Notes under the pieces: generated by a model
The model's input: the letters and a program-made list of their open reading frames with translations, nothing else
The model's database searches: none
Told to the model about the DNA's origin: nothing
Part shown: positions 1 through 64,000 of the stretch, in pieces
Position numbering within the stretch: position 1 is the stretch's first letter
How the letters are laid out: every line of letters begins with the position of its first letter
Assembly (NCBI GenBank): GCA_023665805.1
Contig: JAMPDJ010000010.1
Span: 17,453 to 81,452 of the forward strand
Origin: Bacteroides sp.
GTDB lineage: Bacteria > Bacteroidota > Bacteroidia > Bacteroidales > Bacteroidaceae
Length of the DNA: 64,000 nucleotides
Direction of reading: 5' to 3'
Position numbers and translations under genes: made by a program

Positions 1-1437
1 CAGAGAAGTGGGAACCTCGAAGTCGAACAGAGGGATCTTCTTGGTCTCGGCCTTCAGGATGCTGCCATCGAGGATAGCGTCGATGATACCACGGGTATCG
101 GGTATGGAGATACGCTTGCCGGTACCGTTCCAGCCGGTGTTCACGAGGTATGCCTTGGCACCAGACTTCTGCATCTTCTTTACCAACTCTTCAGCATACT
201 TTGTGGGATGCAACTCCAGGAATGCCTGGCCGAAGCAAGCGGAGAAAGTGGGAGTGGGCTCGGTGATGCCGCGCTCTGTGCCTGCCAACTTGGCGGTGAA
301 GCCGCTCAGGAAGTAGTACTGGCACTGCTCGGGAGTCAGGATAGACACGGGAGGCAGTACGCCGAATGCATCTGCAGAAAGGAAGATTACATTCTTGGCT
401 GCGGGAGCAGAACTTCCGGGCTGGATGTTGTTGATGTGGTTGATGGGATAAGATACGCGGGTATTTTCGGTAGCGCTCTTGTCGTTGAAGTCTATGGTGC
501 CGTCCTCTGCCACGATTACGTTCTCAAGGAGAGCGTTACGCTTGATGGCACCGTAGATGTCGGGCTCGTGCTCCTTGGAAAGACCGATAACCTTGGCGTA
601 GCAACCACCTTCGAAGTTGAAGACACCGTTATCGTCCCATCCGTGCTCGTCATCACCAATCAGGCGACGCTTGGGGTCGGTAGACAAAGTGGTCTTGCCC
701 GTGCCGGAGAGACCGAAGAAGATAGCAGTGTTCTCACCGTTCATGTCGCAGTTGGCGGAACAGTGCATGGAAGCGATACCCTGCAGGGGAAGGTAATAGT
801 TCATCATTGAGAACATACCCTTCTTCATTTCACCGCCATACCAAGTGTTGATGATAACCTGTTCACGGCTTGTGATGTTGAATGCCACGCAAGTCTCGGA
901 GTTGATGCCGAGTTCCTTCCAGTTCTCTACCTTGGCCTTGGAAGCGTTGTATACTACGAAGTTAGGCTCGAAGTTAGCCAGTTCCTCTGCAGTGGGACGG
1001 ATGAACATGTTGGTCACGAAGTGAGCCTGCCATGCAACCTCCACGATGAAGCGGACAGCCATACGGGTGTCTGCATTGGCGCCGCAGAAGCAGTCTACCA
1101 CGTAGAGTTCCTTGTTTGACAGTTCCTTCTTGGCGATGTCCTTCAAGGCAGCCCAGGTATCCTTGGAGATGGGCTTGTTATCATTCTTATAGTCATCAGA
1201 AGTCCACCATACGGTATCCTTTGAATTCTCGTCCATGACGATGAACTTGTCCTTAGGAGAACGGCCGGTGTACACACCTGTCATTACGTTTACAGCGTCG
1301 AGTTCGGTGTTCTGACCTTTCTCATAACCCTCGAGACCAGCCTTGGTCTCTTCTGCGAACAACTGCTCATAGGAGGGGTTGTGTGCAATCACGGTAGAAC
1401 CGGTGATGCCATACTGTGTCAAATCTAATGTTGCCAT
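1..1437 (-). CDS. pckA: phosphoenolpyruvate carboxykinase (ATP); N-terminal 479 codons, gene runs off the left edge
   Basis: Absent from the ORF track because it is open to the window edge. My translation of the minus strand from ATG 1437-1435 reads [30 protein letters not shown]...[28 protein letters not shown] (ATP-PEPCK P-loop)...[15 protein letters not shown], unbroken to base 1. Confidence 0.93.
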
Positions 1438-1493
1438 TGTCTTATTAAGTTAAATGTTATGAATATATCTGTTTTCTATTCCCTTCCACGCCA

Positions 1494-1501
1494 CAAAGGT
1501 A
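1494..1501 (-). promoter_or_regulatory. candidate Bacteroides-type -7 box TACCTTTG for pckA
   Basis: Plus strand reads caaaggta, which is TACCTTTG (TAnnTTTG) on the minus strand, 57 nt upstream of the pckA ATG. Confidence 0.4.
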
Positions 1502-1563
1502 GTGATTTCCGGGGACAGTACATCTATGTATATAGTACTATCTTGAAGAAAACACGGGTTTTG

Positions 1564-1929
1564 CTATCCTAACTTTGCAACGATGGCTTCCTTCTGCTCC
1601 TGCTCAACCTTGTTGTTGTCCAACAAGAACTCCACAAAGCGAACAAGGTCGTCATTGAAATAATCGTGCTGTATCTTATCTAACACTCTACGACAATACT
1701 GTTCTTTGGAGATGCAGGGTGTGTAATACTGCATGGCACCTACGCGCTCCATCTTGCAAAAACCCTTGTGGACAAGTATCTTCATGAAAGTGGCAGTCGT
1801 CGTATACGCCGGTTTGGGATCTTCGAAGCCTTCTTGTATGTCGCGAACAAAACCTCCTCTCGTCGGCAGGTTCCATAGGTTCAGCATGCACTGAAGCTCT
1901 GACCTGGTCATAAATTTTCTGTCTCTCAT
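1564..1929 (-). CDS. BlaI/MecI/CopY-family winged-helix transcriptional repressor (orphan, no adjacent BlaR1/M56 sensor)
   Basis: 121-aa ORF with ATG start. The length and sequence pattern (MTRSELQCMLNLW...TTTATFMKILVHKGF...) are typical of the penicillinase-repressor family. Confidence 0.8.
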   Translation of the reverse strand: MRDRKFMTRSELQCMLNLWNLPTRGGFVRDIQEGFEDPKPAYTTTATFMKILVHKGFCKMERVGAMQYYTPCISKEQYCRRVLDKIQHDYFNDDLVRFVEFLLDNNKVEQEQKEAIVAKLG

Positions 1930-1975
1930 ATCTATTTTATTTGATTATGATGCGATTTAGTGCGCATCCGGTTTA

Positions 1976-1983
1976 CAAAGTTA
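1976..1983 (-). promoter_or_regulatory. candidate -7 box TAACTTTG for the blaI-like gene
   Basis: Plus strand reads caaagtta, 47 nt upstream of the ATG at 1929. A GATGCG-N8-CGCATC dyad (1949-1968) lies between the box and the ATG. Confidence 0.35.
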
Positions 1984-2081
1984 GCACTAAACAATGAAAA
2001 TGAGCCTACTAAATTCACAGGTAATGACACGGGTCATTTGTGTTTAACATAAATTTACTTGTTATTCGGGCATAACAGGTG

Positions 2082-4031
2082 TCAGTTCCTTTTCGCCTTC
2101 TCTTTTTCTCTCTCTTTATTGCGTTCCCGGGGTGTTTTTCCCTTGTCTGCTTTTTGCTTGACCAATTCGCGTGGTTTCTGCTCCAGCACAGGGATTCCAC
2201 GCACGTCCCAGGCCTGTTCCACGTCCCATCCGGCACGCACGTTCATGGGTTTGGGGAAGTAGAAAACCGGTTCCGGCTGTGTGCCGTTGCCGTATTCGCC
2301 GGCATCCCATATTCCGTTGCCGTTCCTGTCTGCAAAACACCTCATGTAGTACATGTCTGGGCGCAGGTAATAAAATTCCGCAACGCCTGAAGCCGAAGCC
2401 CGCTGCCTGGCGACCACGTTGTCCGAGCGGTTGAGCAGCTGCACCACCATTCCGGTATCCGGTATGGCGAGATTTACAATCAAGGTGCCGTATTCATCAA
2501 GGGAGCGCACACGCAAATCCCCTTTGGATTTCTTGTTGGCATGTCCCATCACTCCCGTTATTGCCATAGAGTCTATCACCACGCTGTACTTGAGTTCCGG
2601 CTTCCACTCGGCATACAAGGTGTAGGATTTCGCATCGTTAGGTGTAGGCAGCAATATGAATGGTTCCTTGTAAAGGTTGGAGTCCCGTTGCATGTAAAGA
2701 TGTACCTTTGCCGTGTCTATGGCACTGATAGGCTCGTTTATCTTTATGGTGACATTCTTGTTCGGGTCCAAGGCTCCGATGGGAGCTATTCTCAAATCCA
2801 GGAAATCCTGTTCATACGGGTTTTGTTCCGGAGGCAATGGTGTCTTGCTTCGTTTTGCACGTTTTTCGCGTTCCTTGTTCCAGTCGTCTATCTTCTTTTG
2901 CTTCTCCGTCCGGATCTTTTCCCAGCTGTTGCGGGCAACCAAGGTGACGGTATCCGGCCTCCATGCCAGTTGCCCGGTCGAGTCCGTATCCAGGAAACTG
3001 AGCAGCATCTCCAAAGTATCCGTCCTGTGTGTGAAAGCCGTATCGGTAATCCAGTAGGTCAAAGTGTCGTTTTTCTCCGAAGTCTCCATGACCAGGCATG
3101 ACTCATCGAAATTCAGGCCCTTGATTACAGGCAGTGTATCCACCGGAGCAGTGAAATACAGACGGAACCAATCCGGTTCGGTACGTTCGGTTTTCAGCAA
3201 ATGCAAATCCTGCTTGGCCTCCAGAAACGACATCAGCACGACATCGTCGGGATAGTAATGCGTGTATGGTACCACCCGTATGGAATCGTAGTATATCGTA
3301 TCTCTCCAGCAGGTATCCATGCGAAGGTCGGGACGTGAAGATGGGACATACACGGTGGTGTCGAAGGCAATCGCCTCGGCTCTTTGGCTGAAGCGATAGT
3401 CGTTGTCCATATCATTCAGTGCAAAGATTCTGTATCGTCCGGGTGCTATTCCCTTGATGGAAAAGTGTCCGCTGCCGTTGGTCCGTGCCACACGTATAAA
3501 CGGTTTGGTGCGGAACAGGCTGTCGTCATAGGCACTGTCGGCACGATGCAGTCCCACGAGGAATCCTTTGACAGGCTCCAGGTTTTCTGCGGCCAGCACA
3601 TGCCCCGACATTTCCATTGTGTCTATCACCGGCCCTGTGCTGAAACTGTAGGTGTAGAACCCCATCGGGTTACCCTCGTTGTTGTCCTCTATGGCATCGC
3701 TGAAGTCTATGGTGTACGTTGTGTTGCTTTGCAGCGAGTCGTATAGCGTCACTTTTATGTGCTTGCCGGCCGCACGCACGTTGGCCGCTTCCATCTGTGG
3801 CGGGGAGACCACCACTTTTTCGCTGGCGTTGTTTATTTTCACAAACTCGTCAAAGAGGATGCTTATACGTTTGGACTTGACCCCGACTGCCTTGTCTGCC
3901 GGAGTGGAACCCAGTACCCGGGGCGGTTCTTCGTCGTATCTGCCGCCATCGGGGCTGCCGATGCTGGCACAGGACACGACAGCGAGCAACGTTGTCGCAA
4001 GCAGTAGGAAAATGATTGTGAATCTACGCAT
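2082..4031 (-). CDS. Ig-like (Big_5/SbsA-type) domain-containing lipoprotein
   Basis: The track ORF 2082..4658 is over-extended and overlaps the GH3 gene. The internal ATG at 4031 gives MRRFTIIFLLLATTLLAVVSCAS (lipoprotein signal plus Cys), followed by a Big_5-like stretch VVVSPPQ...TTYTIDFSDAIEDNNGNPM. An alternative ATG lies at 4082. Confidence 0.7.
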   Translation of the reverse strand: MRRFTIIFLLLATTLLAVVSCASIGSPDGGRYDEEPPRVLGSTPADKAVGVKSKRISILFDEFVKINNASEKVVVSPPQMEAANVRAAGKHIKVTLYDSLQSNTTYTIDFSDAIEDNNEGNPMGFYTYSFSTGPVIDTMEMSGHVLAAENLEPVKGFLVGLHRADSAYDDSLFRTKPFIRVARTNGSGHFSIKGIAPGRYRIFALNDMDNDYRFSQRAEAIAFDTTVYVPSSRPDLRMDTCWRDTIYYDSIRVVPYTHYYPDDVVLMSFLEAKQDLHLLKTERTEPDWFRLYFTAPVDTLPVIKGLNFDESCLVMETSEKNDTLTYWITDTAFTHRTDTLEMLLSFLDTDSTGQLAWRPDTVTLVARNSWEKIRTEKQKKIDDWNKEREKRAKRSKTPLPPEQNPYEQDFLDLRIAPIGALDPNKNVTIKINEPISAIDTAKVHLYMQRDSNLYKEPFILLPTPNDAKSYTLYAEWKPELKYSVVIDSMAITGVMGHANKKSKGDLRVRSLDEYGTLIVNLAIPDTGMVVQLLNRSDNVVARQRASASGVAEFYYLRPDMYYMRCFADRNGNGIWDAGEYGNGTQPEPVFYFPKPMNVRAGWDVEQAWDVRGIPVLEQKPRELVKQKADKGKTPRERNKEREKEKAKRN

Positions 4032-4114
4032 TACAAAAGGGAATTTGTTATCATCGTGGCAATCGGGCTTTTGTCCTTTCATGGCGAGTCCGTGGCCATG
4101 TCCGGACAGAGAAC

Positions 4115-5620
4115 TTAGTTTAAGGCAAGCATCTCCTCTATGTAAGCCCTGTTGTTGGAAAGGCGTGGAACCTTGTGTTGTCCTCCCAATTTCCCCTTTG
4201 ATGCAAGCCAGTCGTGGAAGAGGCCTTTGCGCGCTACAACCAGTTCCAGAGGCTGGAGAGTGATATTCTTGTAGCGTTTGGCTTCGTAGTCCGAATTGAC
4301 CTGCTGCAAGGTCTCGTCCAGGATGCGTGCGAACTCCGACATGTCGGCAGGAGCCTGGGCGAACTCCACCAGCCATTGGTGCCTGCACTTGCCTGTGCCG
4401 TCCATGAACACCGGAGCCGCCGTGTATTCCAGCACCTGTGCCCCCGTCCTGCGGCAAGCCTCCGCCAGTCCCACCTCGGCATTGTCCACGATCAGCTCCT
4501 CTCCAAAGGCATTGATAAAGAATTTTGTCCTGCCGGTAATGATGAACTTGTACGGGTTCTTGCTTGTGAACCTGACCGTATCGCCTATCATGTATCTCCA
4601 CAGACCGCTGGAGGTGCTTATGACCATGGCATAGTTCTTGCCGGTCTCTACGCCCCAAAGCGGAACCACATTAGGGGTGGGGGCCTCTATCTCGTCCATG
4701 GGAATGAACTCGTAGAATACGCCGTAGTCCAGCATCAGGCTCATGGCCGTGTCCGCAGGGTCGTCTTGAAGGCCGAAGAAGCCCTCGCTGGCATTATACG
4801 TTTCCATATAGTGCATACCTTCCGATGGGATTAGCTTCCGATACTGCTCACGATACGGAGTGAAGGCCACGCCTCCGTGGAAAAAGACTTCCAAGTCTGG
4901 CCACACCTCTGTCAGATTGTCTTTGCCGGTAATTTCCAGTACACGGTTCATCACCGACAGCATCCACGAGGGCACACCGCTTAGATTTGTGACATTCTCG
5001 CCTATGGCCTCATGTGCTATTTTGTCGCGCTTCACTTCAAAATCTGGGAGCAGGGCTGTTTCCTTGCGCGGTACTCGCACCATATTTACAAGGGGATTGA
5101 TATTCTCTATCAGTATGGCGCTCAGGTCTCCCACCAGGGAATTTCTCCTGTTGTAGTTGGGAGCATGGCTGCCGCCCAGTATCAAGGCCTTGCCGTCAAA
5201 GATGCGGCTGTGCGGATTGTTGCGCAAGTACCACGCCACGGCATCCCTGCCGCCGGCATAGTGCGTATCTTTCAGTCCGTCCCTGCTGACGGGAATGAAC
5301 TTGCTCTTGTCGTTGGTCGTGCCGCTGGACTTGGCATACCACCGTACCTGTCCGGGCCACAGGACATCCTTGTCGCCCTGCCGCATACGGTCTATGGCGT
5401 GCTTCAGGTCTTCGTATGTGTTTATTGCGGAAGAAGAGGCAAAGTCCTCGTAAGTGCGGACGGATGCAAATCCATGTTCCACTCCCCACTCCGTGGCTTC
5501 AGCCTTGTGCGTCAGACGCATGAGCACTTGCATCTGCAACAGTTCCGCCTGTTTCGCATATTTGTCCAGGGCATTCCTGCGTAGCGAGAACAGCGGTCTT
5601 ATCATCTGTGTTATTGACAT
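4115..5620 (-). CDS. GH3 auxin-responsive-promoter family acyl-adenylate-forming enzyme
   Basis: About 501 aa with the YAKSSGTTNDKSKFIPVS adenylation motif and a GH3-like layout. The track start at 5623 is GTG; the adjacent ATG is at 5620. Confidence 0.85.
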   Translation of the reverse strand: MSITQMIRPLFSLRRNALDKYAKQAELLQMQVLMRLTHKAEATEWGVEHGFASVRTYEDFASSSAINTYEDLKHAIDRMRQGDKDVLWPGQVRWYAKSSGTTNDKSKFIPVSRDGLKDTHYAGGRDAVAWYLRNNPHSRIFDGKALILGGSHAPNYNRRNSLVGDLSAILIENINPLVNMVRVPRKETALLPDFEVKRDKIAHEAIGENVTNLSGVPSWMLSVMNRVLEITGKDNLTEVWPDLEVFFHGGVAFTPYREQYRKLIPSEGMHYMETYNASEGFFGLQDDPADTAMSLMLDYGVFYEFIPMDEIEAPTPNVVPLWGVETGKNYAMVISTSSGLWRYMIGDTVRFTSKNPYKFIITGRTKFFINAFGEELIVDNAEVGLAEACRRTGAQVLEYTAAPVFMDGTGKCRHQWLVEFAQAPADMSEFARILDETLQQVNSDYEAKRYKNITLQPLELVVARKGLFHDWLASKGKLGGQHKVPRLSNNRAYIEEMLALN

Positions 5621-6401
5621 CACCTACGTTCTTATCTTGTTCCAGTATTTTCGTCCTAAAAGTTCCTCCCCTTTTCAGTTTCGTCAAAGCTTCCTTTGAT
5701 GCCAGCTGGTGGCTTTCTTTTTTGCTGTATCCGAGGCCGCGCCCGCATTCTATCCCGGCCACGACTACGCGCGACAGGAACCGTGGCGAGGCCGTTTCCG
5801 TCTCGCGGCTTTCTTCCAGAAGTTCGAATTCAGCCTGTACATGATACTTCTGGCACCACTCCAGCAGGCGGCTTTTGAAGTTGGATTCCTTGTTGGCAAT
5901 GCCGTCCAGGTTCAGGTAATTGCCCATGATGCGCTTTCCGACGAACCACTTGCAGTATTCATATCCTCTGTCCAGATACACGGCGCCCACCAGGGCCTCG
6001 AATGCATTTCCTGCCATGTAGCTGTTGTGCGTGTGTCCGATCTGTTTGCTATGTATCAGGTCGGTAAGTCCCATCTCGTCGGCCAGTTTGCCCAAGGTCT
6101 CCCTGCGCACTACCCTGCTGCGCACGTTGGTCAGGAACCCCTCGCTCTTGCCGCTGAAACGGTTGTACAGGATGTCGCCCACCACGGCATCCAGAATGGC
6201 GTCTCCCAGATACTCGAGGCGTTCGTTGTCCTGTAAACGTTGGCCTTTCTCCTTGATGGTGGCGCTTTTATGTGTCAAGGCCTGCTGATACAGTTCTATC
6301 TTTCTGGGATAGAATCCCAAGATTCCATAAAAAGAGCGATAAAGCTGCCTATCGCGTCTGAAAGGCAACCTTATCGCGTCTATTATATTTCCTGCTTTCA
6401 C
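5499..6401 (-). CDS. rnc: ribonuclease III
   Basis: Contains the NERLEYLGDAILD RNase III signature and a C-terminal dsRBD (GYSKKESHQLASKEAL). The track start at 6497 is GTG and lies inside fabF. I propose GTG at 6401 (MKAGNIIDAIRLPF...), but the start is uncertain. Confidence 0.85.
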   Translation of the reverse strand: MKAGNIIDAIRLPFRRDRQLYRSFYGILGFYPRKIELYQQALTHKSATIKEKGQRLQDNERLEYLGDAILDAVVGDILYNRFSGKSEGFLTNVRSRVVRRETLGKLADEMGLTDLIHSKQIGHTHNSYMAGNAFEALVGAVYLDRGYEYCKWFVGKRIMGNYLNLDGIANKESNFKSRLLEWCQKYHVQAEFELLEESRETETASPRFLSRVVVAGIECGRGLGYSKKESHQLASKEALTKLKRGGTFRTKILEQDKNVGDVNNTDDKTAVLATQECPGQICETGGTVADASAHASDAQG

Positions 6402-6466
6402 AGTTGATATGCATTCGGCCGGTCCGAGGCGGACGGTGTCACCTCTTCGCCGGGTCAAGACTTGCT

Positions 6467-7732
6467 TTAATCCACGTACTTCTTGAAAATTACACACGCA
6501 TTGTGTCCTCCGAATCCGAAGGTGTTGCTCAGAGCTGCGCGTATCTCTCTCTTCTGTGCCTTGCCGAACGTGAAGTTGAGATTGTAGTCTATCTCGGGGT
6601 CCTCGTCGCCCTCTTCATGATTGATTGTGGGGGGGACGATGTCTTCCTTCACTGACATTACGCTGGCCATGGCCTCCACGGCTCCGGCCGCGCCCAACAG
6701 GTGTCCGGTCATGGACTTGGTGCTGCTTATGTTCAGCTTGTAGGCATGCTCTCCGAAGAGTGCCTTTATGGCCTTCACCTCGCTGATGTCGCCAACCGGG
6801 GTGCTGGTGCCGTGCACGTTGATGTAGTCTATGTCCCCGGGCTGCATGCCTGCGTCCTCCAATGCGTTGCGCATCACCAGGATTGCTCCAAGGCCCTCAG
6901 GGTGAGAGGCGGTGATGTGGTGTGCGTCGGCACTCATGCCTGCACCCACCATTTCGGCATAGATTTTTGCACCGCGTGCCTTGGCATGTTCCAGTTCCTC
7001 CAGGATGAGGCAGGCGCTTCCCTCGGCTATCACGAAACCGTCGCGGCTTGCGCTGAACGGGCGGCTGGCAGTCTCGGGACTGTCATTACGGGTGCTCAAG
7101 GCATGCATGGATACGAAACCGCCCACACCTGCTGCCGTGATGGCAGCTTCGGCACCGCCGCTGACAATCATATTGGCTTTGCCGAGGCGTATCAGGTTAA
7201 AGGCATCGGCCAAGGCGTTCGTGCTGCTGGCGCATGCGCTGGACGTGATATAGTTGGGGCCATGGAAGCCGTACTTGATGCTGATGTGGCCGGCACAAAT
7301 GTCGGCAATCATCTTGGGCACAAAGAATGGATTGAACTTCGGGCCGATGGTGTCCGCCGTCTTGGCATACGAGGTCACTTCCTCCTCGTAGGTCTTCATG
7401 CCACCGATACCTACACCCATGATTACGCCCACGCGGTCCTTGTCCTCCGTCTCCAGATCCATGCCGCTGTCCTCTACAGCCATTTGCGCGGCTGCCAAGG
7501 CATACTGGCAATAGGGGTCCATCTTGCGGGCTTCCTTGCGGTCGATATATTTGTTCACGTCGAAGTCCTTCACTTCGCAGGCAAACTGCGTCTTGAACTT
7601 CTCTGCATTGAAATGCGTAATGGGAGCGGCTCCACTCACGCCTGCCAGCATGTTCTGCCAGGTTTCCTGGGCCGTATTGCCGATGGGTGTCACGGCACCC
7701 AATCCGGTCACGACAACTCTCTTCAATTCCAT
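6467..7732 (-). CDS. fabF: beta-ketoacyl-ACP synthase II
   Basis: 421 aa reading MELKRVVVTGLGAVTPIGN..., with the active-site SSACASS, HGTSTPVGD and GHLLGAAG motifs. Confidence 0.97.
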   Translation of the reverse strand: MELKRVVVTGLGAVTPIGNTAQETWQNMLAGVSGAAPITHFNAEKFKTQFACEVKDFDVNKYIDRKEARKMDPYCQYALAAAQMAVEDSGMDLETEDKDRVGVIMGVGIGGMKTYEEEVTSYAKTADTIGPKFNPFFVPKMIADICAGHISIKYGFHGPNYITSSACASSTNALADAFNLIRLGKANMIVSGGAEAAITAAGVGGFVSMHALSTRNDSPETASRPFSASRDGFVIAEGSACLILEELEHAKARGAKIYAEMVGAGMSADAHHITASHPEGLGAILVMRNALEDAGMQPGDIDYINVHGTSTPVGDISEVKAIKALFGEHAYKLNISSTKSMTGHLLGAAGAVEAMASVMSVKEDIVPPTINHEEGDEDPEIDYNLNFTFGKAQKREIRAALSNTFGFGGHNACVIFKKYVD

Positions 7733-7825
7733 ATAAAAGGGAAATAGTTGCCCAGTGGATCAGCGCATACAAGGCACACGTACCACCAGACAACTATTAT
7801 TGATTAAGTAGTGTAAGACTTCAGA

Positions 7826-8059
7826 TTACTTATTGCTTTCAATGTAAGCGATAGCGTCTGCCACGGTTGCGATCTTCTCGGCCTTGTCATCGGGAATGGT
7901 GATGTCGAAGGTCTTCTCGAACTCCATAATCAGCTCAACGGTATCCAAAGAGTCTGCACCGAGATCGTTGGTAAAGCTTGCTGCGGGCACAACATCAGCC
8001 TCGTCAACACCCAACTTGTCTACAATAATCTCTTTTACTTTTGCTTCAATTTCAGACAT
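7826..8059 (-). CDS. acpP: acyl carrier protein
   Basis: 77 aa containing the [16 protein letters not shown] phosphopantetheine-attachment motif. Confidence 0.97.
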
Positions 8060-8248
8060 ATCAATCTTGTTTTTAATTAAATTGTACGTTTAGTCTTATC
8101 TTTTGCGAGTGCAAAGTAAAGACTTTTTATGAATATCCGCAAATAAATAGCCCTATTTCTTAGCCAAAGTGCTCATTTTATCATCTTTTGTGCACCCGTA
8201 GGGCCTTGCTGTACCCGTATGTAAGCAAAAACGGGACATATTATTTTA

Positions 8249-8457
8249 CATTTAACCCAAATCGGTCATTAGATTTCCAATCCGTTTTGTCTTTATCTTC
8301 GTTCGTATTGCGTCCCGTTTCGTCGAAGGCATAGTGAGCTATGGCGAGACGAAACGGGACGCAATACGGCGAAGAGAATGTCAAAATGGAGGAAAAGGCA
8401 ATACAAATCAGCTGATTTGTACAAATGGACGTTCTAATGACCGATTTGGGTTAAATG
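8249..8457. repeat. 209-bp nested palindromic (MITE-like) element in the divergent acpP/dsbD intergenic region
   Basis: The outer arms catttaacccaaatcggtcattaga (8249-8273) and tctaatgaccgatttgggttaaatg (8433-8457) are perfect 25-bp reverse complements. The inner arms cgtattgcgtcccgtttcgtc (8304-8324) and gacgaaacgggacgcaatacg (8348-8368) are perfect 21-bp reverse complements. Confidence 0.85.
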
Positions 8458-8671
8458 CGTGTTCGATGGATTCGACATCAACCTTGCGGCACTATACTAT
8501 GGACGGAACAAGGGGCTTAGCCGAGTGCAGAGGGGCATTGGCATGCAACTCGTCCTACTCTCCGGGAAAAACGGTCGAACTCACGTTGTGTTACGGACGC
8601 ATATTAGTATCTTTCCTCGAAAGAAAAACGATTCTTTATCCTGCCGGTGTAATAATCACCGAATTTTTATG

Positions 8672-8679
8672 TACTTTTG
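8672..8679 (+). promoter_or_regulatory. candidate -7 box TACTTTTG for the dsbD-family gene
   Basis: Exact TAnnTTTG match 18 nt upstream of the ATG at 8697. Confidence 0.45.
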
Positions 8680-8696
8680 CATATCGAACAAATTAA

Positions 8697-10745
8697 ATGA
8701 TAGTGCAGATGATCAAGAGAATCCACACCTTATTTATTATTGTTATGGCTGCCGTGGGCTGCATGGCCCAAATGCCTGAACCTGAACCGGTGCGTTTCAC
8801 AGCCGCACAGAAGATAAATGACCGCGGAGAGTTGGAAATATCCTTTGAAGGTGTCATAGCCGGCGGCTGGCATGTCTATGGAGCCGACTTCCAGGACGGG
8901 GGACCGCAGCGGGCCACCGTCACACTGGAAAAGCAGGATGGCGTTCGTCCCCTGGGCGGCGTACGCACCGTTGGCGACGTGCACCGCAGTATGGACCCCA
9001 TCTTCGGCATGGAGGTGGAAACTGTGGAGAAGAATGTCACATTCATACAGACATACGAGTTGACGGCCGACCGATACGACATATCCGGATACCTGACCTA
9101 TGGGGCGTGCAACGACGAGAACTGCATTCCGCCGACCAGCGTGGAGTTCAGTTTCTACGGAGACAACAATGTTGCAGCCCCAAAGGCCGCAAACGCAGTC
9201 GCGGATACCGCTCAGGCCGCTTCCGTAACAACGGTGCCCGTGGCCGGACCCCAACCCGGTGTCGCCGTGGACGCGGCCCGGAACTCGCAGGTTCCCGACG
9301 ACCTCTGGGCTCCCGTCGCTCATCTTCTTCAATCCGACGACAATGTGGCCGGGTCCGACGCCTCCCTCCTGTGGATTTTCGTCATGGGCATGGCCGGTGG
9401 CCTGATAGCGCTGCTCACTCCATGCGTGTGGCCCATCATTCCCATGACGGTAAGTTTCTTCCTCAAGCGCAGCAAGGACAACCGTGGCAAGGGCATACGC
9501 GATGCCGTCACCTACGGTATCTCCATCATCGTCATCTACGTGGCATTGGGCATGCTGGTTACCTTCTTTCTGGGGGCCAACGCCCTGAACGCCATGAGCA
9601 CCAATGCCGTTTTCAACATATTCTTCTTCATCCTGCTTGTGCTTTTCGGCCTCAGTTTCCTTGGAGGCTTCGAGCTCACCCTGCCCTCTTCGTGGAGCAA
9701 TGCCGTGGACTCCAAGGCAGAGAAGACCACCGGCCTGTTGAGCATCTTCCTGATGGCCTTTACCCTCACCCTGGTAAGTTTCTCCTGCACAGGTCCCATC
9801 ATAGGCTTCCTGCTGGTAGAGGTGGGCACAAGCGGTTCCATCATGGCTCCCGTCACTGGCATGCTGGGATTCGCCGTGGCCCTGGCCCTGCCGTTCACGC
9901 TGTTCGCCCTGTTTCCCACCATGCTCAAGAGTGCCCCGCGCAGCGGCAACTGGATGAACAGCATCAAGGTGATGCTTGGTTTCCTGGAACTTGCCTTCGC
10001 GCTGAAATTCCTTTCCGTGGCCGACCTGGCCTACGGTTGGGGCATACTGGACCGCGAGGTGTTCCTGTGTCTGTGGATTGTCATCTTTGCCATGGCAGGC
10101 CTCTACATGCTTAACATCATCCGCCTGCCACACGACGAGGACGAATACGACGAGGACGGAAACATCATCGTCCGTCCGCGCACCGGAATAGTGCGTCTCT
10201 GTGCCGGCATGGCATCCCTGGCCTTCGCCCTGTACATGATTCCCGGGTTGTGGGGTGCTCCCTGCAAGGCGGTAAGTGCCTTTGCTCCCCCGATGAACAC
10301 ACAGGACTTCAACCTTGGCACCCGGGAAGTGACTGCCCGTTTCGACGACTACGATTTGGCCATGGCATATGCCCGTGAGAAGAATATGCCCGTGATGCTG
10401 GACTTTACGGGCTATGGATGCGTCAATTGCCGCAAGATGGAGGCCGCCGTATGGACCGACCCCGGGGTGGCCGAACTCATCAACAACCGTTACATCCTGG
10501 TGACCCTGCACGTTGACGACAAGACACCGCTTCCGCAACCCGTCGTCGTTACGGAGAACGGCCAGGACCGTAAGCTCCGTACCGTGGGCGACAGGTGGAG
10601 CTACCTGCAACGACACAAGTTCGGCGCCAACGCCCAGCCTTTCTACGTGTTGCTTTCCCCAGATGGCAAGCCCTTGGCTCCCAGTTACAGTTTCAACGAG
10701 GACGTGGCTGCATACACCCGATGGTTGGAGAGCGGCCTGAAGTAG
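8697..10745 (+). CDS. dsbD: protein-disulfide reductase, DsbD family (N-terminal domain, DsbD membrane core, C-terminal thioredoxin fold)
   Basis: 682 aa with membrane-core Cys motifs LLTPCVWPIIPMTVSFF and FSCTGPIIG, plus a C-terminal thioredoxin CxxC (GYGCVNCRKME). Confidence 0.9.
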   Translation: MIVQMIKRIHTLFIIVMAAVGCMAQMPEPEPVRFTAAQKINDRGELEISFEGVIAGGWHVYGADFQDGGPQRATVTLEKQDGVRPLGGVRTVGDVHRSMDPIFGMEVETVEKNVTFIQTYELTADRYDISGYLTYGACNDENCIPPTSVEFSFYGDNNVAAPKAANAVADTAQAASVTTVPVAGPQPGVAVDAARNSQVPDDLWAPVAHLLQSDDNVAGSDASLLWIFVMGMAGGLIALLTPCVWPIIPMTVSFFLKRSKDNRGKGIRDAVTYGISIIVIYVALGMLVTFFLGANALNAMSTNAVFNIFFFILLVLFGLSFLGGFELTLPSSWSNAVDSKAEKTTGLLSIFLMAFTLTLVSFSCTGPIIGFLLVEVGTSGSIMAPVTGMLGFAVALALPFTLFALFPTMLKSAPRSGNWMNSIKVMLGFLELAFALKFLSVADLAYGWGILDREVFLCLWIVIFAMAGLYMLNIIRLPHDEDEYDEDGNIIVRPRTGIVRLCAGMASLAFALYMIPGLWGAPCKAVSAFAPPMNTQDFNLGTREVTARFDDYDLAMAYAREKNMPVMLDFTGYGCVNCRKMEAAVWTDPGVAELINNRYILVTLHVDDKTPLPQPVVVTENGQDRKLRTVGDRWSYLQRHKFGANAQPFYVLLSPDGKPLAPSYSFNEDVAAYTRWLESGLK

Positions 10746-10842
10746 AAATGTAGGCGGATACCAACAATTCTGGCGACATGATTATACAACCTGCGAACAT
10801 GTGTGGCAATCATGGCAGATATTTTCGCCGAATGACCGTATG

Positions 10843-10887
10843 TAAAGACAAAACGGATTGGAAATCCAATGACCGGTTTGGGTTAAA
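10843..10887. repeat. solo arm of the 8249-8457 palindromic element, inverted relative to the left arm
   Basis: taaagacaaaacggattggaaatccaatgaccggtttgggttaaa matches the reverse complement of 8251-8295 at 43 of 45 positions (aligned by hand). Confidence 0.85.
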
Positions 10888-10896
10888 GTTACTGGC

Positions 10897-10926
10897 ACGA
10901 ATCTTGCCGATATCGGCAAGATTCGT
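10897..10926. promoter_or_regulatory. perfect 30-bp palindrome upstream of the HTH-Fic gene (candidate operator)
   Basis: acgaatcttgccgatatcggcaagattcgt is its own reverse complement. The half-site core tgccgata recurs at 10958-10965, abutting the ATG at 10967. Confidence 0.5.
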
Positions 10927-10966
10927 TGTCTTTGCACTGTATTTTGGTAAAAAAACGTGCCGATAG

Positions 10967-11860
10967 ATGGAATATATATCAGTCAAGGAATGGGCAGAAA
11001 TGCATGGCGTGTCCGAAAGGACTGCCAGGAACTACTGTGCTCAGGGTAAGCTCGAAGGAGCTTGTCTTGTGGGTAAGACATGGAACATTCCGGCAGAAGC
11101 AGTGATTCCGCGTCGAAACAAGAGAATGGACAAACTTTCACCTTTGTTGAGTATCCTCCGTGAACAAATGACAGGAAAGGTCAAAGGCGGGATATATCAC
11201 CGCGTGCAGATTGACTTTACCTACAATTCCAACCATATTGAGGGCAGTCGTTTGACACACGACCAGACAAGATATATCTTTGAAACCAATACCATAGGAC
11301 TTACGGACGAGTTGATAAATGTCGATGACATAATCGAGACTACAAATCATTTTCGGGCAATTGACCAAATCATTGCCAGCTCGACAGAACCCCTTACCGA
11401 ACAACTTATCAAGCATCTACATGGACTTTTGAAATCAGGAACATCAGACGAAAGAAAGGGCTGGTTCAAAGTTGGCGATTATAGGAAACTGCCAAATGAG
11501 GTGGGAGGCAATGATACAGTCGCACCGGAATATGTTCACAGGGAGATGAAATCCTTGCTGAAAGAATATAATGCCAAGAAGGAGCCGTCATTTGAGGACA
11601 TAATCGACTTTCATCAGCGTTTTGAGGCAATTCATCCGTTCCAGGATGGTAACGGTCGTGTAGGAAGACTGATAATGTTCCGGGAGTGCCTGCGTCTCGG
11701 ATATGTTCCTTTCGTCATTACCGATGAACTCAAGATGTACTATTATAACGGCCTTCGTCATTGGCCGGCCATCAAAGGCTACCTTATGGACACCTGTTTG
11801 ACCGCGCAGGATAATTTCAAACGGATATTGGACAAGTTCCGAATTCCATACAGGGACTGA
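10967..11860 (+). CDS. Fic family protein (AMPylase-type) with N-terminal HTH
   Basis: 297 aa with the Fic motif HPFQDGNGRVGR and the intramolecular inhibitory motif SNHIEG, i.e. (S/T)xxxE(G/N). The N-terminus MEYISVKEWAEMHGVSERTARNYC looks like an HTH. Confidence 0.92.
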   Translation: MEYISVKEWAEMHGVSERTARNYCAQGKLEGACLVGKTWNIPAEAVIPRRNKRMDKLSPLLSILREQMTGKVKGGIYHRVQIDFTYNSNHIEGSRLTHDQTRYIFETNTIGLTDELINVDDIIETTNHFRAIDQIIASSTEPLTEQLIKHLHGLLKSGTSDERKGWFKVGDYRKLPNEVGGNDTVAPEYVHREMKSLLKEYNAKKEPSFEDIIDFHQRFEAIHPFQDGNGRVGRLIMFRECLRLGYVPFVITDELKMYYYNGLRHWPAIKGYLMDTCLTAQDNFKRILDKFRIPYRD

Positions 11861-11881
11861 CACCCCGTACAATCCGGCCAC

Positions 11882-11935
11882 AAAAAAATCCCGGCCCGTC
11901 GTCCAAGCGTTTGCACGCGTGGCGGCGGGCCGGGA
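11882..11935 (-). terminator. hairpin plus U7 terminator downstream of the OmpA-family gene
   Basis: 10-bp GC-rich stem formed by tcccggcccg (11889-11898) and cgggccggga (11926-11935), followed on the minus strand by T7 (11888-11882). The 27-nt loop is long for a canonical terminator. Confidence 0.55.
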
Positions 11936-11962
11936 AGCATCTATGAAGATTGGGTGTGTTTT

Positions 11963-13153
11963 TTACTCGCTGCGTGTAATCACGGCACGGCTCAGGCGCG
12001 GGTCGTTGTAGAACATGTTGTCCACGCCGCCCTTGTAGTCTATGCGGAGCTGCTTCTTGTCCACGCCGAACTCCTTCACCAGGCATTCGTAGACATTCTC
12101 GGCACGTTCCCTGCTCAGGCGTTCGTTGAATTTCTTGCTGCCCGTGCCGGCATCGGCGTAACCCGTGATGGTATACACGGTCTCGGAATCTCCGGACTTG
12201 ATCACCTCGGCCAGCAGGCCCAGGTTGGCTCGTGCCTCGTTGCTCAGCGTGCTCTTGCCAATCTTGAAGACAACGAGGTTGCCGGCGGCGATCTTCTTCA
12301 CCATGGACTGTGCCTTCTGCCTGTTGCCCTCGGCCAGGGCCGCCTTCATGCGCTCGTTTTCCTCGCTCATGGCCTTCAGTTTCTCGCGCATGCTCTCCAG
12401 GTCGCCGTAGTCATAGCGGTAGACCGTCTTGCTGCGGTTCCATCCGCGCTGCTTGAACTTGTAGGTCAGGCCCAGGGTGGCGGAGATGTTGCCCTCGCCG
12501 AAGCGGCCGCCGCCCTCGCCGTCGAAACGGTCGTTCACGAACATGCCGCGCACGTCCAGGTTCAGTGCCAGGGCCTTGCAGAAGTGCCATGACGTCAGTA
12601 TGCCCACGTTGGCGCTCACCTCGTGGCCGGCAGGATTGCCGAATGCCCAGGCATAGCCCGCGCCCACGTAGGGGCTGAGGTCCCATTTGCGGTTCTCGTT
12701 GTAACCGCCGATGAGGTTGAGCATGTTGAACATCACGTCCACGTGCAGGTTGCCCATGTAGAACTTCTGCTTCTCCAGCCAGTAGCCGGCGCCGCCCTTG
12801 CCGGGCACGTCCACGCCGGTGGAGTGCGACAGGCTGCCCTTCTGCGTGGCGCCGCGCTCCTGCAGTCCGCTGTACATCAGGCGCACGCCTATGCCGGGTG
12901 TGAACCACTTGCCCACGGCCACATCCAGTGCCGGGGCGATACGGTCGCCAAAGCTGCATTGCTTGTCGTGGTCGCCGAAGTACACCTGTCCGCCGGCACC
13001 GAGGCTGACGAACCAGTTGTTCCAGAAACGGTTGGTCTCCACCTTGTACTTGTCCGTGCTGTACTCCACCTTTTCCTCCACTGTGGAAGTCTGTGCGAAG
13101 GCCGGACAAAGAGCCATTGCGCACAAGGCGGTCAAAATGATCTTTCTGTTCAT
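11963..13153 (-). CDS. OmpA-family outer-membrane protein (beta-barrel, coiled coil, C-terminal OmpA peptidoglycan-binding domain)
   Basis: ATG at 13153 gives MNRKIILTALCAMALCPAFAQ (signal peptide). The C-terminus contains TGYADAGTGSKKFNERLSRERAENV. The track start at 13159 is TTG. Confidence 0.9.
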   Translation of the reverse strand: MNRKIILTALCAMALCPAFAQTSTVEEKVEYSTDKYKVETNRFWNNWFVSLGAGGQVYFGDHDKQCSFGDRIAPALDVAVGKWFTPGIGVRLMYSGLQERGATQKGSLSHSTGVDVPGKGGAGYWLEKQKFYMGNLHVDVMFNMLNLIGGYNENRKWDLSPYVGAGYAWAFGNPAGHEVSANVGILTSWHFCKALALNLDVRGMFVNDRFDGEGGGRFGEGNISATLGLTYKFKQRGWNRSKTVYRYDYGDLESMREKLKAMSEENERMKAALAEGNRQKAQSMVKKIAAGNLVVFKIGKSTLSNEARANLGLLAEVIKSGDSETVYTITGYADAGTGSKKFNERLSRERAENVYECLVKEFGVDKKQLRIDYKGGVDNMFYNDPRLSRAVITRSE

Positions 13154-13187
13154 AATCAAATTGAGGTTAATAATAATATGTTTTGTG

Positions 13188-15470
13188 TTATTCGGTCGTC
13201 TGTGACGCGGACCCGTCGCGCACGCACCTCACGGCGCATCCGTATCTCGGCTGAAGCGAGTACTGGCTTCTGACCGTTCCCACGACACCGGCACTTCCCG
13301 AGGGCAGGCCCTTGTTGTGGTCGCTGTATTGGCCGTTGTCAGATGATGCCGTGCGCCACGCGAAATAGTAGAGCTGCGAAACGGCGCAGTCTATCGTGTT
13401 GGTCACGGCGCCGCAGCTCATCCAGCGGTACGAACTGATGCCGTATCCGTCGCGTGTCCCGCCGCCAATCACCTGTCCTGTCTGTGCAAAGAAGTTGCCT
13501 TCAGCGTCGTCGGCGTTTCTCTTCATGAAGATTCCGTATCCGTGCTGTTTCTTGCTGTCCGCGCTCATGCCTATGCGGTTCATGGTCACTCCCTTGGGCA
13601 GATAGCGTGTCGTGGAGCCGTCGGCGACGGCATCTGTCACGCAGCTTATGTTTTCGCGCAGGCTGGGATAGCTCTCGCTGCCGTCCGACGGGTTGGACAT
13701 GGACATGACTCCCTTCAACTGGTTGTAGTTCTTTTCCACGGGGATGAAGTAGGTATAGGCATAGTAGTTGGGGACGCGATATCCCACGGGCGACGGGTCG
13801 TAGATGGTCTTCACGTCGGTCCAGCCTTCCACGTTCCTTCCGCTGAAGCGTCCGTCGCCCCACAGCATGTCGTTGTGTTCATAGAGCCAGTCGGACACGC
13901 TTGCCGTGGAATAGAGGTCGATGAAAGCGGCCGGATTCCGGATGGCATACAGTATGGTGGCCTCGTCGGCCGCTGGTTTGAGTATGTTGTACTTGCCTGC
14001 CAGCAGGTCCGTCTCCTGTCCGTCGGCATCATAGTACTTGCCCGAGTTGGGGAACGGGTCCTTGCGGCCCCACTGGTATAGCATGGCGTTTATCACGCGT
14101 GCTTCGACGGATGCGTCCCGTCCGCCGGCTTGGGGACAACGTTCGGCATCCGTCGCTGGGAATGCACCCAGGTCGCGGTCCATCATCTGCACGGAACCGT
14201 AGGCGAGCGGCGTCACGGCCACCGTGCGTGTCTCGTAGGTGAAGTCCTGCGGCAGTGTGTCGCCCACTCCCCACACGTGCCAGCTCCAAAGGATGGTGCC
14301 GGCACTGTCGTAGACGGCTATCACGGCGTTGCCCACGTTGCCGGTGGTGGTGTAGTGCACGCGTCCGTCGCGCAGTTCCACCTTGCTCACGAAGCCGCTC
14401 ACGTCCTCCCACAGCAGTTTTGCCTCTGCGGGGTCGATGGCGGCATCCTCGGTGTGGAAGCCCGCGCCGGGGATGATGCCCTTCTGTCCGTTGCCTATGA
14501 CGGTGGCCTTGAAGTCGTGCTCTCCGGCGGTGGTTATCATGTAGCAGTTGGCCGTCTCCTCCGGTTCCTCCACATCGGGCAAGGCTTCCACTTCAGCATT
14601 GTTGTTCCTCAACACTTCGGCCGTGAGGGGAAGATTGTAGAACACACCTGCCTCAAAATCGGCAAGCAACTTGGTGGAAAACCGCACCGTGTGCCGGTCG
14701 GTAGTCAGCACAAAATCGGCTGTGCAATCCTTGTACAAGCCGGGAGCCACCACGGCATATGCCACAAGTGTCTCGGTGGTGGCGGGCGGGTTGGGCATTT
14801 TCACGGTCAGTGAACCGGCTGTCTCCACCGCTTGCAAGCCGCTGTCGATGTTATCGAGGTTGTAGGTATATAGCCCGGTCAGTGCCTTGTCTGCAACGGT
14901 CATGCTGACAGACGTCAGCATCTCGTCGGCAAGGAGGCCGTCGGTATCCTTCAAACTGATGTTGAGACGAAGCAGGGTAGCCATCTGCTTGAACCTCATA
15001 GTGTAACCACCGGTAGCCTTCTCTGCTGTAGCGGCCTTGAAGTCGTAGCGTGCCGGCGACTGCACATCGGCATATTCCTGTACGGCCGGGATTTCCACTG
15101 CAATGGATGTGCGCTCGGTGGCCGTCTCGCTGTAAGGATAATAAGCCGCCTGCGGGATGTCGTTGCTTTGCAATTTGCCCGTGAAGTCGGCACTGTTGGC
15201 CGCCTCAGTGTGGGTGGAAACAAAGCGGGCGTTGACGGTACGGGCACCAAATACGCCAATCTTGTCGCCGGGCATCCACTGCATCACCAGACTGCCATCG
15301 CCTGCCACGTCCCCTACGGATGTACGGGAACCTACCGACGAGATATGCTCTCCGGATGTGGCAGTTATTACAACAGGGTTTCCGGAAACAGACAAAGACT
15401 CCATGTCCTCGTTGCAGCCCGATACGAGCGCAACGAGGAGAAGAGTCATACATGATTTAGTTAAATTCAT
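13188..15470 (-). CDS. large surface lipoprotein with fimbrillin-like (Mfa_like_1-type) N-terminal domain
   Basis: 760 aa. Lipoprotein signal LLVALVSGCNE, a WMPGDKIGVFG...FTGKL pattern typical of fimbrillin-like proteins, and a C-terminal ...YGCAVRCVRD. The family assignment comes from recalled motifs only. Confidence 0.55.
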   Translation of the reverse strand: MNLTKSCMTLLLVALVSGCNEDMESLSVSGNPVVITATSGEHISSVGSRTSVGDVAGDGSLVMQWMPGDKIGVFGARTVNARFVSTHTEAANSADFTGKLQSNDIPQAAYYPYSETATERTSIAVEIPAVQEYADVQSPARYDFKAATAEKATGGYTMRFKQMATLLRLNISLKDTDGLLADEMLTSVSMTVADKALTGLYTYNLDNIDSGLQAVETAGSLTVKMPNPPATTETLVAYAVVAPGLYKDCTADFVLTTDRHTVRFSTKLLADFEAGVFYNLPLTAEVLRNNNAEVEALPDVEEPEETANCYMITTAGEHDFKATVIGNGQKGIIPGAGFHTEDAAIDPAEAKLLWEDVSGFVSKVELRDGRVHYTTTGNVGNAVIAVYDSAGTILWSWHVWGVGDTLPQDFTYETRTVAVTPLAYGSVQMMDRDLGAFPATDAERCPQAGGRDASVEARVINAMLYQWGRKDPFPNSGKYYDADGQETDLLAGKYNILKPAADEATILYAIRNPAAFIDLYSTASVSDWLYEHNDMLWGDGRFSGRNVEGWTDVKTIYDPSPVGYRVPNYYAYTYFIPVEKNYNQLKGVMSMSNPSDGSESYPSLRENISCVTDAVADGSTTRYLPKGVTMNRIGMSADSKKQHGYGIFMKRNADDAEGNFFAQTGQVIGGGTRDGYGISSYRWMSCGAVTNTIDCAVSQLYYFAWRTASSDNGQYSDHNKGLPSGSAGVVGTVRSQYSLQPRYGCAVRCVRDGSASQTTE

Positions 15471-15495
15471 TTTCTGATATTGTTATGGCAAAAAG

Positions 15496-18400
15496 CTATT
15501 TGATTATATCGCCTCCTTGCCCGTAAGAAGAGCCGGAATTGATGGAAGTACTGCTCTCGCCAAGCACATAGTCGCGGACGGGAATTACCACAAAGGGCTT
15601 TGATTCATTGTTAGTAGTGATAAACATTTGTAGTTCAGGGTTGTCATCTTTATGTCGCACAAAATACGGACGTTTTTCATTGCCCTCCATTCCTGAGTAG
15701 TATGTCCTGGATACGGTAAACGGCTCTAATTTATATCCTACACCACTTTCTGTGGATTTTATCAGCATCAGCATCAGCTCACGCTGATTAGGAATACGCC
15801 ACAAACCTTTGTCCGAACCGTCCGGATTCTCGTAATAGTCGGCACACAAGTTTTGTGTTGTAGCTTCAGTCAAGGTAAAGTTGCTTTTATCTACATTTGT
15901 AGCAATAATAGTAGATTTTGGTATTACCGTGGGATTTTCTTTTTTTTCATAGGTTAATTGCACATAGTTGCCATTATCTGCCAGGATATAAAGATTATCA
16001 TAATCTGTTCCTATAGTATGACTTGTCAACCCACCTTCCGGAAATACTTTATCTTCAGCAATACGCGCCTCTGTGTTATAATAATACCTCCTGCCAGTTT
16101 CACGCGTAATGTTCACATCAAAGGTAACTTTGTATTTGTAAGACAACAAATTCCACGTACGTTCACCTGTGACATTCGTAACACTCACCTCAGGTCTATA
16201 GTTATCTCCAGTCACTAAGTGACTTTTTGCCACCAAGAAAGCGTCCGGCAGTTTGTTGACCTCACTTTCCTGATTATGGTACTGGTACTCACCACGGAGT
16301 GTTCCGGAACGACGCAAGGCATTTGGGCCCAGGCCATTCACCGAAATAACACGTTTGCCGATTCCGTCTCCTCCGTCAAGCAGGGTAGACACGGTGCTGG
16401 TGGGGGCTGAAATTTCCTTCAACGTGCGGAAGCAGCGCACAAATTGCACAGCTTCACCGGTTTCGCTTGAATTGTACTTATACATACCGTAAGTGCCTTC
16501 GTTTGCCCAGAATGTGCGGTAATCGCCTTTCGTGCTGGTATAGTAGTTCTGATCGTTAGTCGGTCGCATGTCCATAGGCAACGTGTGGATGCCCGCCCAG
16601 ATACATTGGTGCTGGTACACAGAAGGGAGATACCAGCGGACTTCCTCATCGTCTACTATGTCATTGGCATTCAAGTCGCGGTTACGAGTCAACCAACGAT
16701 ATACCCCATAGTCATATTCTGATTTTAGTCTGTAATTGGTATAGTCCATCACTTCTGACCATCTCAGCTCTCCTCCGTGTTCTTCCCTTAGCTGTTGAAG
16801 AATGGCAAGCGTATTGAGACGTCCACGAGTCTGTGCATTGGCAGCAGGATCATCAGAATATAAATCACTACAGTCTTGATAAGAGTCGTTCTTAGAAGCT
16901 GCAAACACCACCTGTGTCTTATTGGCGTTATCCGCAGAGTTCTCCAATCCGAAAGGATTTTCCGCATTGTTCAAGTCGAACACCGTCTTGATGGACTGCT
17001 GGCGGATAGTGAAGATTGGAGTCAAGGTATAAGAACTGTTATTGTTGGTTTGGACACCTGTTGCAATGTTAATAATACGGTCAGGTACATTGACGAATTT
17101 GCTCAAATCGTTCTTGTATTTCTCATAATAGAACTCATTAGCAAAAATCTGGATATATACATTGGGGTCACTTTCTGTGGTGAAGAACAGAGCTTTGTTA
17201 TAATTAGCATTAGTAGTTCTATATTCACCGTTCTGTATAGCAGTAATCAAATCCTTCAATGTATATTTTGTGGCTTGATAGTATGACTGATAAGTTTTTT
17301 CGCTGGCACTTGCACAGAATTCCAGCCAGTTCGCTTCCTCTTCCGGAATGTCATTCACGTTGTTATACGTCTTATCAATGCCGGGAACACGCAGCTGAAT
17401 GGTGTAAAGATCCTTCATTGCATCAAGTGTGGCTTTAGGGATGCTGATAATGGTTTCGTCGTAGTGTGCATCGAGAGTTCTTACACTTGCTTCGTTACCG
17501 GCAACGATATTGCCCCATGCCCCGGGCTGATTGTCTGCATCGGTAGTGGCTTTGATAATGATATTATCCACACCGTTCACCGTCACATCGTATGTGTACT
17601 TCGTGTTGCGGCGCACGGTGAAGTTGTCGAAGGAACCGTTTTTGGAAATGTCGCCCAGATGTATTTTGTAATGCACATCTCCCGTCACGGTGCCATTGCC
17701 GTCTAACCCCGGTCCTTCATAGGAGCCATGCACTATGATATAAGTGCTCTTGTCAGGGGCATAAGTATACGTGTCGGCACCGTTCATATGCTCACGCATT
17801 GCAATTGATCCCGGATTGCCTTTGGCTTTCTGCACATTCTCGGGTATATAGAACTCTAAAGAATCCATTCTTACTCCGTTCACGGTGCTGTTGTAAAGAG
17901 GGAAATCGGTTCCGTCGCGGAACGCAGTACCTTCTTCAACACCGGACCAGGTAAGAGTGCCCGGGAATGTCCCGAACAATTCGCTTGCTCTCTCTTGGCT
18001 ATCTGTCGTTGCCCCGTCTTTGAATGTCCATCCGTTGCGTTCAAACAGTGTGGAGGTGCGGCAATAGTTATATATGTCCCACTTGTCGGGAACGAACTTG
18101 ACACCATTGCCATTATGGAATCTGAAGATGACCTTCGCATAAGAGCGACGCAACTGGAGGGGGAACTCCAACTTGTTTTGTCCTCCGGCCTCATCGGCAG
18201 TAAGAGAGAGTTGGGTCGTCTGTCCTTTGGCATCTTGATATTTTCCGGTAAGAAGGGCAGATGTGGCAATGATGTTGAAACGATCCGACATCTTCAGAAT
18301 GTTGTATTTGTCAATCTCGGCCTTGGTCATGTTCTGAAGGTCGGTGAGCTGTAAGTTGTTCCAGAAACCTTTGTTCCAGTTGGCAATGGCATAGATATAC

Positions 18401-18750
18401 CAGTTGCCACTGGTAAGGCCTGCCTCTTGCGGAATGGTGATACTGTACTTATACCAAGTGTCTTCTACCTTTATGGGATCTCCCAGTGATGCGGGCTGAT
18501 AGATGATGGGTTTGGAATTCTCCGACTTGTAAAACAAGAAAGCCAGATGTTCCACATTGGTTTCCACCTCGTTGGAGGCACGCGTATTCACCTGCGTAGG
18601 GGCAGAGGTAATCACATTAAGGTTAAGCGAAGCGGGGAGCCCTTCCACCACCGGCGGATTCACTAAACTTTCGTCGGTACATGCTGCAAACAACAGGCAT
18701 GCCGTCAGCACTTGAAATGCTTTAAGTGCAATTTTCTTGTTATATGTCAT
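15496..18750 (-). CDS. giant FimA/Mfa1-superfamily (type V pilin-like) surface lipoprotein
   Basis: 1084 aa. Lipoprotein signal LTACLLFAACTDE, then ...QVNTRASNEVETNVEHLAFLFYK, which resembles the Arg cleavage site and first beta-strand of type V pilins. A WRIPNQRELMLML motif lies in the C-terminal part. Confidence 0.55.
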   Translation of the reverse strand: MTYNKKIALKAFQVLTACLLFAACTDESLVNPPVVEGLPASLNLNVITSAPTQVNTRASNEVETNVEHLAFLFYKSENSKPIIYQPASLGDPIKVEDTWYKYSITIPQEAGLTSGNWYIYAIANWNKGFWNNLQLTDLQNMTKAEIDKYNILKMSDRFNIIATSALLTGKYQDAKGQTTQLSLTADEAGGQNKLEFPLQLRRSYAKVIFRFHNGNGVKFVPDKWDIYNYCRTSTLFERNGWTFKDGATTDSQERASELFGTFPGTLTWSGVEEGTAFRDGTDFPLYNSTVNGVRMDSLEFYIPENVQKAKGNPGSIAMREHMNGADTYTYAPDKSTYIIVHGSYEGPGLDGNGTVTGDVHYKIHLGDISKNGSFDNFTVRRNTKYTYDVTVNGVDNIIIKATTDADNQPGAWGNIVAGNEASVRTLDAHYDETIISIPKATLDAMKDLYTIQLRVPGIDKTYNNVNDIPEEEANWLEFCASASEKTYQSYYQATKYTLKDLITAIQNGEYRTTNANYNKALFFTTESDPNVYIQIFANEFYYEKYKNDLSKFVNVPDRIINIATGVQTNNNSSYTLTPIFTIRQQSIKTVFDLNNAENPFGLENSADNANKTQVVFAASKNDSYQDCSDLYSDDPAANAQTRGRLNTLAILQQLREEHGGELRWSEVMDYTNYRLKSEYDYGVYRWLTRNRDLNANDIVDDEEVRWYLPSVYQHQCIWAGIHTLPMDMRPTNDQNYYTSTKGDYRTFWANEGTYGMYKYNSSETGEAVQFVRCFRTLKEISAPTSTVSTLLDGGDGIGKRVISVNGLGPNALRRSGTLRGEYQYHNQESEVNKLPDAFLVAKSHLVTGDNYRPEVSVTNVTGERTWNLLSYKYKVTFDVNITRETGRRYYYNTEARIAEDKVFPEGGLTSHTIGTDYDNLYILADNGNYVQLTYEKKENPTVIPKSTIIATNVDKSNFTLTEATTQNLCADYYENPDGSDKGLWRIPNQRELMLMLIKSTESGVGYKLEPFTVSRTYYSGMEGNEKRPYFVRHKDDNPELQMFITTNNESKPFVVIPVRDYVLGESSTSINSGSSYGQGGDIIK

Positions 18751-18777
18751 AATAACGTTGTTTGTTTTGTTGTTTGT

Positions 18778-18957
18778 TTAATCAAATGATACTTCCATGT
18801 CTTCTATAGGAATATAGTCCGGCACTTCCACATTAGGCTCCTTGTCTGCGGGTTTGATGCTGGCCTCTGATCCGCAAAGGTTGCCTTCCATCTCCACCAG
18901 AGTTTCCTTTGTGAGTGGAGACTCGTAGTCTTTCTTGGTTTCTTGTTCTTTTTTCAT
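18778..18957 (-). CDS. unannotated 59-aa acidic small protein, first gene of the pilin-like operon
   Basis: Below the cutoff of the ORF track. My translation reads MKKEQETKKDYESPLTKETLVEMEGNLCGSEASIKPADKEPNVEVPDYIPIEDMEVSFD*. ATG at 18957, TAA at 18780-18778, 27 nt upstream of the 1084-aa gene. Confidence 0.45.
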   Translation of the reverse strand: MKKEQETKKDYESPLTKETLVEMEGNLCGSEASIKPADKEPNVEVPDYIPIEDMEVSFD

Positions 18958-19399
18958 AATTGTTGATGTTAAAAATTAAAGTTTGGAATTATTTGTTGAT
19001 TTGTATTTATGCTTCCTGCGTCGGGAGGGTGGTGTCTTTGCAAGCCGGCAATCCGGGAGGATGTGGACGGTGTGTGTCCGGCTCCTGTATGCACGGCCTT
19101 TTGCATTCGCGAATTCTCGCCTTTGGATTCGTGAATGTCCGGATGTGAATTCGTGAATGTTCTTTCCCGTCCTCGTGGCCTGTGTATCCCGGGGACGGGG
19201 GGACACAGGCGTAACGGCATGCTCGGCCGGGGGCTTTGCCCTGTCGTTGTCCGGGGATATGGTAAGATGGTCAGATCTGCCTGCACGGACGACGCTGACT
19301 GAAAGAAAACGGAAGTCGCGTCATCGGCGCGGTCGGCAGATGATGAATGGAGAAAAAAAGTGGTGTCGGGTTATGGGTTAAAGTGGTGTTGTCGTGTTC

Positions 19400-20695
19400 T
19401 TAAAGGTATATGGGAGCGAGTTGTTCTTGCAGCACGTAGTCATACACCGGTCGGATGGCAATTGTGTGCCCGTCCTCTTCGATATCTTCATATTGGTGGT
19501 CGGTCAGCAGCAGGAGCTGTTCACAGCGTGTTTTCTGCGCCACCATCAGCAGACCGGAAATTTCTCTTTTCCGCGTCTTGTCGTTGGTAATGTCATAGGA
19601 CACCTGGATGGCGAGCACCGTCCGATCATTGTCGCAGACCACGAAGTCGCACTCGCCCGAACGTTCGTTGTAATAATAGATGTCAAGTCCGAGTGGCTTG
19701 CATCGGCGCAGCAGTTCCAGGTAGACGATGGTTTCCAGTCGCCAGCCAAGGTTCTCCTTTGCAAATGCATCGGTACGCTTGTTCATCAGTGCCACGTCAA
19801 CGGGATAGATTTTCTCGCCGGTCATGCGCAGGCGGCTTTTCTGTGAGTATTTGCGTACCCTTAGTAGCAGGTATGCCTGGCAGAGATAGTTGACGTAGTT
19901 CCTGACGGTATGTTCTGAGCCGAAGCCGAACTGCTCTTTCAGAGACTTGTCGGCAATGATGGCTGGCGCAACATTCAGCAGGTGGTGCGCCAGCTGTTCG
20001 AACGCCGAACGGTGGACAATCTTGAAGCGTTGCTCGATGTCGCGTTGCAGGATGTTGTCTACCAGCCCGTCGATGTAGTCGCGTCCGTTACTAATGGTTT
20101 GCAGTTCGGGGAATCCTCCCTGGGCCAGATATTCGTCGAAAGCGGCCCGTCGTTGTGCCATCGCCAAGGTGGTCTGCAACCGTGTGTCTATCTGTTTCAG
20201 ATTGCAATATTCAGCGAATGAGAAAGGGTAGAGGGCGATGGCATGATGGCGTCCGGTGAGGTGTGTGGCAAGTTCGCCGCTCAGCAGTTTTGCGTTAGAG
20301 CCGGTAATCAGAATGTGCATCTGTTTGCGTAACAGCCTGTTTACGAACAGGTACCATTCGGGGATGTTTTGTATCTCGTCAATGAAGAGGTATTGGAAGC
20401 TTCCGTAAATCTTGTAGAGTACTTCCAAAACGTTGTTCAGCTCTTCCCCTTTCAAGTGAATCAGACGTTCGTCGTCGAAGTTGACATATGCGAACTTTAC
20501 TCCAGCCCCCATCAGCGCATTGTAGCACAAGGTGGACTTGCCACTACGGCGCACACCGATAACGACCTGTGCCTGTGTGCTTTCCAGATCTATCAGCTCT
20601 TCTTCTTTCCTCCGGCAGAAACGCTCGGACTGTCTCTGCAAGAGTTCGTCCATCTGGTCTGACAGGATAATTTCGAGTGTACGTTTGTCCATCAT
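19400..20695 (-). CDS. ATP-binding protein (AAA_14 / DUF4143-type)
   Basis: 431 aa with Walker A GVRRSGKST. The overall layout is typical of the widespread AAA + DUF4143 family. Confidence 0.8.
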   Translation of the reverse strand: MMDKRTLEIILSDQMDELLQRQSERFCRRKEEELIDLESTQAQVVIGVRRSGKSTLCYNALMGAGVKFAYVNFDDERLIHLKGEELNNVLEVLYKIYGSFQYLFIDEIQNIPEWYLFVNRLLRKQMHILITGSNAKLLSGELATHLTGRHHAIALYPFSFAEYCNLKQIDTRLQTTLAMAQRRAAFDEYLAQGGFPELQTISNGRDYIDGLVDNILQRDIEQRFKIVHRSAFEQLAHHLLNVAPAIIADKSLKEQFGFGSEHTVRNYVNYLCQAYLLLRVRKYSQKSRLRMTGEKIYPVDVALMNKRTDAFAKENLGWRLETIVYLELLRRCKPLGLDIYYYNERSGECDFVVCDNDRTVLAIQVSYDITNDKTRKREISGLLMVAQKTRCEQLLLLTDHQYEDIEEDGHTIAIRPVYDYVLQEQLAPIYL

Positions 20696-20741
20696 GTATG
20701 AGGCGGTTAGTCGGTTCGTGCAGCAAAGATACGGATAAATT

Positions 20742-20872
20742 CCGTACAGACTGCGCTATTTTACTGTTTTCCACCTCGTAGACTGCGATAATTTACATGT
20801 TTTCGTCTCGCAGACTGCGATATTTTACACGTTTTGGGTCTCGCAGACTGCGATATTTTACATGTTTTGCAC
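20742..20872. repeat. four tandem copies of a 32-33-bp repeat
   Basis: Copies are ccgtacagactgcgctattttactgttttccac, ctcgtagactgcgataatttacatgttttcgt, ctcgcagactgcgatattttacacgttttgggt and ctcgcagactgcgatattttacatgttttgcac. There are no spacers. The array lies between the ATPase start (20695) and the wzc stop (20920). Confidence 0.9.
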
Positions 20873-20919
20873 CTAAAATCAAAGGTCGGTTGCACGACAT
20901 GCCTCTCTCTGTCGGGCTA

Positions 20920-23268
20920 TTACTGCTTCTTCTTCCTGTGATTTCCGTATCCGTAACCGTAACCATAGCTGTATCCGTATCCATATCCATATCCATAGCC
21001 GCGGTGGTGGGGATTCACTCCGTTGAGGATGAGCGACATGTTGTTCAGCTTGCCGTCGCGGTAGAGTTCCTCCATGTCGGGGAGCTGCCTGCGGTCGAGC
21101 TTGCCGGCACGCACCACGAAGATGGTAAGGTCGGAGATGCGGTTGGTGATGGTTGCGTCGGCTACGATGCCCACTGGCACGTTGTCCACGATGACGTAGT
21201 CATAGTGTAGGCGCAGCTCTGCCATCATTTCGTCCAGACGCCCATCCATGAGCAGTTCGGCCGGATTGGGAGCCACGGTGCCGGAGGAGATGATGTCGAG
21301 GTTGGGGAACTTCTCGTCGGTGTGGATAATGTCGTCCAGGCCTATGCTCTCGTCGGCAAGGAAGTTGGTCACTCCTGCGGGATGCTTGCGGTAGTGGCGG
21401 CTGAGTGTTCCCTTGCGTATGTCGAGGTCCACCAGCGCCACGCGCTTCTTGGTGAGCACGAGACTTATGGCTAGATTGCGTGAGATGAAGGTCTTGCCGG
21501 CACCCTCGTTGAATGACGTGAAGGTGATGACCTGCATGGGCTTGTCCTTCTTGGCCATGAAGGCCATGTTGGTGCGCAGGATGCGGAAGCTCTCGGAGAG
21601 CATGCCCTCTTCAGTGCTGGCGGCGAGGCCTGTCTTGGCCGCATCCTTGTCCTGCGGTATTTCGCCGAGGAAGGGTATGCTGACGGCTCCCTTGAGGTCC
21701 TTGCGGCTACGGACGCGCGTGTCCATGAACAATATCATGAGGAACACCACTCCGGGCACGGCCATGCCCGTGAGCAGTCCCAGCAGCAGGATGCGGTTGC
21801 GCACCGGGGCTATGGGTCCGGCGGGTCCGTCCACGCTGTCGATGGTGCGCGCGTTGTTGTCGGCCATGGCCTGGGAGAGCGCGTTCTCCTCGCGTCGGTT
21901 GAGCAGGAACATGTAGAGGGATTCCTTGATTTTCTGCTGTCGTTCGATGGAGAGCATCTGTCGTTCCTTGGTGGGTACGGTGGTGAAGCGCACCTGTGCC
22001 TGTTCCTGGCGGACGCGTGCGTCGTTGCGTTTCATGTTGATGCCTACGATCATGTTGTCCACGGCGCGGATGATGGATTGTTTCAGGGCGTGGATGGTGT
22101 TGTTGAGTTCCTCCACCACGGGGTTGTTCTCGCTGCTGTCGGCCAGCAGCTTGTCGCGCTTGAGCTTCAGCGCGTTGTATTGTCCTATCTGGCTTTCCAC
22201 GGCGGCGTCGCTGATGCCCGTGCCCGAGGGGATGAGGTCGCGGCTCTTGGTGGGGTCGGTGAGGTAGTCCTTGATGAACTGCGCCAGTTTCAGCTGGGTC
22301 TCCTGCTCCATGGCGTCGGCCTTGTGTGACTGTGCCTCGCCCATGTATTGTCCGGCCAGGGAGCCTATGTCCATGACCTGGTTGGTCTGCTTGAATGATT
22401 CCAGCTGGGTTTCCACGCCTCCCAGTTCGCGTTCGATGATCATGAGGCGTTCGTTGATGAACTCCGAGGTGTTCACGGCCACCTGGTTCTTGTCGTTGAT
22501 GGCTTCCTCGTTGTAGACGTTGACCAAGGTGTTGAGTATGTCCTCGGCGCGCAGGGGTGAGGCATCCTTGAGGGAGAGGACGAGGATGGAGGATTCGTCC
22601 TCCTCCTGGCGTATGCCCATGTTGCCCTGGAAGCGTCCGGCCACGGCGTTGAGGGGATTCTTGCATACGTGTATGTCGTGTCCCGTCCATGCGGGTCCCC
22701 AGTGGTCGGTGCCGGTGACGAGGATGCGTTCGCCTCCGACGGAGAGTGTGTCGTTGAGCTTGAGGTCGTAGGTCTCCTTGGCGGCGGGCAGGCCCTGGAT
22801 GTCGGACAGGCGGACCGTGGCCTTGTTGAGCGGCGTGACGACAAAGGATATGTGCCTCTCGGGCATGACGCCCGGGAAGGAGACGTTGACGGGAGACTGG
22901 TTGTATAGTTCCCGGGTGCGCAGGCCTTTCTCCACCCTGTAGTCCACGTCGGCGTGGAGACGCTGCACCACCTCGCGCATCAGACGCTTGGAGCGGAACT
23001 GGAGAATCTCGTTGGCCACGTTCACCTTGTTTATGTAATTGTCGTAGCGGTCGAGTCCTGCCGTGCTGGTCTTGTTGGACGGGTCCTTGATGATGACCGT
23101 GACGCTGCGGAAGAACACCACGGGTGACGTGGCGTAGTGGTACCATGCCAGTCCTCCGAACAGGAGCACGGATAGCACGAACCATTTCCACTTGGATAGC
23201 AGGTAGACGAACAGGTCGGCCAGATTGACGCTTTGGTCGGTATTGGAGGATAGAATGTTGTTTTGCAT
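20920..23268 (-). CDS. wzc: polysaccharide co-polymerase / tyrosine autokinase (Wzc/GumC-type)
   Basis: 782 aa with an N-terminal Wzz-like domain and TM segments, Walker A FNEGAGKTF, and a C-terminal Tyr cluster HRGYGYGYGYGYSYGYGYGYGNHRKKKQ. Confidence 0.93.
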   Translation of the reverse strand: MQNNILSSNTDQSVNLADLFVYLLSKWKWFVLSVLLFGGLAWYHYATSPVVFFRSVTVIIKDPSNKTSTAGLDRYDNYINKVNVANEILQFRSKRLMREVVQRLHADVDYRVEKGLRTRELYNQSPVNVSFPGVMPERHISFVVTPLNKATVRLSDIQGLPAAKETYDLKLNDTLSVGGERILVTGTDHWGPAWTGHDIHVCKNPLNAVAGRFQGNMGIRQEEDESSILVLSLKDASPLRAEDILNTLVNVYNEEAINDKNQVAVNTSEFINERLMIIERELGGVETQLESFKQTNQVMDIGSLAGQYMGEAQSHKADAMEQETQLKLAQFIKDYLTDPTKSRDLIPSGTGISDAAVESQIGQYNALKLKRDKLLADSSENNPVVEELNNTIHALKQSIIRAVDNMIVGINMKRNDARVRQEQAQVRFTTVPTKERQMLSIERQQKIKESLYMFLLNRREENALSQAMADNNARTIDSVDGPAGPIAPVRNRILLLGLLTGMAVPGVVFLMILFMDTRVRSRKDLKGAVSIPFLGEIPQDKDAAKTGLAASTEEGMLSESFRILRTNMAFMAKKDKPMQVITFTSFNEGAGKTFISRNLAISLVLTKKRVALVDLDIRKGTLSRHYRKHPAGVTNFLADESIGLDDIIHTDEKFPNLDIISSGTVAPNPAELLMDGRLDEMMAELRLHYDYVIVDNVPVGIVADATITNRISDLTIFVVRAGKLDRRQLPDMEELYRDGKLNNMSLILNGVNPHHRGYGYGYGYGYSYGYGYGYGNHRKKKQ

Positions 23269-23286
23269 AATGCGGGATGTTGTCGG

Positions 23287-24078
23287 TTATCTTCTGATTG
23301 CCCATACGATGGAGCATACGGCTGTGATGGCCGAGAGTATGCCAGTGATGTATTTCCAGCTGCGGTCTTCGCGGTCCTGCTTGCGGTACTTGGGTTCGAC
23401 GTAGACGATGTCGTTCTGCTGCAGATAGTAGCATGGGGAGCTGAAGAGGTCTTTGCTGCGCAGGTCGTGGACGTAGGCCACGCGTTCTCCGTCTTCCTCG
23501 CGGATGACCGTGACGTGGCTGACACGTCCCCGCGGGGATATGTCGCCGGCTTTGGCTATGGCCTCGAGCAGGGTGATGCGGTCGCCTTCCACGGTGAAGG
23601 TGCCTGTGCTGCCCACGGCGCCCAGCACGGAATATCTGAAGTTGAGGAACTCGAGCGACACGAGCGGGTCCTTGATGTATTTGCCTTCGATGATGCGATT
23701 GCGTATCATGGATGTGACCTCGCTCACTGTCAGTCCCTCGACATGCAGCTTGCCGAGGATGGGGAAGTCGATGTTGCCGTCCACGTCCACGCGGTATCCC
23801 CTCTTGGATGCGGAGGATTCGCTGACGGTGCCGCTGGCGGTCACCTGGAAGGCGCCTCCGTTGGCATTGAACGGGATGGCCAGTTCGGGGTTCTTGCTGC
23901 TGACGGTGATGTCAAGGCGGTCGTCGGCGTGCACCACGGCCTCGTGACGGAGGTCGGCTGGGTAGCCGTGACCGGGTTCCATGTCTTGGAGGTAGACGAA
24001 TTTTTTCGGCGAACTGCATGAAGCGAGAAATACGATGGCTGCTGCCAGCAGGGCCGAACGATAATGTTGATTTTTCAT
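23287..24078 (-). CDS. wza: polysaccharide export outer-membrane lipoprotein (Wza/BexD-type)
   Basis: 263 aa with lipoprotein signal AAIVFLASCSS, a Poly_export-like ADDRLDITVSS motif and an SLBB-like region. Confidence 0.9.
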   Translation of the reverse strand: MKNQHYRSALLAAAIVFLASCSSPKKFVYLQDMEPGHGYPADLRHEAVVHADDRLDITVSSKNPELAIPFNANGGAFQVTASGTVSESSASKRGYRVDVDGNIDFPILGKLHVEGLTVSEVTSMIRNRIIEGKYIKDPLVSLEFLNFRYSVLGAVGSTGTFTVEGDRITLLEAIAKAGDISPRGRVSHVTVIREEDGERVAYVHDLRSKDLFSSPCYYLQQNDIVYVEPKYRKQDREDRSWKYITGILSAITAVCSIVWAIRR

Positions 24079-24141
24079 TGTCTTATGATGAAAGTTGTTT
24101 TGTTTTCTTTAATATGTGTGTGGTGAGTCGTGCCTTCGGTG

Positions 24142-25020
24142 TCAGGTGGCTAATCCTTCGAGGCAGCGGCGTGCGGCCTCGGCATCGGGCCGGCATTCCA
24201 TCAGCCCTATGGGGGCCAGGTCGGTTGCGCGTATCAGTGTCTCGTGGAGGGCATCCTGCAGACGCGTGTCCTGGCGGACGGCGGAGCAGGAGGGCAGGAG
24301 GGCGGCGAAGGCTTCCGGCCCGTCGAGGGGCAGGAAACGGTTGTCGGCGGACTGTCGCAGGCGCGCTATGCCCGCCACGGGCAGGGACTCGTTCTTGTAG
24401 CAGGGGGTCTTGCCGCTCCAGGGGGTGCCGTGGGCCGTGAGCGTATTGTCCTGTATGCGCAGGACCGGATTGTCGTCGTTGAGCAGGCTGCAACCCGGGA
24501 AGGTTGCCATCCATTGCCTGGCGTGGGTGCTCTTGCCGGTGCCGCTTTTGCCAAGGAACAGGTATCCGCGTCCCTCCAGACAGACGCATGAGGCATGGAT
24601 GGAGATTCCGCCGTGCACGAGAACGGCCTGGGCGTACAGGATGCGGAGCATGGACGACAGCACCATGCCCAGGGAGGGGTCGGATGGCAGGAGGAAGGCG
24701 GTGGCGCGGGAGAAGCGGGAATCCACGGTCATGGTGTGCACGGTGTTGCCGTAGTCCATTTCTATCCGGTATCCGCCGGTGCTCCGCAGCAGGCGCACGT
24801 GCCCCATGTCGTTGGACGACTCGTCGAGCAGTTCATGACGTTTCCCGTCGTTGGAAAAAGGCAGCGTGACGGCGGCCAGCCGGAAAATCTGTTTCCCCTC
24901 GGGTCGCGATCCGCACAGGAACGGACGGAAGGAGGGGAGCAGCGTTTCCGCATCCCATCCGCAGGGTAGGGTGACAGAGAATAATAGCCCCGCCACGCTG
25001 AAGAAGTATTCGTCAGTCAT
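24142..25020 (-). CDS. HPr-kinase-related (HprK-like) P-loop kinase
   Basis: The track ORF 24142..26052 is an over-extended GC shadow. The in-frame ATG at 25020 gives MTDEYFFSVAGLLFSV..., with Walker A LFLGKSGTGKSTHARQW as in the HPr kinase C-terminal domain. Confidence 0.7.
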   Translation of the reverse strand: MTDEYFFSVAGLLFSVTLPCGWDAETLLPSFRPFLCGSRPEGKQIFRLAAVTLPFSNDGKRHELLDESSNDMGHVRLLRSTGGYRIEMDYGNTVHTMTVDSRFSRATAFLLPSDPSLGMVLSSMLRILYAQAVLVHGGISIHASCVCLEGRGYLFLGKSGTGKSTHARQWMATFPGCSLLNDDNPVLRIQDNTLTAHGTPWSGKTPCYKNESLPVAGIARLRQSADNRFLPLDGPEAFAALLPSCSAVRQDTRLQDALHETLIRATDLAPIGLMECRPDAEAARRCLEGLAT

Positions 25021-25040
25021 TGTCAACAATAGCAGTTTGT

Positions 25041-26156
25041 CTATGCCTTGCGGCCAATACGGGCCAGATTTCCAAGAATGAGGTTCATGGAGGCCCAGAA
25101 CGCTTCCTTGGGAGCGTAGGCGCAAGAGAAGTCGCGCCGCCACCAGAAGGACAGGAGCGTGCGCAGTTTGCGTTGCCATCCTGTCCGCGAGGTCCGGCCG
25201 TGGGGTTCGGCGTGTTGTCCGAAATTGCCCCCGTCCAGTATGATGCGCATCAACCTGGGGGACGTGCAGGCCTCGGTGTAGATGTAGGGCAGGTCGTAGT
25301 AGTCGAGTCCGAGATGCTCGGTGAGGAGCGTGTGGAGCTGCTTGTTCCATTCGAGCAGGCCGGCACGCTTGTAGGCTTTTTTCATTTCCTCGGGAGAGTA
25401 GCGGCCGCGCAGGGTGTGGTAGGCACGTGCCATGTCGCAGAACTGCCTGAGGCCTATGCCGTGGCCCATCATGTGCTTTAGCAGGTGTGTGTTGAGCAGC
25501 AGCAGGCATGGCAGGGGAGAGGGCACGAGGAGGGAACCGGGACGGCCGTTGCCGGAGGGCAGCGTATTGAACCCGTGCCTGCGTATCAATGCGGAAAGGT
25601 ATCCTTTCAGACATGGGTCGTAGATGTCGAACAGACGGGTATGGTGCTCTACCTCCACACCATGCCAGTCGTAGCAGAAGCTTCCGTCGGGCCGTGGCTC
25701 CGGACGGCATCCGGCCTGTCGCATCAGCCGGGCGGCCGCGCGTTCCTCCTCCGTGGAGGGGAAATAGAGATCGATGTCGCCGCATTCGCGCAGCATGGGG
25801 TATTCGTAAAAATCGGCCACTCCCTGCCCCTTCAGCAGGACGGGATGCAGGCCGCCCTCCTGCATCAGCCGCATCAGGCTGTCGACCGCCGCGTCCATCT
25901 TCATGTTCTGCCGTTCGATGCTGTCGGCCTTGGCCATCCAGCGTATCATCAGGTCGTCGCCCGGCAGCAAGGAGTCCTGCAGATGGTGCAGGCCGCGCCA
26001 TACGATGCCCGATACCGTCTGGCGCACGGCCATGCGGTACACGGTCCACCACTGGGCGGAGGTGAGGGGAAAGGGGGACAGGTTGTCAGGTTCCGTCTCC
26101 CACAGTCCGGCGCGCAGCAGGCTGAACAGGGCGTTATGTTCCCGTGAAAGTTTCAT
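25041..26156 (-). CDS. nucleotidyltransferase family protein (NTP_transf_5-like, uncharacterised)
   Basis: In-frame ATG at 26156 gives MKLSREHNALFSLLRAGLWETEP...HPVLLKGQGVADFYEYPMLRECGDIDLYF, with the GDIDL nucleotidyltransferase-type acidic motif. An ATGA overlap joins it to the upstream PqqD stop. Confidence 0.7.
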   Translation of the reverse strand: MKLSREHNALFSLLRAGLWETEPDNLSPFPLTSAQWWTVYRMAVRQTVSGIVWRGLHHLQDSLLPGDDLMIRWMAKADSIERQNMKMDAAVDSLMRLMQEGGLHPVLLKGQGVADFYEYPMLRECGDIDLYFPSTEEERAAARLMRQAGCRPEPRPDGSFCYDWHGVEVEHHTRLFDIYDPCLKGYLSALIRRHGFNTLPSGNGRPGSLLVPSPLPCLLLLNTHLLKHMMGHGIGLRQFCDMARAYHTLRGRYSPEEMKKAYKRAGLLEWNKQLHTLLTEHLGLDYYDLPYIYTEACTSPRLMRIILDGGNFGQHAEPHGRTSRTGWQRKLRTLLSFWWRRDFSCAYAPKEAFWASMNLILGNLARIGRKA

Positions 26157-26437
26157 ATCAGTCCCATTCTTTTCCATTCCTCCAGCTGGCGTTCCACATC
26201 GCGGAGGGCACGTTCGTATTCCACCTTGTATGCTCCGCACAGGCTGTAGGCAAGTTCCTCGGGAGTGTGTCCATCTCCCTCGCAGATTCTCTGCCAAAGC
26301 CATGCGGCGGTCTCGTTCAGGCTGTATACGGTGGTCAGGTTCACGCAGTTGTCGGAAGATTTTACAAGCATGTACTTGCGGCCTATCTTGTGAAGCTTGA
26401 GGCATGCTTTGGGAACGAATTTGCTATTGGATGTCAT
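26153..26437 (-). CDS. PqqD-family protein (RiPP recognition element-like peptide chaperone)
   Basis: ATG at 26437 gives MTSNSKFVPKACLKLHKIGRKYMLVKSSDNCVNLTTVYSLNETAAWLWQRICEG...ELAYSLCGAYKVEYERALRDVERQLEEW. The size and pattern are typical of PqqD. Confidence 0.65.
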   Translation of the reverse strand: MTSNSKFVPKACLKLHKIGRKYMLVKSSDNCVNLTTVYSLNETAAWLWQRICEGDGHTPEELAYSLCGAYKVEYERALRDVERQLEEWKRMGLI

Positions 26438-26466
26438 TTGTGTCGTATCGGGTTTGTGTGCAGGGG

Positions 26467-27132
26467 TTAGAACTTCTTGCCGAGAAGGATGGAGCATGAG
26501 GTGAGGAAGACAATCTTGGTGTCAATCCACGGAGAGGCGTTGTATAGGTAGTCCAGGTCCATCCTCAGGCGTTCCAGCATCTTCTCCATAGTGTCGGTGT
26601 AACCGTTGTAGAGCGTGGCTGCGGAGAAGATTCCGGGACGCATCTGGTAGAGCAGTTCGTAGTCGGGATTTATGGCCTTGATTTGTTCCACGAAGTAGGG
26701 ACGCTCCGGGCGATAGCCTACGGCGCTCATCTCCCCCTTGAGCACGTTCCACAGCTGTGGCAGCTCGTCCAGATGGTGCTTTCGCAGGAAAGAGCCTACT
26801 CGGGTCAGGTGCTTGGTGTTTTCTCCTGTACAAAGTGCCGGGGTGCCTCCTGCTTCGGCTCTTGTATCCATGGAACGGAACTTGTGTATGGTGAAGATTT
26901 TGCCATGGTATCCGATACGGTCTTGGTTGAAAATGGCTGGTCCGTAGTCGTCAAGCTTGATGGCGATGTAGATTATCAGGAAGAGCGGTGAGAACAGGAT
27001 TAGTCCTGCCAGAGAGAATACGATGTCGAAACAACGTTTTGACAGGAGGAACGCAGGGGAAGCTGCGATTTGCCTGCGGCGGGGCTGCGTACACATGGCA
27101 TCAGGCATAGGTCTTAGGTTCTTTTCTTTCAT
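26467..27132 (-). CDS. undecaprenyl-phosphate sugar-phosphotransferase (bacterial sugar transferase family, initiating enzyme)
   Basis: 221 aa with motifs [30 protein letters not shown]. Confidence 0.92.
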
Positions 27133-28235
27133 AGGTCAGTATATATATCCAGTAAGTTTTCTATCATCTTGTCTCTCGTGAACAGATTGCGGTAGCGTTG
27201 CTCCGCACGTCCGGAGTATTCCTTGTAGACCGTCTCGTTTCCGGTGATTGCCATGATGGCCTCCGCCAGTTCCCTGGCATTGCGTGGGGTGACGTTCAGT
27301 CCCGACACGCCATGTTTGTTGACCCATGCCACGCCCGAATGCGGTATGCGTGTGGCCACTACGGGCTTGCGGCACGACATGGCCTCGACCTGTACTATGG
27401 CGAAAGCCTCGGTCTTCTGTATGCTGCTGAGGCAGAACAGTGTGCAGGCCCTGTAATAGGCAGGCAGTTCCTCGTCGGGAATGCGTCCCAGCAGTTTCAC
27501 CCTGTCGGCCACGCCCAATTGTTCTATCTGTGTGGTGAGTTTGCTTCCCAATGGACCGGAACCGCCTATCAGGACCACATAGTCGTTGCCGAGGTGGCTC
27601 GCGGCCTCTATAAGATACTTGTATCCTTTGTACTCCACCAGTCGCCCGAGGGAGAAGATGATTTTCTTGTCCGGATACCTGTTTTGCAGTTCTTCCGCCA
27701 TCGTGTGGGAGGAAGAAACCCGTGTTATGCCTATGGGAAGGCATTTGATCTTGTGCTGCACCCCTGACAGGTGTGGCGATTCGGCCGTGTAGACCGGCGT
27801 GGTGCCGAGAATGACATCGGCACGCCGCAGGAGCCATTCCTGCAGTGGGCGGTAAAGTCGCAGCAACGCTTTCTGCTTTTCTATGTCGCTGTGCCAGTGC
27901 AGTACCACCTTGCCCTTGTAGCCGGAGAGGAACAGGGCGAGGCATGCCATGGGGTCGGGGTGGTGCACGTGGATGATGTCATAGTCCTTGCACCTTTTCC
28001 TCAGTGATACGACCATGGATGGTGAAATCATGGTGGCGGCCACTTTACGCAGCGTACGGCAGCCTATGAGCCGTGCGTGCCGGTTGATGTCCGTGACCCG
28101 TGAGCCTCCATGCGACAAGGCGCACAGCATGTCGCAGTCCACGCCACGTTCCGACAGTCCTACCGTCAGGTCGTACATCACTTTCTCCACTCCTCCACGG
28201 ATGGGGTAGAATTTGCCGAGTTGAAGGATTTTCAT
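27129..28235 (-). CDS. glycosyltransferase family 4 (GT-B)
   Basis: The track start at 28331 is TTG. ATG at 28235 gives MKILQLGKFYPIRGGVEKV.... An ATGA overlap joins it to the downstream sugar transferase start. Confidence 0.85.
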   Translation of the reverse strand: MKILQLGKFYPIRGGVEKVMYDLTVGLSERGVDCDMLCALSHGGSRVTDINRHARLIGCRTLRKVAATMISPSMVVSLRKRCKDYDIIHVHHPDPMACLALFLSGYKGKVVLHWHSDIEKQKALLRLYRPLQEWLLRRADVILGTTPVYTAESPHLSGVQHKIKCLPIGITRVSSSHTMAEELQNRYPDKKIIFSLGRLVEYKGYKYLIEAASHLGNDYVVLIGGSGPLGSKLTTQIEQLGVADRVKLLGRIPDEELPAYYRACTLFCLSSIQKTEAFAIVQVEAMSCRKPVVATRIPHSGVAWVNKHGVSGLNVTPRNARELAEAIMAITGNETVYKEYSGRAEQRYRNLFTRDKMIENLLDIYTDL

Positions 28236-28362
28236 CTTTTTTAGGACCGGTGACTTTGTTGCATGATGACGTATTATGCCGGAACCGTTCCGCCGGATAC
28301 GGTCTTCCAAATTGTTATCGTGAGTATCCAAACGTCAGGCAATATATTTTGGGGGAGGACAT

Positions 28363-29466
28363 TTACTTCAATAATTTGTCAAACAGTTCTCCCCATGTGT
28401 AGGTGACAGGTTCCGCAATCTCTTTTTCGGGAATCGTCGCTAAAAAAGTCTTGTCATTTAAAACGAGGCGTTTCATCTGCTCCTTAAGATCGTCTGCTTT
28501 TTGTGCATCGAAAAAGGCTGTTGCTTTGCTTCCCATCGCAGTCTCGTGTGCATAAGGCAAATCGGCCAATAACATCGGTTTTCCGAATTGGGCAAACTCT
28601 GAGATGGGTAATCCCCAGGTTTCTATTCTTGAAGGAAATATGAGACAGTCAACATTGGCATAATATGCATAGAGTTTGGTTCTTTCCATAAGTCCTGCAA
28701 ATTTCAGAGAAGCCACATTTCCCCAATTCTTATAAAGCCAATGGGCATATTTGTTTTCAGTTCCGTCAATGGTGAAAACGACTTCAAAATTGTTTTCCCC
28801 CAATTCTTCTTGTAGCAACTGTGCTGCCTGACATACCAGTTCAAAGTTTTTGTGGCAGTCTGGAGTTGACGCGAACAAAAAGGTATAAACATTGTTTTTG
28901 CTGCATGTTGTTTTGCTTTCAATCCATTCCCCCTGTTTGGGAGGAGCTACGATGAACTTGTTTTCTGGCAAACCGAACATTTGCGCAAATCCTTTGCGAA
29001 GCCAGTCGGTCTGTACTATCAGATATTTGTTGTTGTTGATATTGATACGGTAAGCCAGCCGTGTAAACAGGGCGAAAAGCACTATTTTATAATCGAAACG
29101 CAGGTCTTGCCATTTCCAACGCAAAAAAGGGAATGATGTCTGGCAATAAACCGCTTGCCGTTCAGCTATCACCCGTGGGGTAGTATCATGCAAGGAGAGC
29201 CACAGATATACCGGAGCCAACTTCCGGGAGATGTGATACATAGTGACATATTCGCACCACAATCTCCGTCCCCAACTCTTTACTGTATCATGTATTTCGA
29301 TATATTCAATGCCTGGATAGTAGGCCAAAGACTTCTGATGCACCAGGGCAACCACCCGAAATTGTTTAGTTCCAGACAACAGGGAGAGATGTTCCAAGCA
29401 TTGCCTCAATATGGTAAGTGTCCCGCCTTTCCGGATGTTTACGGCTGAAACGACTATGGTTCGCAT
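28363..29466 (-). CDS. glycosyltransferase (GT-B fold, GT4/GT1-like)
   Basis: 367 aa with a C-terminal EX7E-type motif (SRIETWGLPISEF). This is the first gene of the low-GC block. Confidence 0.75.
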   Translation of the reverse strand: MRTIVVSAVNIRKGGTLTILRQCLEHLSLLSGTKQFRVVALVHQKSLAYYPGIEYIEIHDTVKSWGRRLWCEYVTMYHISRKLAPVYLWLSLHDTTPRVIAERQAVYCQTSFPFLRWKWQDLRFDYKIVLFALFTRLAYRININNNKYLIVQTDWLRKGFAQMFGLPENKFIVAPPKQGEWIESKTTCSKNNVYTFLFASTPDCHKNFELVCQAAQLLQEELGENNFEVVFTIDGTENKYAHWLYKNWGNVASLKFAGLMERTKLYAYYANVDCLIFPSRIETWGLPISEFAQFGKPMLLADLPYAHETAMGSKATAFFDAQKADDLKEQMKRLVLNDKTFLATIPEKEIAEPVTYTWGELFDKLLK

Positions 29467-29472
29467 AAATCT

Positions 29473-30606
29473 TTATTTCTTGATTATCTGCAGAAACAAA
29501 TCTTCCCATTGTTTCATAATCACCTCTTCGGCATACTGGGATGAGTTGCGATAGGCGGCCTGTCCCATTTCTCTTCTCAGATTTTCATTGTTTATCAGCG
29601 TGAGCAATCTATTTGCCAAGGCATCAACATCTCCTTCTTTCACTAAAAAGCCGCTTACGCCATCCTCTATTATATCTTTTGGACCACACTTGCAGTCGAA
29701 AGAAACAATCGGTAGCCCGGCTGCTTGCGCTTCGAGTAAAACCATGGGCAATCCTTCATAACGGGAAGAGAGCGCGAAGATGGAAGCGTCCTGATAGGTG
29801 GATGGCATTTCCGAACCGCTCACCCGCCTTAATATCACTTTCCCATCCAGTCCTAAGTTTTTTATCTGTCGGAGCATCTCTTGTTTCAGTTCTCCGTTAC
29901 CTACAATCTGCAGTTCCCAGTCATCGGCTTTATTGCAAACCTTGCCCCAAGCCTCAATCAGTCGTTCAAACCCTTTCTGATAGTCATAACGGCCTACGGC
30001 CAACACCTTACGGCTGTCAAGGGTGGCAGGCTTCTCAAAAATAAAAGTACGAACATTGGAAATCACCTGCATATTGTTCAGTCCTTCCCAATAAGCATAA
30101 TCCTCCTTGGTAAGAACGATAAATTTATCGAAACGGGCAGCTATCCGTGCGTCATTCGCGGCCCTCCATTTGTCAGCCCAGTGCCAAACTCCTTTTCTTC
30201 CGTATTGCAACCGTTTGAAACGGGAGAAATGACATTCCAGTATTTTCTTGCTGCCATCGTTAATTCCAGTAAGTATAGAAGCGTCATTGCAAAACATGGA
30301 AACAACAATGTCCGCATTCAGCCGTTTCAATAATTTCGTCAATCGTTTTTTGTGACTCCACTGTTTGAACGGATAATGTAAAAGCTTGTTCCAAAAAGAT
30401 TTCCCGTTGTTCTCCTCATAATTGATGCCCAAGTCATAACTTTTGATGCGAGCATCTAAGGCAAAAAAAGGAACTCGTCCGCATTGGTCAGTTGTAACAA
30501 CCAGAACTTCATGTCCTTGTCTGGCCAAATAATTAACCTTATAGGCAAGAATCCTCTCCATGCCTCCGGAATTATAAGTTCCCGCTATGCAATAAACTAT
30601 ATTCAT
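29473..30606 (-). CDS. glycosyltransferase family 4
   Basis: 377 aa reading MNIVYCIAGTYNSGGMERIL...SRYEGLPMVLLEAQAAGLPIVSFD. Confidence 0.88.
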   Translation of the reverse strand: MNIVYCIAGTYNSGGMERILAYKVNYLARQGHEVLVVTTDQCGRVPFFALDARIKSYDLGINYEENNGKSFWNKLLHYPFKQWSHKKRLTKLLKRLNADIVVSMFCNDASILTGINDGSKKILECHFSRFKRLQYGRKGVWHWADKWRAANDARIAARFDKFIVLTKEDYAYWEGLNNMQVISNVRTFIFEKPATLDSRKVLAVGRYDYQKGFERLIEAWGKVCNKADDWELQIVGNGELKQEMLRQIKNLGLDGKVILRRVSGSEMPSTYQDASIFALSSRYEGLPMVLLEAQAAGLPIVSFDCKCGPKDIIEDGVSGFLVKEGDVDALANRLLTLINNENLRREMGQAAYRNSSQYAEEVIMKQWEDLFLQIIKK

Positions 30607-31895
30607 GCTGTAATATCCATTTGATTAGTTGATTTTTCTTCATTCTCTATCATTAATAAAAGGGCAAAAATGAAGAAAATATCAGTTGAGACTTTCAGCC
30701 AAACGATGAAGTTCACAAGCAATAGAACTAAGAACAGCATCTTTTTGTCCGGGAAACGCTTGATGCACAAAGTTGCGGCATGGCATATAAACAATGAAAA
30801 CGCTACCAATCCCGTGATACCAGAATAAAAAATAAAGCGTAAATAACCCACATCAGTACCCATATAATAACCACCGGCCACCTTGCCTGTGAAATAAGGG
30901 TTGGTCGCTACAGGATTATTAAAATAGCCATCGCCAATCAGCCATGTTTTGGTAGATTCTGGAAATACCACCATTGATTTTAATTGTTCGTTAGACCCGA
31001 CTTTCCATTCTCCTTTTTCCACTAAATTAAAGAACCCCTCAAATCCAAAACGAAGGTTGGCCCGGATAGCAGGGTCTGTTTGATAAAAATACGTTGTAAT
31101 GGGGAGTACTGCCACCAAAACAACCAATACTCCCACCACTATTTCTTTGACTGTAAACGGAGGATTCTCTTTCGCCATGAGTTGCTTATATAGTATCAAT
31201 ACGATTCCCAAAACAACTCCTACCATAGTGGTACGAGCTATCATATTGCCAATGATAATCAATATTGCAAAGACAAACAGATAAACGGGTAACAGATAAC
31301 GTTGGTTCTTGGTTTCTTCCGATGTAATCAGATAAGACAGCAGAACCAATGTGATAGAGAAGCGGACACCTGCCGTGTCGAGCATGGCACCAATGCCATA
31401 CAAGCGTTTTACTTCAGTCAAGAATTCTTGCCCTTGTATTATATGTGTATCTATCAATGATTTGAAGGATGTGCTATTATCTATCAGCAAAGCTAAAAAA
31501 CATTGAATTACGCATACACCAACAAGATAATGAGCAACAAGTGGAAGAGAAACTTTTCCATGTACGGCTTGAATAATCTGGCCTACGGCATAGGCTCCAG
31601 CCAGCCATACACTCATTGAGATAAAGTATGTGGCATATGCAAAATCGGTCGTAGCATTATATACTACCGAGAAAAAGCAGACTAAGGAAAATGCAAACGA
31701 GAAAGCCACAAGGCTCAATAAGTTTTTGTCCAAAGCTGCTGATCTTTCTTTGGAATTTTTCAATCCTAATATAACCAGTCCTAACATGGCCAACATCATT
31801 TTGGTATTGACGGTAGGCAGTACCGAAAACCAAAAAGGGAAACAATAGAAACTGGTGATAATCAGTATGAAAACCACGGATAGATATTTTATCAT
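30603..31895 (-). CDS. wzy: O-antigen/capsule repeat-unit polymerase (Wzy-like, polytopic membrane protein)
   Basis: 430 aa with more than 10 hydrophobic segments and a large loop. The call rests on its position in a Wzx/Wzy-type locus, with no specific motif. Confidence 0.7.
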   Translation of the reverse strand: MIKYLSVVFILIITSFYCFPFWFSVLPTVNTKMMLAMLGLVILGLKNSKERSAALDKNLLSLVAFSFAFSLVCFFSVVYNATTDFAYATYFISMSVWLAGAYAVGQIIQAVHGKVSLPLVAHYLVGVCVIQCFLALLIDNSTSFKSLIDTHIIQGQEFLTEVKRLYGIGAMLDTAGVRFSITLVLLSYLITSEETKNQRYLLPVYLFVFAILIIIGNMIARTTMVGVVLGIVLILYKQLMAKENPPFTVKEIVVGVLVVLVAVLPITTYFYQTDPAIRANLRFGFEGFFNLVEKGEWKVGSNEQLKSMVVFPESTKTWLIGDGYFNNPVATNPYFTGKVAGGYYMGTDVGYLRFIFYSGITGLVAFSLFICHAATLCIKRFPDKKMLFLVLLLVNFIVWLKVSTDIFFIFALLLMIENEEKSTNQMDITA

Positions 31896-31898
31896 GGT

Positions 31899-32882
31899 TT
31901 ATCTGTATATTAAACCGTAAATCAAGCGATACACCCATTGATAATGTAGGCGCACTATCCAAAACATATTCTTGGATGCAACGTATTGAAGGAAACGGCT
32001 GCGAAAAGAAAATTCTTCATTTCTCCAAATAGATGTGTTTGCCTCAGGAAACCATGTTTGCCATATGGCATATAGGCGTTTGTCATCACTAATCAGTAAC
32101 GGGTATTTCACGCTTAATTTAAAGCAAGCAATCGCCTCATCCATTTTACTTCCTTTCTTTTTTGACAAGAACCTGATCGTTTCATTGGTGTTATAAATAA
32201 TGTCACACAGGTTCTTTTCAGAAAAACTGTTGGTAAACGCTTCTCCATTTGTTTTAACGTAATGGTATAAAGCACTTGGAACGTATGCCACCACCGATGC
32301 GCAAGCCAACAGACGTATCATGGTCATGTCCTCTCCCATACCATGTCTGGTGGGAAAGGTAATCTGATTGTCCTTATACAAGGAACGACGCGTCAATTTA
32401 TTCCATACATTGTATTTCATTTTTCCGCGTAATATCTTTTGCAAAGCCTCTTCCGATGAATGGCAATCCGGCTGTTTCATATATCGCTCATTGTGCTTGA
32501 ACGACAAGTACCAGTCGCACCACACCATATCAGCTTGCTTGGATTCAGCCATGTTTAGTAGTTTTTCCAAAGCATCAAGTTCCAGCCAATCGTCGCTGTC
32601 GCAATGGTAAATGTATTTGCCTTTCGCATGTATCAGCCCTGTATTTCGTGCTGCCGGCAGTCCTTTGTTCACCTTATGCCGTACGATGTGACAATCTGCT
32701 GACCTATGAGGATAGCATGATATGGTTTCTTCCAGTAAGGAGATACTCCTGTCAGGTGTACAATCGTCCACAAAGATAAACTCTACTTCTTCTTGCAAAG
32801 TTTGCTCCAACAAAGACTTGGCGCACCTTTTAATAAAACGCTCTACTTTATAAATAGGTATGATAACACTTATCAATGTCAT
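31899..32882 (-). CDS. glycosyltransferase family 2
   Basis: MTLISVIIPIYKVERFIKRCAKSLLEQT...FVDDCTPDRS, with DxD at CDSDDW. Confidence 0.88.
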   Translation of the reverse strand: MTLISVIIPIYKVERFIKRCAKSLLEQTLQEEVEFIFVDDCTPDRSISLLEETISCYPHRSADCHIVRHKVNKGLPAARNTGLIHAKGKYIYHCDSDDWLELDALEKLLNMAESKQADMVWCDWYLSFKHNERYMKQPDCHSSEEALQKILRGKMKYNVWNKLTRRSLYKDNQITFPTRHGMGEDMTMIRLLACASVVAYVPSALYHYVKTNGEAFTNSFSEKNLCDIIYNTNETIRFLSKKKGSKMDEAIACFKLSVKYPLLISDDKRLYAIWQTWFPEANTSIWRNEEFSFRSRFLQYVASKNMFWIVRLHYQWVYRLIYGLIYR

Positions 32883-33844
32883 TTCAAACGTGAACGGATT
32901 AATTGGTAAGCCGCAATGGCTTTATTCAATCTCATTTTATTTCCGAAAAAGTCAGCCATTTTCAAATCATGTTTATGTAATTTCTGCATACCGTAATCGG
33001 TTGTATATTTAGCTGACTCCAGCGGTTTTTCAACTATTTGAGACAGGAATCCGATTAAACGTTTTTCCCAGCCGAACATTGACAAATCCGCCACTTTGGA
33101 TTCCCTCAACATTTGCAAATACAAATCATCGTTATTGTCTAACTCCACAATACTTAACACCGCCTTTTCCGCTGTTTGATAATCGCTTATATTGATAAAC
33201 GATTTGGGATTAAAATCTCTATGAACTAAAGGATTCCCCCAATAGATAGGCAATGTATCGGCTATCATCGCATCTATTATTTTCTCTGTGGTGTAACCAT
33301 AGCTACGGCTATTCTCGAAAGCGATATTAAATTTGTATTGACTGATGAAGTGGTCTTTATCAGCGATGGAGCCTCCTATGTTATTCCAAAGCCTGCCACC
33401 GGAATCCACTTGCTTATATTCTGAAAGCAACCTGAAAAAACGTTCTCGCATCGGGTTGGCATTCTTTGTATTAGAAACCACAATGCTGCAAAATTTCCGG
33501 TTCAATGCCACTTCATCTGTAATCGTGCTATTGGGAATGAAGTCCTTGAAATTATCTCTCACCAAATAGAGCGGCAGACGCATATATCTATCTCCAAACT
33601 CCAACCAGTCAAACCCCAAGGCGTAGTCACATAGGTTAAAGTCAGGAGTCAAGTTCTCGCCTATGAACATGATTTTTACGCAATCATATTTCAAGTGTGA
33701 ACAACCAAAAGTGGAGAAGAACAGATAATCGGGATTTTCAGACAGTACACACCTGTATTTAGAACGTAAAACCTGCGTAATGAAGTTATCCTCCGGATTA
33801 AAATTTCCCCAAAAATCCGTGAATCCTATTTTGATTTCTTTCAT
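32879..33844 (-). CDS. glycosyltransferase family 10 (alpha-1,3/4-fucosyltransferase-like)
   Basis: Contains the FucT motif YKFNIAFENSRSYGYTTEKIIDA. The track start at 33856 is TTG; the ATG is at 33844 (MKEIKIGFTDFW). Confidence 0.82.
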   Translation of the reverse strand: MKEIKIGFTDFWGNFNPEDNFITQVLRSKYRCVLSENPDYLFFSTFGCSHLKYDCVKIMFIGENLTPDFNLCDYALGFDWLEFGDRYMRLPLYLVRDNFKDFIPNSTITDEVALNRKFCSIVVSNTKNANPMRERFFRLLSEYKQVDSGGRLWNNIGGSIADKDHFISQYKFNIAFENSRSYGYTTEKIIDAMIADTLPIYWGNPLVHRDFNPKSFINISDYQTAEKAVLSIVELDNNDDLYLQMLRESKVADLSMFGWEKRLIGFLSQIVEKPLESAKYTTDYGMQKLHKHDLKMADFFGNKMRLNKAIAAYQLIRSRLK

Positions 33845-33856
33845 GCCGATATACAA

Positions 33857-34879
33857 CTAATATGACAGACACGTTTTTACCTTATCAATAAGGTAAAGCC
33901 GCATCTTATCTATCAAAATTGCTACAAAGAATAAAGCAACTATAAACAGAAAAACAAACGGAATTTCGAGTAAACAATTACCTGACAGCAGCCCGACTAT
34001 CTCGTCAAATAACCTCATCAATTCCAAACGAAGTATAGGATGCTCGCTCAATAAATAAACTCCTATTACCGAAGAGGATACAAACAATACACTCTTACTT
34101 TTGATAGGCTTCAGTTGTAATATACCTAAAAACAATGTGACAGCGGCTATAATGTTGAAAGGATTATTATAATCCATGAATCTATCTTCAATTTCGCAGG
34201 TTTTAAGTATATAATGACAGATGGTTTTTAGAAACAAGGTCATTGCGAATAGCCAAAAGCATATGCTTGCGGTTAGACTTTTCTCACTCCCATCCCAGAA
34301 TAGCGTGAAGACTGATTTCTTACGCCTTAACAAGCCGCCAATCAAGTAAATAGTGATAAAATGTATCAAACTGTATCCTCCGTAATGGACAGAACCTTCT
34401 TGCCAGATGAAACCGAAATAGACATCTACTATCAAAAAAGTACCAATCAATGCGTATAGCGATTTGCTTGAAAGGTGTATCAATAAGGGTTCAATCATTA
34501 GTGGTGCTACTAACACTAACAAGAAGTAAATCCGCATAAACCACCAAGGGTTATGTGATATGGGCAGTAATAGGGACCAATAATCAAATTGTCCAAAATT
34601 TCCACATAAATTTATAAGAAAAACAATCAGTAGATAACTGAACAACAGAGTATATAGCCTTGTCGCTTTTCTAACACTCTTAATACCAAAGTAGCCGCTA
34701 ATCAATACAAAAAGGTTGATGTGAAAAGGCAGATAAAAGCACAAGGCAGCAGGAAATATCCCTCTGAAAATGTCGGACCCATTTGCTCCCAAAGGTATAA
34801 AACCTCCAAGGATATGGCCCAATATAATGAGAAACATGGATAAGATTCTGACCAGTTCGATATTTAGATTCCTATTCAT
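33857..34879 (-). CDS. membrane acyltransferase (acyltransferase_3 family, O-acetyltransferase)
   Basis: Polytopic membrane protein. ATG at 34879 gives MNRNLNIELVRILSMFLIILGHI.... The track start at 34906 is GTG. Confidence 0.78.
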   Translation of the reverse strand: MNRNLNIELVRILSMFLIILGHILGGFIPLGANGSDIFRGIFPAALCFYLPFHINLFVLISGYFGIKSVRKATRLYTLLFSYLLIVFLINLCGNFGQFDYWSLLLPISHNPWWFMRIYFLLVLVAPLMIEPLLIHLSSKSLYALIGTFLIVDVYFGFIWQEGSVHYGGYSLIHFITIYLIGGLLRRKKSVFTLFWDGSEKSLTASICFWLFAMTLFLKTICHYILKTCEIEDRFMDYNNPFNIIAAVTLFLGILQLKPIKSKSVLFVSSSVIGVYLLSEHPILRLELMRLFDEIVGLLSGNCLLEIPFVFLFIVALFFVAILIDKMRLYLIDKVKTCLSY

Positions 34880-35612
34880 TCCTGATTTTTGATTCAAAAT
34901 GCCCACACAATCCTAAAAGACCTTTTACCATACCTTTGGAATATGACTTTAATACATTATCACAACTCATTTTGGATTTTAAATGCCCCCAATGCTCTTG
35001 CTGAATATCCGAGGATATACCATTGATATTGGCATCTATGATGTATGGATGGGCTGCATAAAGCTTAACTCCAAAGTCTTTATACAAATTCCAGTCATCG
35101 GCTACATGGAAAGGAGTCCTTATGCCATTGACTATACGTCGGGCAGCAGCTCTGTTTATCAAGTAGGCATAACTTCCTACTGCGCTGAACACTCTGGTAA
35201 TGTCTTTTTTCTGCCAATACCAATAATCTCCTGAAAGGAGCAAGATTCTGGGTTCATCACTATGCATAAAAGAAGTGACCCTTTCACTGAATAGAAAATC
35301 AAGATTACCTACAATAGAGATATCATCTTCCATGACAAGGACAAAGTTTTTCTCCCCCTCCGATATTTTCTGATAGTTACGGTAGTGGCTTAATGTACAG
35401 CCTATTTCTCCAAGATTAACTTTTCTTCCATAGCGCAAGAGACTTTTCTTTCGGTCATAACAGGCATCCAGTTCGTCTTCTGTAAGTATCCGTCCGTCTG
35501 TAGCCTCAATAAACTTTGGGTCTAAATCATGGTAAGTTGATAGCAATTGCTTCATATAATCCTTGCGGACAGATGAAGTCTTCAAATTAATTATATAGGT
35601 GGTTATTTTCAT
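34872..35612 (-). CDS. glycosyltransferase family 25 (LOS/LPS galactosyltransferase-like)
   Basis: 246 aa with a GT25-type N-terminus, MKITTYIINLKTSSVRKDYM.... Confidence 0.78.
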   Translation of the reverse strand: MKITTYIINLKTSSVRKDYMKQLLSTYHDLDPKFIEATDGRILTEDELDACYDRKKSLLRYGRKVNLGEIGCTLSHYRNYQKISEGEKNFVLVMEDDISIVGNLDFLFSERVTSFMHSDEPRILLLSGDYWYWQKKDITRVFSAVGSYAYLINRAAARRIVNGIRTPFHVADDWNLYKDFGVKLYAAHPYIIDANINGISSDIQQEHWGHLKSKMSCDNVLKSYSKGMVKGLLGLCGHFESKIRNE

Positions 35613-36340
35613 TAGCGAACGATTCGTTTCATACGTTTCATGAGGCCGGCCAATTGCCTTGTCGTTTCAATTCCAAGGAATTTATTGCAAAATTCATAAA
35701 GTTTCATGCGAGTTGTTACCCACGACTCTGCATAGTGATGTATCGAATAGGTATGTTCTGTAATTATCCGCTCTCTAGTAAAGTAGTTGATGGGACAAAA
35801 ATATTCGGCTGGATAAATCGTAAAGCCGGCTACATGCTGTATGCGATTTTCATCACGGTATCCATATTTTCGCAAAGCATCGGAAGTATAACTAACAATA
35901 GTCCGGCAATTCAAACTACCATCTTCTTTTACAAAAGAAAGTGTTTGATACATCTCTATCATCTCTCTGAAAAACGGCATTTCGGGTTCAGCCCCTATTC
36001 CTAACCCGGGAGCGCATCGTCCTTTCATCTCATCGCCTAAAAACGATCCCTTGTTCAGGATTGGCGTAAGCGGACGTAATAATTCCACATCTGTATCTAA
36101 ATAGATACCTCCTTCTTGGTATAATATCTGAAATCGGGCATAATCACTGACAAATGCATATTTCCCATGTGCATAAGCTTCTTTCGTATAAGGAATGACA
36201 TCTACATTGAAATTACTTTCATCCCATCGCTTGATTTCATAATCCGGATGATATTTCTTCCAAGAGGTCATGCACTTCTCGGCTAACGGAGGAAGAGGTT
36301 GTCCTCCAAACCAGCAGTAATGAATAATTTTGGGTATCAT
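35612..36340 (-). CDS. glycosyltransferase family 32-like (DXD sugar transferase / capsular synthesis protein)
   Basis: MIPKIIHYCWFGGQPLP...IYLDTDVELL. Confidence 0.78.
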   Translation of the reverse strand: MIPKIIHYCWFGGQPLPPLAEKCMTSWKKYHPDYEIKRWDESNFNVDVIPYTKEAYAHGKYAFVSDYARFQILYQEGGIYLDTDVELLRPLTPILNKGSFLGDEMKGRCAPGLGIGAEPEMPFFREMIEMYQTLSFVKEDGSLNCRTIVSYTSDALRKYGYRDENRIQHVAGFTIYPAEYFCPINYFTRERIITEHTYSIHHYAESWVTTRMKLYEFCNKFLGIETTRQLAGLMKRMKRIVR

Positions 36341-36969
36341 TTTTGGCTATCAGTTGTGCTTGATAAATGTGGTAAACACCATTTGTTTAAGATAAATCGG
36401 GAAGAATCCTTGTGCGAAATAACTTTTGCCGGACAACCGGCTACTGTATTTCCAGGCGGAACAGTCTTCACAACTACGGCACCAGCCCCTATTGCTGTAT
36501 TGTTGCCTATAACTATATCTTCTACAATGCAGACATTTGGTCCAATATAAACATTGTCTCCTATGATAGCCGCTTTGCCCTCGTTACTGCCTATGGTAGA
36601 AAATTGGCTTAAATTCACGTTGTTGCCAATTATAGCAGTCGGATTTACGATAATGCCAAAACGATGTCCTAAATATAATCCGTACCCTATCTTCGTGGAA
36701 GATTCAATAGATAATCCGTATTTTTTATCATAACGCGCAAGCATCCTTTTACAGAATGAATGAAATAATCCCTTTTTATAAGATGAGAATCTAAGCCAAA
36801 AGGAAAAGCCTGTATGTACATTTCTGCACCCCCAGATTATTCTTAATAAAGAAGGATTTATTCCTGAATAACGAAACCAATCACTTTTCACTAATGTTAA
36901 GCAATCCGCATAACTTTGAGGAATCGGTATATGAAAACCACCGCCTTCATTTATGAATTCGTATTTCAT
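36337..36969 (-). CDS. hexapeptide-repeat (LbH) O-acetyltransferase, serine-acetyltransferase-like
   Basis: Hexapeptide repeats IGDNVYIGPNVCIVEDIVIGNNTAIGAGAVVVKTVPPGNTVAGCPAKV. Confidence 0.8.
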   Translation of the reverse strand: MKYEFINEGGGFHIPIPQSYADCLTLVKSDWFRYSGINPSLLRIIWGCRNVHTGFSFWLRFSSYKKGLFHSFCKRMLARYDKKYGLSIESSTKIGYGLYLGHRFGIIVNPTAIIGNNVNLSQFSTIGSNEGKAAIIGDNVYIGPNVCIVEDIVIGNNTAIGAGAVVVKTVPPGNTVAGCPAKVISHKDSSRFILNKWCLPHLSSTTDSQK

Positions 36970-36973
36970 ATCT

Positions 36974-37963
36974 TCAGATTTTTCTGATATAACGATGAAG
37001 GTTTCTCATCGTATCATATAAATGAAAGAGGCGGGCCTTTAATAAATATGACAAGACTATCTCTTTATAAGAGGAAATATGTAATTCATTTAAATAAGGG
37101 GCTAAATCAATGGACTGTATGATTTCGATACGTTTCCGTTTACATATCTTGTTATGATACAAAGAATTCAAGACTCTTCTTGCATAGTAACCCAAAATCC
37201 AATTGAGTTTATGTAGCGCAATCGGATTCTTTATACCTTTAAGTATGCACATATCTCGTATTACATCAGAAATCTTATGATATCCTAACAATTCAGAATC
37301 CAAACTGTTCACTCTTTTTGTCAATGAGTTATTTACATCAAAACTATAGAAATAATCTGTATCCTCTGAGAAGTATATATATCTGCACGCTTGGATGTAA
37401 GAAAATAGGAAAACTGCATCTTCACCTATATGCATATCTTCAATGAAATTCAGATTGAGTCTTTTTACTATTTCCATACGATACAATTTGCTCCATGGTG
37501 AAGTGTAACCATGAAGTTCATTTTCAATTAAAGCCAGTTCTATCTCATCCGAAGAAATCCTTTTTGAGGGGAAACTAATGCTTTTGAACTGTCCATTGCT
37601 ATAATATATAGTTGCATAAGAGAATACTAAATCTACATCATTTGTAACATGATCTATCAAATGTTCTAAATAGGATGGTGACACCCAATCATCGCTATCT
37701 ATAAATGTGACCCAAGTTCCTTTGGCATGTCGCAACCCTAAATTTCTTGCTGAGCTTACTCCCCCATTCATTTTGTAAAAGGCCGTTACACGAGAATCCT
37801 TTCGAGCATATCTATTACAGATGTCTTGAGATGCATCAGTACTTCCATCATTGATAAGTATGACTTCGAAGTCACTACAAGTTTGTGCAAGAACACTGTC
37901 AATACAGCGTTCTAAGTCTTTAGCGTTATTGTAAATAGGAATAATAACGGATATAAATGGCAT
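36974..37963 (-). CDS. glycosyltransferase family 2
   Basis: ATG at 37963 gives MPFISVIIPIYNNAKDLERCIDSVLAQT...LINDGSTDAS, with IDSDDW. The track start at 38071 is TTG. Confidence 0.88.
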   Translation of the reverse strand: MPFISVIIPIYNNAKDLERCIDSVLAQTCSDFEVILINDGSTDASQDICNRYARKDSRVTAFYKMNGGVSSARNLGLRHAKGTWVTFIDSDDWVSPSYLEHLIDHVTNDVDLVFSYATIYYSNGQFKSISFPSKRISSDEIELALIENELHGYTSPWSKLYRMEIVKRLNLNFIEDMHIGEDAVFLFSYIQACRYIYFSEDTDYFYSFDVNNSLTKRVNSLDSELLGYHKISDVIRDMCILKGIKNPIALHKLNWILGYYARRVLNSLYHNKICKRKRIEIIQSIDLAPYLNELHISSYKEIVLSYLLKARLFHLYDTMRNLHRYIRKI

Positions 37964-38071
37964 ATTCAATGTTATCTTATAAAGAATATACTGGAGGCGT
38001 CTGGTGAAAAAAACTAATCTTACTGACAGCAATGCAGATAGATATACCCGAATTGTGGCAGCACACTTCAA

Positions 38072-39055
38072 TCAGTTTATGATATTGAAAACATATTTAG
38101 CAATGCCAGTTATAGATAACCGTTCATCATAGAATGATCTTATTGTTTGGGGAGTAAAGTTATTAAGTCTTTCTTGGTCGGAAAGAATGGACGGTAGTTC
38201 TTTCCATGAATTAATGGTTATGCAAGGCGCATCTTTATAACATTCCACATTAGGCAGAGGTTCGGTAATCACAATGCATCCTTGGCGAAGCGCCTCGTAA
38301 AACCGGAAACACTCCGTAGAATGGAACCCGCAAGGAGATAAAACGATGCGTGAGTTTTGAAGGAACCTTGCGTAAGTTTTATAATCGGCTCCTTGGTTGA
38401 AACCGCTATAAAACTGTATATGTGTATTTTTATCTGAAAGGTCAAATGTTTTTCCCTCAAACCAATGTCGGAATAGCCGTACTCCCCCCCTTATGTTATA
38501 GCGAAGAAGGAAGTTGACTAATACCTCTTTCATCGTCTTCTTTTCCTTCAAAGAGTAAAAGAGCGGAAATCTATTTTTGTTTAGGTTTCCACAAAAATAC
38601 ACGTCGTGTTTTCTTTTGTTAAATGGCAGCACTTCTAATTCCGGAACATCATCTATTGTTAGCAATGGAAAATGATATAAACCTTTTCTATAAACGTTGA
38701 CGCCATTTATGCGTTGTATAGAATTTTCATTTCTAAGATGTACTTTAAATACCCAATTAAACCTTTGGAAAACGATATCGGAAGGAATACATCCTTCTTC
38801 ATCACCAATCCAGAATAAAACATTCTTTTTATCTTTTGCATAATTGGATGTTTCCTTTATCAGCACATGCTCATCTTCGATAAATCCCCAAAACACATAA
38901 TACTCAAAGTTGAGATCATTGTTCATTAGATTGTTTAGAGTAATACAAAACAATCTCAATGATTTTATTTCCAGTAATTTATCAAATTGATAAGACGGAG
39001 ATACTATTATAGTTACATTGTCTATGTCTTTAAATTGATGAACCATATAAGACAT
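38072..39055 (-). CDS. putative glycosyltransferase (exostosin/GT47-like C-terminal pattern)
   Basis: 327 aa with ...SRIVLSPCGFHSTECFRFYEALRQGCIVITEP, which resembles the exostosin-family motif. The assignment is weak. Confidence 0.45.
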   Translation of the reverse strand: MSYMVHQFKDIDNVTIIVSPSYQFDKLLEIKSLRLFCITLNNLMNNDLNFEYYVFWGFIEDEHVLIKETSNYAKDKKNVLFWIGDEEGCIPSDIVFQRFNWVFKVHLRNENSIQRINGVNVYRKGLYHFPLLTIDDVPELEVLPFNKRKHDVYFCGNLNKNRFPLFYSLKEKKTMKEVLVNFLLRYNIRGGVRLFRHWFEGKTFDLSDKNTHIQFYSGFNQGADYKTYARFLQNSRIVLSPCGFHSTECFRFYEALRQGCIVITEPLPNVECYKDAPCITINSWKELPSILSDQERLNNFTPQTIRSFYDERLSITGIAKYVFNIIN

Positions 39056-39074
39056 TATTTATATATAAGCTGAT

Positions 39075-39959
39075 TCAAACATTAATGAACTTCTTCCAAA
39101 AACTGTCATATTCCCATTTCATAAAGGCATGGCAACCGAATGGCAACTCTCCTGTCATGTCATACAAATAAGATGGATGCACTTCAAAAGCGAACAAAGC
39201 CGCCTCCTTGCAATTCGGAGTGGAAACCTCATCTATGATATTGGAATGACAAGCATATACGCTGAATATAAAATCTTCATTACATGCATTAGAACGCAAG
39301 AAATACCGAAGCGTATTACGATATCCCAACCCTCTAAAAATTGATTTAGCAAAGGCTCTGGCAATAACTATTATCTTTGAATCATACCTATACCGCTCAA
39401 GCTTACTATATAAATGCAGCAAATAACTCCATTTTAGAAATGGAAGGTATGGATTACTCCTTAATACTTTCAAGCAGTGGGTGACTTTTCGTAAGGAAAA
39501 ACCTCCATTCCCCCCCCCATCAAAATCTTTCGAGTGAACGACCTCACGGTTATCTTGCTCATAAATGTAAAAAGTAGGAGGTCCAATATAATCGTAGCCC
39601 TTGTCACACCAATATTGCAACTTATCAGAAAACACCCAAGCGTCTAACTGACATATCAGCATATAGTCATATTTCAGAAAACGCTCATAGAAGTCTGTGG
39701 CTAAACATAAACGGTTATATCCTTCAACAGACGAAAAATAATTCTTGTCAAAATACTCTATATGAAAGTTCTTGCCTATTTCAGCAGAAACTTTCTCATA
39801 GCAAGACAAATCTAATCCGCTATAAGTTATCAGACATATGTCATAATGGCTTAACACCGTAAGCGTCTGGCGAAAAGAGGCCAATTCGTACAACACGGGT
39901 GCTGATTGATACACTGGAATCACGACAACACTCTTTGTTGAGTTTTTATTTTTACCCAT
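39075..39959 (-). CDS. DUF5672-like putative glycosyltransferase
   Basis: 294 aa. The GGGNGGFSLRKV motif is recalled as characteristic of DUF5672. The gene contains a G9 tract. Confidence 0.55.
   Translation of the reverse strand: MGKNKNSTKSVVVIPVYQSAPVLYELASFRQTLTVLSHYDICLITYSGLDLSCYEKVSAEIGKNFHIEYFDKNYFSSVEGYNRLCLATDFYERFLKYDYMLICQLDAWVFSDKLQYWCDKGYDYIGPPTFYIYEQDNREVVHSKDFDGGGNGGFSLRKVTHCLKVLRSNPYLPFLKWSYLLHLYSKLERYRYDSKIIVIARAFAKSIFRGLGYRNTLRYFLRSNACNEDFIFSVYACHSNIIDEVSTPNCKEAALFAFEVHPSYLYDMTGELPFGCHAFMKWEYDSFWKKFINV
39510..39518 (-). repeat. G9 homopolymer inside the DUF5672-like coding sequence
   Basis: Plus strand ccccccccc encodes GGG in ...DFDGGGNGG.... The frame is intact in this assembly. 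Confidence 0.9.
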
Positions 39960-39962
39960 AGT

Positions 39963-40634
39963 CTACATACTTTGGTGTGGCAGTTTCTTAATGATTTTTG
40001 CCGGAACTCCAGCAACTACAGAATAGGAAGGTATATCATGTGTAACCACAGAGTTAGCGGCAACAATTACCCCATCTCCAATTCTAACATTAGCCATAAT
40101 CGAGACCTTGTCGCCTAACCATACGTTTTTACCGATAATCACAGTTCCTTTTGAAACAACCCTACGTTGAGTTGGTGATATATCGTTCTCTACTCCGCTG
40201 GAATCTCCATGAGAATTGTCAGTAATCAAAACATAACGCCCGGTAAGCAATCCGTCACCGATTTCAATCCTGTTGGTCGCAGTAAAATGATTATATTCAC
40301 CTATATGACAATGATTTCCCACTACCAATTTCGGACCATTCTTGGAAATTCCATAGTTATTCCCTACTTCCATTAGTGTCCCTTTATGAATCACAGTCCC
40401 GTTGCCCAGCGAAATGTATTCCGGGTGATAAAAATAAGCCCCATTAAATATTGCCCCTTCCCTTAATGTCCGGTACAATTTTCCATTCCAATAAGCAGTG
40501 TTATAGCTCGTTGCGAATTCCGAATAGTACACCGACAATCTGTATCGCAAGGGATGCATAACGCAACCCATTACCCACCCTATGCAATGGATGACTTTCA
40601 GTATTAAACAGTTTATTATTTTAAGCGCACCCAT
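39963..40634 (-). CDS. hexapeptide-repeat (LbH) acetyltransferase
   Basis: GKNVWLGDKVSIMANVRIGDGVIVAANSVVTHDIPSYSVVAGVPAKII. Confidence 0.8.
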   Translation of the reverse strand: MGALKIINCLILKVIHCIGWVMGCVMHPLRYRLSVYYSEFATSYNTAYWNGKLYRTLREGAIFNGAYFYHPEYISLGNGTVIHKGTLMEVGNNYGISKNGPKLVVGNHCHIGEYNHFTATNRIEIGDGLLTGRYVLITDNSHGDSSGVENDISPTQRRVVSKGTVIIGKNVWLGDKVSIMANVRIGDGVIVAANSVVTHDIPSYSVVAGVPAKIIKKLPHQSM

Positions 40635-40731
40635 ATATTAGATTGAATCATCCGACAAACAGATAAAAAGCACGCAACACCCAATACATATATCTTTACC
40701 ATAAGAACTCATCAAAACAGCCATCTCAACA

Positions 40732-41634
40732 TTACTGTAATACCCCATCATTTATAAACCGTTGGTACTTTTGTTGCAGATGAAACGGTGCGCCCCTGAG
40801 CAAATCCCGTTGTATTTGCTCCAAAGACACCTGAATGAGAGCCTGCTCCTTGTGGATGTCAAATAGTTCTTGATATGATTTCGGGTATTCTAATAATTCC
40901 GTTATATTTCCGAATCCATCATAGTATTCTATGCCAACAGAACTAAAGTAGTCTTTGAATTTAAAACCATCAGTATCAATATCTCCATTTTTAATCCATA
41001 ATGCAGGAATCCCATAGGCATGCGCTACAATAATTCCATGTAATGAAGTTGATAGAATTTTTCTGCAACTACAAATTTGACCTACCACCTTTTCTACGTC
41101 ATCTGTTCGTAAATCAATAATCAGATACTTATCGCCATAAATTCTGATAAAATAGTCTACTTCACGATGATGCGGTATTATTCCCAAAGGAATGTCTTTG
41201 TTTATTTCTGGTTTTATCCATAATGGCAGCAACAATGCAGGGTCACCAAGTGGAACATCGTTTACGGCAATACCTTGCTTTAATATCTTCAGTTTACTTT
41301 CGTTGCCACGCAAAGCATAAATGTTATCCTTATGTATATGCACAGGATCCGAATAATTCATAAAACCGCTACCCCAGATTTTACATGTGCCAGTGCTATT
41401 TCTTAATATAGACCCTATGGACAATAAAACACCTCTATTGGGTTTTTGTAAATCTTTCCATCTCGAAAAACGTCCAAGAAATACAATACTAAATAATTTC
41501 CTGAACAATTGCCGTGTACTAAAGGGTTTAACCCAGCATGTCGGAAGGCCTGAAAGTTCCTCTACCAACTTAGGAGCCAAGCTATCTCCAAAGTTAAGGC
41601 CTTCCCAATAATACATTCTAATGCTTTGCTTCAT
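40732..41634 (-). CDS. polysaccharide pyruvyl transferase family protein
   Basis: 300 aa with NFGDSLAPKLVEELSG near the N-terminus and STSLHGIIVAHAYGIPALWI near the C-terminus. Confidence 0.78.
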   Translation of the reverse strand: MKQSIRMYYWEGLNFGDSLAPKLVEELSGLPTCWVKPFSTRQLFRKLFSIVFLGRFSRWKDLQKPNRGVLLSIGSILRNSTGTCKIWGSGFMNYSDPVHIHKDNIYALRGNESKLKILKQGIAVNDVPLGDPALLLPLWIKPEINKDIPLGIIPHHREVDYFIRIYGDKYLIIDLRTDDVEKVVGQICSCRKILSTSLHGIIVAHAYGIPALWIKNGDIDTDGFKFKDYFSSVGIEYYDGFGNITELLEYPKSYQELFDIHKEQALIQVSLEQIQRDLLRGAPFHLQQKYQRFINDGVLQ

Positions 41635-41650
41635 GATAGAATGCTATTAC

Positions 41651-42235
41651 TTATTGGGTTCTTATACAACGTTTTGAATCATCCAATTCCGTTCTTCCTT
41701 GGGCCTTTTGCTCCAAATATATCTTGTTTTCTGATTTTAGTTGCAGATACTTGCTTTCGTCCCTGTATTTTATAAGTTTTGCCGGACAACCTCCCACAAC
41801 TGCCATTGCTGGCACATCTTTAGTGACACATGAGTTGGCCGCAATAATGGCCCCCTCTCCAATTGTAACACCTGCCATTAGAGAAACATCCGCTCCAATC
41901 CAAACATTTTCTCCTATTGTTACATCCTTCACCATGTACCTATCGTCATAAGGAAGCATATCTCCTTCCCACCTATGATTAGAAGTGTGAACTTTGACTC
42001 TTGGACCCAAAATGGAACCTTTACCGATAGTAAGATTTCCACGTAGCTCAAACGATGAACCTGGCCCTATGTATATAGGCGGGGTGCATTTTAGCCTGTT
42101 GGGATTAAACACAAAGAAGGGTTTGTGGATTTCTACCCCTTCTGATTCAAGTCTGTTCTTAATTTTATTTTGATGATATTCTAATCGTAGAAAATCAATG
42201 AACGACTTGGACATATCAATGAGTATCTTCAACAT
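41651..42235 (-). CDS. hexapeptide-repeat (LbH) acetyltransferase
   Basis: [48 protein letters not shown]. Confidence 0.85.
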
Positions 42236-43779
42236 TGCTTAATTGTGTTTCTGAATAATTTTGACTTAATTACCGTTCTCAAATACAAACGTTCCGATTG
42301 GGAGAGCCCTATCCAATATGCAAATATGCAAATGTTTATTGCAGAAGAAACAAAGACGAATAAAAAACGAAGGAAGCCATAAGGCATGAATTTATAACAC
42401 GCAAATGGAATACAGTAAGATAAAATAGCAACAAGTAATACATTACAGCATACCCCTACAATGTAATTAACAAACGAAATATTGATTGTACGTGAAACTA
42501 TTAGCAATCTCAAGAAAAAACAAATAATTGAAATTATCAACGTTACATATAATACACTTTCGGGAGGATATTTCATGATAAGAAGAATATAAGATAAAGG
42601 AAGGTTTAATAATGACATTCCTCCGACTGTCAATTGATAATACTTGATATTGCCAGATGCAGATTGTGCAGAAGTAATGGTTTTAGATAAGACCTCACAC
42701 ATAGATGTCAGAAGCACTATACGTACAAAATTAACAGAATGTTCTGGATATTGTTTCAGCCATAATGTAAGTACATAATCGGTTTCAATGAATATAGGCA
42801 TTGCCAAGAAAAGTAATATGTAAAAAGAGAAACGCGTTCCCCGTTCCAGTAGCGAGGTTAAAAATAGCTTGTCACCTTTAGCATAAGATATTGTGATTTG
42901 TGGTGATAAAGATACCATGAAATTATTCACAAAAGAGTTGACCACAACATTGACAGTATTCGCTATGCCTTTGGCGGCATTTAACGTTGCTCCATAAAAA
43001 AGATTAAGTAAGATATTTACGCCTTGATCTCTCAGTACAACAGATGTACTACCTATAAATCCCCAACTGGCAAATGAACCTATTCCCTTGAAAAATTGCT
43101 TATCAAAGGTAAAATGTAACTGACACTCTTGAAAATGCGTCTTACAATAATATAGATAAATGCTCTGAATCAAAATGCCCACCAAAACAAGTAAGGTTGA
43201 ATATATTATGAGGTTATCCCATACAAAAGGTATATATGCAATGAACAATACTATCAAAAGCCTTAGTATCGTATCCAATATGCCTATATAGGCGAATATG
43301 TTCATCCGTTCATACGCAATTATGATAGCATTGAATGATACACTTAACAAGCCCAGCATAAAAGATAAAATAGAAGCTTGAAAGACCCAATTGGCAGCAT
43401 GCAAACGTTCAGGAGGAATAGTCATATGTGTATTCAAGAACCAAACTCCAATCGTTTCTGATAGCACAAGCACCAATAAGGCCAACATTACATGTATAAA
43501 AAAAGAAGTAGAAAAGACTCTCTTTAGTCGTTCTATATTGCCTTCTCCCAGTTCGAAAGTAAAAAAACGTACAACAGCTCCAGACAATGCTTCTGATATC
43601 AACGCAAACATCGCAACGAAGCCTCCCACCACATTGTATATGCCATAATCCTCTACGCCAAGGGTGTTCAGCACTACACGTGACGTATATAGCGACACAA
43701 GCATGCTGAACAGCATACGCGTATAAAGCATTAACGTATTCTTTGCAATACGTTTGGTGTTTTCTGATTGTGTTGACAT
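42229..43779 (-). CDS. wzx: oligosaccharide flippase (Wzx, polysaccharide biosynthesis protein family)
   Basis: 516 aa, polytopic, with the N-terminus [44 protein letters not shown] typical of Wzx. Confidence 0.88.
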
Positions 43780-43989
43780 GATTTATTACAGGTCAATGGC
43801 GTGAAAGAGGAACGCTTACCCGTTTGACTAAAATGCTCTTTTCAACATGTCCACTTAAATGGCAAGACATGTTGGCACAAGCGGTCAAGTGTAGTGACGT
43901 GCTTTTAGGAATTGCTTCAAATTGCGAAGAATTATACCGACTTCAATGGATATGCAGGAAGTAAGGTCTTGTGTGCCAATCAACAGTTG

Positions 43990-44916
43990 TTATTTTTGGG
44001 AGAGGTTGGTTATTTCATCCACGGACAATCCTGTCAATTCGGATACAGTGCTGATGTCCATGCCTTTGGCAAGCATAGTACGGGCTATTTCTGCGCGTCC
44101 TTTTTCAATTCCCTGCTCAATTCCTTGTTCAATTCCTTGTTCAATTCCTTGCTTGATTCCCTTTTCAATACCTTTCTCCAGTCCTCGTATCTCTGCTGTC
44201 TGCATCACGCTGAACCAATCGCGATAGTTCTTCAAACTCTCCTCATATTCGTATCTTTCCCTCCGGTCGTACTTGGCTATTTCCGCCACTTCAAACAAGT
44301 GTTCGAAAATCTTGTCCTGCAATACCTTTGGACGTTCCAGCAGCGAAGCCAGATTGCGGATGGCAAACATCCACTTGTCAAACAGGGTCTCAAGTTCCGG
44401 TTCCGTTTTTGTGAACTTGGGCATTTCCAGATAGATGAATGTCAGCTTGTCATAAAACACTGATTTCGTGTCGATGTCCATCAACTTGATTTCGTGGTAG
44501 AAATCATTGCTCTGTTCCATGCCGGGGAGACAGAAATTCAGTATGCCGATGGTGTAGACTCCTTTCAGCTCATAGTTCCATATGCCACGGGGGGCTTGTT
44601 CGCGTATGGCGAAAGTGGAATAGTATATGCTACGGTCTTTGAAGAATTGCTGTTCTCCTTTCTGCATTTCCACTACGAACATTTCTCCGCGGTTGTTCTT
44701 GCAATAGACATCGAACACGGCACGTCGGTCGTATTCCTGAGTGCCCAGATGCTCTGCATTCAAGTATGTGATGTCGGTTATCTCCTCCCTGCCATGCAGC
44801 AAGGCGTTCAGGAAGCTGATGAGCAAATCCTTGTTCACTTCGGTTCCGAACAATTTCTTGAACGCAAAGTCGGTATAAAAGTTTATATATCTGTCTATCA
44901 AGCCCTGCGAACACAT
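43990..44916 (-). CDS. Rpn-family recombination-promoting nuclease / PD-(D/E)XK putative transposase
   Basis: The track start at 44973 is TTG. ATG at 44916 gives [24 protein letters not shown]..., with nuclease core [17 protein letters not shown] and a C-terminal (GIEQ)n repeat. Confidence 0.85.
44104..44175 (-). repeat. in-frame 12-bp tandem repeat x6 encoding [25 protein letters not shown]
   Basis: The units ttcaattccctg / ctcaattccttg / ttcaattccttg / ttcaattccttg / cttgattccctt / ttcaataccttt were read directly. Confidence 0.9.
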
Positions 44917-44958
44917 ATTTATAACCTCCTTTTCCTGTTTTTCTTTTTTTAAGTGCAA

Positions 44959-44984
44959 ACGATATTTATTCAAATGCCCGTTTT
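44959..44984 (-). promoter_or_regulatory. 26-bp upstream motif shared with the AAA/PDDEXK gene (promoter-like)
   Basis: acgatatttattcaaatgcccgtttt matches acgatatttattcaaatacccgtctt at 46605-46630 at 24 of 26 positions. Confidence 0.45.
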
Positions 44985-45006
44985 ACAAACGGAGTCCCTC
45001 TCACCG

Positions 45007-46572
45007 TTACTTTACCTGTTGATTATCGATTATCCATTTCTCTATGTTCCGTGTCTCGGAAGAGAAATTCATGCCGATGCGGAACAGCGTTGTGCCATCT
45101 GCGCTGAATGGGAGCGTATAGTCTTTGTCAGAAATCTGTCGGAGTGCATCCTCTGCAGTCCCGTCAAGTTTGAACTCCATGACGTACGTGTAGTCTTGGC
45201 TCTGTAGCACCATGTCGATGCGTCCACGGCTCGTGTGGTATTCTGCACGGACATGCGCCCCAAGCAGCTTGAATATGATGAACAGCACATTTTGGTAATG
45301 GTTCTCCAGGTCTCTCTCCAACTCGTAGGGAGTGTCTGCGAAGAAGCTTTTCAAACGGGTAAGGAAAGCTGCGGGCTTGCCCGTTTCTATTTCGTTGACG
45401 AATTTCTGTATGTGGAAAGGAGCCTCTACGGAATCCAGCGAAGTATAATAAGGAAGCAGGAAACGGAAGAACCCGTCTTCCACCTCGGCGTTCGGAAATC
45501 CCAGATGATATGTTCGGAAACGTGGGTCATAGTCCTTTATGGTCAGATAGCCGCTTTGGTATATCACCGGTATGGGGTTGGCGGATGCAACTTCAACGCT
45601 GTTGAGTATGTCCTCGGTGGCGTACTCGTCTGCCATGCGCTCCAGGCTGTAGCCCTGCAACTGCAGTAGCTGCACGAGGTATGTGGGCGTTCCCGTCTCG
45701 AACCAATAGCTTCCGAAAGCGTTGGCGTCGAAAGCGTTGAGCACACTGAACGGGTTGTATATTCCGGATTGCGCTGCGGTGAAGTGGTATCCGTCGTAAA
45801 GCCTCGTCATTTCGTCCGTCACCTCTTCCGTCGACATGTGAAGTTCTTGTGCCATGCGCTTCATGTGTTCCCCGAAGTCCCGTTGAAGTTCCGCACCCGT
45901 GATACCGCAAATTTCGTGGTAGTCCTTGCGCATGGATATGTCCTTGAGGTTGTTGAGGTCGCTGAAGACGCTGACCTTTCCGAACTTTGTAACTCCGGTC
46001 AGCATGGCGAACTTGATATATTGGTCGCCGGACTTAAGTGCTCCGTAAAAAGCCTTCAGCGTGTTGCGGTATGCCTCCTGCAAGGACTCGTTGCCAATGG
46101 TCTGAAGCATAGGCTTGTCATATTCGTCGATTAGGATTACCACACGTTTGCCTGTCTTGATGAAAGCTTGCTCTATGACATATGAAAAACGCTCCTCCGG
46201 AACACGGTCTTTCTTGGCATCACCATAGAGTGCTTCCCATTTTTCAAGATACTCGTTCAGTATTCCGGAAAGGGATTCTATGTCCTTGTAGTTGCGGGTA
46301 TTCAGATCCATATGCAGGACAGGATACCTTTCCCACTTCTGCTCCAGATTCGCTATTGCCAGTCCCTCGAACAAGTCTTTCCGCCCGTCGAAATAGGAAT
46401 GCAGAGTAGAGAGGAGCAGGCTTTTTCCGAAACGTCGGGGGCGTGACAGGAAATAGTAGCTGCCTGTAGAGACAAGTCTGTATACCCAAGCTGTCTTGTC
46501 TACGTAAAGATAATTCCCCTCGCGTATCTTCTCAAAATTCTGTATGCCTATAGGCAAGTTCTGGAGTTCCAT
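45007..46572 (-). CDS. AAA-ATPase_like + PD-(D/E)XK (PDDEXK_9) fusion protein
   Basis: 521 aa. MELQNLPIGIQNFEKIREGNYLYVDKTAWVYRL...FLSRPRRFGKSLLLSTL is the hallmark N-terminus of the predicted AAA-ATPase family. The C-terminal part AEYHTSRGRIDMVLQSQDYTYVMEFKL is nuclease-like. Confidence 0.88.
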   Translation of the reverse strand: MELQNLPIGIQNFEKIREGNYLYVDKTAWVYRLVSTGSYYFLSRPRRFGKSLLLSTLHSYFDGRKDLFEGLAIANLEQKWERYPVLHMDLNTRNYKDIESLSGILNEYLEKWEALYGDAKKDRVPEERFSYVIEQAFIKTGKRVVILIDEYDKPMLQTIGNESLQEAYRNTLKAFYGALKSGDQYIKFAMLTGVTKFGKVSVFSDLNNLKDISMRKDYHEICGITGAELQRDFGEHMKRMAQELHMSTEEVTDEMTRLYDGYHFTAAQSGIYNPFSVLNAFDANAFGSYWFETGTPTYLVQLLQLQGYSLERMADEYATEDILNSVEVASANPIPVIYQSGYLTIKDYDPRFRTYHLGFPNAEVEDGFFRFLLPYYTSLDSVEAPFHIQKFVNEIETGKPAAFLTRLKSFFADTPYELERDLENHYQNVLFIIFKLLGAHVRAEYHTSRGRIDMVLQSQDYTYVMEFKLDGTAEDALRQISDKDYTLPFSADGTTLFRIGMNFSSETRNIEKWIIDNQQVK

Positions 46573-46597
46573 GATTATCTGCGCCTGTTTGCCGTAG

Positions 46598-46630
46598 CAA
46601 AGATACGATATTTATTCAAATACCCGTCTT
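46598..46630 (-). promoter_or_regulatory. shared upstream motif plus -7 box TATCTTTG for the AAA/PDDEXK gene
   Basis: Plus strand caaagata (46598-46605) is TATCTTTG on the minus strand, 26 nt from the ATG at 46572. It is contiguous with the 26-bp motif shared with the Rpn gene. Confidence 0.45.
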
Positions 46631-46679
46631 TGGCAAGAAACTTTTTCCAGAGCGATGTCCATATCATGGTGCGGACGGT

Positions 46680-47732
46680 TTACGGCTCTATGTGGAGAAT
46701 GGGATAACGGATGGCAAGCGATTCGCGTTGTGATTCCATAATCTCCTTCAAGTCAACGGAGATGTCCTTGTTGTCCATTGCAGACTCCAAGATTCTGTCC
46801 GCCTCCCGGCAAAGTGCCATTATGTCGTCTGTGTTGCCGATGTCGGCATTGTCGTCTGCAGCCTGGAAGTGATTTCCGGTTTCTTCAAGGATAAATAGGG
46901 CGATTTCCACTGCTTCGTCAAAATTCTTTCCTGCCATCTCAAGCCTCATCCTGGCAATCCATTGTCGGAGGCTTTCAGCCATAGCCATTACATCCAGCTG
47001 ATTTTGTGGAATGAAGAAACACTTGTCTATCTCCTGCTGTAGCGGCGTTAATAAGCTATCAGGTCTTTTTTCGATTCTCTTTAGTTGCTCCCTGCGTAGA
47101 CGGACATATTCGTCCATGTTCTCAAAGCTTTCTTTGTGTATTCCGCCTATTGCCACTGTCATTCCTTCGAGTGTTGTTACCAGGCATTTGTCTCTGGAAA
47201 TGCGTATGCGGTATCCTTCAAGACCGGTGAGGACTCCGCTGGTAATTTTTACCAGGGTGTTTCCCTCGGCATAATAATCGATGGAGTGTGGCATGAAACG
47301 GATGCGTGTGGGATTCACTTTCGACACTTGCATGAAAGGCTGCATGATCCTGTCTGGTATGGCTGCTATTGCTCCTTTGCAGCAATCTTTCGCTAAATAC
47401 AGGCCTGGAAACGTTTCTTTCAAGACTCCCTGAATGTCGTTGCCATCTCCTTGTACGAAAATAAGTCCGGAAATGGTCGGCTTTTCACTTTTCTTGATAC
47501 GTTTGCTTTCCCGTTTGTACACAACGCTTCTGTGCACAAATACGGGATAATGTTTCTTTTGTAATATGCCGCTTACCGTATCCACCTTTCTGTGGTGGAC
47601 AAAGAGGTAACACCAAGATGTTATTTTGTTTGCTTCTGTACACTTTTCTCCCTCCAGACCAAAAAACATTTCTGCTCCGTTCTTGGTTTCACCCCCAGGG
47701 TTAGTTTGAGTTTCTGGACTATACAGTGGCAT
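46680..47732 (-). CDS. UpxY-like NusG-family transcription antiterminator with an atypical ~150-aa C-terminal extension
   Basis: NGN-like region SWCYLFVHHRKV...KPTISGLIFVQG and KOW-like region GNTLVKITSGVLTGLEGYRIRISRDKCLVTTLEGMTVA, followed by about 150 aa of acidic, probably helical sequence. ATG at 47732; an alternative ATG at 47669 (MFFGLEGEKC) is at least as plausible. Confidence 0.72.
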   Translation of the reverse strand: MPLYSPETQTNPGGETKNGAEMFFGLEGEKCTEANKITSWCYLFVHHRKVDTVSGILQKKHYPVFVHRSVVYKRESKRIKKSEKPTISGLIFVQGDGNDIQGVLKETFPGLYLAKDCCKGAIAAIPDRIMQPFMQVSKVNPTRIRFMPHSIDYYAEGNTLVKITSGVLTGLEGYRIRISRDKCLVTTLEGMTVAIGGIHKESFENMDEYVRLRREQLKRIEKRPDSLLTPLQQEIDKCFFIPQNQLDVMAMAESLRQWIARMRLEMAGKNFDEAVEIALFILEETGNHFQAADDNADIGNTDDIMALCREADRILESAMDNKDISVDLKEIMESQRESLAIRYPILHIEP

Positions 47733-47806
47733 CGTCGCTCAAATCTAATATATGTTTCCGGTCTGCATTGCTACATTGTAGCGGTTGCTTAATCAGTAGG
47801 GAATTA

Positions 47807-47816
47807 CCCCCCCCCC
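47807..47816. repeat. C10 (G10 on the coding strand) homopolymer in the CPS leader
   Basis: gaattaCCCCCCCCCCgatt, located between the left inverted repeat and the upxY-like start. Confidence 0.9.
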
Positions 47817-47904
47817 GATTTTATGCATAAGTACATGCTTTTCAGTGAGTTAATAGTGTATCTGCGTGTCTGGAATATGTTTTGCAATGTGTTAAATTCC
47901 TCTT

Positions 47905-47928
47905 TCTCTCGGTAAGAGAAGTATGATT
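47905..47928. repeat. left 24-bp inverted repeat (IRL) of the candidate invertible promoter
   Basis: tctctcggtaagagaagtatgatt is the exact reverse complement of 48108-48131. Confidence 0.9.
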
Positions 47929-48093
47929 CTGTGGACACTATTGTTAAATTATTGATAGCCAGACACGGATTATGTAAAATGAATTGACGGGCCAAAGAAT
48001 TAAGTGTCCAATAAGTTTATGCATATTGATAAATTTATTTTCTTTGTTAAGAAATACCATACGCATTTTCTTGCGTATTTCTTAGATTTAGGC

Positions 48094-48101
48094 TAACTTT
48101 G
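48094..48101 (+). promoter_or_regulatory. -7 box TAACTTTG inside the invertible core, currently pointing away from the CPS operon
   Basis: This is the only TAnnTTTG match on either strand of 47929-48107 (scanned by eye). Confidence 0.5.
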
Positions 48102-48107
48102 TGGCCA

Positions 48108-48131
48108 AATCATACTTCTCTTACCGAGAGA
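48108..48131. repeat. right 24-bp inverted repeat (IRR)
   Basis: aatcatacttctcttaccgagaga. An 11-bp core, tcttaccgaga, is repeated directly at 48138-48148. Confidence 0.9.
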
Positions 48132-48367
48132 TATTTTTCTTACCGAGAAAATGATGTTCCGCTTTTCTTGGATTTGAGGATCCCGTATTCATTTTTCCGT
48201 TTGTGACATAGGTTTTCTTCGGCTTCAACTCGGGATAGCTTGCATAATTTAATACCCATGTGTTGTAAACTAACGGAAGTACACGTTAATTTACAACACC
48301 GATTGTATTATTATGTAAGTGTTCGTTGATATAGCGACACAAGCCTCTTTGCTGGCTTGCGGTCTTG

Positions 48368-49573
48368 TCAGAGTGCTTTAATGATAATGCTGTTGGCTTT
48401 GTCCACTACAGATGTATCAAGCGAGGCAAGGTAGATTCTTGTCGTTGTTTCCGAGTCGTGTCCCATGGCTTCGCTGATGGTACTGATTGGGATGTTCTTG
48501 CTTTTTGCGATGCTGGCCCATCCGTGTCTTGCGACGTATGTTGTCAAAGGGGATGTCAGCCCCAACAGGCTGCCTATTTTCTTCAGGTTGCAGTTTACCC
48601 TGTGTTCCGCACTCTTGTATTGTTTCCTCTCGTCTTTCGACACATCTTTTATAATAGGCAGCAGATATGGCGTTCCTGCGGTGTCGTATTTGTCAATGAT
48701 TGCCTGCATTGGTTTCTCCCATTTGATGAACAATTGCTGGTTGGTCTTTTTTCGCCTATACGACAGGACTCCGTTTTGCAAGTCTTTCTTTTTCAGATAA
48801 GCGATGTCTATGAATGACATTCCGCGTGTATAGAAGCTGAACATGAAAATGTCTCTTGCAAAATCCATGTAACGTGTCAGTTGCAAGTCCCGGATCTGTC
48901 TGATGCAATTTAACGAAACTGCGCGTTTCACGGTTTTGTCTATGCCGGTATATACGTGCTTGAACGGGTTCTGTTGCTCCGTCAGTTCCTGGTCCACTGC
49001 GCGGTTGTATATGGCGCGCAGGTTGCGCATGTAATACGATATGCTGTTGGGACAGATGCCATGTTCTTTCAGCCTGGTCTCGTATGTGGCCATCAGGCTG
49101 CCGTTCACATTGTCAAGCAGGATGTCCCCTTGCCCTGACCGGAAACGCTCAAAACTATTCAACGTAGTGCTGTATGTCTCGGCTGTCCGCCTTTTGCCGG
49201 TTTGATTCAGTTCCCGGACTATGCGCCGTCCGAAAGAAAGGAGAAAACGCTGGTCGGCAGGGGAAGAATACAGTTTCACTATCATGTCGGCCGTATATGC
49301 CTTTCCTGTGTTTTCCAGCCGCTGTATGATTTCTATGATGCAGGAGACATTCTCTGCCACACGGTTTCTCAAGGCAGTCAGGTAATGCAGCCTGTTTTCT
49401 TCGCTATCGGCTGCCGTGACAATCCGGGCTGCCGCAGCGTCCCATTCCGCGGGATGAATCTTGTATCCGGCATCTATCTGCCTGACGACACGCTTGTGAA
49501 TTACTTGGTAATAAAGCGCCCCTTCCGCTCCGTCAATGGAAGATGGGCGAAATTTAACTTTTACACTTGCCAT
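48368..49573 (-). CDS. tyrosine site-specific recombinase (phage-integrase family, Bacteroides Arm-binding/SAM-like N-terminus)
   Basis: 401 aa reading MASVKVKFRPSS.... Catalytic-region motifs TTYVARHGWASIA and AMGHDSETTTRIYL (HxxR ... Y). Confidence 0.9.
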   Translation of the reverse strand: MASVKVKFRPSSIDGAEGALYYQVIHKRVVRQIDAGYKIHPAEWDAAAARIVTAADSEENRLHYLTALRNRVAENVSCIIEIIQRLENTGKAYTADMIVKLYSSPADQRFLLSFGRRIVRELNQTGKRRTAETYSTTLNSFERFRSGQGDILLDNVNGSLMATYETRLKEHGICPNSISYYMRNLRAIYNRAVDQELTEQQNPFKHVYTGIDKTVKRAVSLNCIRQIRDLQLTRYMDFARDIFMFSFYTRGMSFIDIAYLKKKDLQNGVLSYRRKKTNQQLFIKWEKPMQAIIDKYDTAGTPYLLPIIKDVSKDERKQYKSAEHRVNCNLKKIGSLLGLTSPLTTYVARHGWASIAKSKNIPISTISEAMGHDSETTTRIYLASLDTSVVDKANSIIIKAL

Positions 49574-49689
49574 AATGATTTTTGATGGTTAGGTACAATC
49601 TCAACTAAAGAATCGAATAGTTACTGGATTTTGAGATTGTCGGCCATCTTCAATGGTCCGTATAAAAGCATGGACAAGGAAAAAAGAGG

Positions 49690-51555
49690 CTACTTCTTCG
49701 CCTGTGGTAGGCAGCTATAACTCTTTTGCTGCATCACCATAAGGTTGCGTAGGCGTGTGGGATTTGGTTCCGGAGCATCGTTGAGCACGTATCCCGATTG
49801 CAGATCCGTCATTGTGGTTCCGGTAGAGTCTGTGAACAGGCTGCCTGCCGGGCAGTTGCAATAGGCAAAGGGATATGTATAGTTCCTGCTGAAGACGTTG
49901 CGGCTCCATGGGAAGTCTTGGTTGTGCGGTATGCCCATTTGGCTGAGGATGGTGGCCGCAATGTCGTTTTGGGCAATGATGGTGGATGTGTCATACCGTT
50001 TGGAGACGGCTCCTCCCACGAAAAAGAGTGGCATGTGGAAAAATTCCGGATTGTCCAGGGTGAGGCCGTACGTGTGGCCGTGGTCGGCAAAAAGCACCAC
50101 CAGAAGGTTGTCCCATAATGGTGTCCGGCTGAGACTGTCGAGGAACTGGCCCACGCAATGGTCGGTGTATGCAAAGGCATTGTGCACCTTGTTCTCCAGA
50201 CGGTCGTAGGGCACATCCCATGGTTCGTGACTGCTTATTGTCTGGCATCCCCAATAGTATGGCCTGTCGGGACCGTTTTCCTGGCGTGTGCGTTGCATCA
50301 GGCCCAGCATCCTGTTCATGGCTATGCTGTCGTTGGCTCCCCATACGTCGCGTTCCTCGGGACTGACGTCTATGTCTTCGATGTCCCAAACGCGGAAGCC
50401 TATGGCTTCCAGATACTTGCGCTTGTTCATGTGATGGGCGTTCCCTCCGTACATATAGTCGGCGGTATAGCCGTGCGAGCGCAAGGTCTTGGCCAGTCCG
50501 GGCAACAATGGCAGGCACGTGTCGTTCATCATCAGGGAAGCGGTGGGGTAGGACACATAGCCGGAGAGGACGCTGACCGTACCGCGGTCGGTACGGAAGC
50601 TGGTGGCCCAGGCATTGGTGAAGTTCACTCCGCGCCGCATCCATTGGCACAGTTCCGGCGTTACGTCCGGCACGCCGCCAAGGCTTTCGATGAACGGCGC
50701 TCCCATGCTTTCCAGTTGTATCGTCAGGATGTCCGGACGGCGCGTGTTCAGTATGGTGTCGGTGATGTCTTCGGTATCGGAGGGGAAAATCTCGGCAAAG
50801 ATGCTGTCGCACCGGGTCTGCGGCATATTAGGGAACTGCTTGTCATAGTCATGGGCATAAAGCAGCATGGAACGCGCCATGTGTCCCACTGGATTGACCG
50901 CGGCATGGTTGAGCACGATCTTGTCGCTATGGAAGGCACTGTACTCGTTGGCCGGTCTGCCGTTGATGCCCAGCATCATTGCTCCGAGCAATAGGCCTGT
51001 GAGCAGGTATAGCCTGCGTTCCCTGCGTAGCGAGTCCCGTTTGCGCGGATGCCTTCCTCCCTGACGTTCCGAGGTTATCCGGCGCGGTGTGATTGCCACT
51101 GTCAGGAAAGCCAGCAACAGCGATGACGCCAGGACGCTGCCTATTCGCGTGACTATGTAATGTGTCGAAGCACTTGCACCTGCATTGCCCGGCGATGACA
51201 TGTAGCTGAAGACCGATGCGTCGAGCAGCAGTTTCCAGTTCTCGTACATGATGATTGTGCCTCCGGTGACGCACCCCGCCAGGAAGGTAGCCACGACCAG
51301 ATATGTGCCTGCTATTTTGCGCAGGGGTATGCCCGGCCACACGGTGACGGACATCAGCGTCAATATCCACACCGGCATCACTGTCATGGCCACGGTGCTG
51401 GCATCCAAGGGCAGGCCGTGCCACAGGGCGCGCATCATCTCCCCTGCGGTGAAAGTCGTCATGTCTTGGTTGTAGAGCAAAAATCCGACTTTCCCTATGA
51501 GGGTGGCACATAGCAGCAAGGCTGTCAATGCCAGTATGTAGCGTGTCTGTTTCAC
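49690..51555 (-). CDS. LTA-synthase / sulfatase-family membrane protein (phosphoglycerol- or phosphoethanolamine-transferase-like)
   Basis: 621 aa with N-terminal TM segments and an alkaline-phosphatase-superfamily domain (LESMG..., NAWATSFRTDRGTVS). The start codon at 51555 is GTG. Confidence 0.82.
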   Translation of the reverse strand: MKQTRYILALTALLLCATLIGKVGFLLYNQDMTTFTAGEMMRALWHGLPLDASTVAMTVMPVWILTLMSVTVWPGIPLRKIAGTYLVVATFLAGCVTGGTIIMYENWKLLLDASVFSYMSSPGNAGASASTHYIVTRIGSVLASSLLLAFLTVAITPRRITSERQGGRHPRKRDSLRRERRLYLLTGLLLGAMMLGINGRPANEYSAFHSDKIVLNHAAVNPVGHMARSMLLYAHDYDKQFPNMPQTRCDSIFAEIFPSDTEDITDTILNTRRPDILTIQLESMGAPFIESLGGVPDVTPELCQWMRRGVNFTNAWATSFRTDRGTVSVLSGYVSYPTASLMMNDTCLPLLPGLAKTLRSHGYTADYMYGGNAHHMNKRKYLEAIGFRVWDIEDIDVSPEERDVWGANDSIAMNRMLGLMQRTRQENGPDRPYYWGCQTISSHEPWDVPYDRLENKVHNAFAYTDHCVGQFLDSLSRTPLWDNLLVVLFADHGHTYGLTLDNPEFFHMPLFFVGGAVSKRYDTSTIIAQNDIAATILSQMGIPHNQDFPWSRNVFSRNYTYPFAYCNCPAGSLFTDSTGTTMTDLQSGYVLNDAPEPNPTRLRNLMVMQQKSYSCLPQAKK

Positions 51556-51571
51556 GGTGTATTGTACGGTA

Positions 51572-51979
51572 TTATTTCCGACCGAAGTCGGCTGGTATCT
51601 CGCCCCATTCCTCTGTATTCCACTTCAGTATGGGCGTATTTATGGTATGCGTTCTCAGCCAGGCCTCGGCCCGTGCCACTAGGTCCAGGGCCTGTGCCGT
51701 CTTTTCGGTACGTGCCAGCGTGGTCCTGGCCTTTTTCTTGCGCACCCATGCCTGTCCGCTGATGCTGTCGCTGTAGATGGGCATGGAAAGCCCCCTTTGC
51801 TGCATCAGGGCCAGTGCGTGCACGATGGCCAGAAATTCACCGATGTTGTTGGTGCCGTGGATAGGACCTACATGGAACACCTCCCTGCCGCTGGGCAGGT
51901 GCACTCCGCGGTATTCCATTGGTCCCGGATTGCCGCTGCAGGCGGCATCCACGCATAGGGCTTCCTTTATTTCGTTCAT
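51572..51979 (-). CDS. RNase H family protein
   Basis: 135 aa reading CVDAACSGNPGPMEYRG...TNNIGEFLAIVHAL...IYSDS. Confidence 0.8.
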   Translation of the reverse strand: MNEIKEALCVDAACSGNPGPMEYRGVHLPSGREVFHVGPIHGTNNIGEFLAIVHALALMQQRGLSMPIYSDSISGQAWVRKKKARTTLARTEKTAQALDLVARAEAWLRTHTINTPILKWNTEEWGEIPADFGRK

Positions 51980-52079
51980 CGCGTGCCGGCTTATGTGTGT
52001 TGTTGTGCTTTGTCCTTGCAGGGCGTTGAGGATACGGGGAAGACTTTCAGCCCTGTGACGGCTGCGTCTTTTCCCGTGC

Positions 52080-53879
52080 TTACATCCTTTCGGGAACCTC
52101 TATGCCCAGCAGTGACATGCCGTTCTTTATCACCTGCGCCACGGCCGCGCTAAGTGCCAGACGCACAATCCGCTTGGCGGAATCCTCCTCGCGCAGCACG
52201 CTGAAATCGTGGTAGAACTGGTTGTACTCCTTCACCAATTCGTAGCAATACGTGGCGATGGAGGCGGGGTTGTAGTCGGCACCGGCCTGGCGCACTGCGG
52301 CGGCGAAGCCGTGTAGATGTTGGATGAGGCTGATTTCCTTGGTGCTCAGTCCGGCATCGGCCGGCAAGGTCTCCGGTATTGTTATGCCCTGTTCCCCGGC
52401 CTTGCGAAGGATGCTGCGTATGCGGGCGTAGGTGTATTGTATGAAAGGCCCGGTGTTGCCGTTGAAGTCGATGCTCTCCTCGGGATTGAAGAGCATGTTC
52501 TTGCGCGCGTCCACCTTGAGGATGAAGTATTTGAGGGCACCCATGCCCACTATGCGGGCTATTTCGGCAGTTTCCTCCTCGGTGATGCCCTCCAGTTTCT
52601 TTATCTTGTCCTCGGACATGGCGCGGGCGTCCTGTATCATTGTGGCCACCAGGTCGTCGGCATCCACTACGGTACCCTCGCGGGACTTCATCTTGCCGTT
52701 GGGCAGTTCCACCATGCCGTAGCTGAAGTGCACGAGGTCCTTGCCCCACTTGAAGCCCAGTTTGTCCAGCAGGATGGAGAGCACCTGGAAGTGATAGTTC
52801 TGTTCGTTGCCCACCACGTAAATCATCTTGTCTATTGGGAAATCCTGGAAACGGAGTTTGGCTGTGCCGATGTCCTGGGTCATGTAGACCGAGGTGCCGT
52901 CGGAGCGCAGCAACAGTTTCTCGTCCAATCCCTCTTTGGTGAGGTCGGCCCATACCGAACCGTCCTCCCTACGGTAGAAGAAGCCCTTGGCCAGGCCTTC
53001 CTCCACTTTCTCCTTGCCCTCCAGGTAAGTCTCGCTCTCGTAGTATATTTTGTCGAAGCTTACACCCAGGGCCTTGTATGTCTCGTCGAAACCGGCGTAC
53101 ACCCAGTCGTTCATGGTTTTCCACAGGGAACGTACCTCGGGATCGTTCTGTTCCCAGCGCACCAGCATGTCGTGGGCCTCCTTGATGAGGGGAGCCTCCT
53201 GCTTGGCGGTCTCCTCGTCCATGCCCTGCGCCACGAGTTCCTTGACCTGCTGACGATAGTGCGTGTCGAAGGCCACATAATAGTCGCCGATCAGGTGGTC
53301 GCCTTTCTTGCCGCTTGTTTCCGGGGTCTGTCCGTTGCCGTACTTCAGCCATGCCAGCATGCTCTTGCAGATGTGTATGCCGCGGTCGTTCACGATGTTG
53401 GTCTTCACCACGCGGTTGCCGTTGGCCTCCATGATTTGCGCCAAGGCCCATCCGAGTAGGTTGTTGCGCACGTGTCCCAGGTGCAGGGGCTTGTTGGTGT
53501 TGGGGCTGGAGTATTCTATCATCACCAGCGGTGATGTCTCGGTGACCGGGCGGAAGCCGAACTTGTGGTCGTGGCTGATTTCTTCCAGCAACTGTATCCA
53601 TTGTGCGCTGGCGACGGACAGGTTCAGGAAGCCCTTCACCACGTTGAACTTGCTGATAAGGTCGGGGCACTTCTCCGTCAGGTACTCGCCAAGGTCCTGT
53701 GCCGTGGCCTCGGGGGACTTCTTGCTGGTACGCAACAACGGGAATACAACGAGGGTCAGTTCGCCCTCGAACTCGGGACGTGTCTCCTGCAACTGTATCA
53801 TCTTTTCGGGCACTTCGGCACCGTAGATGTCCTTTATGCCGCTGATGGCGGCGGCTATTATCTTTTCCTGTATGTTCAT
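52080..53879 (-). CDS. argS: arginine--tRNA ligase
   Basis: 599 aa with the HIGH-type motif SSPNTNKPLHLGHVRNNLLG and a C-terminal DALR anticodon-binding region. Confidence 0.97.
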   Translation of the reverse strand: MNIQEKIIAAAISGIKDIYGAEVPEKMIQLQETRPEFEGELTLVVFPLLRTSKKSPEATAQDLGEYLTEKCPDLISKFNVVKGFLNLSVASAQWIQLLEEISHDHKFGFRPVTETSPLVMIEYSSPNTNKPLHLGHVRNNLLGWALAQIMEANGNRVVKTNIVNDRGIHICKSMLAWLKYGNGQTPETSGKKGDHLIGDYYVAFDTHYRQQVKELVAQGMDEETAKQEAPLIKEAHDMLVRWEQNDPEVRSLWKTMNDWVYAGFDETYKALGVSFDKIYYESETYLEGKEKVEEGLAKGFFYRREDGSVWADLTKEGLDEKLLLRSDGTSVYMTQDIGTAKLRFQDFPIDKMIYVVGNEQNYHFQVLSILLDKLGFKWGKDLVHFSYGMVELPNGKMKSREGTVVDADDLVATMIQDARAMSEDKIKKLEGITEEETAEIARIVGMGALKYFILKVDARKNMLFNPEESIDFNGNTGPFIQYTYARIRSILRKAGEQGITIPETLPADAGLSTKEISLIQHLHGFAAAVRQAGADYNPASIATYCYELVKEYNQFYHDFSVLREEDSAKRIVRLALSAAVAQVIKNGMSLLGIEVPERM

Positions 53880-53905
53880 ATATATAATATGTGCAATTTC
53901 GTGTA

Positions 53906-53913
53906 CAAAGGTA
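53906..53913 (-). promoter_or_regulatory. candidate -7 box TACCTTTG for argS
   Basis: Plus strand caaaggta, 27 nt upstream of the ATG at 53879. Confidence 0.45.
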
Positions 53914-54035
53914 CGAATAACTGCCCGAACGACAAAACAATAAGCGTATTTTTATGCTTGTGTGCAATAGTGCCCGAAGTAAATTGACGGGAAATAAAAA
54001 AGGAGGTGCCCCGGCCATTGTATGGGCGTTCTCAT

Positions 54036-54120
54036 GACTATGGTATTGTCATATCCTCGACCATAGTATTGTCATGTCCTCGACTATAGTATTGTCATAT
54101 CCCCATCCATACTATTGTCG
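54036..54120. repeat. 23-bp tandem repeat x ~3.6
   Basis: gactatggtattgtcatatcctc / gaccatagtattgtcatgtcctc / gactatagtattgtcatatcccc / atccatactattgtcg. Intergenic, upstream of argS and downstream of rpsO. Confidence 0.9.
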
Positions 54121-54172
54121 GGGGACTGGATTTCTTCCATGCCCGGCTGGTTGGACGAATGTCAGGAATCCG

Positions 54173-54209
54173 AAAAAAAAAGGTTGCCCCACGATGTGTG
54201 GGACAACCT
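54173..54209 (-). terminator. rho-independent terminator of rpsO
   Basis: The minus-strand RNA reads AGGUUGUCCCA-CACAUCG-UGGGGCAACCU followed by a U run: an 11-bp stem with one mismatch and 8 further U after the stem (plus-strand A9 at 54173-54181 includes the closing stem base), 40 nt after the stop. Confidence 0.7.
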
Positions 54210-54249
54210 CCATGTGTCGTTGCATTGTCTGCGGAAGACCGCTGCGGGA

Positions 54250-54519
54250 TTACTTGCGCAAGCCCAAGGCCTTCACGATGGCGCGGTAGCGTTCGATGTC
54301 GCGCTTCTTCAAGTAGTTGAGCAGGGCACGGCGCTTGCCTACAAGGCCTGTCAATGCACGTTCGGTGCTGTGGTCCTTGCGGTTCTGCTTCATGTGCTCG
54401 GTGAGGCTCTTGATGCGGAAAGTAAACAACGCAATCTGGCTCTCGGCGCTACCGGTGTCGGTCGCACCCTTGCCATAGGTGGTGAAGAGCTCGGTCTTCT
54501 TCTCTGAATTCAGATACAT
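54250..54519 (-). CDS. rpsO: 30S ribosomal protein S15
   Basis: The internal ATG at 54519 gives the 89-aa protein MYLNSEKKTELFTTYGKGATDTGSAESQIALFTFRIKSLTEHMKQNRKDHSTERALTGLVGKRRALLNYLKKRDIERYRAIVKALGLRK. The longer track ORF is an upstream extension. Confidence 0.95.
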   Translation of the reverse strand: MYLNSEKKTELFTTYGKGATDTGSAESQIALFTFRIKSLTEHMKQNRKDHSTERALTGLVGKRRALLNYLKKRDIERYRAIVKALGLRK

Positions 54520-54602
54520 GATTTGTGATTTGTATGAATTGTGTGACTTGTTTGCCGTGCAGCAACCATGCGTTCGGCCACTGCCTCCGGTCAAATGCGG
54601 TG

Positions 54603-54610
54603 CAAAGGTA
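54603..54610 (-). promoter_or_regulatory. candidate -7 box TACCTTTG for rpsO
   Basis: Plus strand caaaggta, 84 nt upstream of the ATG at 54519. Confidence 0.4.
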
Positions 54611-54715
54611 CGAAAAATACCGCTACAAGCAAACTCCCGAGCTGACTTTTTGGGCCGTGGGGGTGTAATCTGTTCGATTTTCGGTTCTCGTGGCACTTAT
54701 GTGGACGTTTTTACG

Positions 54716-54723
54716 TACCTTTG
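54716..54723 (+). promoter_or_regulatory. candidate -7 box TACCTTTG for typA
   Basis: Exact TAnnTTTG match 115 nt upstream of the ATG at 54838, divergent from the rpsO box. Confidence 0.4.
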
Positions 54724-54837
54724 TGCGTATTTGATGTCCATGTGCGCGAGCGCGACTCAATGTGTCATCCGATACGTAAGGACAGTTATAGAAATTAAAG
54801 AGTAAAAAGATTGTATTCAAGCAAAATTAAGTAGACG

Positions 54838-56637
54838 ATGCAGAATATCCGTAACATTGCTATCATAGCCCATGTCGACCATGGCAAGACCACATTGGTG
54901 GACAAGATGCTGTTGGCAGGAAATCTTTTCCGCGATAACCAGCAGCAGGGGGAATTGATGTTGGACAACAACGAACTGGAGCGCGAGCGTGGCATAACCA
55001 TCCTCTCCAAGAACGTGTCTATCCTATACAAGGACACCAAGATCAACATCATCGACACTCCGGGGCACTCCGACTTCGGCGGCGAGGTGGAGCGCGTGCT
55101 CAACATGGCCGACGGCTGCATCCTCTTGGTGGATGCGTTCGAGGGCCCCATGCCGCAGACGCGTTTCGTCTTGCAGAAGGCATTGGAAATAGGTCTGAAA
55201 CCCTTGGTGGTTGTCAACAAGGTGGACAAGCCCAACTGCCGCCCCGAGGAGGTGTATGAGATGGTCTTCGACCTGATGTGCGACCTGAACGCCACGGAGG
55301 AGCAGCTGGATTTCCCCGTCATCTACGGTTCCGCGAAGAACAACTGGATGAGCGAGGACTGGAACGCCCCCGCTGAGGATATTACATACCTTCTGGACCA
55401 GATTCTTGAACACGTTCCCGCTCCGGAACAGCTGGAGGGCACTCCGCAGATGCTGGTTACCAGCCTGGACTACTCCAACTACACCGGCCGCATCGCCGTG
55501 GGACGCGTGCACCGCGGTACCTTGCGCGAGGGGATGAATATCACCATCGTTCATCGCGACGGCAGCAAGGAACGTACCAAGATAAAGGAGGTGCATACCT
55601 TCACGGGCATGGGACGTAAGAAGATAGAGTCGGTCGGCAGCGGGGACATCTGCGCCCTGGTGGGGTTGGAGCACTTCGAGATAGGCGACACTATCTGCGA
55701 CTACGACAATCCCGAGCCCCTTCCCAGCATCAGCATAGACGAACCTACGATGTCCATGCTTTTTACCATCAACGACTCCCCGTTCTTCGGCAAGGAAGGC
55801 AAGTACTGCACCAGCCGCCACATACAGGAACGGCTGGACAAGGAACTGGAGAAGAACCTGGCCTTGCGCGTGTCTGCCGTGGAGGGCTACACCGATCGCT
55901 GGATCGTCAGCGGCAGAGGCGTGCTGCACCTCTCGGTGCTGGTGGAGACCATGCGCCGCGAGGGATATGAATTGCAGGTAGGGCAACCGCAGGTCATATA
56001 CAAGGAAATCGACGGCGTGCGTTGCGAGCCGATCGAGGAACTGACCATCAACGTGCCGGAGGAGTTCAGCAGCAAGATGATAGACATGGTTACCCGCCGA
56101 AAGGGCGAGATGACCGGCATGGAAAGCCAGGGAGAGCGTGTGAACATCGAGTTCAACATACCGTCTCGCGGCATCATCGGCCTGCGTACCAATGTCCTCA
56201 CCGCTTCACAGGGCGAGGCCATCATGGCGCACCGGTTCAAGGAATACCAGCCTTTCAAGGGTGAGATAAACCGCAGGACCAATGGCTCCCTCATTGCCTT
56301 GGAGACCGGAAACGCCTACGCCTACGCCATAGACCACCTGCAGGATCGTGGCAAGTTCTTCATCGAGCCGCAGGAACAGGTGTATGCCGGACAGGTAATA
56401 GGCGAGCACGTCCACGAGATAGACTTGGTCATAAATGTATGCAAGGCCAAACAATTGACCAATGTCCGTGCCAGCGGTACGGATGAGAAGGCGCGTATTA
56501 TCCCTGCCACGATATTCTCGCTGGAAGAGGCGTTGGAATACATCAAGGAGGACGAGTACGTGGAGGTGACCCCACACTCCATGCGCATGAGAAAGGTCAT
56601 CCTGGACCATCTGGAGCGGAAACGTGCGGCAAGGTAG
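54838..56637 (+). CDS. typA: translational GTPase TypA/BipA
   Basis: 599 aa reading MQNIRNIAIIAHVDHGKTTLVDKML...DTPGHSDFGGEVER...NKVDK. Confidence 0.97.
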   Translation: MQNIRNIAIIAHVDHGKTTLVDKMLLAGNLFRDNQQQGELMLDNNELERERGITILSKNVSILYKDTKINIIDTPGHSDFGGEVERVLNMADGCILLVDAFEGPMPQTRFVLQKALEIGLKPLVVVNKVDKPNCRPEEVYEMVFDLMCDLNATEEQLDFPVIYGSAKNNWMSEDWNAPAEDITYLLDQILEHVPAPEQLEGTPQMLVTSLDYSNYTGRIAVGRVHRGTLREGMNITIVHRDGSKERTKIKEVHTFTGMGRKKIESVGSGDICALVGLEHFEIGDTICDYDNPEPLPSISIDEPTMSMLFTINDSPFFGKEGKYCTSRHIQERLDKELEKNLALRVSAVEGYTDRWIVSGRGVLHLSVLVETMRREGYELQVGQPQVIYKEIDGVRCEPIEELTINVPEEFSSKMIDMVTRRKGEMTGMESQGERVNIEFNIPSRGIIGLRTNVLTASQGEAIMAHRFKEYQPFKGEINRRTNGSLIALETGNAYAYAIDHLQDRGKFFIEPQEQVYAGQVIGEHVHEIDLVINVCKAKQLTNVRASGTDEKARIIPATIFSLEEALEYIKEDEYVEVTPHSMRMRKVILDHLERKRAAR

Positions 56638-56736
56638 GGAGTATGCTTGCGGGACTGTGCCGTAGAGGGCAAATGCGAAGCATGAAGAATACCTCTGGCC
56701 TGACGATTCGTCACAAATGATATAGAACCTTCAAAG

Positions 56737-59283
56737 ATGAAAAACTGTAAGAAATATCTTCTTGACCTTGCCATGGTGGCATTCTTTGCTATTGTCAGTG
56801 TGGCCTATTTTGCCAAGCCAGTCATGGACGGCAAGGTACTCTCGGGACATGACCACACGGGTGGCGTGGGTGCCGGAGCGGAAATGAACGAGTATCGTGA
56901 AAAACACGATGGCGAACGTACCAGGTGGACCAATACGCTGTTCTCAGGCATGCCCACTTACCAGCTGGCACCTGCATACGGAAGCACGGACTCGCTGGAA
57001 GGCATCAAACAGCTCTACAGCCTCTGTCTGCCTGCCGTGGCGTCGTACGTCTTCATCATGCTGCTGGGTTTCTACATCATGTTGCGCTGCTTCGACTTCA
57101 AGGTGTGGATGTCGGCCCTGGGTGCCGTGTTGTGGGCTTTTTCCAGTTATTACTTCATCATCATTGCGGCCGGTCATATATGGAAACTCTATACTTTGGC
57201 CTTCATACCTCCCACAATCGGTGGCATGGCCCTGTGCTACAGGGGCAAATGGGGCTGGGGCATAATAGTGAGCGCGTTGTTCATGGCCTTGCAGATTGTG
57301 TCCAATCATGTGCAGATGACCTATTACTTCCTGTTCCCGATTGCAGCCCTGGCATTAGGGTGGCTTTTCTCCGACCTCAGCCGCGACGGTCTCGCCCGTT
57401 GGTTCAAGGGCAGTCTGGCTTTTGCTTGCGGTTGCCTGCTGGGCGTGGCGGTAAACATCTCCAATCTGTATCATACATGGGAGTACAGCAAGGAGAGTAT
57501 GCGTGGCAAGAGCGAACTGACGCACAAGACCAAAGATCCTGCCGACCAGACCTCCGGAGGTCTGGAACGCAGCTACATTACGGCCTGGAGCTATGGCATA
57601 GGCGAGACATGGACATTGCTGGTGCCCAACGCCAAGGGTGGTGCCAGCCAGCCGTTGACCCGGAATGCCACGGCCATGAAGAGGGCAGACAGCCAATACA
57701 TGCCGATATACCAGCAATTGGGACAATACTGGGGTGAACAGCCAGGCACAAGCGGTCCGGTGTATGTCGGGGCGTTCGTGTGCATGCTGTTTGTGCTGTG
57801 TCTGCTGATCGTGCGTGGCCCCATGTGCTGGGCGTTGCTGCTGGCCACAATGTTGTCGGTGGCCCTGTCGTGGGGAAAGAATTTCATGGGTCTGACGGAC
57901 TTCTTCCTGGACTATGTGCCGATGTATGACAAGTTCCGCACCGTAGCCTCCATCCTGGTAATAGCCGAGTTCACCATCCCCTTGATGGCAGTGATGGCTC
58001 TGCGGCGTTTTGTGGAGGAACCTTCATGCGTGCGAGTGCGCGTGCCTGTTATAAATAAGGAGGTAAATGCCATCTGGCTCAGTTTCGTCATCACCGGAGG
58101 TATATGTTTCCTGTTCTGGCTGATGCCGGATGTGTTCTTCGGCAATTATATCAGCACAAGCGAGGCCAACGGACTGCAGTCGCTGGCTGCCGGAGGGTAT
58201 GTGGACCAGGCATTCGTGAACGGACTCATGGAAAACCTCGGTGACATGCGCCGGGCCATGTTCAAGGCGGACGCACTGCGCTCATTCCTTTACATTGCCG
58301 TTGGTACCATGTTGCTGGCCTTGCGCTATAAGGGCAAGTTGAAGACTGTGCCCATGACCGTCTGCATCCTTTTGCTTTGCCTGGTGGACATGTGGACGGT
58401 GAACAAGAGGTACCTCAACGATGGTATGTTTGAATATCCCCGTCCTGCCGAGCAGATTTTTGCTCCCACGCATGCCGATGACGTGATTTTGCTGGACCCC
58501 GACATGTATTACCGTACACTGGACTTGACAGCGAGCACGTTCAACAGCAATGATGCTTCCTATCTCCACAAGAGCATAGGCGGTTACCATGCCGCCAAGT
58601 TGCGCCGTTACCAGGAAGTCATAGAGGCGCATCTCGCTTCCGAGATGCATCGCTTCCACAATGCCGTGGTGCAGTGTGCCGGTGACTTGAATGCCGTGAA
58701 TCCGGACAGTGTGTATCCCGTGCTGAACATGCTGAACATGAAGTATGCCATCATGACGACCAAGGACGGTGAAAAGGCTGCCGTTTACAACCCGCATGCC
58801 ATGGGCAATGCCTGGTTTGCGGAGGATATACATTGGGTGGACAATGCCGATGACGAACTGGCGGCCCTCTCGGCAGACAACCTGCATCGCACGGCCGTGG
58901 TGGACGAACAGTTCCGTGAGGCCTTGGGTGAAGGTGTGGCCGGTGCCGATTCCACGGCTACCGTGAAGCTGGTGGAATACGATGCCAACCGTCTGGCCTA
59001 TGATGTCACCTCGCGGAATGGCGGAGTGATAGTCTTCTCGGACATCTATTATCCCGGCTGGACTGCCACCGTGTCGGACAAGGAGGTGCCTGTGGCACGT
59101 GCCAACTATATCCTGCGTGCCATCCACGTTCCTGCCGGACAGCATCGCGTGGTGTTTGAATTCGATCCCCGGACCGTGCACGTTACGGAGACCATAGCCT
59201 ATTGCGCATTGTCCCTGTTGGGATTGATGTTGTTAGGACAAGTAATAACCTTAATATACAAAAGAAAAAAATGCCAGAAGTAG
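56737..59283 (+). CDS. YfhO-family polytopic membrane protein (putative glycosyl-carrier-dependent transferase)
   Basis: 848 aa with many TM segments and a large C-terminal extracytoplasmic domain. The family call comes from the recalled N-terminal pattern of Bacteroidales YfhO proteins. Confidence 0.7.
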   Translation: MKNCKKYLLDLAMVAFFAIVSVAYFAKPVMDGKVLSGHDHTGGVGAGAEMNEYREKHDGERTRWTNTLFSGMPTYQLAPAYGSTDSLEGIKQLYSLCLPAVASYVFIMLLGFYIMLRCFDFKVWMSALGAVLWAFSSYYFIIIAAGHIWKLYTLAFIPPTIGGMALCYRGKWGWGIIVSALFMALQIVSNHVQMTYYFLFPIAALALGWLFSDLSRDGLARWFKGSLAFACGCLLGVAVNISNLYHTWEYSKESMRGKSELTHKTKDPADQTSGGLERSYITAWSYGIGETWTLLVPNAKGGASQPLTRNATAMKRADSQYMPIYQQLGQYWGEQPGTSGPVYVGAFVCMLFVLCLLIVRGPMCWALLLATMLSVALSWGKNFMGLTDFFLDYVPMYDKFRTVASILVIAEFTIPLMAVMALRRFVEEPSCVRVRVPVINKEVNAIWLSFVITGGICFLFWLMPDVFFGNYISTSEANGLQSLAAGGYVDQAFVNGLMENLGDMRRAMFKADALRSFLYIAVGTMLLALRYKGKLKTVPMTVCILLLCLVDMWTVNKRYLNDGMFEYPRPAEQIFAPTHADDVILLDPDMYYRTLDLTASTFNSNDASYLHKSIGGYHAAKLRRYQEVIEAHLASEMHRFHNAVVQCAGDLNAVNPDSVYPVLNMLNMKYAIMTTKDGEKAAVYNPHAMGNAWFAEDIHWVDNADDELAALSADNLHRTAVVDEQFREALGEGVAGADSTATVKLVEYDANRLAYDVTSRNGGVIVFSDIYYPGWTATVSDKEVPVARANYILRAIHVPAGQHRVVFEFDPRTVHVTETIAYCALSLLGLMLLGQVITLIYKRKKCQK

Positions 59284-60146
59284 ACCCTGCCTCGCCTGTG
59301 CCTCCGTCGAGTGTGGACGCACAGGAACGTTTCTTGGATGAATGCTTCCAACCGAAATTTACCGTTGTCACGGTAACCTACAATGCCGAGAAGACCTTGG
59401 AACGTACTATACGAAGTGTGGCTTCGCAGACGTACCGCAACATAGAGCATCTAATTGTGGACGGTCTGAGCAGCGATGGCACTCTTTCCCTGATACAAGA
59501 GTATGCCGAGGATAATTCCGTGTGTGAGCATCCTCATGACATATGCTTGATACGCGAGCCGGACAACGGTCTGTACGATGCCATGAACAAGGCTATCGAC
59601 AATGCCACGGGACACTATCTCGTGTTCCTGAATGCCGGTGACCGCCTGCACTCCACTGACACCATCGAGAAGATGGCGGCACAGTTGCCCGGGGCTGCCA
59701 TGAAAGCCGGGGATATGGAACAGTGTCCTGTCGTGATGTATGGAGAGACCGACCTCGTGGACGATGAGGGGAAATTCCTGCGCCACCGCCGTCTGCAGGC
59801 ACCTGAGAGGCTGCACCTCCGCAGTTTCCTGAACGGAATGCTGGTGTGCCATCAGAGTTTTTATGTGCGCACGGACTTGGCACGTCTGCATCACTATGAT
59901 ATGAAATACAGGTTCAGCGCCGATTTTGACTGGTGCATACGCATCATGGCATACGCACAGGCGCATGGGCAGGTTCTGCACAACACGCACATGATACTGA
60001 CGGACTATCTTTCTGAGGGCATGACTACCAGGAACCGCCATCGCTCTCTCAAGGAACGTTTCCGCATCATGTGCAGGCACTATGGCTGTGCGGCCGCCAT
60101 GGGTAGCCACTTGTGGTTTGTGCTGCGTCTCGCTTTGCGCCCCTGA
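59271..60146 (+). CDS. glycosyltransferase family 2
   Basis: ATG at 59271 gives MPEVDPAS...FTVVTVTYNAEKTLERTIRSVASQTYRNIEHLIVDGLSSDGT, with FLNAGD. It overlaps the YfhO stop by 13 nt. Confidence 0.88.
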   Translation: MPEVDPASPVPPSSVDAQERFLDECFQPKFTVVTVTYNAEKTLERTIRSVASQTYRNIEHLIVDGLSSDGTLSLIQEYAEDNSVCEHPHDICLIREPDNGLYDAMNKAIDNATGHYLVFLNAGDRLHSTDTIEKMAAQLPGAAMKAGDMEQCPVVMYGETDLVDDEGKFLRHRRLQAPERLHLRSFLNGMLVCHQSFYVRTDLARLHHYDMKYRFSADFDWCIRIMAYAQAHGQVLHNTHMILTDYLSEGMTTRNRHRSLKERFRIMCRHYGCAAAMGSHLWFVLRLALRP

Positions 60147-60416
60147 CGACAGTGCCGGAGATACACATCAGACCGCCGGACATCTCTTCGTCTGGCGGCC
60201 TGATTCATTCTTTCTCTTCTATAGTCGTGGGGGTACGGTTTTACCTGAGTTACTATATGTCCTCTTCGGCCATTCTGCCTGTCTTCTTGGTGACAGTTAT
60301 TATTCTTACGGTAACAAGCATTTGCCAATCCTGTTCCCGGTGTGTTACTTTCGGGGGCTAATACTCTTCCCTGTCACGGTATTACGGCATCCATTTTGTC
60401 TGTTTTATGAAATTGC

Positions 60417-60842
60417 TCAGCTGCTATGCCTGTGTTTTTTCCATACGGCATGTATCACCGTCAGGCACAACCATGCGCAGAGAGCACCGAAACTGTTGGC
60501 CGCAGCGTCCAGCCAGTCACCGCTTCTGCTGCTGGTCAGGTATGCCTGTCCCAGTTCCATGATGCCACCATATATGGCGGCGCCAATGGCGATGCACGGC
60601 ATGCTCCATGACACAGTGTGCGTTGTCTCCGAGTTTCCATGGCCACCATCGGCTTTGCTCCGTACAGCCACCATGTGCTCCACACCCCATACCATGGTGA
60701 GGAAACCGTACATGAGCCAGTGTACCCACTTGTCGGCAAAGCGTACGTCCACCTGTGGGAACTCCTGAGCCGGCATCAGGCTCAGCACGGCAATCAGTAT
60801 CAGGGTAAGCACACCCAGTGCGTGTTGTCTAATGTATTTCAT
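60417..60842 (-). CDS. VanZ-family membrane protein
   Basis: ATG at 60842 gives MKYIRQHALGVLTLILIAVLSLMP...DKWVHWLMYGFL...GIMELGQ...SGDWLDAAANSFG. Confidence 0.72.
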   Translation of the reverse strand: MKYIRQHALGVLTLILIAVLSLMPAQEFPQVDVRFADKWVHWLMYGFLTMVWGVEHMVAVRSKADGGHGNSETTHTVSWSMPCIAIGAAIYGGIMELGQAYLTSSRSGDWLDAAANSFGALCAWLCLTVIHAVWKKHRHSS

Positions 60843-62007
60843 ATATACGTGCGTATTCCCGAGCCACGCGGCTCTCGTTGTAGTCATGTGCGGCCGCGTG
60901 ATGCGCCGCCTCTCTCCATCGTGGGTGCTCCAGTGCGCACATGATGCCACCTGCCAGGTCCTCACTGTCGCGGCAGTGTGCCACATAGCCGTTCTCCATG
61001 TGTGTTATCATCTCCGGGATGCCCCCGGTGCGGAATCCCACGCAGGGTGTTCCGCATGACATGGCCTCGGCTATGGTATTTGGCAGGTTGTCCTGCAGCG
61101 AAGGCGACACGAAACAGTCTGCGGCGGCATACAGCCTTGCCATTTCCCGTTCACCATGAACATAGGGTATGAGATGCACCCTCTCCATGTCTGTCCCCGT
61201 AAGTACTGTCGCCAGATTCTCCGTTTTTCCGCCGACAACCACCAGGTGCAGGTCGGGGTGTCGCAGACTTTTCACCGCTTCGGCCATGTACTGCATACCC
61301 TTGCGCCTGTCCGTCACCTTCTGGCAGGAGAAGAGCACCAGCCGTGCCTCCGTGGGCAGACCGAAGTGGCGTCTTGCCTCCGTCATGTCCTGTGGCCTGA
61401 ATATGTCCTGCGGAATGCAGTTGTTCACGTGGTGCACCATCGCCCCCGGCATGGCCTGTGACGCCATGTCGGCAATCCAGCGGCTACACCCCACGAAGTG
61501 TATCTTTCCGTGGCTGTACACTTCCTGTTTGCGCAGCCATTGCCGTTGTTCCAGGGTGGCGGCTCTGTGTGGCAGTTCTTCGTTCTCCGTATAGTGAAGT
61601 ATGCCACGGAATGGCCACTCGTCGTGCATGGTCCACACCACGCGCTTTCCCGATGCCAGTATCCGCTGCAACTGGCGCAGCGACAGCATTCCCTGGTTCA
61701 CCCAGTGCAGGTGTATCACATCGGCTTCGGCATACTCCCGTGTGGAGAGTATGTCCACGCCGTCCGACCCCAGGTCGTATGCCCATGTCCGGCTCAGCGG
61801 CAGGTGCAGGGCCGCCATCAGCCGCAGGCGTTCCGCCACCTTGGGCAGTACGTTTCCCACGGTGGTCACACACACGCTGTCCGTCTGTTTGTCGCGTACC
61901 AGCATGCGAGCCTGTATGTCGTTCCGGTTCAGTGCCGTCAGCAGTCGGCAGGCCGCTATGGCACCGCCCCCGGTACGTTCCGTAGTGGATATTATCAGAA
62001 CTTTCAT
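60829..62007 (-). CDS. glycosyltransferase family 4
   Basis: 392 aa reading MKVLIISTTERTGGGAIAACRL...PSLQDNLPNTIAEAMSCGTPCVGFRTGGIPE. Confidence 0.88.
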   Translation of the reverse strand: MKVLIISTTERTGGGAIAACRLLTALNRNDIQARMLVRDKQTDSVCVTTVGNVLPKVAERLRLMAALHLPLSRTWAYDLGSDGVDILSTREYAEADVIHLHWVNQGMLSLRQLQRILASGKRVVWTMHDEWPFRGILHYTENEELPHRAATLEQRQWLRKQEVYSHGKIHFVGCSRWIADMASQAMPGAMVHHVNNCIPQDIFRPQDMTEARRHFGLPTEARLVLFSCQKVTDRRKGMQYMAEAVKSLRHPDLHLVVVGGKTENLATVLTGTDMERVHLIPYVHGEREMARLYAAADCFVSPSLQDNLPNTIAEAMSCGTPCVGFRTGGIPEMITHMENGYVAHCRDSEDLAGGIMCALEHPRWREAAHHAAAHDYNESRVAREYARIYEIH

Positions 62008-62016
62008 GGTCAGCGG

Positions 62017-63045
62017 TCAGTTGTATTTCTTCTTGCCCAGCATTTTCTCCACCCTGTTGCACATGGCCTGCCCTATGTAGCGGAAGTTGCCGTGGCGCAG
62101 GTTCAGTGCCAGTTCCTCCATGCTCCTGGCCACTTTCACCCAGGGACACATCCATCCCATGGTGCGGTAAGCCCTCCGTCTGTATGGCAGATGCTCCATG
62201 ACGTGGCGCGGATGCCTCATGTCTGTGGTGTCCATGTCGTGGCGCTTCATGGTGAAAATGCGTCGGTATCCGTGGGGCAGCGTCTCCAGCGAGCCGCCGA
62301 AGTGTGTGCTCTCCGCCGTCACCCCCATGTTGTTTATCATGTTCAGGCGCGGCATGATGCACAACTGGTTGTTCATTAGCAGGTGCGACCAGAAGACGGA
62401 CTCAAAGAACGGTTTGCCCTGTGCACGGTGTCTACGGCACATGGTCATGAAGTCATCGCGCACTCCGCGCTGGCGGATTATGGCCTCCAGTTGCGCCACT
62501 GTCTGCCCGTCCTCCAGCCACGTGTAGTCTCCGTCCCATGCGTTCACCACGCGGCTCCACGAAGCCCAGCCCCATATGCTGAACTGTTCCGTGAAGAAGT
62601 AATCCTCGTGTACATCTCGTGTCTCCTCGTCCATGTTGAATCCGGCTATCATGCCTATGCGTGTGTCGTCCGCATAACGTTCCAGCATCTCCCTGCAAAA
62701 AGAGAAGAAACTCACGCTGGGCACCACATCGTCCTCCAGCACTATGCACTTGTCCGTCTGCGAGAAGGCCCACCGCTGTGCCATGAAACCCGAAGGGTCG
62801 CAACCGTAGTTGCTCTCGCGGAAACGCGTGTGCACCTCGCATTCCCAGTCCACGGCTGCCACCACCTCCCTGCAGGCCAGTATGCCGGGCATGTCGGCCT
62901 CGCTGCGTGGTCCGTCCTGATACAGGAACAGACGCGAGGGGCGTGCCTCACTGACCTGCCGGAACACCTGTTCCAACTGTTGCGGACGGTTAAAGAACAG
63001 TATCAGGACGGACACGTCCACCAATGCCTCTTTCTTCTTCTCCAT
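62017..63045 (-). CDS. GT2/GNT-I-like glycosyltransferase (HlpA-like family)
   Basis: ATG at 63045 gives MEKKKEALVDVSVLILFFNRPQQLEQVFRQVSEARPSRLFLYQDGPR.... The track start at 63129 is TTG. Confidence 0.65.
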   Translation of the reverse strand: MEKKKEALVDVSVLILFFNRPQQLEQVFRQVSEARPSRLFLYQDGPRSEADMPGILACREVVAAVDWECEVHTRFRESNYGCDPSGFMAQRWAFSQTDKCIVLEDDVVPSVSFFSFCREMLERYADDTRIGMIAGFNMDEETRDVHEDYFFTEQFSIWGWASWSRVVNAWDGDYTWLEDGQTVAQLEAIIRQRGVRDDFMTMCRRHRAQGKPFFESVFWSHLLMNNQLCIMPRLNMINNMGVTAESTHFGGSLETLPHGYRRIFTMKRHDMDTTDMRHPRHVMEHLPYRRRAYRTMGWMCPWVKVARSMEELALNLRHGNFRYIGQAMCNRVEKMLGKKKYN

Positions 63046-63183
63046 AGTGCTCGCTTTTGTGCGGTTTAGATACTCAAAGGTAAGAAAATACTGAAGATTA
63101 TCAAAATAAAATCGTACTTTTGTACTCAATCAGAATGGTTTTGAGGCAGCCTGCTGCCCTACGCCGATACATGCATACGGTAT

Positions 63184-64000
63184 ATGTTAGAGTTAAGATT
63201 GCTGGCAGAGAAGGTGAAGCTGTCCTTGCAGAAGCGCACCAGGACGGTACAGACGCGCAAGTGCTATGCCACATGGCAGGCCAAGGGATACGTAAAGGAG
63301 CCGCTGGTGAGCATCGTTATCCAGTCGCACAACAAGAGTTTGCAAATCAGGCATATCCTGCCGAAGTTGCGGGCATGGGCCGGAGCGATGGAGATAATAG
63401 TCATAGACGACGGCTCGGATCTGAGTCACACACTGGCACTGGCCGAGGCACTGACCGGAGCCAACGAGTTTATGGTGCGTGCCAACGACCTTTACGAGAA
63501 CGTCACCTACGACAAGTGCATACGCTTTGCCAACGGCCGGTACATAGCCTTGTTGCAGGACGACGACGACTTTGCAGACACGGCATGGATAGACCGTGCG
63601 CTCGAACTTTTCGGGCGTCATCCTCAGATGGCCATACTGGGAGGCAAGGACGGACTGGATATAGTCTTTGAGCACGACAGGCAGACGGCCCACGGTGGCA
63701 AATGTGTGGACCTGGACAGTGGATTTGCCTTTGCCGTCAGCGTGAACCGCGCTCCCATGTGGATAGACAGGGAGTTGTTCGCACGGCATCTGCACCACAT
63801 AGACTTTGACTTCGCCCCGTTCCAGTTTGACGACTACGAGCTATGCGCCCGTGCGTGGCTCCTCGGCCTGCAGGTGGGGATATACGATGCATGCTTCCAT
63901 TCGCTCAGCGCAGGCGGCATGCGCCTGTGGAACTCGGCTTTCACCGTGGAGCAGAGCCGGCGCAACGGCAGCCGTCTCTACTCCATGTACGCCCACAGGA
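63184..64000 (+). CDS. glycosyltransferase family 2-like, 5' part; runs off the right edge
   Basis: Absent from the ORF track because it is open to the window end. My translation from ATG 63184 reads MLELRLLAEKVKLSLQKRTR...EPLVSIVIQSHNKSLQIRHILPKLRAWAGAMEIIVIDDGSD...ALLQDDDDF. Confidence 0.72.
   Translation, partial: MLELRLLAEKVKLSLQKRTRTVQTRKCYATWQAKGYVKEPLVSIVIQSHNKSLQIRHILPKLRAWAGAMEIIVIDDGSDLSHTLALAEALTGANEFMVRANDLYENVTYDKCIRFANGRYIALLQDDDDFADTAWIDRALELFGRHPQMAILGGKDGLDIVFEHDRQTAHGGKCVDLDSGFAFAVSVNRAPMWIDRELFARHLHHIDFDFAPFQFDDYELCARAWLLGLQVGIYDACFHSLSAGGMRLWNSAFTVEQSRRNGSRLYSMYAHR

What the first reader, a model, noticed from the sequence alone, without database searches (positions are those of the whole stretch)
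24142..26437. PqqD(RRE)-nucleotidyltransferase-HprK-like kinase cassette embedded in the export end of a capsule locus, with no visible peptide substrate
Three co-directional genes sit between the initiating sugar-phosphotransferase and wza/wzc:
- a 94-aa PqqD-like protein;
- a 371-aa NTP_transf_5-like nucleotidyltransferase, whose start overlaps the PqqD stop by ATGA;
- 20 nt further downstream, a 292-aa protein with an HPr-kinase-type P-loop (GKSGTGKST).

Established knowledge:
- PqqD domains are RiPP recognition elements that bind leader peptides.
- HprK-like kinases and nucleotidyltransferases are the tailoring enzymes that phosphorylate and then glycosylate the C-terminal Ser of some lasso peptides (paeninodin and pseudomycoidin-type clusters, from memory).
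- An 'HPr-rel-A system' (PqqD family plus HprK-related kinase) has been defined bioinformatically next to proteobacterial EPS/exosortase loci without a known function.

In this window there is no lasso cyclase, leader protease or obvious precursor ORF, and the cassette shares the high GC of the conserved export genes rather than the low GC of the variable GT island. I infer that the module acts on a protein or peptide (or a polysaccharide end) connected with capsule export or chain-length control. The substrate and role are unknown, and I consider this the best candidate for an undescribed system in the window.
Basis: partly seen in the sequence, partly recalled or inferred. Interest (0 to 1): 0.8.

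Follow-up and report, generated by a model that had tools for sequence, protein, structure and literature searches.

The report
Peptide-phosphorylating cassette in capsule locus
Three genes inside a gut Bacteroidota capsule-export locus look like the peptide-binding, kinase and nucleotidyltransferase parts of the recently described 'linear polyphosphorylated peptide' pathway, and their likely 59-residue substrate is encoded 5 kb away in the same locus, which would extend a pathway reported as restricted to Bacillota and link it to surface-polysaccharide export.

Summary
The three genes exist exactly as described, on the minus strand: PqqD/RRE 26153-26437, NTP_transf_5 25041-26156, HprK/PEPCK-fold P-loop kinase 24142-25020. 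They sit between the initiating sugar-phosphate transferase and wza/wzc.

The statement 'no visible peptide substrate' is wrong. A conserved 59-aa ORF (18778-18957, minus strand) lies downstream of wzc. It belongs to an unannotated family of at least 773 proteins with invariant Y-x-x-P and Glu, and a Ser at Y+20 in 92%.

In relatives the full block is GTs-PGT-PqqD-NTase-kinase-Wza-Wzc-peptide-lipoprotein(s)-OmpA-S24/SpI-like peptidase-MsbA-like ABC exporter. The same maturation genes plus peptide and lipoprotein also occur without any EPS genes.

This gene set and leader motif match the LPP RiPP family (Popov et al., Nat Commun 2026). That family was shown in Bacillota to polyphosphorylate a core Ser and to cleave the leader with an SpI-like peptidase, and it also lies in capsule loci. 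The authors called it restricted to Bacillota.

The window lacks the peptidase and the exporter.

Verdict: a Bacteroidota variant of a known kind. Biological role is unknown. The cassette is not a member of the HPr-rel-A, SynChlorMet or lasso systems.

The parts
26153..26437 (-). PqqD-family RiPP recognition element (94 aa), the LppB/B1-like leader-binding chaperone
   Evidence: Pfam PqqD is above the gathering score. A family profile hits only lasso/LPP RREs in the PDB: TfuB1 1.1e-7, PbaB1 2.1e-4, TbiB1 1.1e-3, LppB 6.4e-3. LppB N33, D70, Y60 and the Trp after C39 align with N41 (invariant), D80 (at least 90% conserved), Y70 and W48.
25041..26156 (-). NTP_transf_5 nucleotidyltransferase (371 aa), the LppN/PsmN-like tailoring enzyme
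   Evidence: Pfam PF14907 E=7.8e-35. The G-x-G...GDIDL motif and other residues are invariant across 44 homologues. The model has pLDDT 91.3 and gives only distant Pol-beta NTase fold matches: MenT, ANT(2'')-Ia, CCA-adding enzymes.
24142..25020 (-). HprK/PEPCK-fold P-loop kinase (292 aa; Pfam ScmC family PF27840), the LppK-like enzyme
18778..18957 (-). Candidate precursor peptide ('pep', 59 aa): MKKEQETKKDYESPLTKETLVEMEGNLCGSEASIKPADKEPNVEVPDYIPIEDMEVSFD. Y11/P14 form the YxxP motif, E24 is the invariant Glu, and S30 is at the position of the Ser conserved in 92% of the family.
   Evidence: ORF. The family was detected in 33 related loci and comprises 773 database proteins without annotation. 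Gene callers found the identical product on 20 contigs. Five peptide-anchored look-ups all return the cassette.
15496..18750 (-). Lipoprotein (1084 aa; DUF4906, Lcl_C-like) starting 27 nt after pep. A lipoprotein gene follows pep in 31 of the 33 related loci where pep was found.
13188..15470 (-). Fimbrillin-like (Mfa_like_1) protein, 760 aa
11963..13159 (-). OmpA-family protein (398 aa), the conserved end of the block. Relatives continue with an S24/SpI-like peptidase and an ABC exporter; here a Fic gene follows.
23287..24078 (-). Wza-type outer-membrane polysaccharide export protein
20920..23268 (-). Wzc-type chain-length regulator and BY-kinase with a (YG)n tail
26467..27132 (-). Small Bac_transf phosphoglycosyl transferase, which directly precedes PqqD in class A loci
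27129..28331 (-). GT4 glycosyltransferase, conserved next to the cassette even in Elizabethkingia
19400..20695 (-). AAA_14/DUF4143 ATPase. This is a strain-variable insertion between wzc and pep and not part of the system.

Best explanation
The trio is the RRE (LppB-like), nucleotidyltransferase (LppN-like) and HprK-like kinase (LppK-like) of a Bacteroidota version of the Linear Polyphosphorylated Peptide (LPP) RiPP pathway. Its substrate is most likely the 59-aa peptide encoded at 18778-18957.

Proposed mechanism:
1. The PqqD domain binds the peptide's N-terminal leader through the invariant YxxP motif. This is inferred: the Asn and Asp that hold the Pro kink and the Tyr hydroxyl in LppB and TfuB1 are conserved here.
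2. The kinase phosphorylates, probably repeatedly, a Ser just past the invariant Glu. Ser30 is the candidate. This is inferred by analogy to LppK acting on core Ser3.
3. The NTase adds a further group, such as hexose or a nucleotide, to that phosphate. This rests on analogy to PsmN; LppN activity itself has not been demonstrated.
4. In most relatives an S24/archaeal-type SpI-like peptidase then removes the leader and an MsbA-like ABC transporter exports the acidic product. Both genes lie at the far end of the same block in those relatives. They are absent from this window, so here those steps are either done by unlinked genes or do not occur.

The pathway is a fixed component of a larger block: glycosyltransferases, PGT, Wza, Wzc, the peptide, surface lipoproteins and OmpA. 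Its product therefore most probably serves surface-polysaccharide or surface-structure biology. How it does so is unknown.
For: **Shown here**
- Domain identities and intact catalytic motifs.
- A PqqD family profile matches only lasso/LPP RREs in the PDB. NCBIfam lasso_PqqD models are the top hit for 27 of 28 members.
- The key leader-binding residues are conserved.
- Peptide family, n=144 unique sequences: Y..P in all, Glu at Y+13 in 144/144, Ser at Y+20 in 133/144, and an acidic C-terminal part with median charge -8.5. No signal peptide.
- The full architecture ending in S24 and ABC is seen in L009, L013, L028, L031, L038, L039 and L087-90.
- The same genes plus pep and lipoprotein occur without any EPS genes in L050, L055, L058 and L077 (L068 and L071 look the same on short contigs).
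- Among such standalone loci, pep is present in 4 of 6 with the NTase and 0 of 10 without it (Fisher p=0.008).
- The S24-like family keeps Ser (G.SM), His (HR) and Asp (GDGN) and hits the archaeal-type signal peptidase model at E=4.8e-11.
- The ABC transporter is most similar to MsbA.

**Published (PMC13381572)**
- The LPP core is an SpI-like LppS, the RRE LppB, the HprK-like LppK, the NTP transferase LppN, the MsbA-like LppD, and a precursor with leader motif YxxPxVLxHQxIxFETxxS.
- LppK polyphosphorylates core Ser3, and LppS cleaves after T-1 only with LppB present.
- These clusters sit in capsule loci.
Against: - No S24-like peptidase or ABC exporter is found in the 64-kb window (best E values 0.14 and 0.55), nor next to the locus in five strains of the species.
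- The leader motif differs from LppA in spacing: Glu at Y+13 against Y+14, Ser at Y+20 against Y+18.
- The RRE profile is closer to actinobacterial TfuB1 than to LppB.
- In the largest pep subfamily the C-terminal part is itself well conserved, which is less typical of RiPP cores.
- Pep is nearly always followed by a lipoprotein gene, so it could belong to that operon instead.
- Loci in Elizabethkingia, Pedobacter and Sphingobacterium, and NTase-less standalone loci, show no pep within 10 kb.
- No binding or modification has been demonstrated for any Bacteroidota component.
Confidence: 0.65

Rival explanations
1. The conserved small ORF is not the substrate. It is a small acidic protein of the downstream fimbrillin-like lipoprotein operon. 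The trio would then act on an unlinked peptide or on a protein of the export machinery, such as the Wzc tail.
For: - In 31 of 33 loci, pep is followed within a few hundred nucleotides by a lipoprotein gene.
- The C-terminal half is conserved in the major subfamily.
- Cassettes in Elizabethkingia, Pedobacter and Sphingobacterium, and ten NTase-less standalone cassettes, have no pep within 10 kb.
- The pep profile has no PDB match.
Against: - The invariant YxxP, Glu and conserved Ser parallel the experimentally defined LppA leader.
- Pep has no signal peptide, yet it travels with a cytoplasmic RRE, peptidase, kinase and exporter in two different gene orders, including loci with no EPS genes.
- Pep presence correlates with the NTase.
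Confidence: 0.15
2. The kinase and NTase modify the polysaccharide or its lipid-linked precursor, for example by adding a phospho-substituent or nucleotidyl group or by terminating the chain. PqqD would serve only as a scaffold.
For: - The cassette is wedged between the PGT and Wza in about 45 loci.
- PGT and PqqD are almost always adjacent.
- The NTase fold resembles enzymes that nucleotidylate small-molecule hydroxyls, such as ANT(2'')-Ia.
- LppN showed no activity on the peptide in the published heterologous system.
Against: - The same kinase, PqqD and NTase occur in loci with no polysaccharide genes at all (L050, L055, L077).
- The PqqD keeps the peptide-binding residues.
- The homologous LppK and the lasso kinases are proven peptide Ser kinases.
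Confidence: 0.1
3. In this species the pathway is a decaying remnant. With the peptidase and exporter lost, the trio and pep no longer yield a functional product.
For: - No S24 or ABC gene is found in the window or in five strains. A Fic gene occupies their usual position, and variable ATPase genes are inserted between wzc and pep.
- L097 shows that partial loss does occur: its kinase and S24 are missing.
Against: - All four ORFs are full length.
- The kinase and the NTase each have 99%-identical database counterparts, and the pep product is identical on 20 contigs.
- Catalytic motifs are intact.
- The next relative, L006 (65% identity), also lacks an adjacent S24/ABC pair yet keeps everything else, which suggests a stable variant or unlinked partner genes.
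Confidence: 0.1

Closest known systems
Linear Polyphosphorylated Peptide (LPP) RiPP clusters of Bacillota (Popov et al., Nat Commun 2026;17:6633; PMC13381572)
   Same: [quoted passage not shown]
- No cyclase.
- The precursor has an N-terminal YxxP...E..S leader and no signal peptide.
- The cluster is embedded in capsule/EPS loci.
   Different: - The phylum is Bacteroidota, whereas the authors state that LPP is restricted to Bacillota.
- The maturation genes are split into two groups that bracket Wza-Wzc-pep-lipoprotein(s)-OmpA.
- The leader motif differs (YExPxTxxTxVELExGFMxAS) and the spacing is shifted.
- The peptide is always paired with a surface lipoprotein gene.
- In this window the peptidase and exporter are absent.
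- No biochemistry has been done.
Paeninodin / pseudomycoidin-type phosphorylated (and glycosylated) lasso peptide clusters
   Same: - The RRE (B1), the HprK-like kinase acting on a Ser hydroxyl, the nucleotidyltransferase that adds hexose to the phosphate, and an ABC exporter.
- The RRE is most similar to lasso B1 proteins.
   Different: - There is no Asn-synthetase-like cyclase and no transglutaminase-like B2 protease in the window or in related loci.
- The product would be linear.
HPr-rel-A system (NCBIfam TIGR04352 HprK-related kinase A with TIGR04353 PqqD family chaperone)
   Same: The same pairing of a PqqD chaperone with an HprK-related P-loop protein.
   Different: Scores are far below the curated cutoffs: 19.1 against 200, and 17 against 35. 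The lineage is different.
SynChlorMet cassette protein ScmC (TIGR04249; Pfam PF27840 ScmC)
   Same: This is the best-scoring curated model for the kinase-like protein (E=1.7e-10). The precomputed Pfam family is PF27840. ScmC also partners a PqqD homologue.
   Different: The score is below the cutoff (40.7 against 125). No radical-SAM/SPASM maturases appear in the locus gene lists.
HPr kinase/phosphorylase and ATP-dependent PEP carboxykinase
   Same: The P-loop kinase fold and signature motifs.
   Different: No significant full-length sequence match (TIGR00679 scores 18 against 240). The genomic context has no HPr or gluconeogenesis genes. The database name 'phosphoenolpyruvate carboxykinase' is a misnomer.

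Membership tests
LPP RiPP family (PMC13381572) | A discrete RRE (PqqD-like) that recognises a YxxP leader | tested here: met
   Pfam PqqD is above the gathering score. The family profile hits LppB (9x8z_B) and lasso B1s. LppB N33, D70 and Y60 align with N41, D80 and Y70. Binding itself was not tested.
LPP RiPP family (PMC13381572) | An HprK-like kinase (LppK) | tested here: met
   HprK/PEPCK fold and motifs. Orthology to LppK was not tested because no LppK sequence was available.
LPP RiPP family (PMC13381572) | An uncharacterised NTP transferase (LppN) | tested here: inconclusive
   An NTP_transf_5 gene is present and overlaps the RRE gene. Whether LppN belongs to the same Pfam family could not be checked.
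LPP RiPP family (PMC13381572) | An archaeal-type SpI-like leader peptidase (LppS) | tested here: not met
   Absent from the 64-kb window (best E=0.14) and from five strains' loci. Present at the end of the syntenic block in most relatives with enough sequence, with Ser/His/Asp conserved and TIGR02228 E=4.8e-11.
LPP RiPP family (PMC13381572) | An MsbA-like ABC exporter (LppD) | tested here: not met
   Absent from the window (best E=0.55). Present in relatives, where the top NCBIfam model is MsbA.
LPP RiPP family (PMC13381572) | A precursor of 35-200 aa with a conserved N-terminal YxxPxVLxHQxIxFETxxS motif and a variable C-terminus | tested here: inconclusive
   The 59-aa ORF has invariant YxxP and Glu and a conserved Ser, but the consensus and spacing differ. 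No direct alignment to LppA was possible.
LPP RiPP family (PMC13381572) | No macrolactam cyclase and no B2 protease | tested here: met
   No Asn_synthase or transglutaminase hits among the window ORFs scanned or in the locus gene lists.
LPP RiPP family (PMC13381572) | Polyphosphorylation of a core Ser | not testable with these tools
   This requires mass spectrometry of pep co-expressed with the kinase.
Lasso peptide biosynthetic cluster | An Asn-synthetase-like macrolactam synthetase (C) and a leader protease B2 | tested here: not met
HPr-rel-A system | Proteins pass the TIGR04352 and TIGR04353 cutoffs | tested here: not met
   19.1 bits against 200, and 17 bits against 35.
SynChlorMet cassette | ScmC equivalog score, together with radical-SAM/SPASM partners | tested here: not met
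   40.7 bits against 125. No Radical_SAM genes appear in the related locus gene lists.
Wzy-dependent capsule/EPS locus | PGT, glycosyltransferases, Wzx flippase, polymerase-like membrane protein, Wza and Wzc | tested here: met
   Bac_transf, GT2/GT4 genes, Polysacc_synt 42229-43779, a 430-aa membrane ORF at 30603-31895, Wza and Wzc.

The most novel reading that the evidence does not exclude
The phosphorylated peptide could be a working part of polysaccharide assembly or export, and not a free bioactive RiPP. One version: the (poly)phospho-Ser mimics a polyprenyl phosphate and is glycosylated by the NTase or the adjacent PGT, giving a peptide-primed or peptide-capped glycan. Another: the exported acidic peptide couples Wza/Wzc export to the co-encoded fimbrillin-like lipoproteins. 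This would explain why LPP-type cassettes sit in capsule loci in two unrelated phyla, and why in Bacteroidota they bracket wza-wzc.
Probability: 0.15. Interest if true: 0.9.

Novelty: new variant of a known kind. Interest (0 to 1): 0.6.

Why it matters
- The LPP pathway was defined only in 2026 and reported as confined to Bacillota. Its role is unknown and its nucleotidyltransferase is unexplained.
- I find the same gene set and a YxxP-leader peptide in hundreds of Bacteroidota species. At least 594 matching stretches were found in GTDB representatives, and at least 7,992 kinase homologues in the protein collection. These include abundant gut Prevotellaceae and Bacteroidaceae.
- The genes occupy a fixed position in a Wza/Wzc polysaccharide locus, next to surface lipoproteins.
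- The link between phosphopeptide maturation and capsule loci therefore looks cross-phylum and functional, not incidental.
- Genetically tractable Bacteroidales hosts become available for finding the role and the missing NTase substrate.
- An unannotated peptide family of at least 773 members becomes a concrete target for mass spectrometry.

Tried and rejected
- **Membership tests that failed.** HPr-rel-A A/B, SynChlorMet and bona fide HprK/P were all tested with NCBIfam and scored far below cutoff.
- **Structures by sequence.** The NTase gave nothing significant. Fold search gave only distant Pol-beta NTases and no informative close neighbour.
- **Peptide profile against the PDB.** No hit. 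This was intended to catch LppA or lasso leader chains.
- **Family libraries for the small ORFs.** NCBIfam on two relatives' pep and Pfam on the window's pep returned no family.
- **Literature.** A search on NTP_transf_5/PF14907/ScmC returned only irrelevant 'SCMC' papers. Searches on 'RRE-containing Bacteroides capsular polysaccharide' and 'PqqD Wzc' found nothing relevant.
- **Missing partners in the window.** Family HMMs for the S24-like peptidase and the ABC exporter found none.
- **Peptide in other locus types.** No pep was found in Elizabethkingia/Pedobacter/Sphingobacterium-type loci or in NTase-less standalone loci, even at E<=200.
Full report
**Observation**

The reported span holds three co-directional minus-strand genes.
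- A PqqD-family protein at 26153-26437, 94 aa. Pfam PqqD scores 46.4 bits against a cutoff of 23.4.
- An NTP_transf_5 nucleotidyltransferase at 25041-26156, 371 aa, scoring 121 bits against 31.2.
- A 292-aa P-loop protein at 24142-25020.

The flanks are a small Bac_transf phosphoglycosyl transferase (26467-27132), Wza (23287-24078) and Wzc (20920-23268). GC content is 0.61-0.62 across the cassette and 0.34-0.40 in the glycosyltransferase island.

Curated profiles support the 'HprK-like' call only weakly. Hpr_kinase_C gives E=3.5e-3. The best NCBIfam model is ScmC at 40.7 bits against a cutoff of 125. HprK_rel_A scores 19 against 200. Motifs and fold are clear, however. His142, GKSGTGKST, LLNDDNP and GTPWSGK are invariant in 34 homologues. 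A pLDDT-94 model matches PEPCK and HprK/P with Foldseek probability 1.0. The closest database protein is 99% identical, comes from a Paraprevotella sp., and is mis-named 'phosphoenolpyruvate carboxykinase'.

**Distribution and synteny**

The kinase-like protein has at least 7,992 homologues in the protein collection. The 80 best are essentially all Bacteroidota: Bacteroidales, Sphingobacteriales and Elizabethkingia. I annotated those loci with the window's proteins as queries and found three architectures.
- **Class A** (about 45 loci, including the window): GT4-PGT-PqqD-NTase-kinase-Wza-Wzc.
- **Class B** (Pedobacter, Sphingobacterium, Elizabethkingia, a Dysgonomonadaceae MAG): S24-like peptidase-PqqD-NTase-ABC exporter-kinase-Wza-Wzc.
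- **Class C** (many Bacteroidales): a standalone kinase-S24-like peptidase-PqqD-(NTase)-ABC exporter cassette among unrelated housekeeping genes, with no polysaccharide genes.

The peptidase is small and has no N-terminal transmembrane segment in the sequences read. It keeps a Ser (G.SM), a His (HR) and an Asp (GDGN), and it hits the archaeal-type signal peptidase I model. The ABC protein is an MsbA-like half-transporter.

**The missed substrate**

Gene lists for relatives showed a 53-66-aa gene just after wzc. The window has its homologue at 18778-18957 (minus strand, 59 aa). It lies 27 nt upstream of a 1084-aa lipoprotein gene and is separated from wzc by an inserted AAA_14/DUF4143 ATPase gene.

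An HMM built from these peptides detects the family in 33 of the first 85 sequences searched (84 loci plus the window), with E down to 1e-20. A profile search finds 773 database proteins. None of those listed carries a Pfam domain, and the few that a source names are called 'hypothetical' or 'uncharacterized'. NCBIfam finds no family for two relatives' peptides, and Pfam finds none for the window's.

In 144 unique sequences:
- Tyr and Pro of a YxxP motif are present in all.
- Glu at Y+13 is invariant.
- Ser at Y+20 is present in 92%.
- 90% carry an [S/T/G][W/F][D/E/Q/N] motif within the last 25 residues.
- The C-terminal part is strongly acidic.

There is no signal peptide. Five look-ups anchored on independent peptide family members all returned the cassette upstream. 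They also revealed the complete class A block: GTs-PGT-PqqD-NTase-kinase-Wza-Wzc-peptide-lipoprotein(s)-OmpA-S24-like peptidase-ABC exporter. The peptidase and exporter of classes B and C are therefore also part of class A, at the other end of the block.

The peptide and its lipoprotein also sit next to class C cassettes that have no EPS genes, in a different order. Examples are pep-lipoprotein-kinase-S24-PqqD-NTase in L055, and a divergent arrangement in L050, L077 and L071. Among class C loci with enough flank, the peptide is present in 4 of 6 with the NTase and in 0 of 10 without it (p=0.008).

**What is known**

A full-text search for the YxxP leader motif led to Popov et al., Nat Commun 2026 (PMC13381572). 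They define 'Linear Polyphosphorylated Peptides' (LPP) in Bacillota. Their findings are:
- The core is an archaeal-type SpI-like peptidase (LppS, Ser/His/Asp), a discrete RRE (LppB), an HprK-like kinase (LppK), an uncharacterised NTP transferase (LppN) and an MsbA-like exporter (LppD).
- The precursors are 35-200 aa with the leader YxxPxVLxHQxIxFETxxS.
- Experimentally, LppK places up to four phosphates on core Ser3.
- LppS cleaves after T-1 only when LppB presents the leader.
- Y-16 and P-13 are essential for binding.
- LppN showed no activity.
- The final product and the role are unknown.
- The authors state that LPP and paeninodins are restricted to the Bacillota.

The Bacteroidota system has the same six components and no cyclase. 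The invariant Tyr, Pro, Glu and Ser of its peptide parallel LppA Y-16, P-13, E-2 (Y+14) and S3 (Y+18), with shifts of one to two residues.

A profile of the Bacteroidota PqqD family hits only four PDB sequences at E<=0.01. All four are lasso or LPP RREs, including LppB (9x8z). In that alignment:
- LppB N33, which fixes the kink at the Pro, aligns with N41 (invariant).
- LppB D70, which hydrogen-bonds the leader Tyr, aligns with D80 (at least 90% conserved).
- LppB pocket residue Y60 aligns with Y70.

**Mechanism proposed**

The steps, with their basis, are:
1. PqqD binds the YxxP leader of the 59-aa peptide (inferred).
2. The kinase phosphorylates a Ser just beyond the invariant Glu, probably Ser30 (analogy).
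3. The NTase elaborates the phosphate (analogy to pseudomycoidin PsmN; unproven even for LppN).
4. In most relatives the S24/SpI-like peptidase removes the leader and the ABC transporter exports the product (analogy).

In this window the last two genes are missing. HMMs of both families find nothing. Five strains of the species all end the block with OmpA followed by Fic and DsbD genes. The four genes that are present are full length with intact motifs. The kinase and the NTase each have 99%-identical database counterparts, and the peptide product is identical on 20 contigs. A functional pathway with unlinked partners, or a peptide that stays uncleaved, therefore seems more likely than decay. 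This remains open.

**Rivals**

- The peptide could belong to the lipoprotein operon only.
- The enzymes could act on the glycan instead of a peptide.
- The pathway could be a remnant in this species.

The standalone EPS-free cassettes, the conserved peptide-binding residues and the published biochemistry argue against the first two. Intact ORFs argue against the third.

**Classification and novelty**

The cassette is not a member of the HPr-rel-A, SynChlorMet, lasso or HprK/P families. Cutoffs or defining genes are not met in each case.

It works like an LPP cluster and most likely is a divergent relative of one. In this window two LPP core genes are absent, and orthology to LppK, LppN and LppS could not be tested. 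I therefore rate it as a new variant of a known kind.

The new points are:
- the phylum;
- the very wide distribution in gut Bacteroidales;
- the split arrangement that brackets Wza-Wzc;
- the obligatory pairing of the peptide with a surface lipoprotein, often fimbrillin-like;
- the previously unannotated peptide family.

The repeated, cross-phylum placement in capsule loci suggests a real functional tie to surface polysaccharide. That tie remains to be found.

Noticed in passing
window 20747-20870: A 32-bp tandem repeat of 3.8 copies (84% matches) lies between the wzc stop and the inserted ATPase gene. Two exact 21-mers occur where none is expected by chance.
   Followed up: partly
window 19400-20695; L092 7535-9546: The wzc-peptide intergenic gap is a strain-variable insertion site. 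It holds an AAA_14/DUF4143 ATPase here and in L091, and an AAA_15/AAA_21 ATPase plus a 235-aa gene in another strain of the same species.
   Followed up: partly
window 10967-11860 (+): A Fic/HTH_17 gene on the opposite strand, in a lower-GC stretch, sits where most relatives carry the S24-like peptidase and ABC exporter.
   Followed up: partly
window 20920-21000 (Wzc C-terminus): The Wzc protein ends in a long (YG)n tail, GYGYGYGYGYSYGYGYGYGNHRKKKQ. At the DNA level this is encoded by a 6-bp repeat.
   Followed up: no
L071 1104-3065 (-): In a Bacteroidales MAG the gene after the small peptide encodes a protein with a eukaryote-type ubiquitin domain (E=1.6e-16) fused to BspA-type leucine-rich repeats.
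   Followed up: no
L087 12826-15423: The second lipoprotein of the block is a fimbrillin-like (Mfa_like_1) domain fused to a CotH kinase domain. The contig carries a pep gene named in Phocaeicola coprophilus records.
   Followed up: no
L097 5443-7575 and 12454-15521: This locus variant lacks the HprK-like kinase gene and the S24-like peptidase but keeps PqqD, the NTase, the peptide and the ABC exporter.
   Followed up: no
L054 6466-14078 (Elizabethkingia meningoseptica); L048; L060: Flavobacteriia and Sphingobacteriia carry peptidase-PqqD-NTase-ABC-kinase directly upstream of a Wza/Wzc pair, with no detectable YxxP peptide within 10 kb. In Elizabethkingia a second Wza/Wzc pair (the recX-capD capsule locus) follows 5 kb downstream.
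   Followed up: partly
window 43990-49573: The upstream edge of the low-GC glycosyltransferase island carries a PDDEXK_2 transposase-like gene, an AAA-ATPase_like/PDDEXK_9 gene and a tyrosine integrase. This is consistent with the variable part of the locus having been exchanged horizontally.
   Followed up: no
P0001 and P0104 (homologues of window 24142-25020): Public records name this kinase-like family 'phosphoenolpyruvate carboxykinase'. The resemblance is at the level of fold and P-loop only.
   Followed up: yes

Follow-up and report, generated by a model that had tools for sequence, protein, structure and literature searches.

The intergenic segment at 47905–48131 appears to be a phase-variation switch for a capsular or extracellular polysaccharide operon of a gut-type Bacteroidales, in which a 179-bp core carrying a candidate promoter is flipped between perfect inverted repeats by a tyrosine recombinase, most likely the product of the gene beside it. 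We would put the probability of this reading, with the mechanism proposed for it below, at about 0.9. It is supported by isomers of the locus in other assemblies, by the conservation of both the site and the promoter across a family of related loci, by the places at which contigs break, by the gene content and by the literature. The switch is an ordinary example of a well-described Bacteroidales class, the architecture of which is already established, and the current understanding of phase variation in this order is unchanged by it. It does, though, identify a phase-variable surface-polysaccharide locus in an uncultured Bacteroidales lineage, and it provides exact junction sequences with which ON/OFF ratios could be measured in metagenomes. 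A variable tandem copy of the site and a poly-G tract are points of local interest.

All of the relevant genes are on the minus strand of the window, by which we mean the whole 64,000-nucleotide stretch of DNA that was analysed. In the direction of their transcription the features are as follows.

52080–53879, minus strand: argS
49690–51555, minus strand: sulfatase-family gene
48368–49573, minus strand: tyrosine site-specific recombinase of 401 aa, candidate local invertase (from domain profiles)
48260–48299, no strand assigned: hairpin with a 16-bp stem, in the interval from the recombinase stop codon to the switch (from the repeat search)
48131–48150, minus strand: extra partial site copy TTTCTCGGTAAGAAAAATAT, a tandem unit of 19 nt with the same orientation as the proximal arm
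47905–48131: the switch
48108–48131, minus strand: recombinase-proximal arm, core-type recombination site (from the repeat search and site alignment)
48094–48101, plus strand: candidate Bacteroides-type −7 box TAACTTTG (a consensus match, at the equivalent position in 61 related switches)
48066–48073, plus strand: candidate −33-like element TTTTCTTG, which precedes the −7 box by 20 nt
47929–48107, no strand assigned: invertible core of 179 bp, reverse-complemented between the same flanks in the loci L091, L093 and L103
47905–47928, plus strand: recombinase-distal (upxY-side) arm TCTCTCGGTAAGAGAAGTATGATT (from the repeat search)
47733–47904, minus strand: leader of 172 nt from the switch to the upxY-like start codon
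47807–47816, minus strand: homopolymer of variable length within the leader, read as G10 on the sense strand and C10 on the plus strand
46680–47732, minus strand: UpxY/NusG-like regulator of 350 aa, the predicted first gene of the switched operon (from profile and fold)
43990–46572, minus strand: two nuclease-family genes (AAA-ATPase_like/PDDEXK_9 and Rpn/PDDEXK_2)
28363–46572, minus strand: downstream operon, with the nuclease-family genes first

The inverted repeat and its two orientations

The two 24-nt arms, at 47905–47928 and 48108–48131, were found by a repeat search to be 100% complementary with 179 nt between them, in agreement with the perfect repeats of the original prediction and within the ~150–300 bp of the short, repeat-bounded intergenic segments of this class. 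The proximal arm is built as a dyad, TTCTCT/AGAGAA, with the asymmetric centre CGGTA. When a 20-mer of the arm was searched for with up to three mismatches, the 64-kb window gave three matches, namely the two arms and the partial copy at 48131–48150, and 100 dinucleotide-preserving shuffles gave none. The inverted repeat is non-random, since it is perfect over 24 nt and is unmatched in the shuffles.

Across both strands of the core TAnnTTTG, the −7 consensus of Bacteroides, is matched just once, by the TAACTTTG at 48094–48101 on the plus strand, as had been picked out by eye. It lies 6 nt inside the right arm and is directed away from the minus-strand operon; with its lone −7 box aimed at the 3′ end of the recombinase gene, the window is in the predicted OFF state. 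The original prediction had also placed the box at 47942–47935 on the minus strand after inversion, and the mirror arithmetic (96036 − x) bears this out, with the inverted box 203 nt upstream of the ATG at 47732. The candidate promoter would thus be able to face the operon. The upstream element TTTTCTTG lines up with a TTT block that is conserved in a box-anchored alignment of the family and may be the −33 element. Putative promoter activity in the core is suggested by the consensus and by its conservation. A scan for sigma-70 promoters and terminators, which is ill-suited to Bacteroides promoters, gave counts equal to the shuffled expectation.

The only public contig to encode the exact recombinase and UpxY-like proteins of the window is GCA_023666565.1 JAMPBS010000006.1, labelled ‘MAG: Bacteroides sp.’. 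Evidence on orientation was therefore sought in contigs encoding other members of the same 90% cluster, found by exact-protein look-up. These gave nine informative near-identical loci from nine samples, with recombinases at least 99% identical. The core is oriented as in the window (OFF) in six of the nine and is the exact reverse complement between the same flanks (ON) in the other three, counts that are not frequencies, as assemblies present one path per sample and k-mer assembly can join the junctions of different isomers.

OFF: the window; L090 (SRR34802109); L092 (SRR29323628); L095 (GCA_023667205.1); L097 (SRR14863664); L102 (ERR13946609)
ON: L091 (SRR29323616), in which the whole switch is spanned; L093 (SRR29323605); L103 (SRR32733013)

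The core of L090 and the reverse complement of the core of L091 are identical at 179/179 positions with 0 mismatches, and the flanks of L091 are collinear with those of the window and 99.3–100% identical to them. The proximal junction reads ...GAAGTATGATT|TGGCCACAAAG in the OFF state and ...GAAGTATGATT|CCGTGGACAC in the ON state. Judged from these assemblies, the 179-bp segment inverts, and both orientations occur in natural populations. In the ON isomers TAACTTTG is directed at the upxY-like gene, so that the two further proposals, that the segment inverts and that it was captured OFF in the window, both hold. All of the isomers were drawn from a small number of Logan and NCBI assemblies, and the comparison of ON with OFF is one between samples, with heterogeneity within a sample implied by contig breaks alone.

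Some other contigs were set aside as orientation data. Those of four 88%-identical relatives (L085–L088) end 207–254 nt past the stop codon, and their intergenic DNA is different, with no recombination site visible. The end of the L094 contig is Nextera adapter and was discarded, and the P0254 contigs show a disrupted recombinase and end inside the gene. The exact 24-mer of the repeat had 0 matches in JGI metagenome contigs, in which the lineage is rare.

A family of related recombinases and sites

The open reading frame at 48368–49573 on the minus strand carries the domains Arm-DNA-bind_5 (PF17293), Phage_int_SAM_5 (PF13102) and Phage_integrase (PF00589), as befits the adjoining tyrosine recombinase that had been proposed, and by motif inspection R250 (TRGMS), R349 (ARHGW), H372 (GHDSE) and Y381 (TRIY) are candidate catalytic residues. 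The gene shares the operon strand and directly precedes the switch, at a distance of 236 nt; by its sequence it is intact and keeps the catalytic-type motifs. At least 7999 matches at E ≤ 1e-50 came from the 8000 candidates scored, and sources name the relatives ‘site-specific integrase’. The hairpin at 48260–48299, between this gene and the switch, has a predicted RNA fold of −24.8 kcal/mol on the minus strand (z −4.5) and −20.8 kcal/mol on the plus strand (z −3.2). It could serve as a two-way terminator or insulator; the terminator scan called no T-run terminator there.

Relatives of the recombinase are encoded at at least 205 loci in species-representative genomes, the best being 70% identical, and 80 of the 205 were kept, with recombinases 59–70% identical. 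Their hosts include Bacteroides, Phocaeicola, Parabacteroides, Prevotella/Xylanibacter, Alistipes, Muribaculaceae and others. At most of the loci a pair of inverted repeats comes right after the recombinase and encloses a core of ~140–310 nt; among the 80 kept loci there are 61 promoter-bearing switches just downstream of the recombinase, with promoters called by the −7 consensus. Alignment of 123 arms gave the site consensus tAnTTCTCTynnTAAGAGAAgTAt (core TTCTCTYnnTAAGAGAAGTAT), a near-palindrome in which the half-sites are conserved and two to four central positions vary from locus to locus. We infer that the variable centre is the crossover region, which would give the site its direction and keep the several switches of one genome apart. 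The inverted repeats, which the original prediction did not recognise, are by this alignment members of a large family of sites that lie beside homologous recombinases.

Anchoring the 61 switches on the −7 box brings out an A/T-rich upstream block, the TTT block ~25 nt upstream and TAnnTTTG(CA), with the box 3–17 nt from the nearest arm. It points toward the recombinase (OFF) in 48 of these switches and toward the operon (ON) in 13. Orthologous switches of different species can also be inversion isomers of each other: the cores of L071 and L075 are 85% identical when one is inverted versus 63% in direct comparison, and the corresponding values are 81% versus 56% for L031 and L056 and 86% versus 58% for L034 and L056. 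Contig ends are also unevenly placed around the recombinase, falling within 1 kb downstream of it in 24 of 80 loci versus within 1 kb upstream in 5 of 80, several of them inside the site. This yields a usable definition of the site, with TTCTCT/AGAGAAGTAT half-sites, a variable locus-specific centre and a promoter 3–17 nt from one arm, by which such switches could be annotated and the recurrent breaks of contigs after ‘integrase’ genes in Bacteroidales assemblies explained.

The first downstream ORF was compared across 48 related loci, and is UpxY-like in 16 and a DUF3575 protein, which we take to be fimbrial-type, in 23. If so, operons of both kinds, polysaccharide and fimbrial, would be served by this recombinase clade.

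The operon, the proposed mechanism and its alternatives

The protein encoded by the first gene after the switch scores 74 bits against NF033644 over residues 40–199, short of the curated threshold of 100. As modelled by AlphaFold (mean pLDDT 77), it contains NGN and KOW domains (residues ~40–200) that match NusG/RfaH with E down to 8.5e-07. It has 1517 homologues, those listed being mostly 320–370 aa long. An additional helical domain of ~150 aa at the C-terminus (residues ~205–345) had no match reported in the fold search, a PDB sequence search with the protein gave no match, and for UpxZ there was neither a model match nor a gene following the UpxY-like gene. Beyond the two nuclease-family genes come a flippase, hexapeptide acetyltransferases, a pyruvyl transferase, an acyltransferase and several GT2/GT1 glycosyltransferases, making ~20 polysaccharide-synthesis genes downstream of the UpxY-like gene; the domain scan reached 28363 and the ORFs run on to ~24 kb. 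For the upxY-like gene of the original prediction, the predicted fold agrees while the profile score falls short; for its minus-strand CPS operon, the polysaccharide genes are clear. In an Rfam scan of 46500–49700 the only match was a sub-threshold miRNA, with no known RNA element.

The mechanism that we propose begins with a tyrosine recombinase, most likely the product of 48368–49573, which would bind both of the 24-bp sites, each a TTCTCT...AGAGAA dyad with an asymmetric centre. With the sites paired, conservative strand exchange would flip the 179-bp core. The promoter, with TTTTCTTG as its −33-like element and TAACTTTG as its −7 box, is 6 nt from an arm, and transcription would be expected to start in or beside that arm, which in the ON state puts the predicted start at about 47925–47930 on the minus strand. 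In the state of the window it would face the recombinase gene at its 3′ end (OFF). Once inverted it would fire through the distal arm at 47905–47928 toward the 172-nt leader, the gene for the NusG-like UpxY-type antiterminator and the ~20 polysaccharide-synthesis genes (ON). The identity of the invertase, the start site, the position of the crossover and the activity of the promoter are the predicted elements of this scheme.

It seems unlikely that the segment is inverted by a different enzyme, either a paralogous tyrosine recombinase or a global invertase encoded elsewhere, as this recombinase clade is paired with the site motif, at a constant spacing, at over 60 loci from several families. 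The site is moreover unrelated to the Mpi consensus ARACGTWCGT (PMC8375218), and the recombinase of the window is intact with catalytic-type motifs. Such an arrangement does have precedents, since a CPS promoter of P. vulgatus inverts despite its local recombinase being a pseudogene (PMC13114119) and two Tsr proteins are redundant on distant promoters (PMC12940148). The present lineage also tolerates loss of the recombinase, as at least 24 ENA contigs carry an orthologue that is disrupted beyond codon ~293. The adjacent recombinase is still the most likely invertase.

A question of a different kind is raised by the fixed box TAGATTTG at 47747–47740 on the minus strand, which is present as originally noted, matches TAnnTTTG and stands 7 nt before the ATG. 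Were this the main promoter of the operon, the switch would only supplement or modulate expression or would serve another target, for instance as an antisense to the recombinase, into which the OFF-state promoter would read and where a regulatory effect is conceivable. In L061 (TTAGCTTAAG) and L067 (TTAGAGAGAG) the homologous leader has not kept the box, whereas the N-terminus of the protein (MPLY/MSLY) is conserved, and because of this it is probably a chance match or an element of the leader and not a promoter. A start at this point would also leave almost no leader, while UpxY acts on ops/pause sites in the leader region (PMC11685472), and the promoter that the family conserves at a fixed position is the one within the switch. 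Taken together, we regard control of the operon by the fixed box as improbable. To take the repeats as terminal inverted repeats bounding a small, non-autonomous transposable element, or as the attachment site of an integrating element, would fit the arm-binding, SAM-like and catalytic domains of the recombinase, its Pfam label of phage integrase and its NCBI name of ‘site-specific integrase’. We give this very little credence, however, as the element occurs flipped at its own position, with identical flanks on either side, and not elsewhere or absent, and its repeat is found nowhere else in the window. The promoter is furthermore at a conserved fixed position across the family, and the flanking argS, sulfatase-family gene and polysaccharide operon belong to the chromosome and keep the same order in every assembly. 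An invertible promoter upstream of the operon is the reading that we retain.

Known switches, the third site copy and the poly-G tract

The order of recombinase, switch, upxY-like gene and polysaccharide genes is that of described Bacteroidales CPS loci (PMC1892571, PMC8748976, PMC13114119), to which the architecture had rightly been likened. In these a tyrosine recombinase is immediately upstream of upxY at 5 of 9 CPS loci in P. vulgatus, 11 of 13 in P. distasonis and 4 of 8 in B. thetaiotaomicron (PMC1892571), and inversions of such loci have been seen in assemblies (Xu et al, 2007, PMC1892571). A local invertase followed by one or two invertible regions and then upxY has been reported (Yan et al, 2022, PMC8748976), and the arrangement is typical for CPS loci of gut Bacteroidales, with the inversion seen by PCR (PMC13114119). 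The locus shares with the Tsr-adjacent CPS promoters of B. thetaiotaomicron, Phocaeicola vulgatus and Parabacteroides distasonis the same gene order on one strand, a −7 box within the switch, both orientations in sequence data and the insertion of unrelated nuclease/NTPase genes. P. vulgatus ATCC 8482 (L070) has a relative of the recombinase that is 59% identical, with the same site motif. The present locus differs from these in its organism, in the locus-specific central spacer CGGTA, in a 350-aa UpxY-like protein with the extra C-terminal helical domain and no upxZ, in the tandem duplication of the proximal site and in a leader with a poly-G tract.

The fimS element of E. coli is likewise a short invertible promoter with adjacent tyrosine recombinases, FimB and FimE, that controls a surface structure. 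It is a 314-bp element with 9-bp inverted repeats, a sigma-70 promoter and accessory sites for IHF and Lrp, and its two recombinases have a directional bias. The present switch resembles it in the short promoter segment, the adjacent tyrosine recombinase and the control of a surface structure, but the recombinase lineages are unrelated. Invertible promoters regulating resistance genes, the IP-ARG classes, were reportedly described by Jiang et al in 2019. Common to these classes, to their glycan-locus ancestors (PMC8748976) and to the present locus are a local tyrosine invertase upstream and inverted-repeat motifs that are similar across classes. As in the ancestors, the first gene downstream is of upxY type, here a upxY-like one, and two adjacent invertible regions, that is, two switches in series, occur in the relatives L009, L013, L027, L065 and L070. 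Unlike the IP-ARG classes, the locus has a single switch, and in the flanks inspected there was neither a resistance gene nor any trace of a conjugative element.

Other systems are set apart by their repeats. According to PMC8375218 the Mpi CPS promoters of B. fragilis and B. intestinalis precede upxY, measure ~180–190 bp and have their start site within the proximal inverted repeat, and CPS expression is phase-variable with most loci OFF in most cells (citing Krinos 2001 and Coyne 2003). The present switch is like them an invertible promoter of similar size, here upstream of a upxY-like gene, but Mpi is a global serine invertase with the repeat ARACGTWCGT / GTTCGTTTAA, a motif absent from the arm TCTCTCGGTAAGAGAAGTATGATT, whereas here an adjacent tyrosine recombinase is paired with a TTCTCT..AGAGAAGTAT site. 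The S-layer/lipoprotein switches of B. thetaiotaomicron and the Tsr26 switch of B. fragilis (PMC4611039; 10.1101/521070) also have an upstream tyrosine recombinase and a reference assembled OFF. Their promoter segments are flanked by imperfect 17-nt palindromes (Taketani 2015, PMC4611039; Porter 2020, 10.1101/521070) and they differ in having GTTAC-N7-GTAAC repeats, a length of 256–301 bp and S-layer or OmpA-like lipoprotein cargo; GTTAC-N7-GTAAC (PMC4611039) is absent from both of the arms here. The EPS-Mfa1 motif TACTTNNNANGTAANNGAA of B. fragilis BF2766 and P. vulgatus BVU2677-2684 (PMC12940148) is also unmatched, the arm TACTTCTCTTACCGAGAGA sharing only its TACTT start. A search of paper text for the site motif gave no match, in a comparison that did not take in the motif sets of Jiang et al.

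The 11-mer TCTTACCGAGA recurs at 48138–48148, where it is part of an 18-nt direct repeat (48131–48148) that is 89% identical to 48112–48129, making it a tandem partial copy of the right arm. Read in the sense of the recombinase, the proximal region is CATCAT-[TTTCTCGGTAAGAAAAATA]-[TCTCTCGGTAAGAGAAGTATGATT]-core and the 19-nt tandem unit is TCTCGGTAAGAAAAATATC. The number of extra units varies among the near-identical loci.

No extra unit: L091, L103
One extra unit: the window, L090, L093, L094, L095, L097, L102
Two extra units: L092

Of the suggestion that the recurrence is an accessory recombinase site, the recurrence itself stands, and it is part of a tandem 19-nt unit that occurs in zero to two extra copies at a point of rearrangement; an accessory role is only partly supported, as the contigs without the extra unit, L091 and L103, carry the ON core. 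The contigs L083 and L084, from different runs, end at the identical base right after the TCTCGGTAAGA that is common to all copies, which in a k-mer assembly indicates real heterogeneity at that point. A hybrid junction, CATCATTT-TCTCGGTAAGA-GAAGTATGATT, is present in L091 and L103, with the ON core following it in each. In junction-model form its sequence is CATCATTTTCTCGGTAAGAGAAGTATGATT. All six OFF contigs have at least one extra unit, and the association between the lack of an extra unit and the ON state is not significant at n = 9 (Fisher p = 0.08).

The third copy may be a decoy, an alternative crossover site or a product of slippage. The hybrid junction may have come about if the third copy recombined with the distal arm. 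Such a crossover predicts a doubled distal site, which is absent in L091, though a k = 31 contig can mix the junctions of different isomers. The distal junction predicted for this crossover is GATATTTTTCTTACCGAGAGAAAGAGGAATTT. Alternatively, the hybrid junction may be a 19-nt deletion allele, and unit number does change, as L092 shows. Extra or tandem copies of the site are common in the family, being found in L002, L012, L020, L046, L058, L061, L072 and L076. The idea that they are always on the side that the promoter faces was dropped, with about five to six loci for it and three against.

The homopolymer tract in the leader is G10 in the window, G11 in L090, G13 in L091 and L097 and G14 in L095, L096 and L102, differences to which sequencing error at long G runs may contribute. 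The contigs L089, L096, L097 and L102 break at this tract, and there is no comparable poly-G tract in the other 80 related loci. We would suggest, tentatively and as something rather doubtful, that the switch has states beyond ON and OFF and is controlled at more than one level, with the tandem copy as an alternative crossover partner and the poly-G tract as a second layer. If this were so, recombination of the tandem copy with the distal arm would move the inner site and the promoter together, the number of extra units (zero to two seen) could set the ON/OFF bias, and the G10–G14 tract could act as a slipped-strand control of read-through into the operon.

Genes and cargo downstream of the switch

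Between the regulator gene on one side and the polysaccharide-synthesis genes on the other lie two genes of nuclease families:

43990-46572, two nuclease-family genes, one coding for 521 aa (AAA-ATPase_like and PDDEXK_9) and the other, of the Rpn family, for 327 aa (PDDEXK_2).

In L096, the near-identical locus of another strain, the AAA-ATPase_like/PDDEXK_9 gene is missing and the downstream synthesis genes are different; a conserved switch is thus followed by variable cargo. The next ORF in L096 encodes 308 aa and has no Pfam match, and ORF calling on the contig of the window gave such an ORF as well. Amongst the more distant recombinase relatives (L002-L081), around half are followed by DUF3575 genes rather than upxY (23 of the 48 first downstream ORFs). 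At several loci of the relatives there are two consecutive switches or three copies of the site.

The UpxY-like product of the first gene (46680-47732, minus strand) belongs to a family with 1517 homologues, and most of the matches listed are 320-370 aa long. It has NGN and KOW domains, followed by a C-terminal helical domain of ~140 aa that is confidently predicted from modelling. For this last domain no match was reported in the comparison with the PDB and none was found in Pfam or NCBIfam. No upxZ was found downstream of the gene.

The leader and the recombinase

Two features lie on either side of the switch:

47807-47816, homopolymer tract within the leader of the operon (G10, read on the sense strand).
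48260-48299, hairpin with a 16-bp stem, located after the stop codon of the recombinase gene and before the switch.

In the near-identical loci that were compared (L090, L091, L095, L096, L097 and L102) the counterpart of the tract is G11, G13 or G14, and four contigs start or end at the leader poly-G tract. The differences in length may have arisen through slipped-strand mispairing, or may be a sequencing artefact. The hairpin folds stably on either strand (z −4.5 and −3.2), and may both end transcription of the recombinase and stop antisense transcription coming from the OFF promoter.

In at least 24 ENA metaSPAdes contigs (L098-L101) the orthologue of the recombinase is broken off past approximately codon 293 by unrelated DNA (GGAAAAGGCGCGTGTGTTTGACCCCTTGGGG...), at which the contigs stop. 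This is probably the insertion of an insertion sequence or a repeat, with loss of the catalytic region containing R349, H372 and Y381.

A second inverted repeat

Another perfect repeat is found in the window, with a hairpin nested inside it:

8249-8273 and 8433-8457, perfect 25-nt inverted repeat, CATTTAACCCAAATCGGTCATTAGA, spacer 159 nt.
8304-8324 and 8348-8368, perfect 21-nt hairpin.

On inspection by eye the motif TAnnTTTG was not found within 8249-8457. The element is intergenic, between an ORF on the minus strand (6467-7732) and one on the plus strand (8697-10745), and could be MITE-like or another invertible segment.
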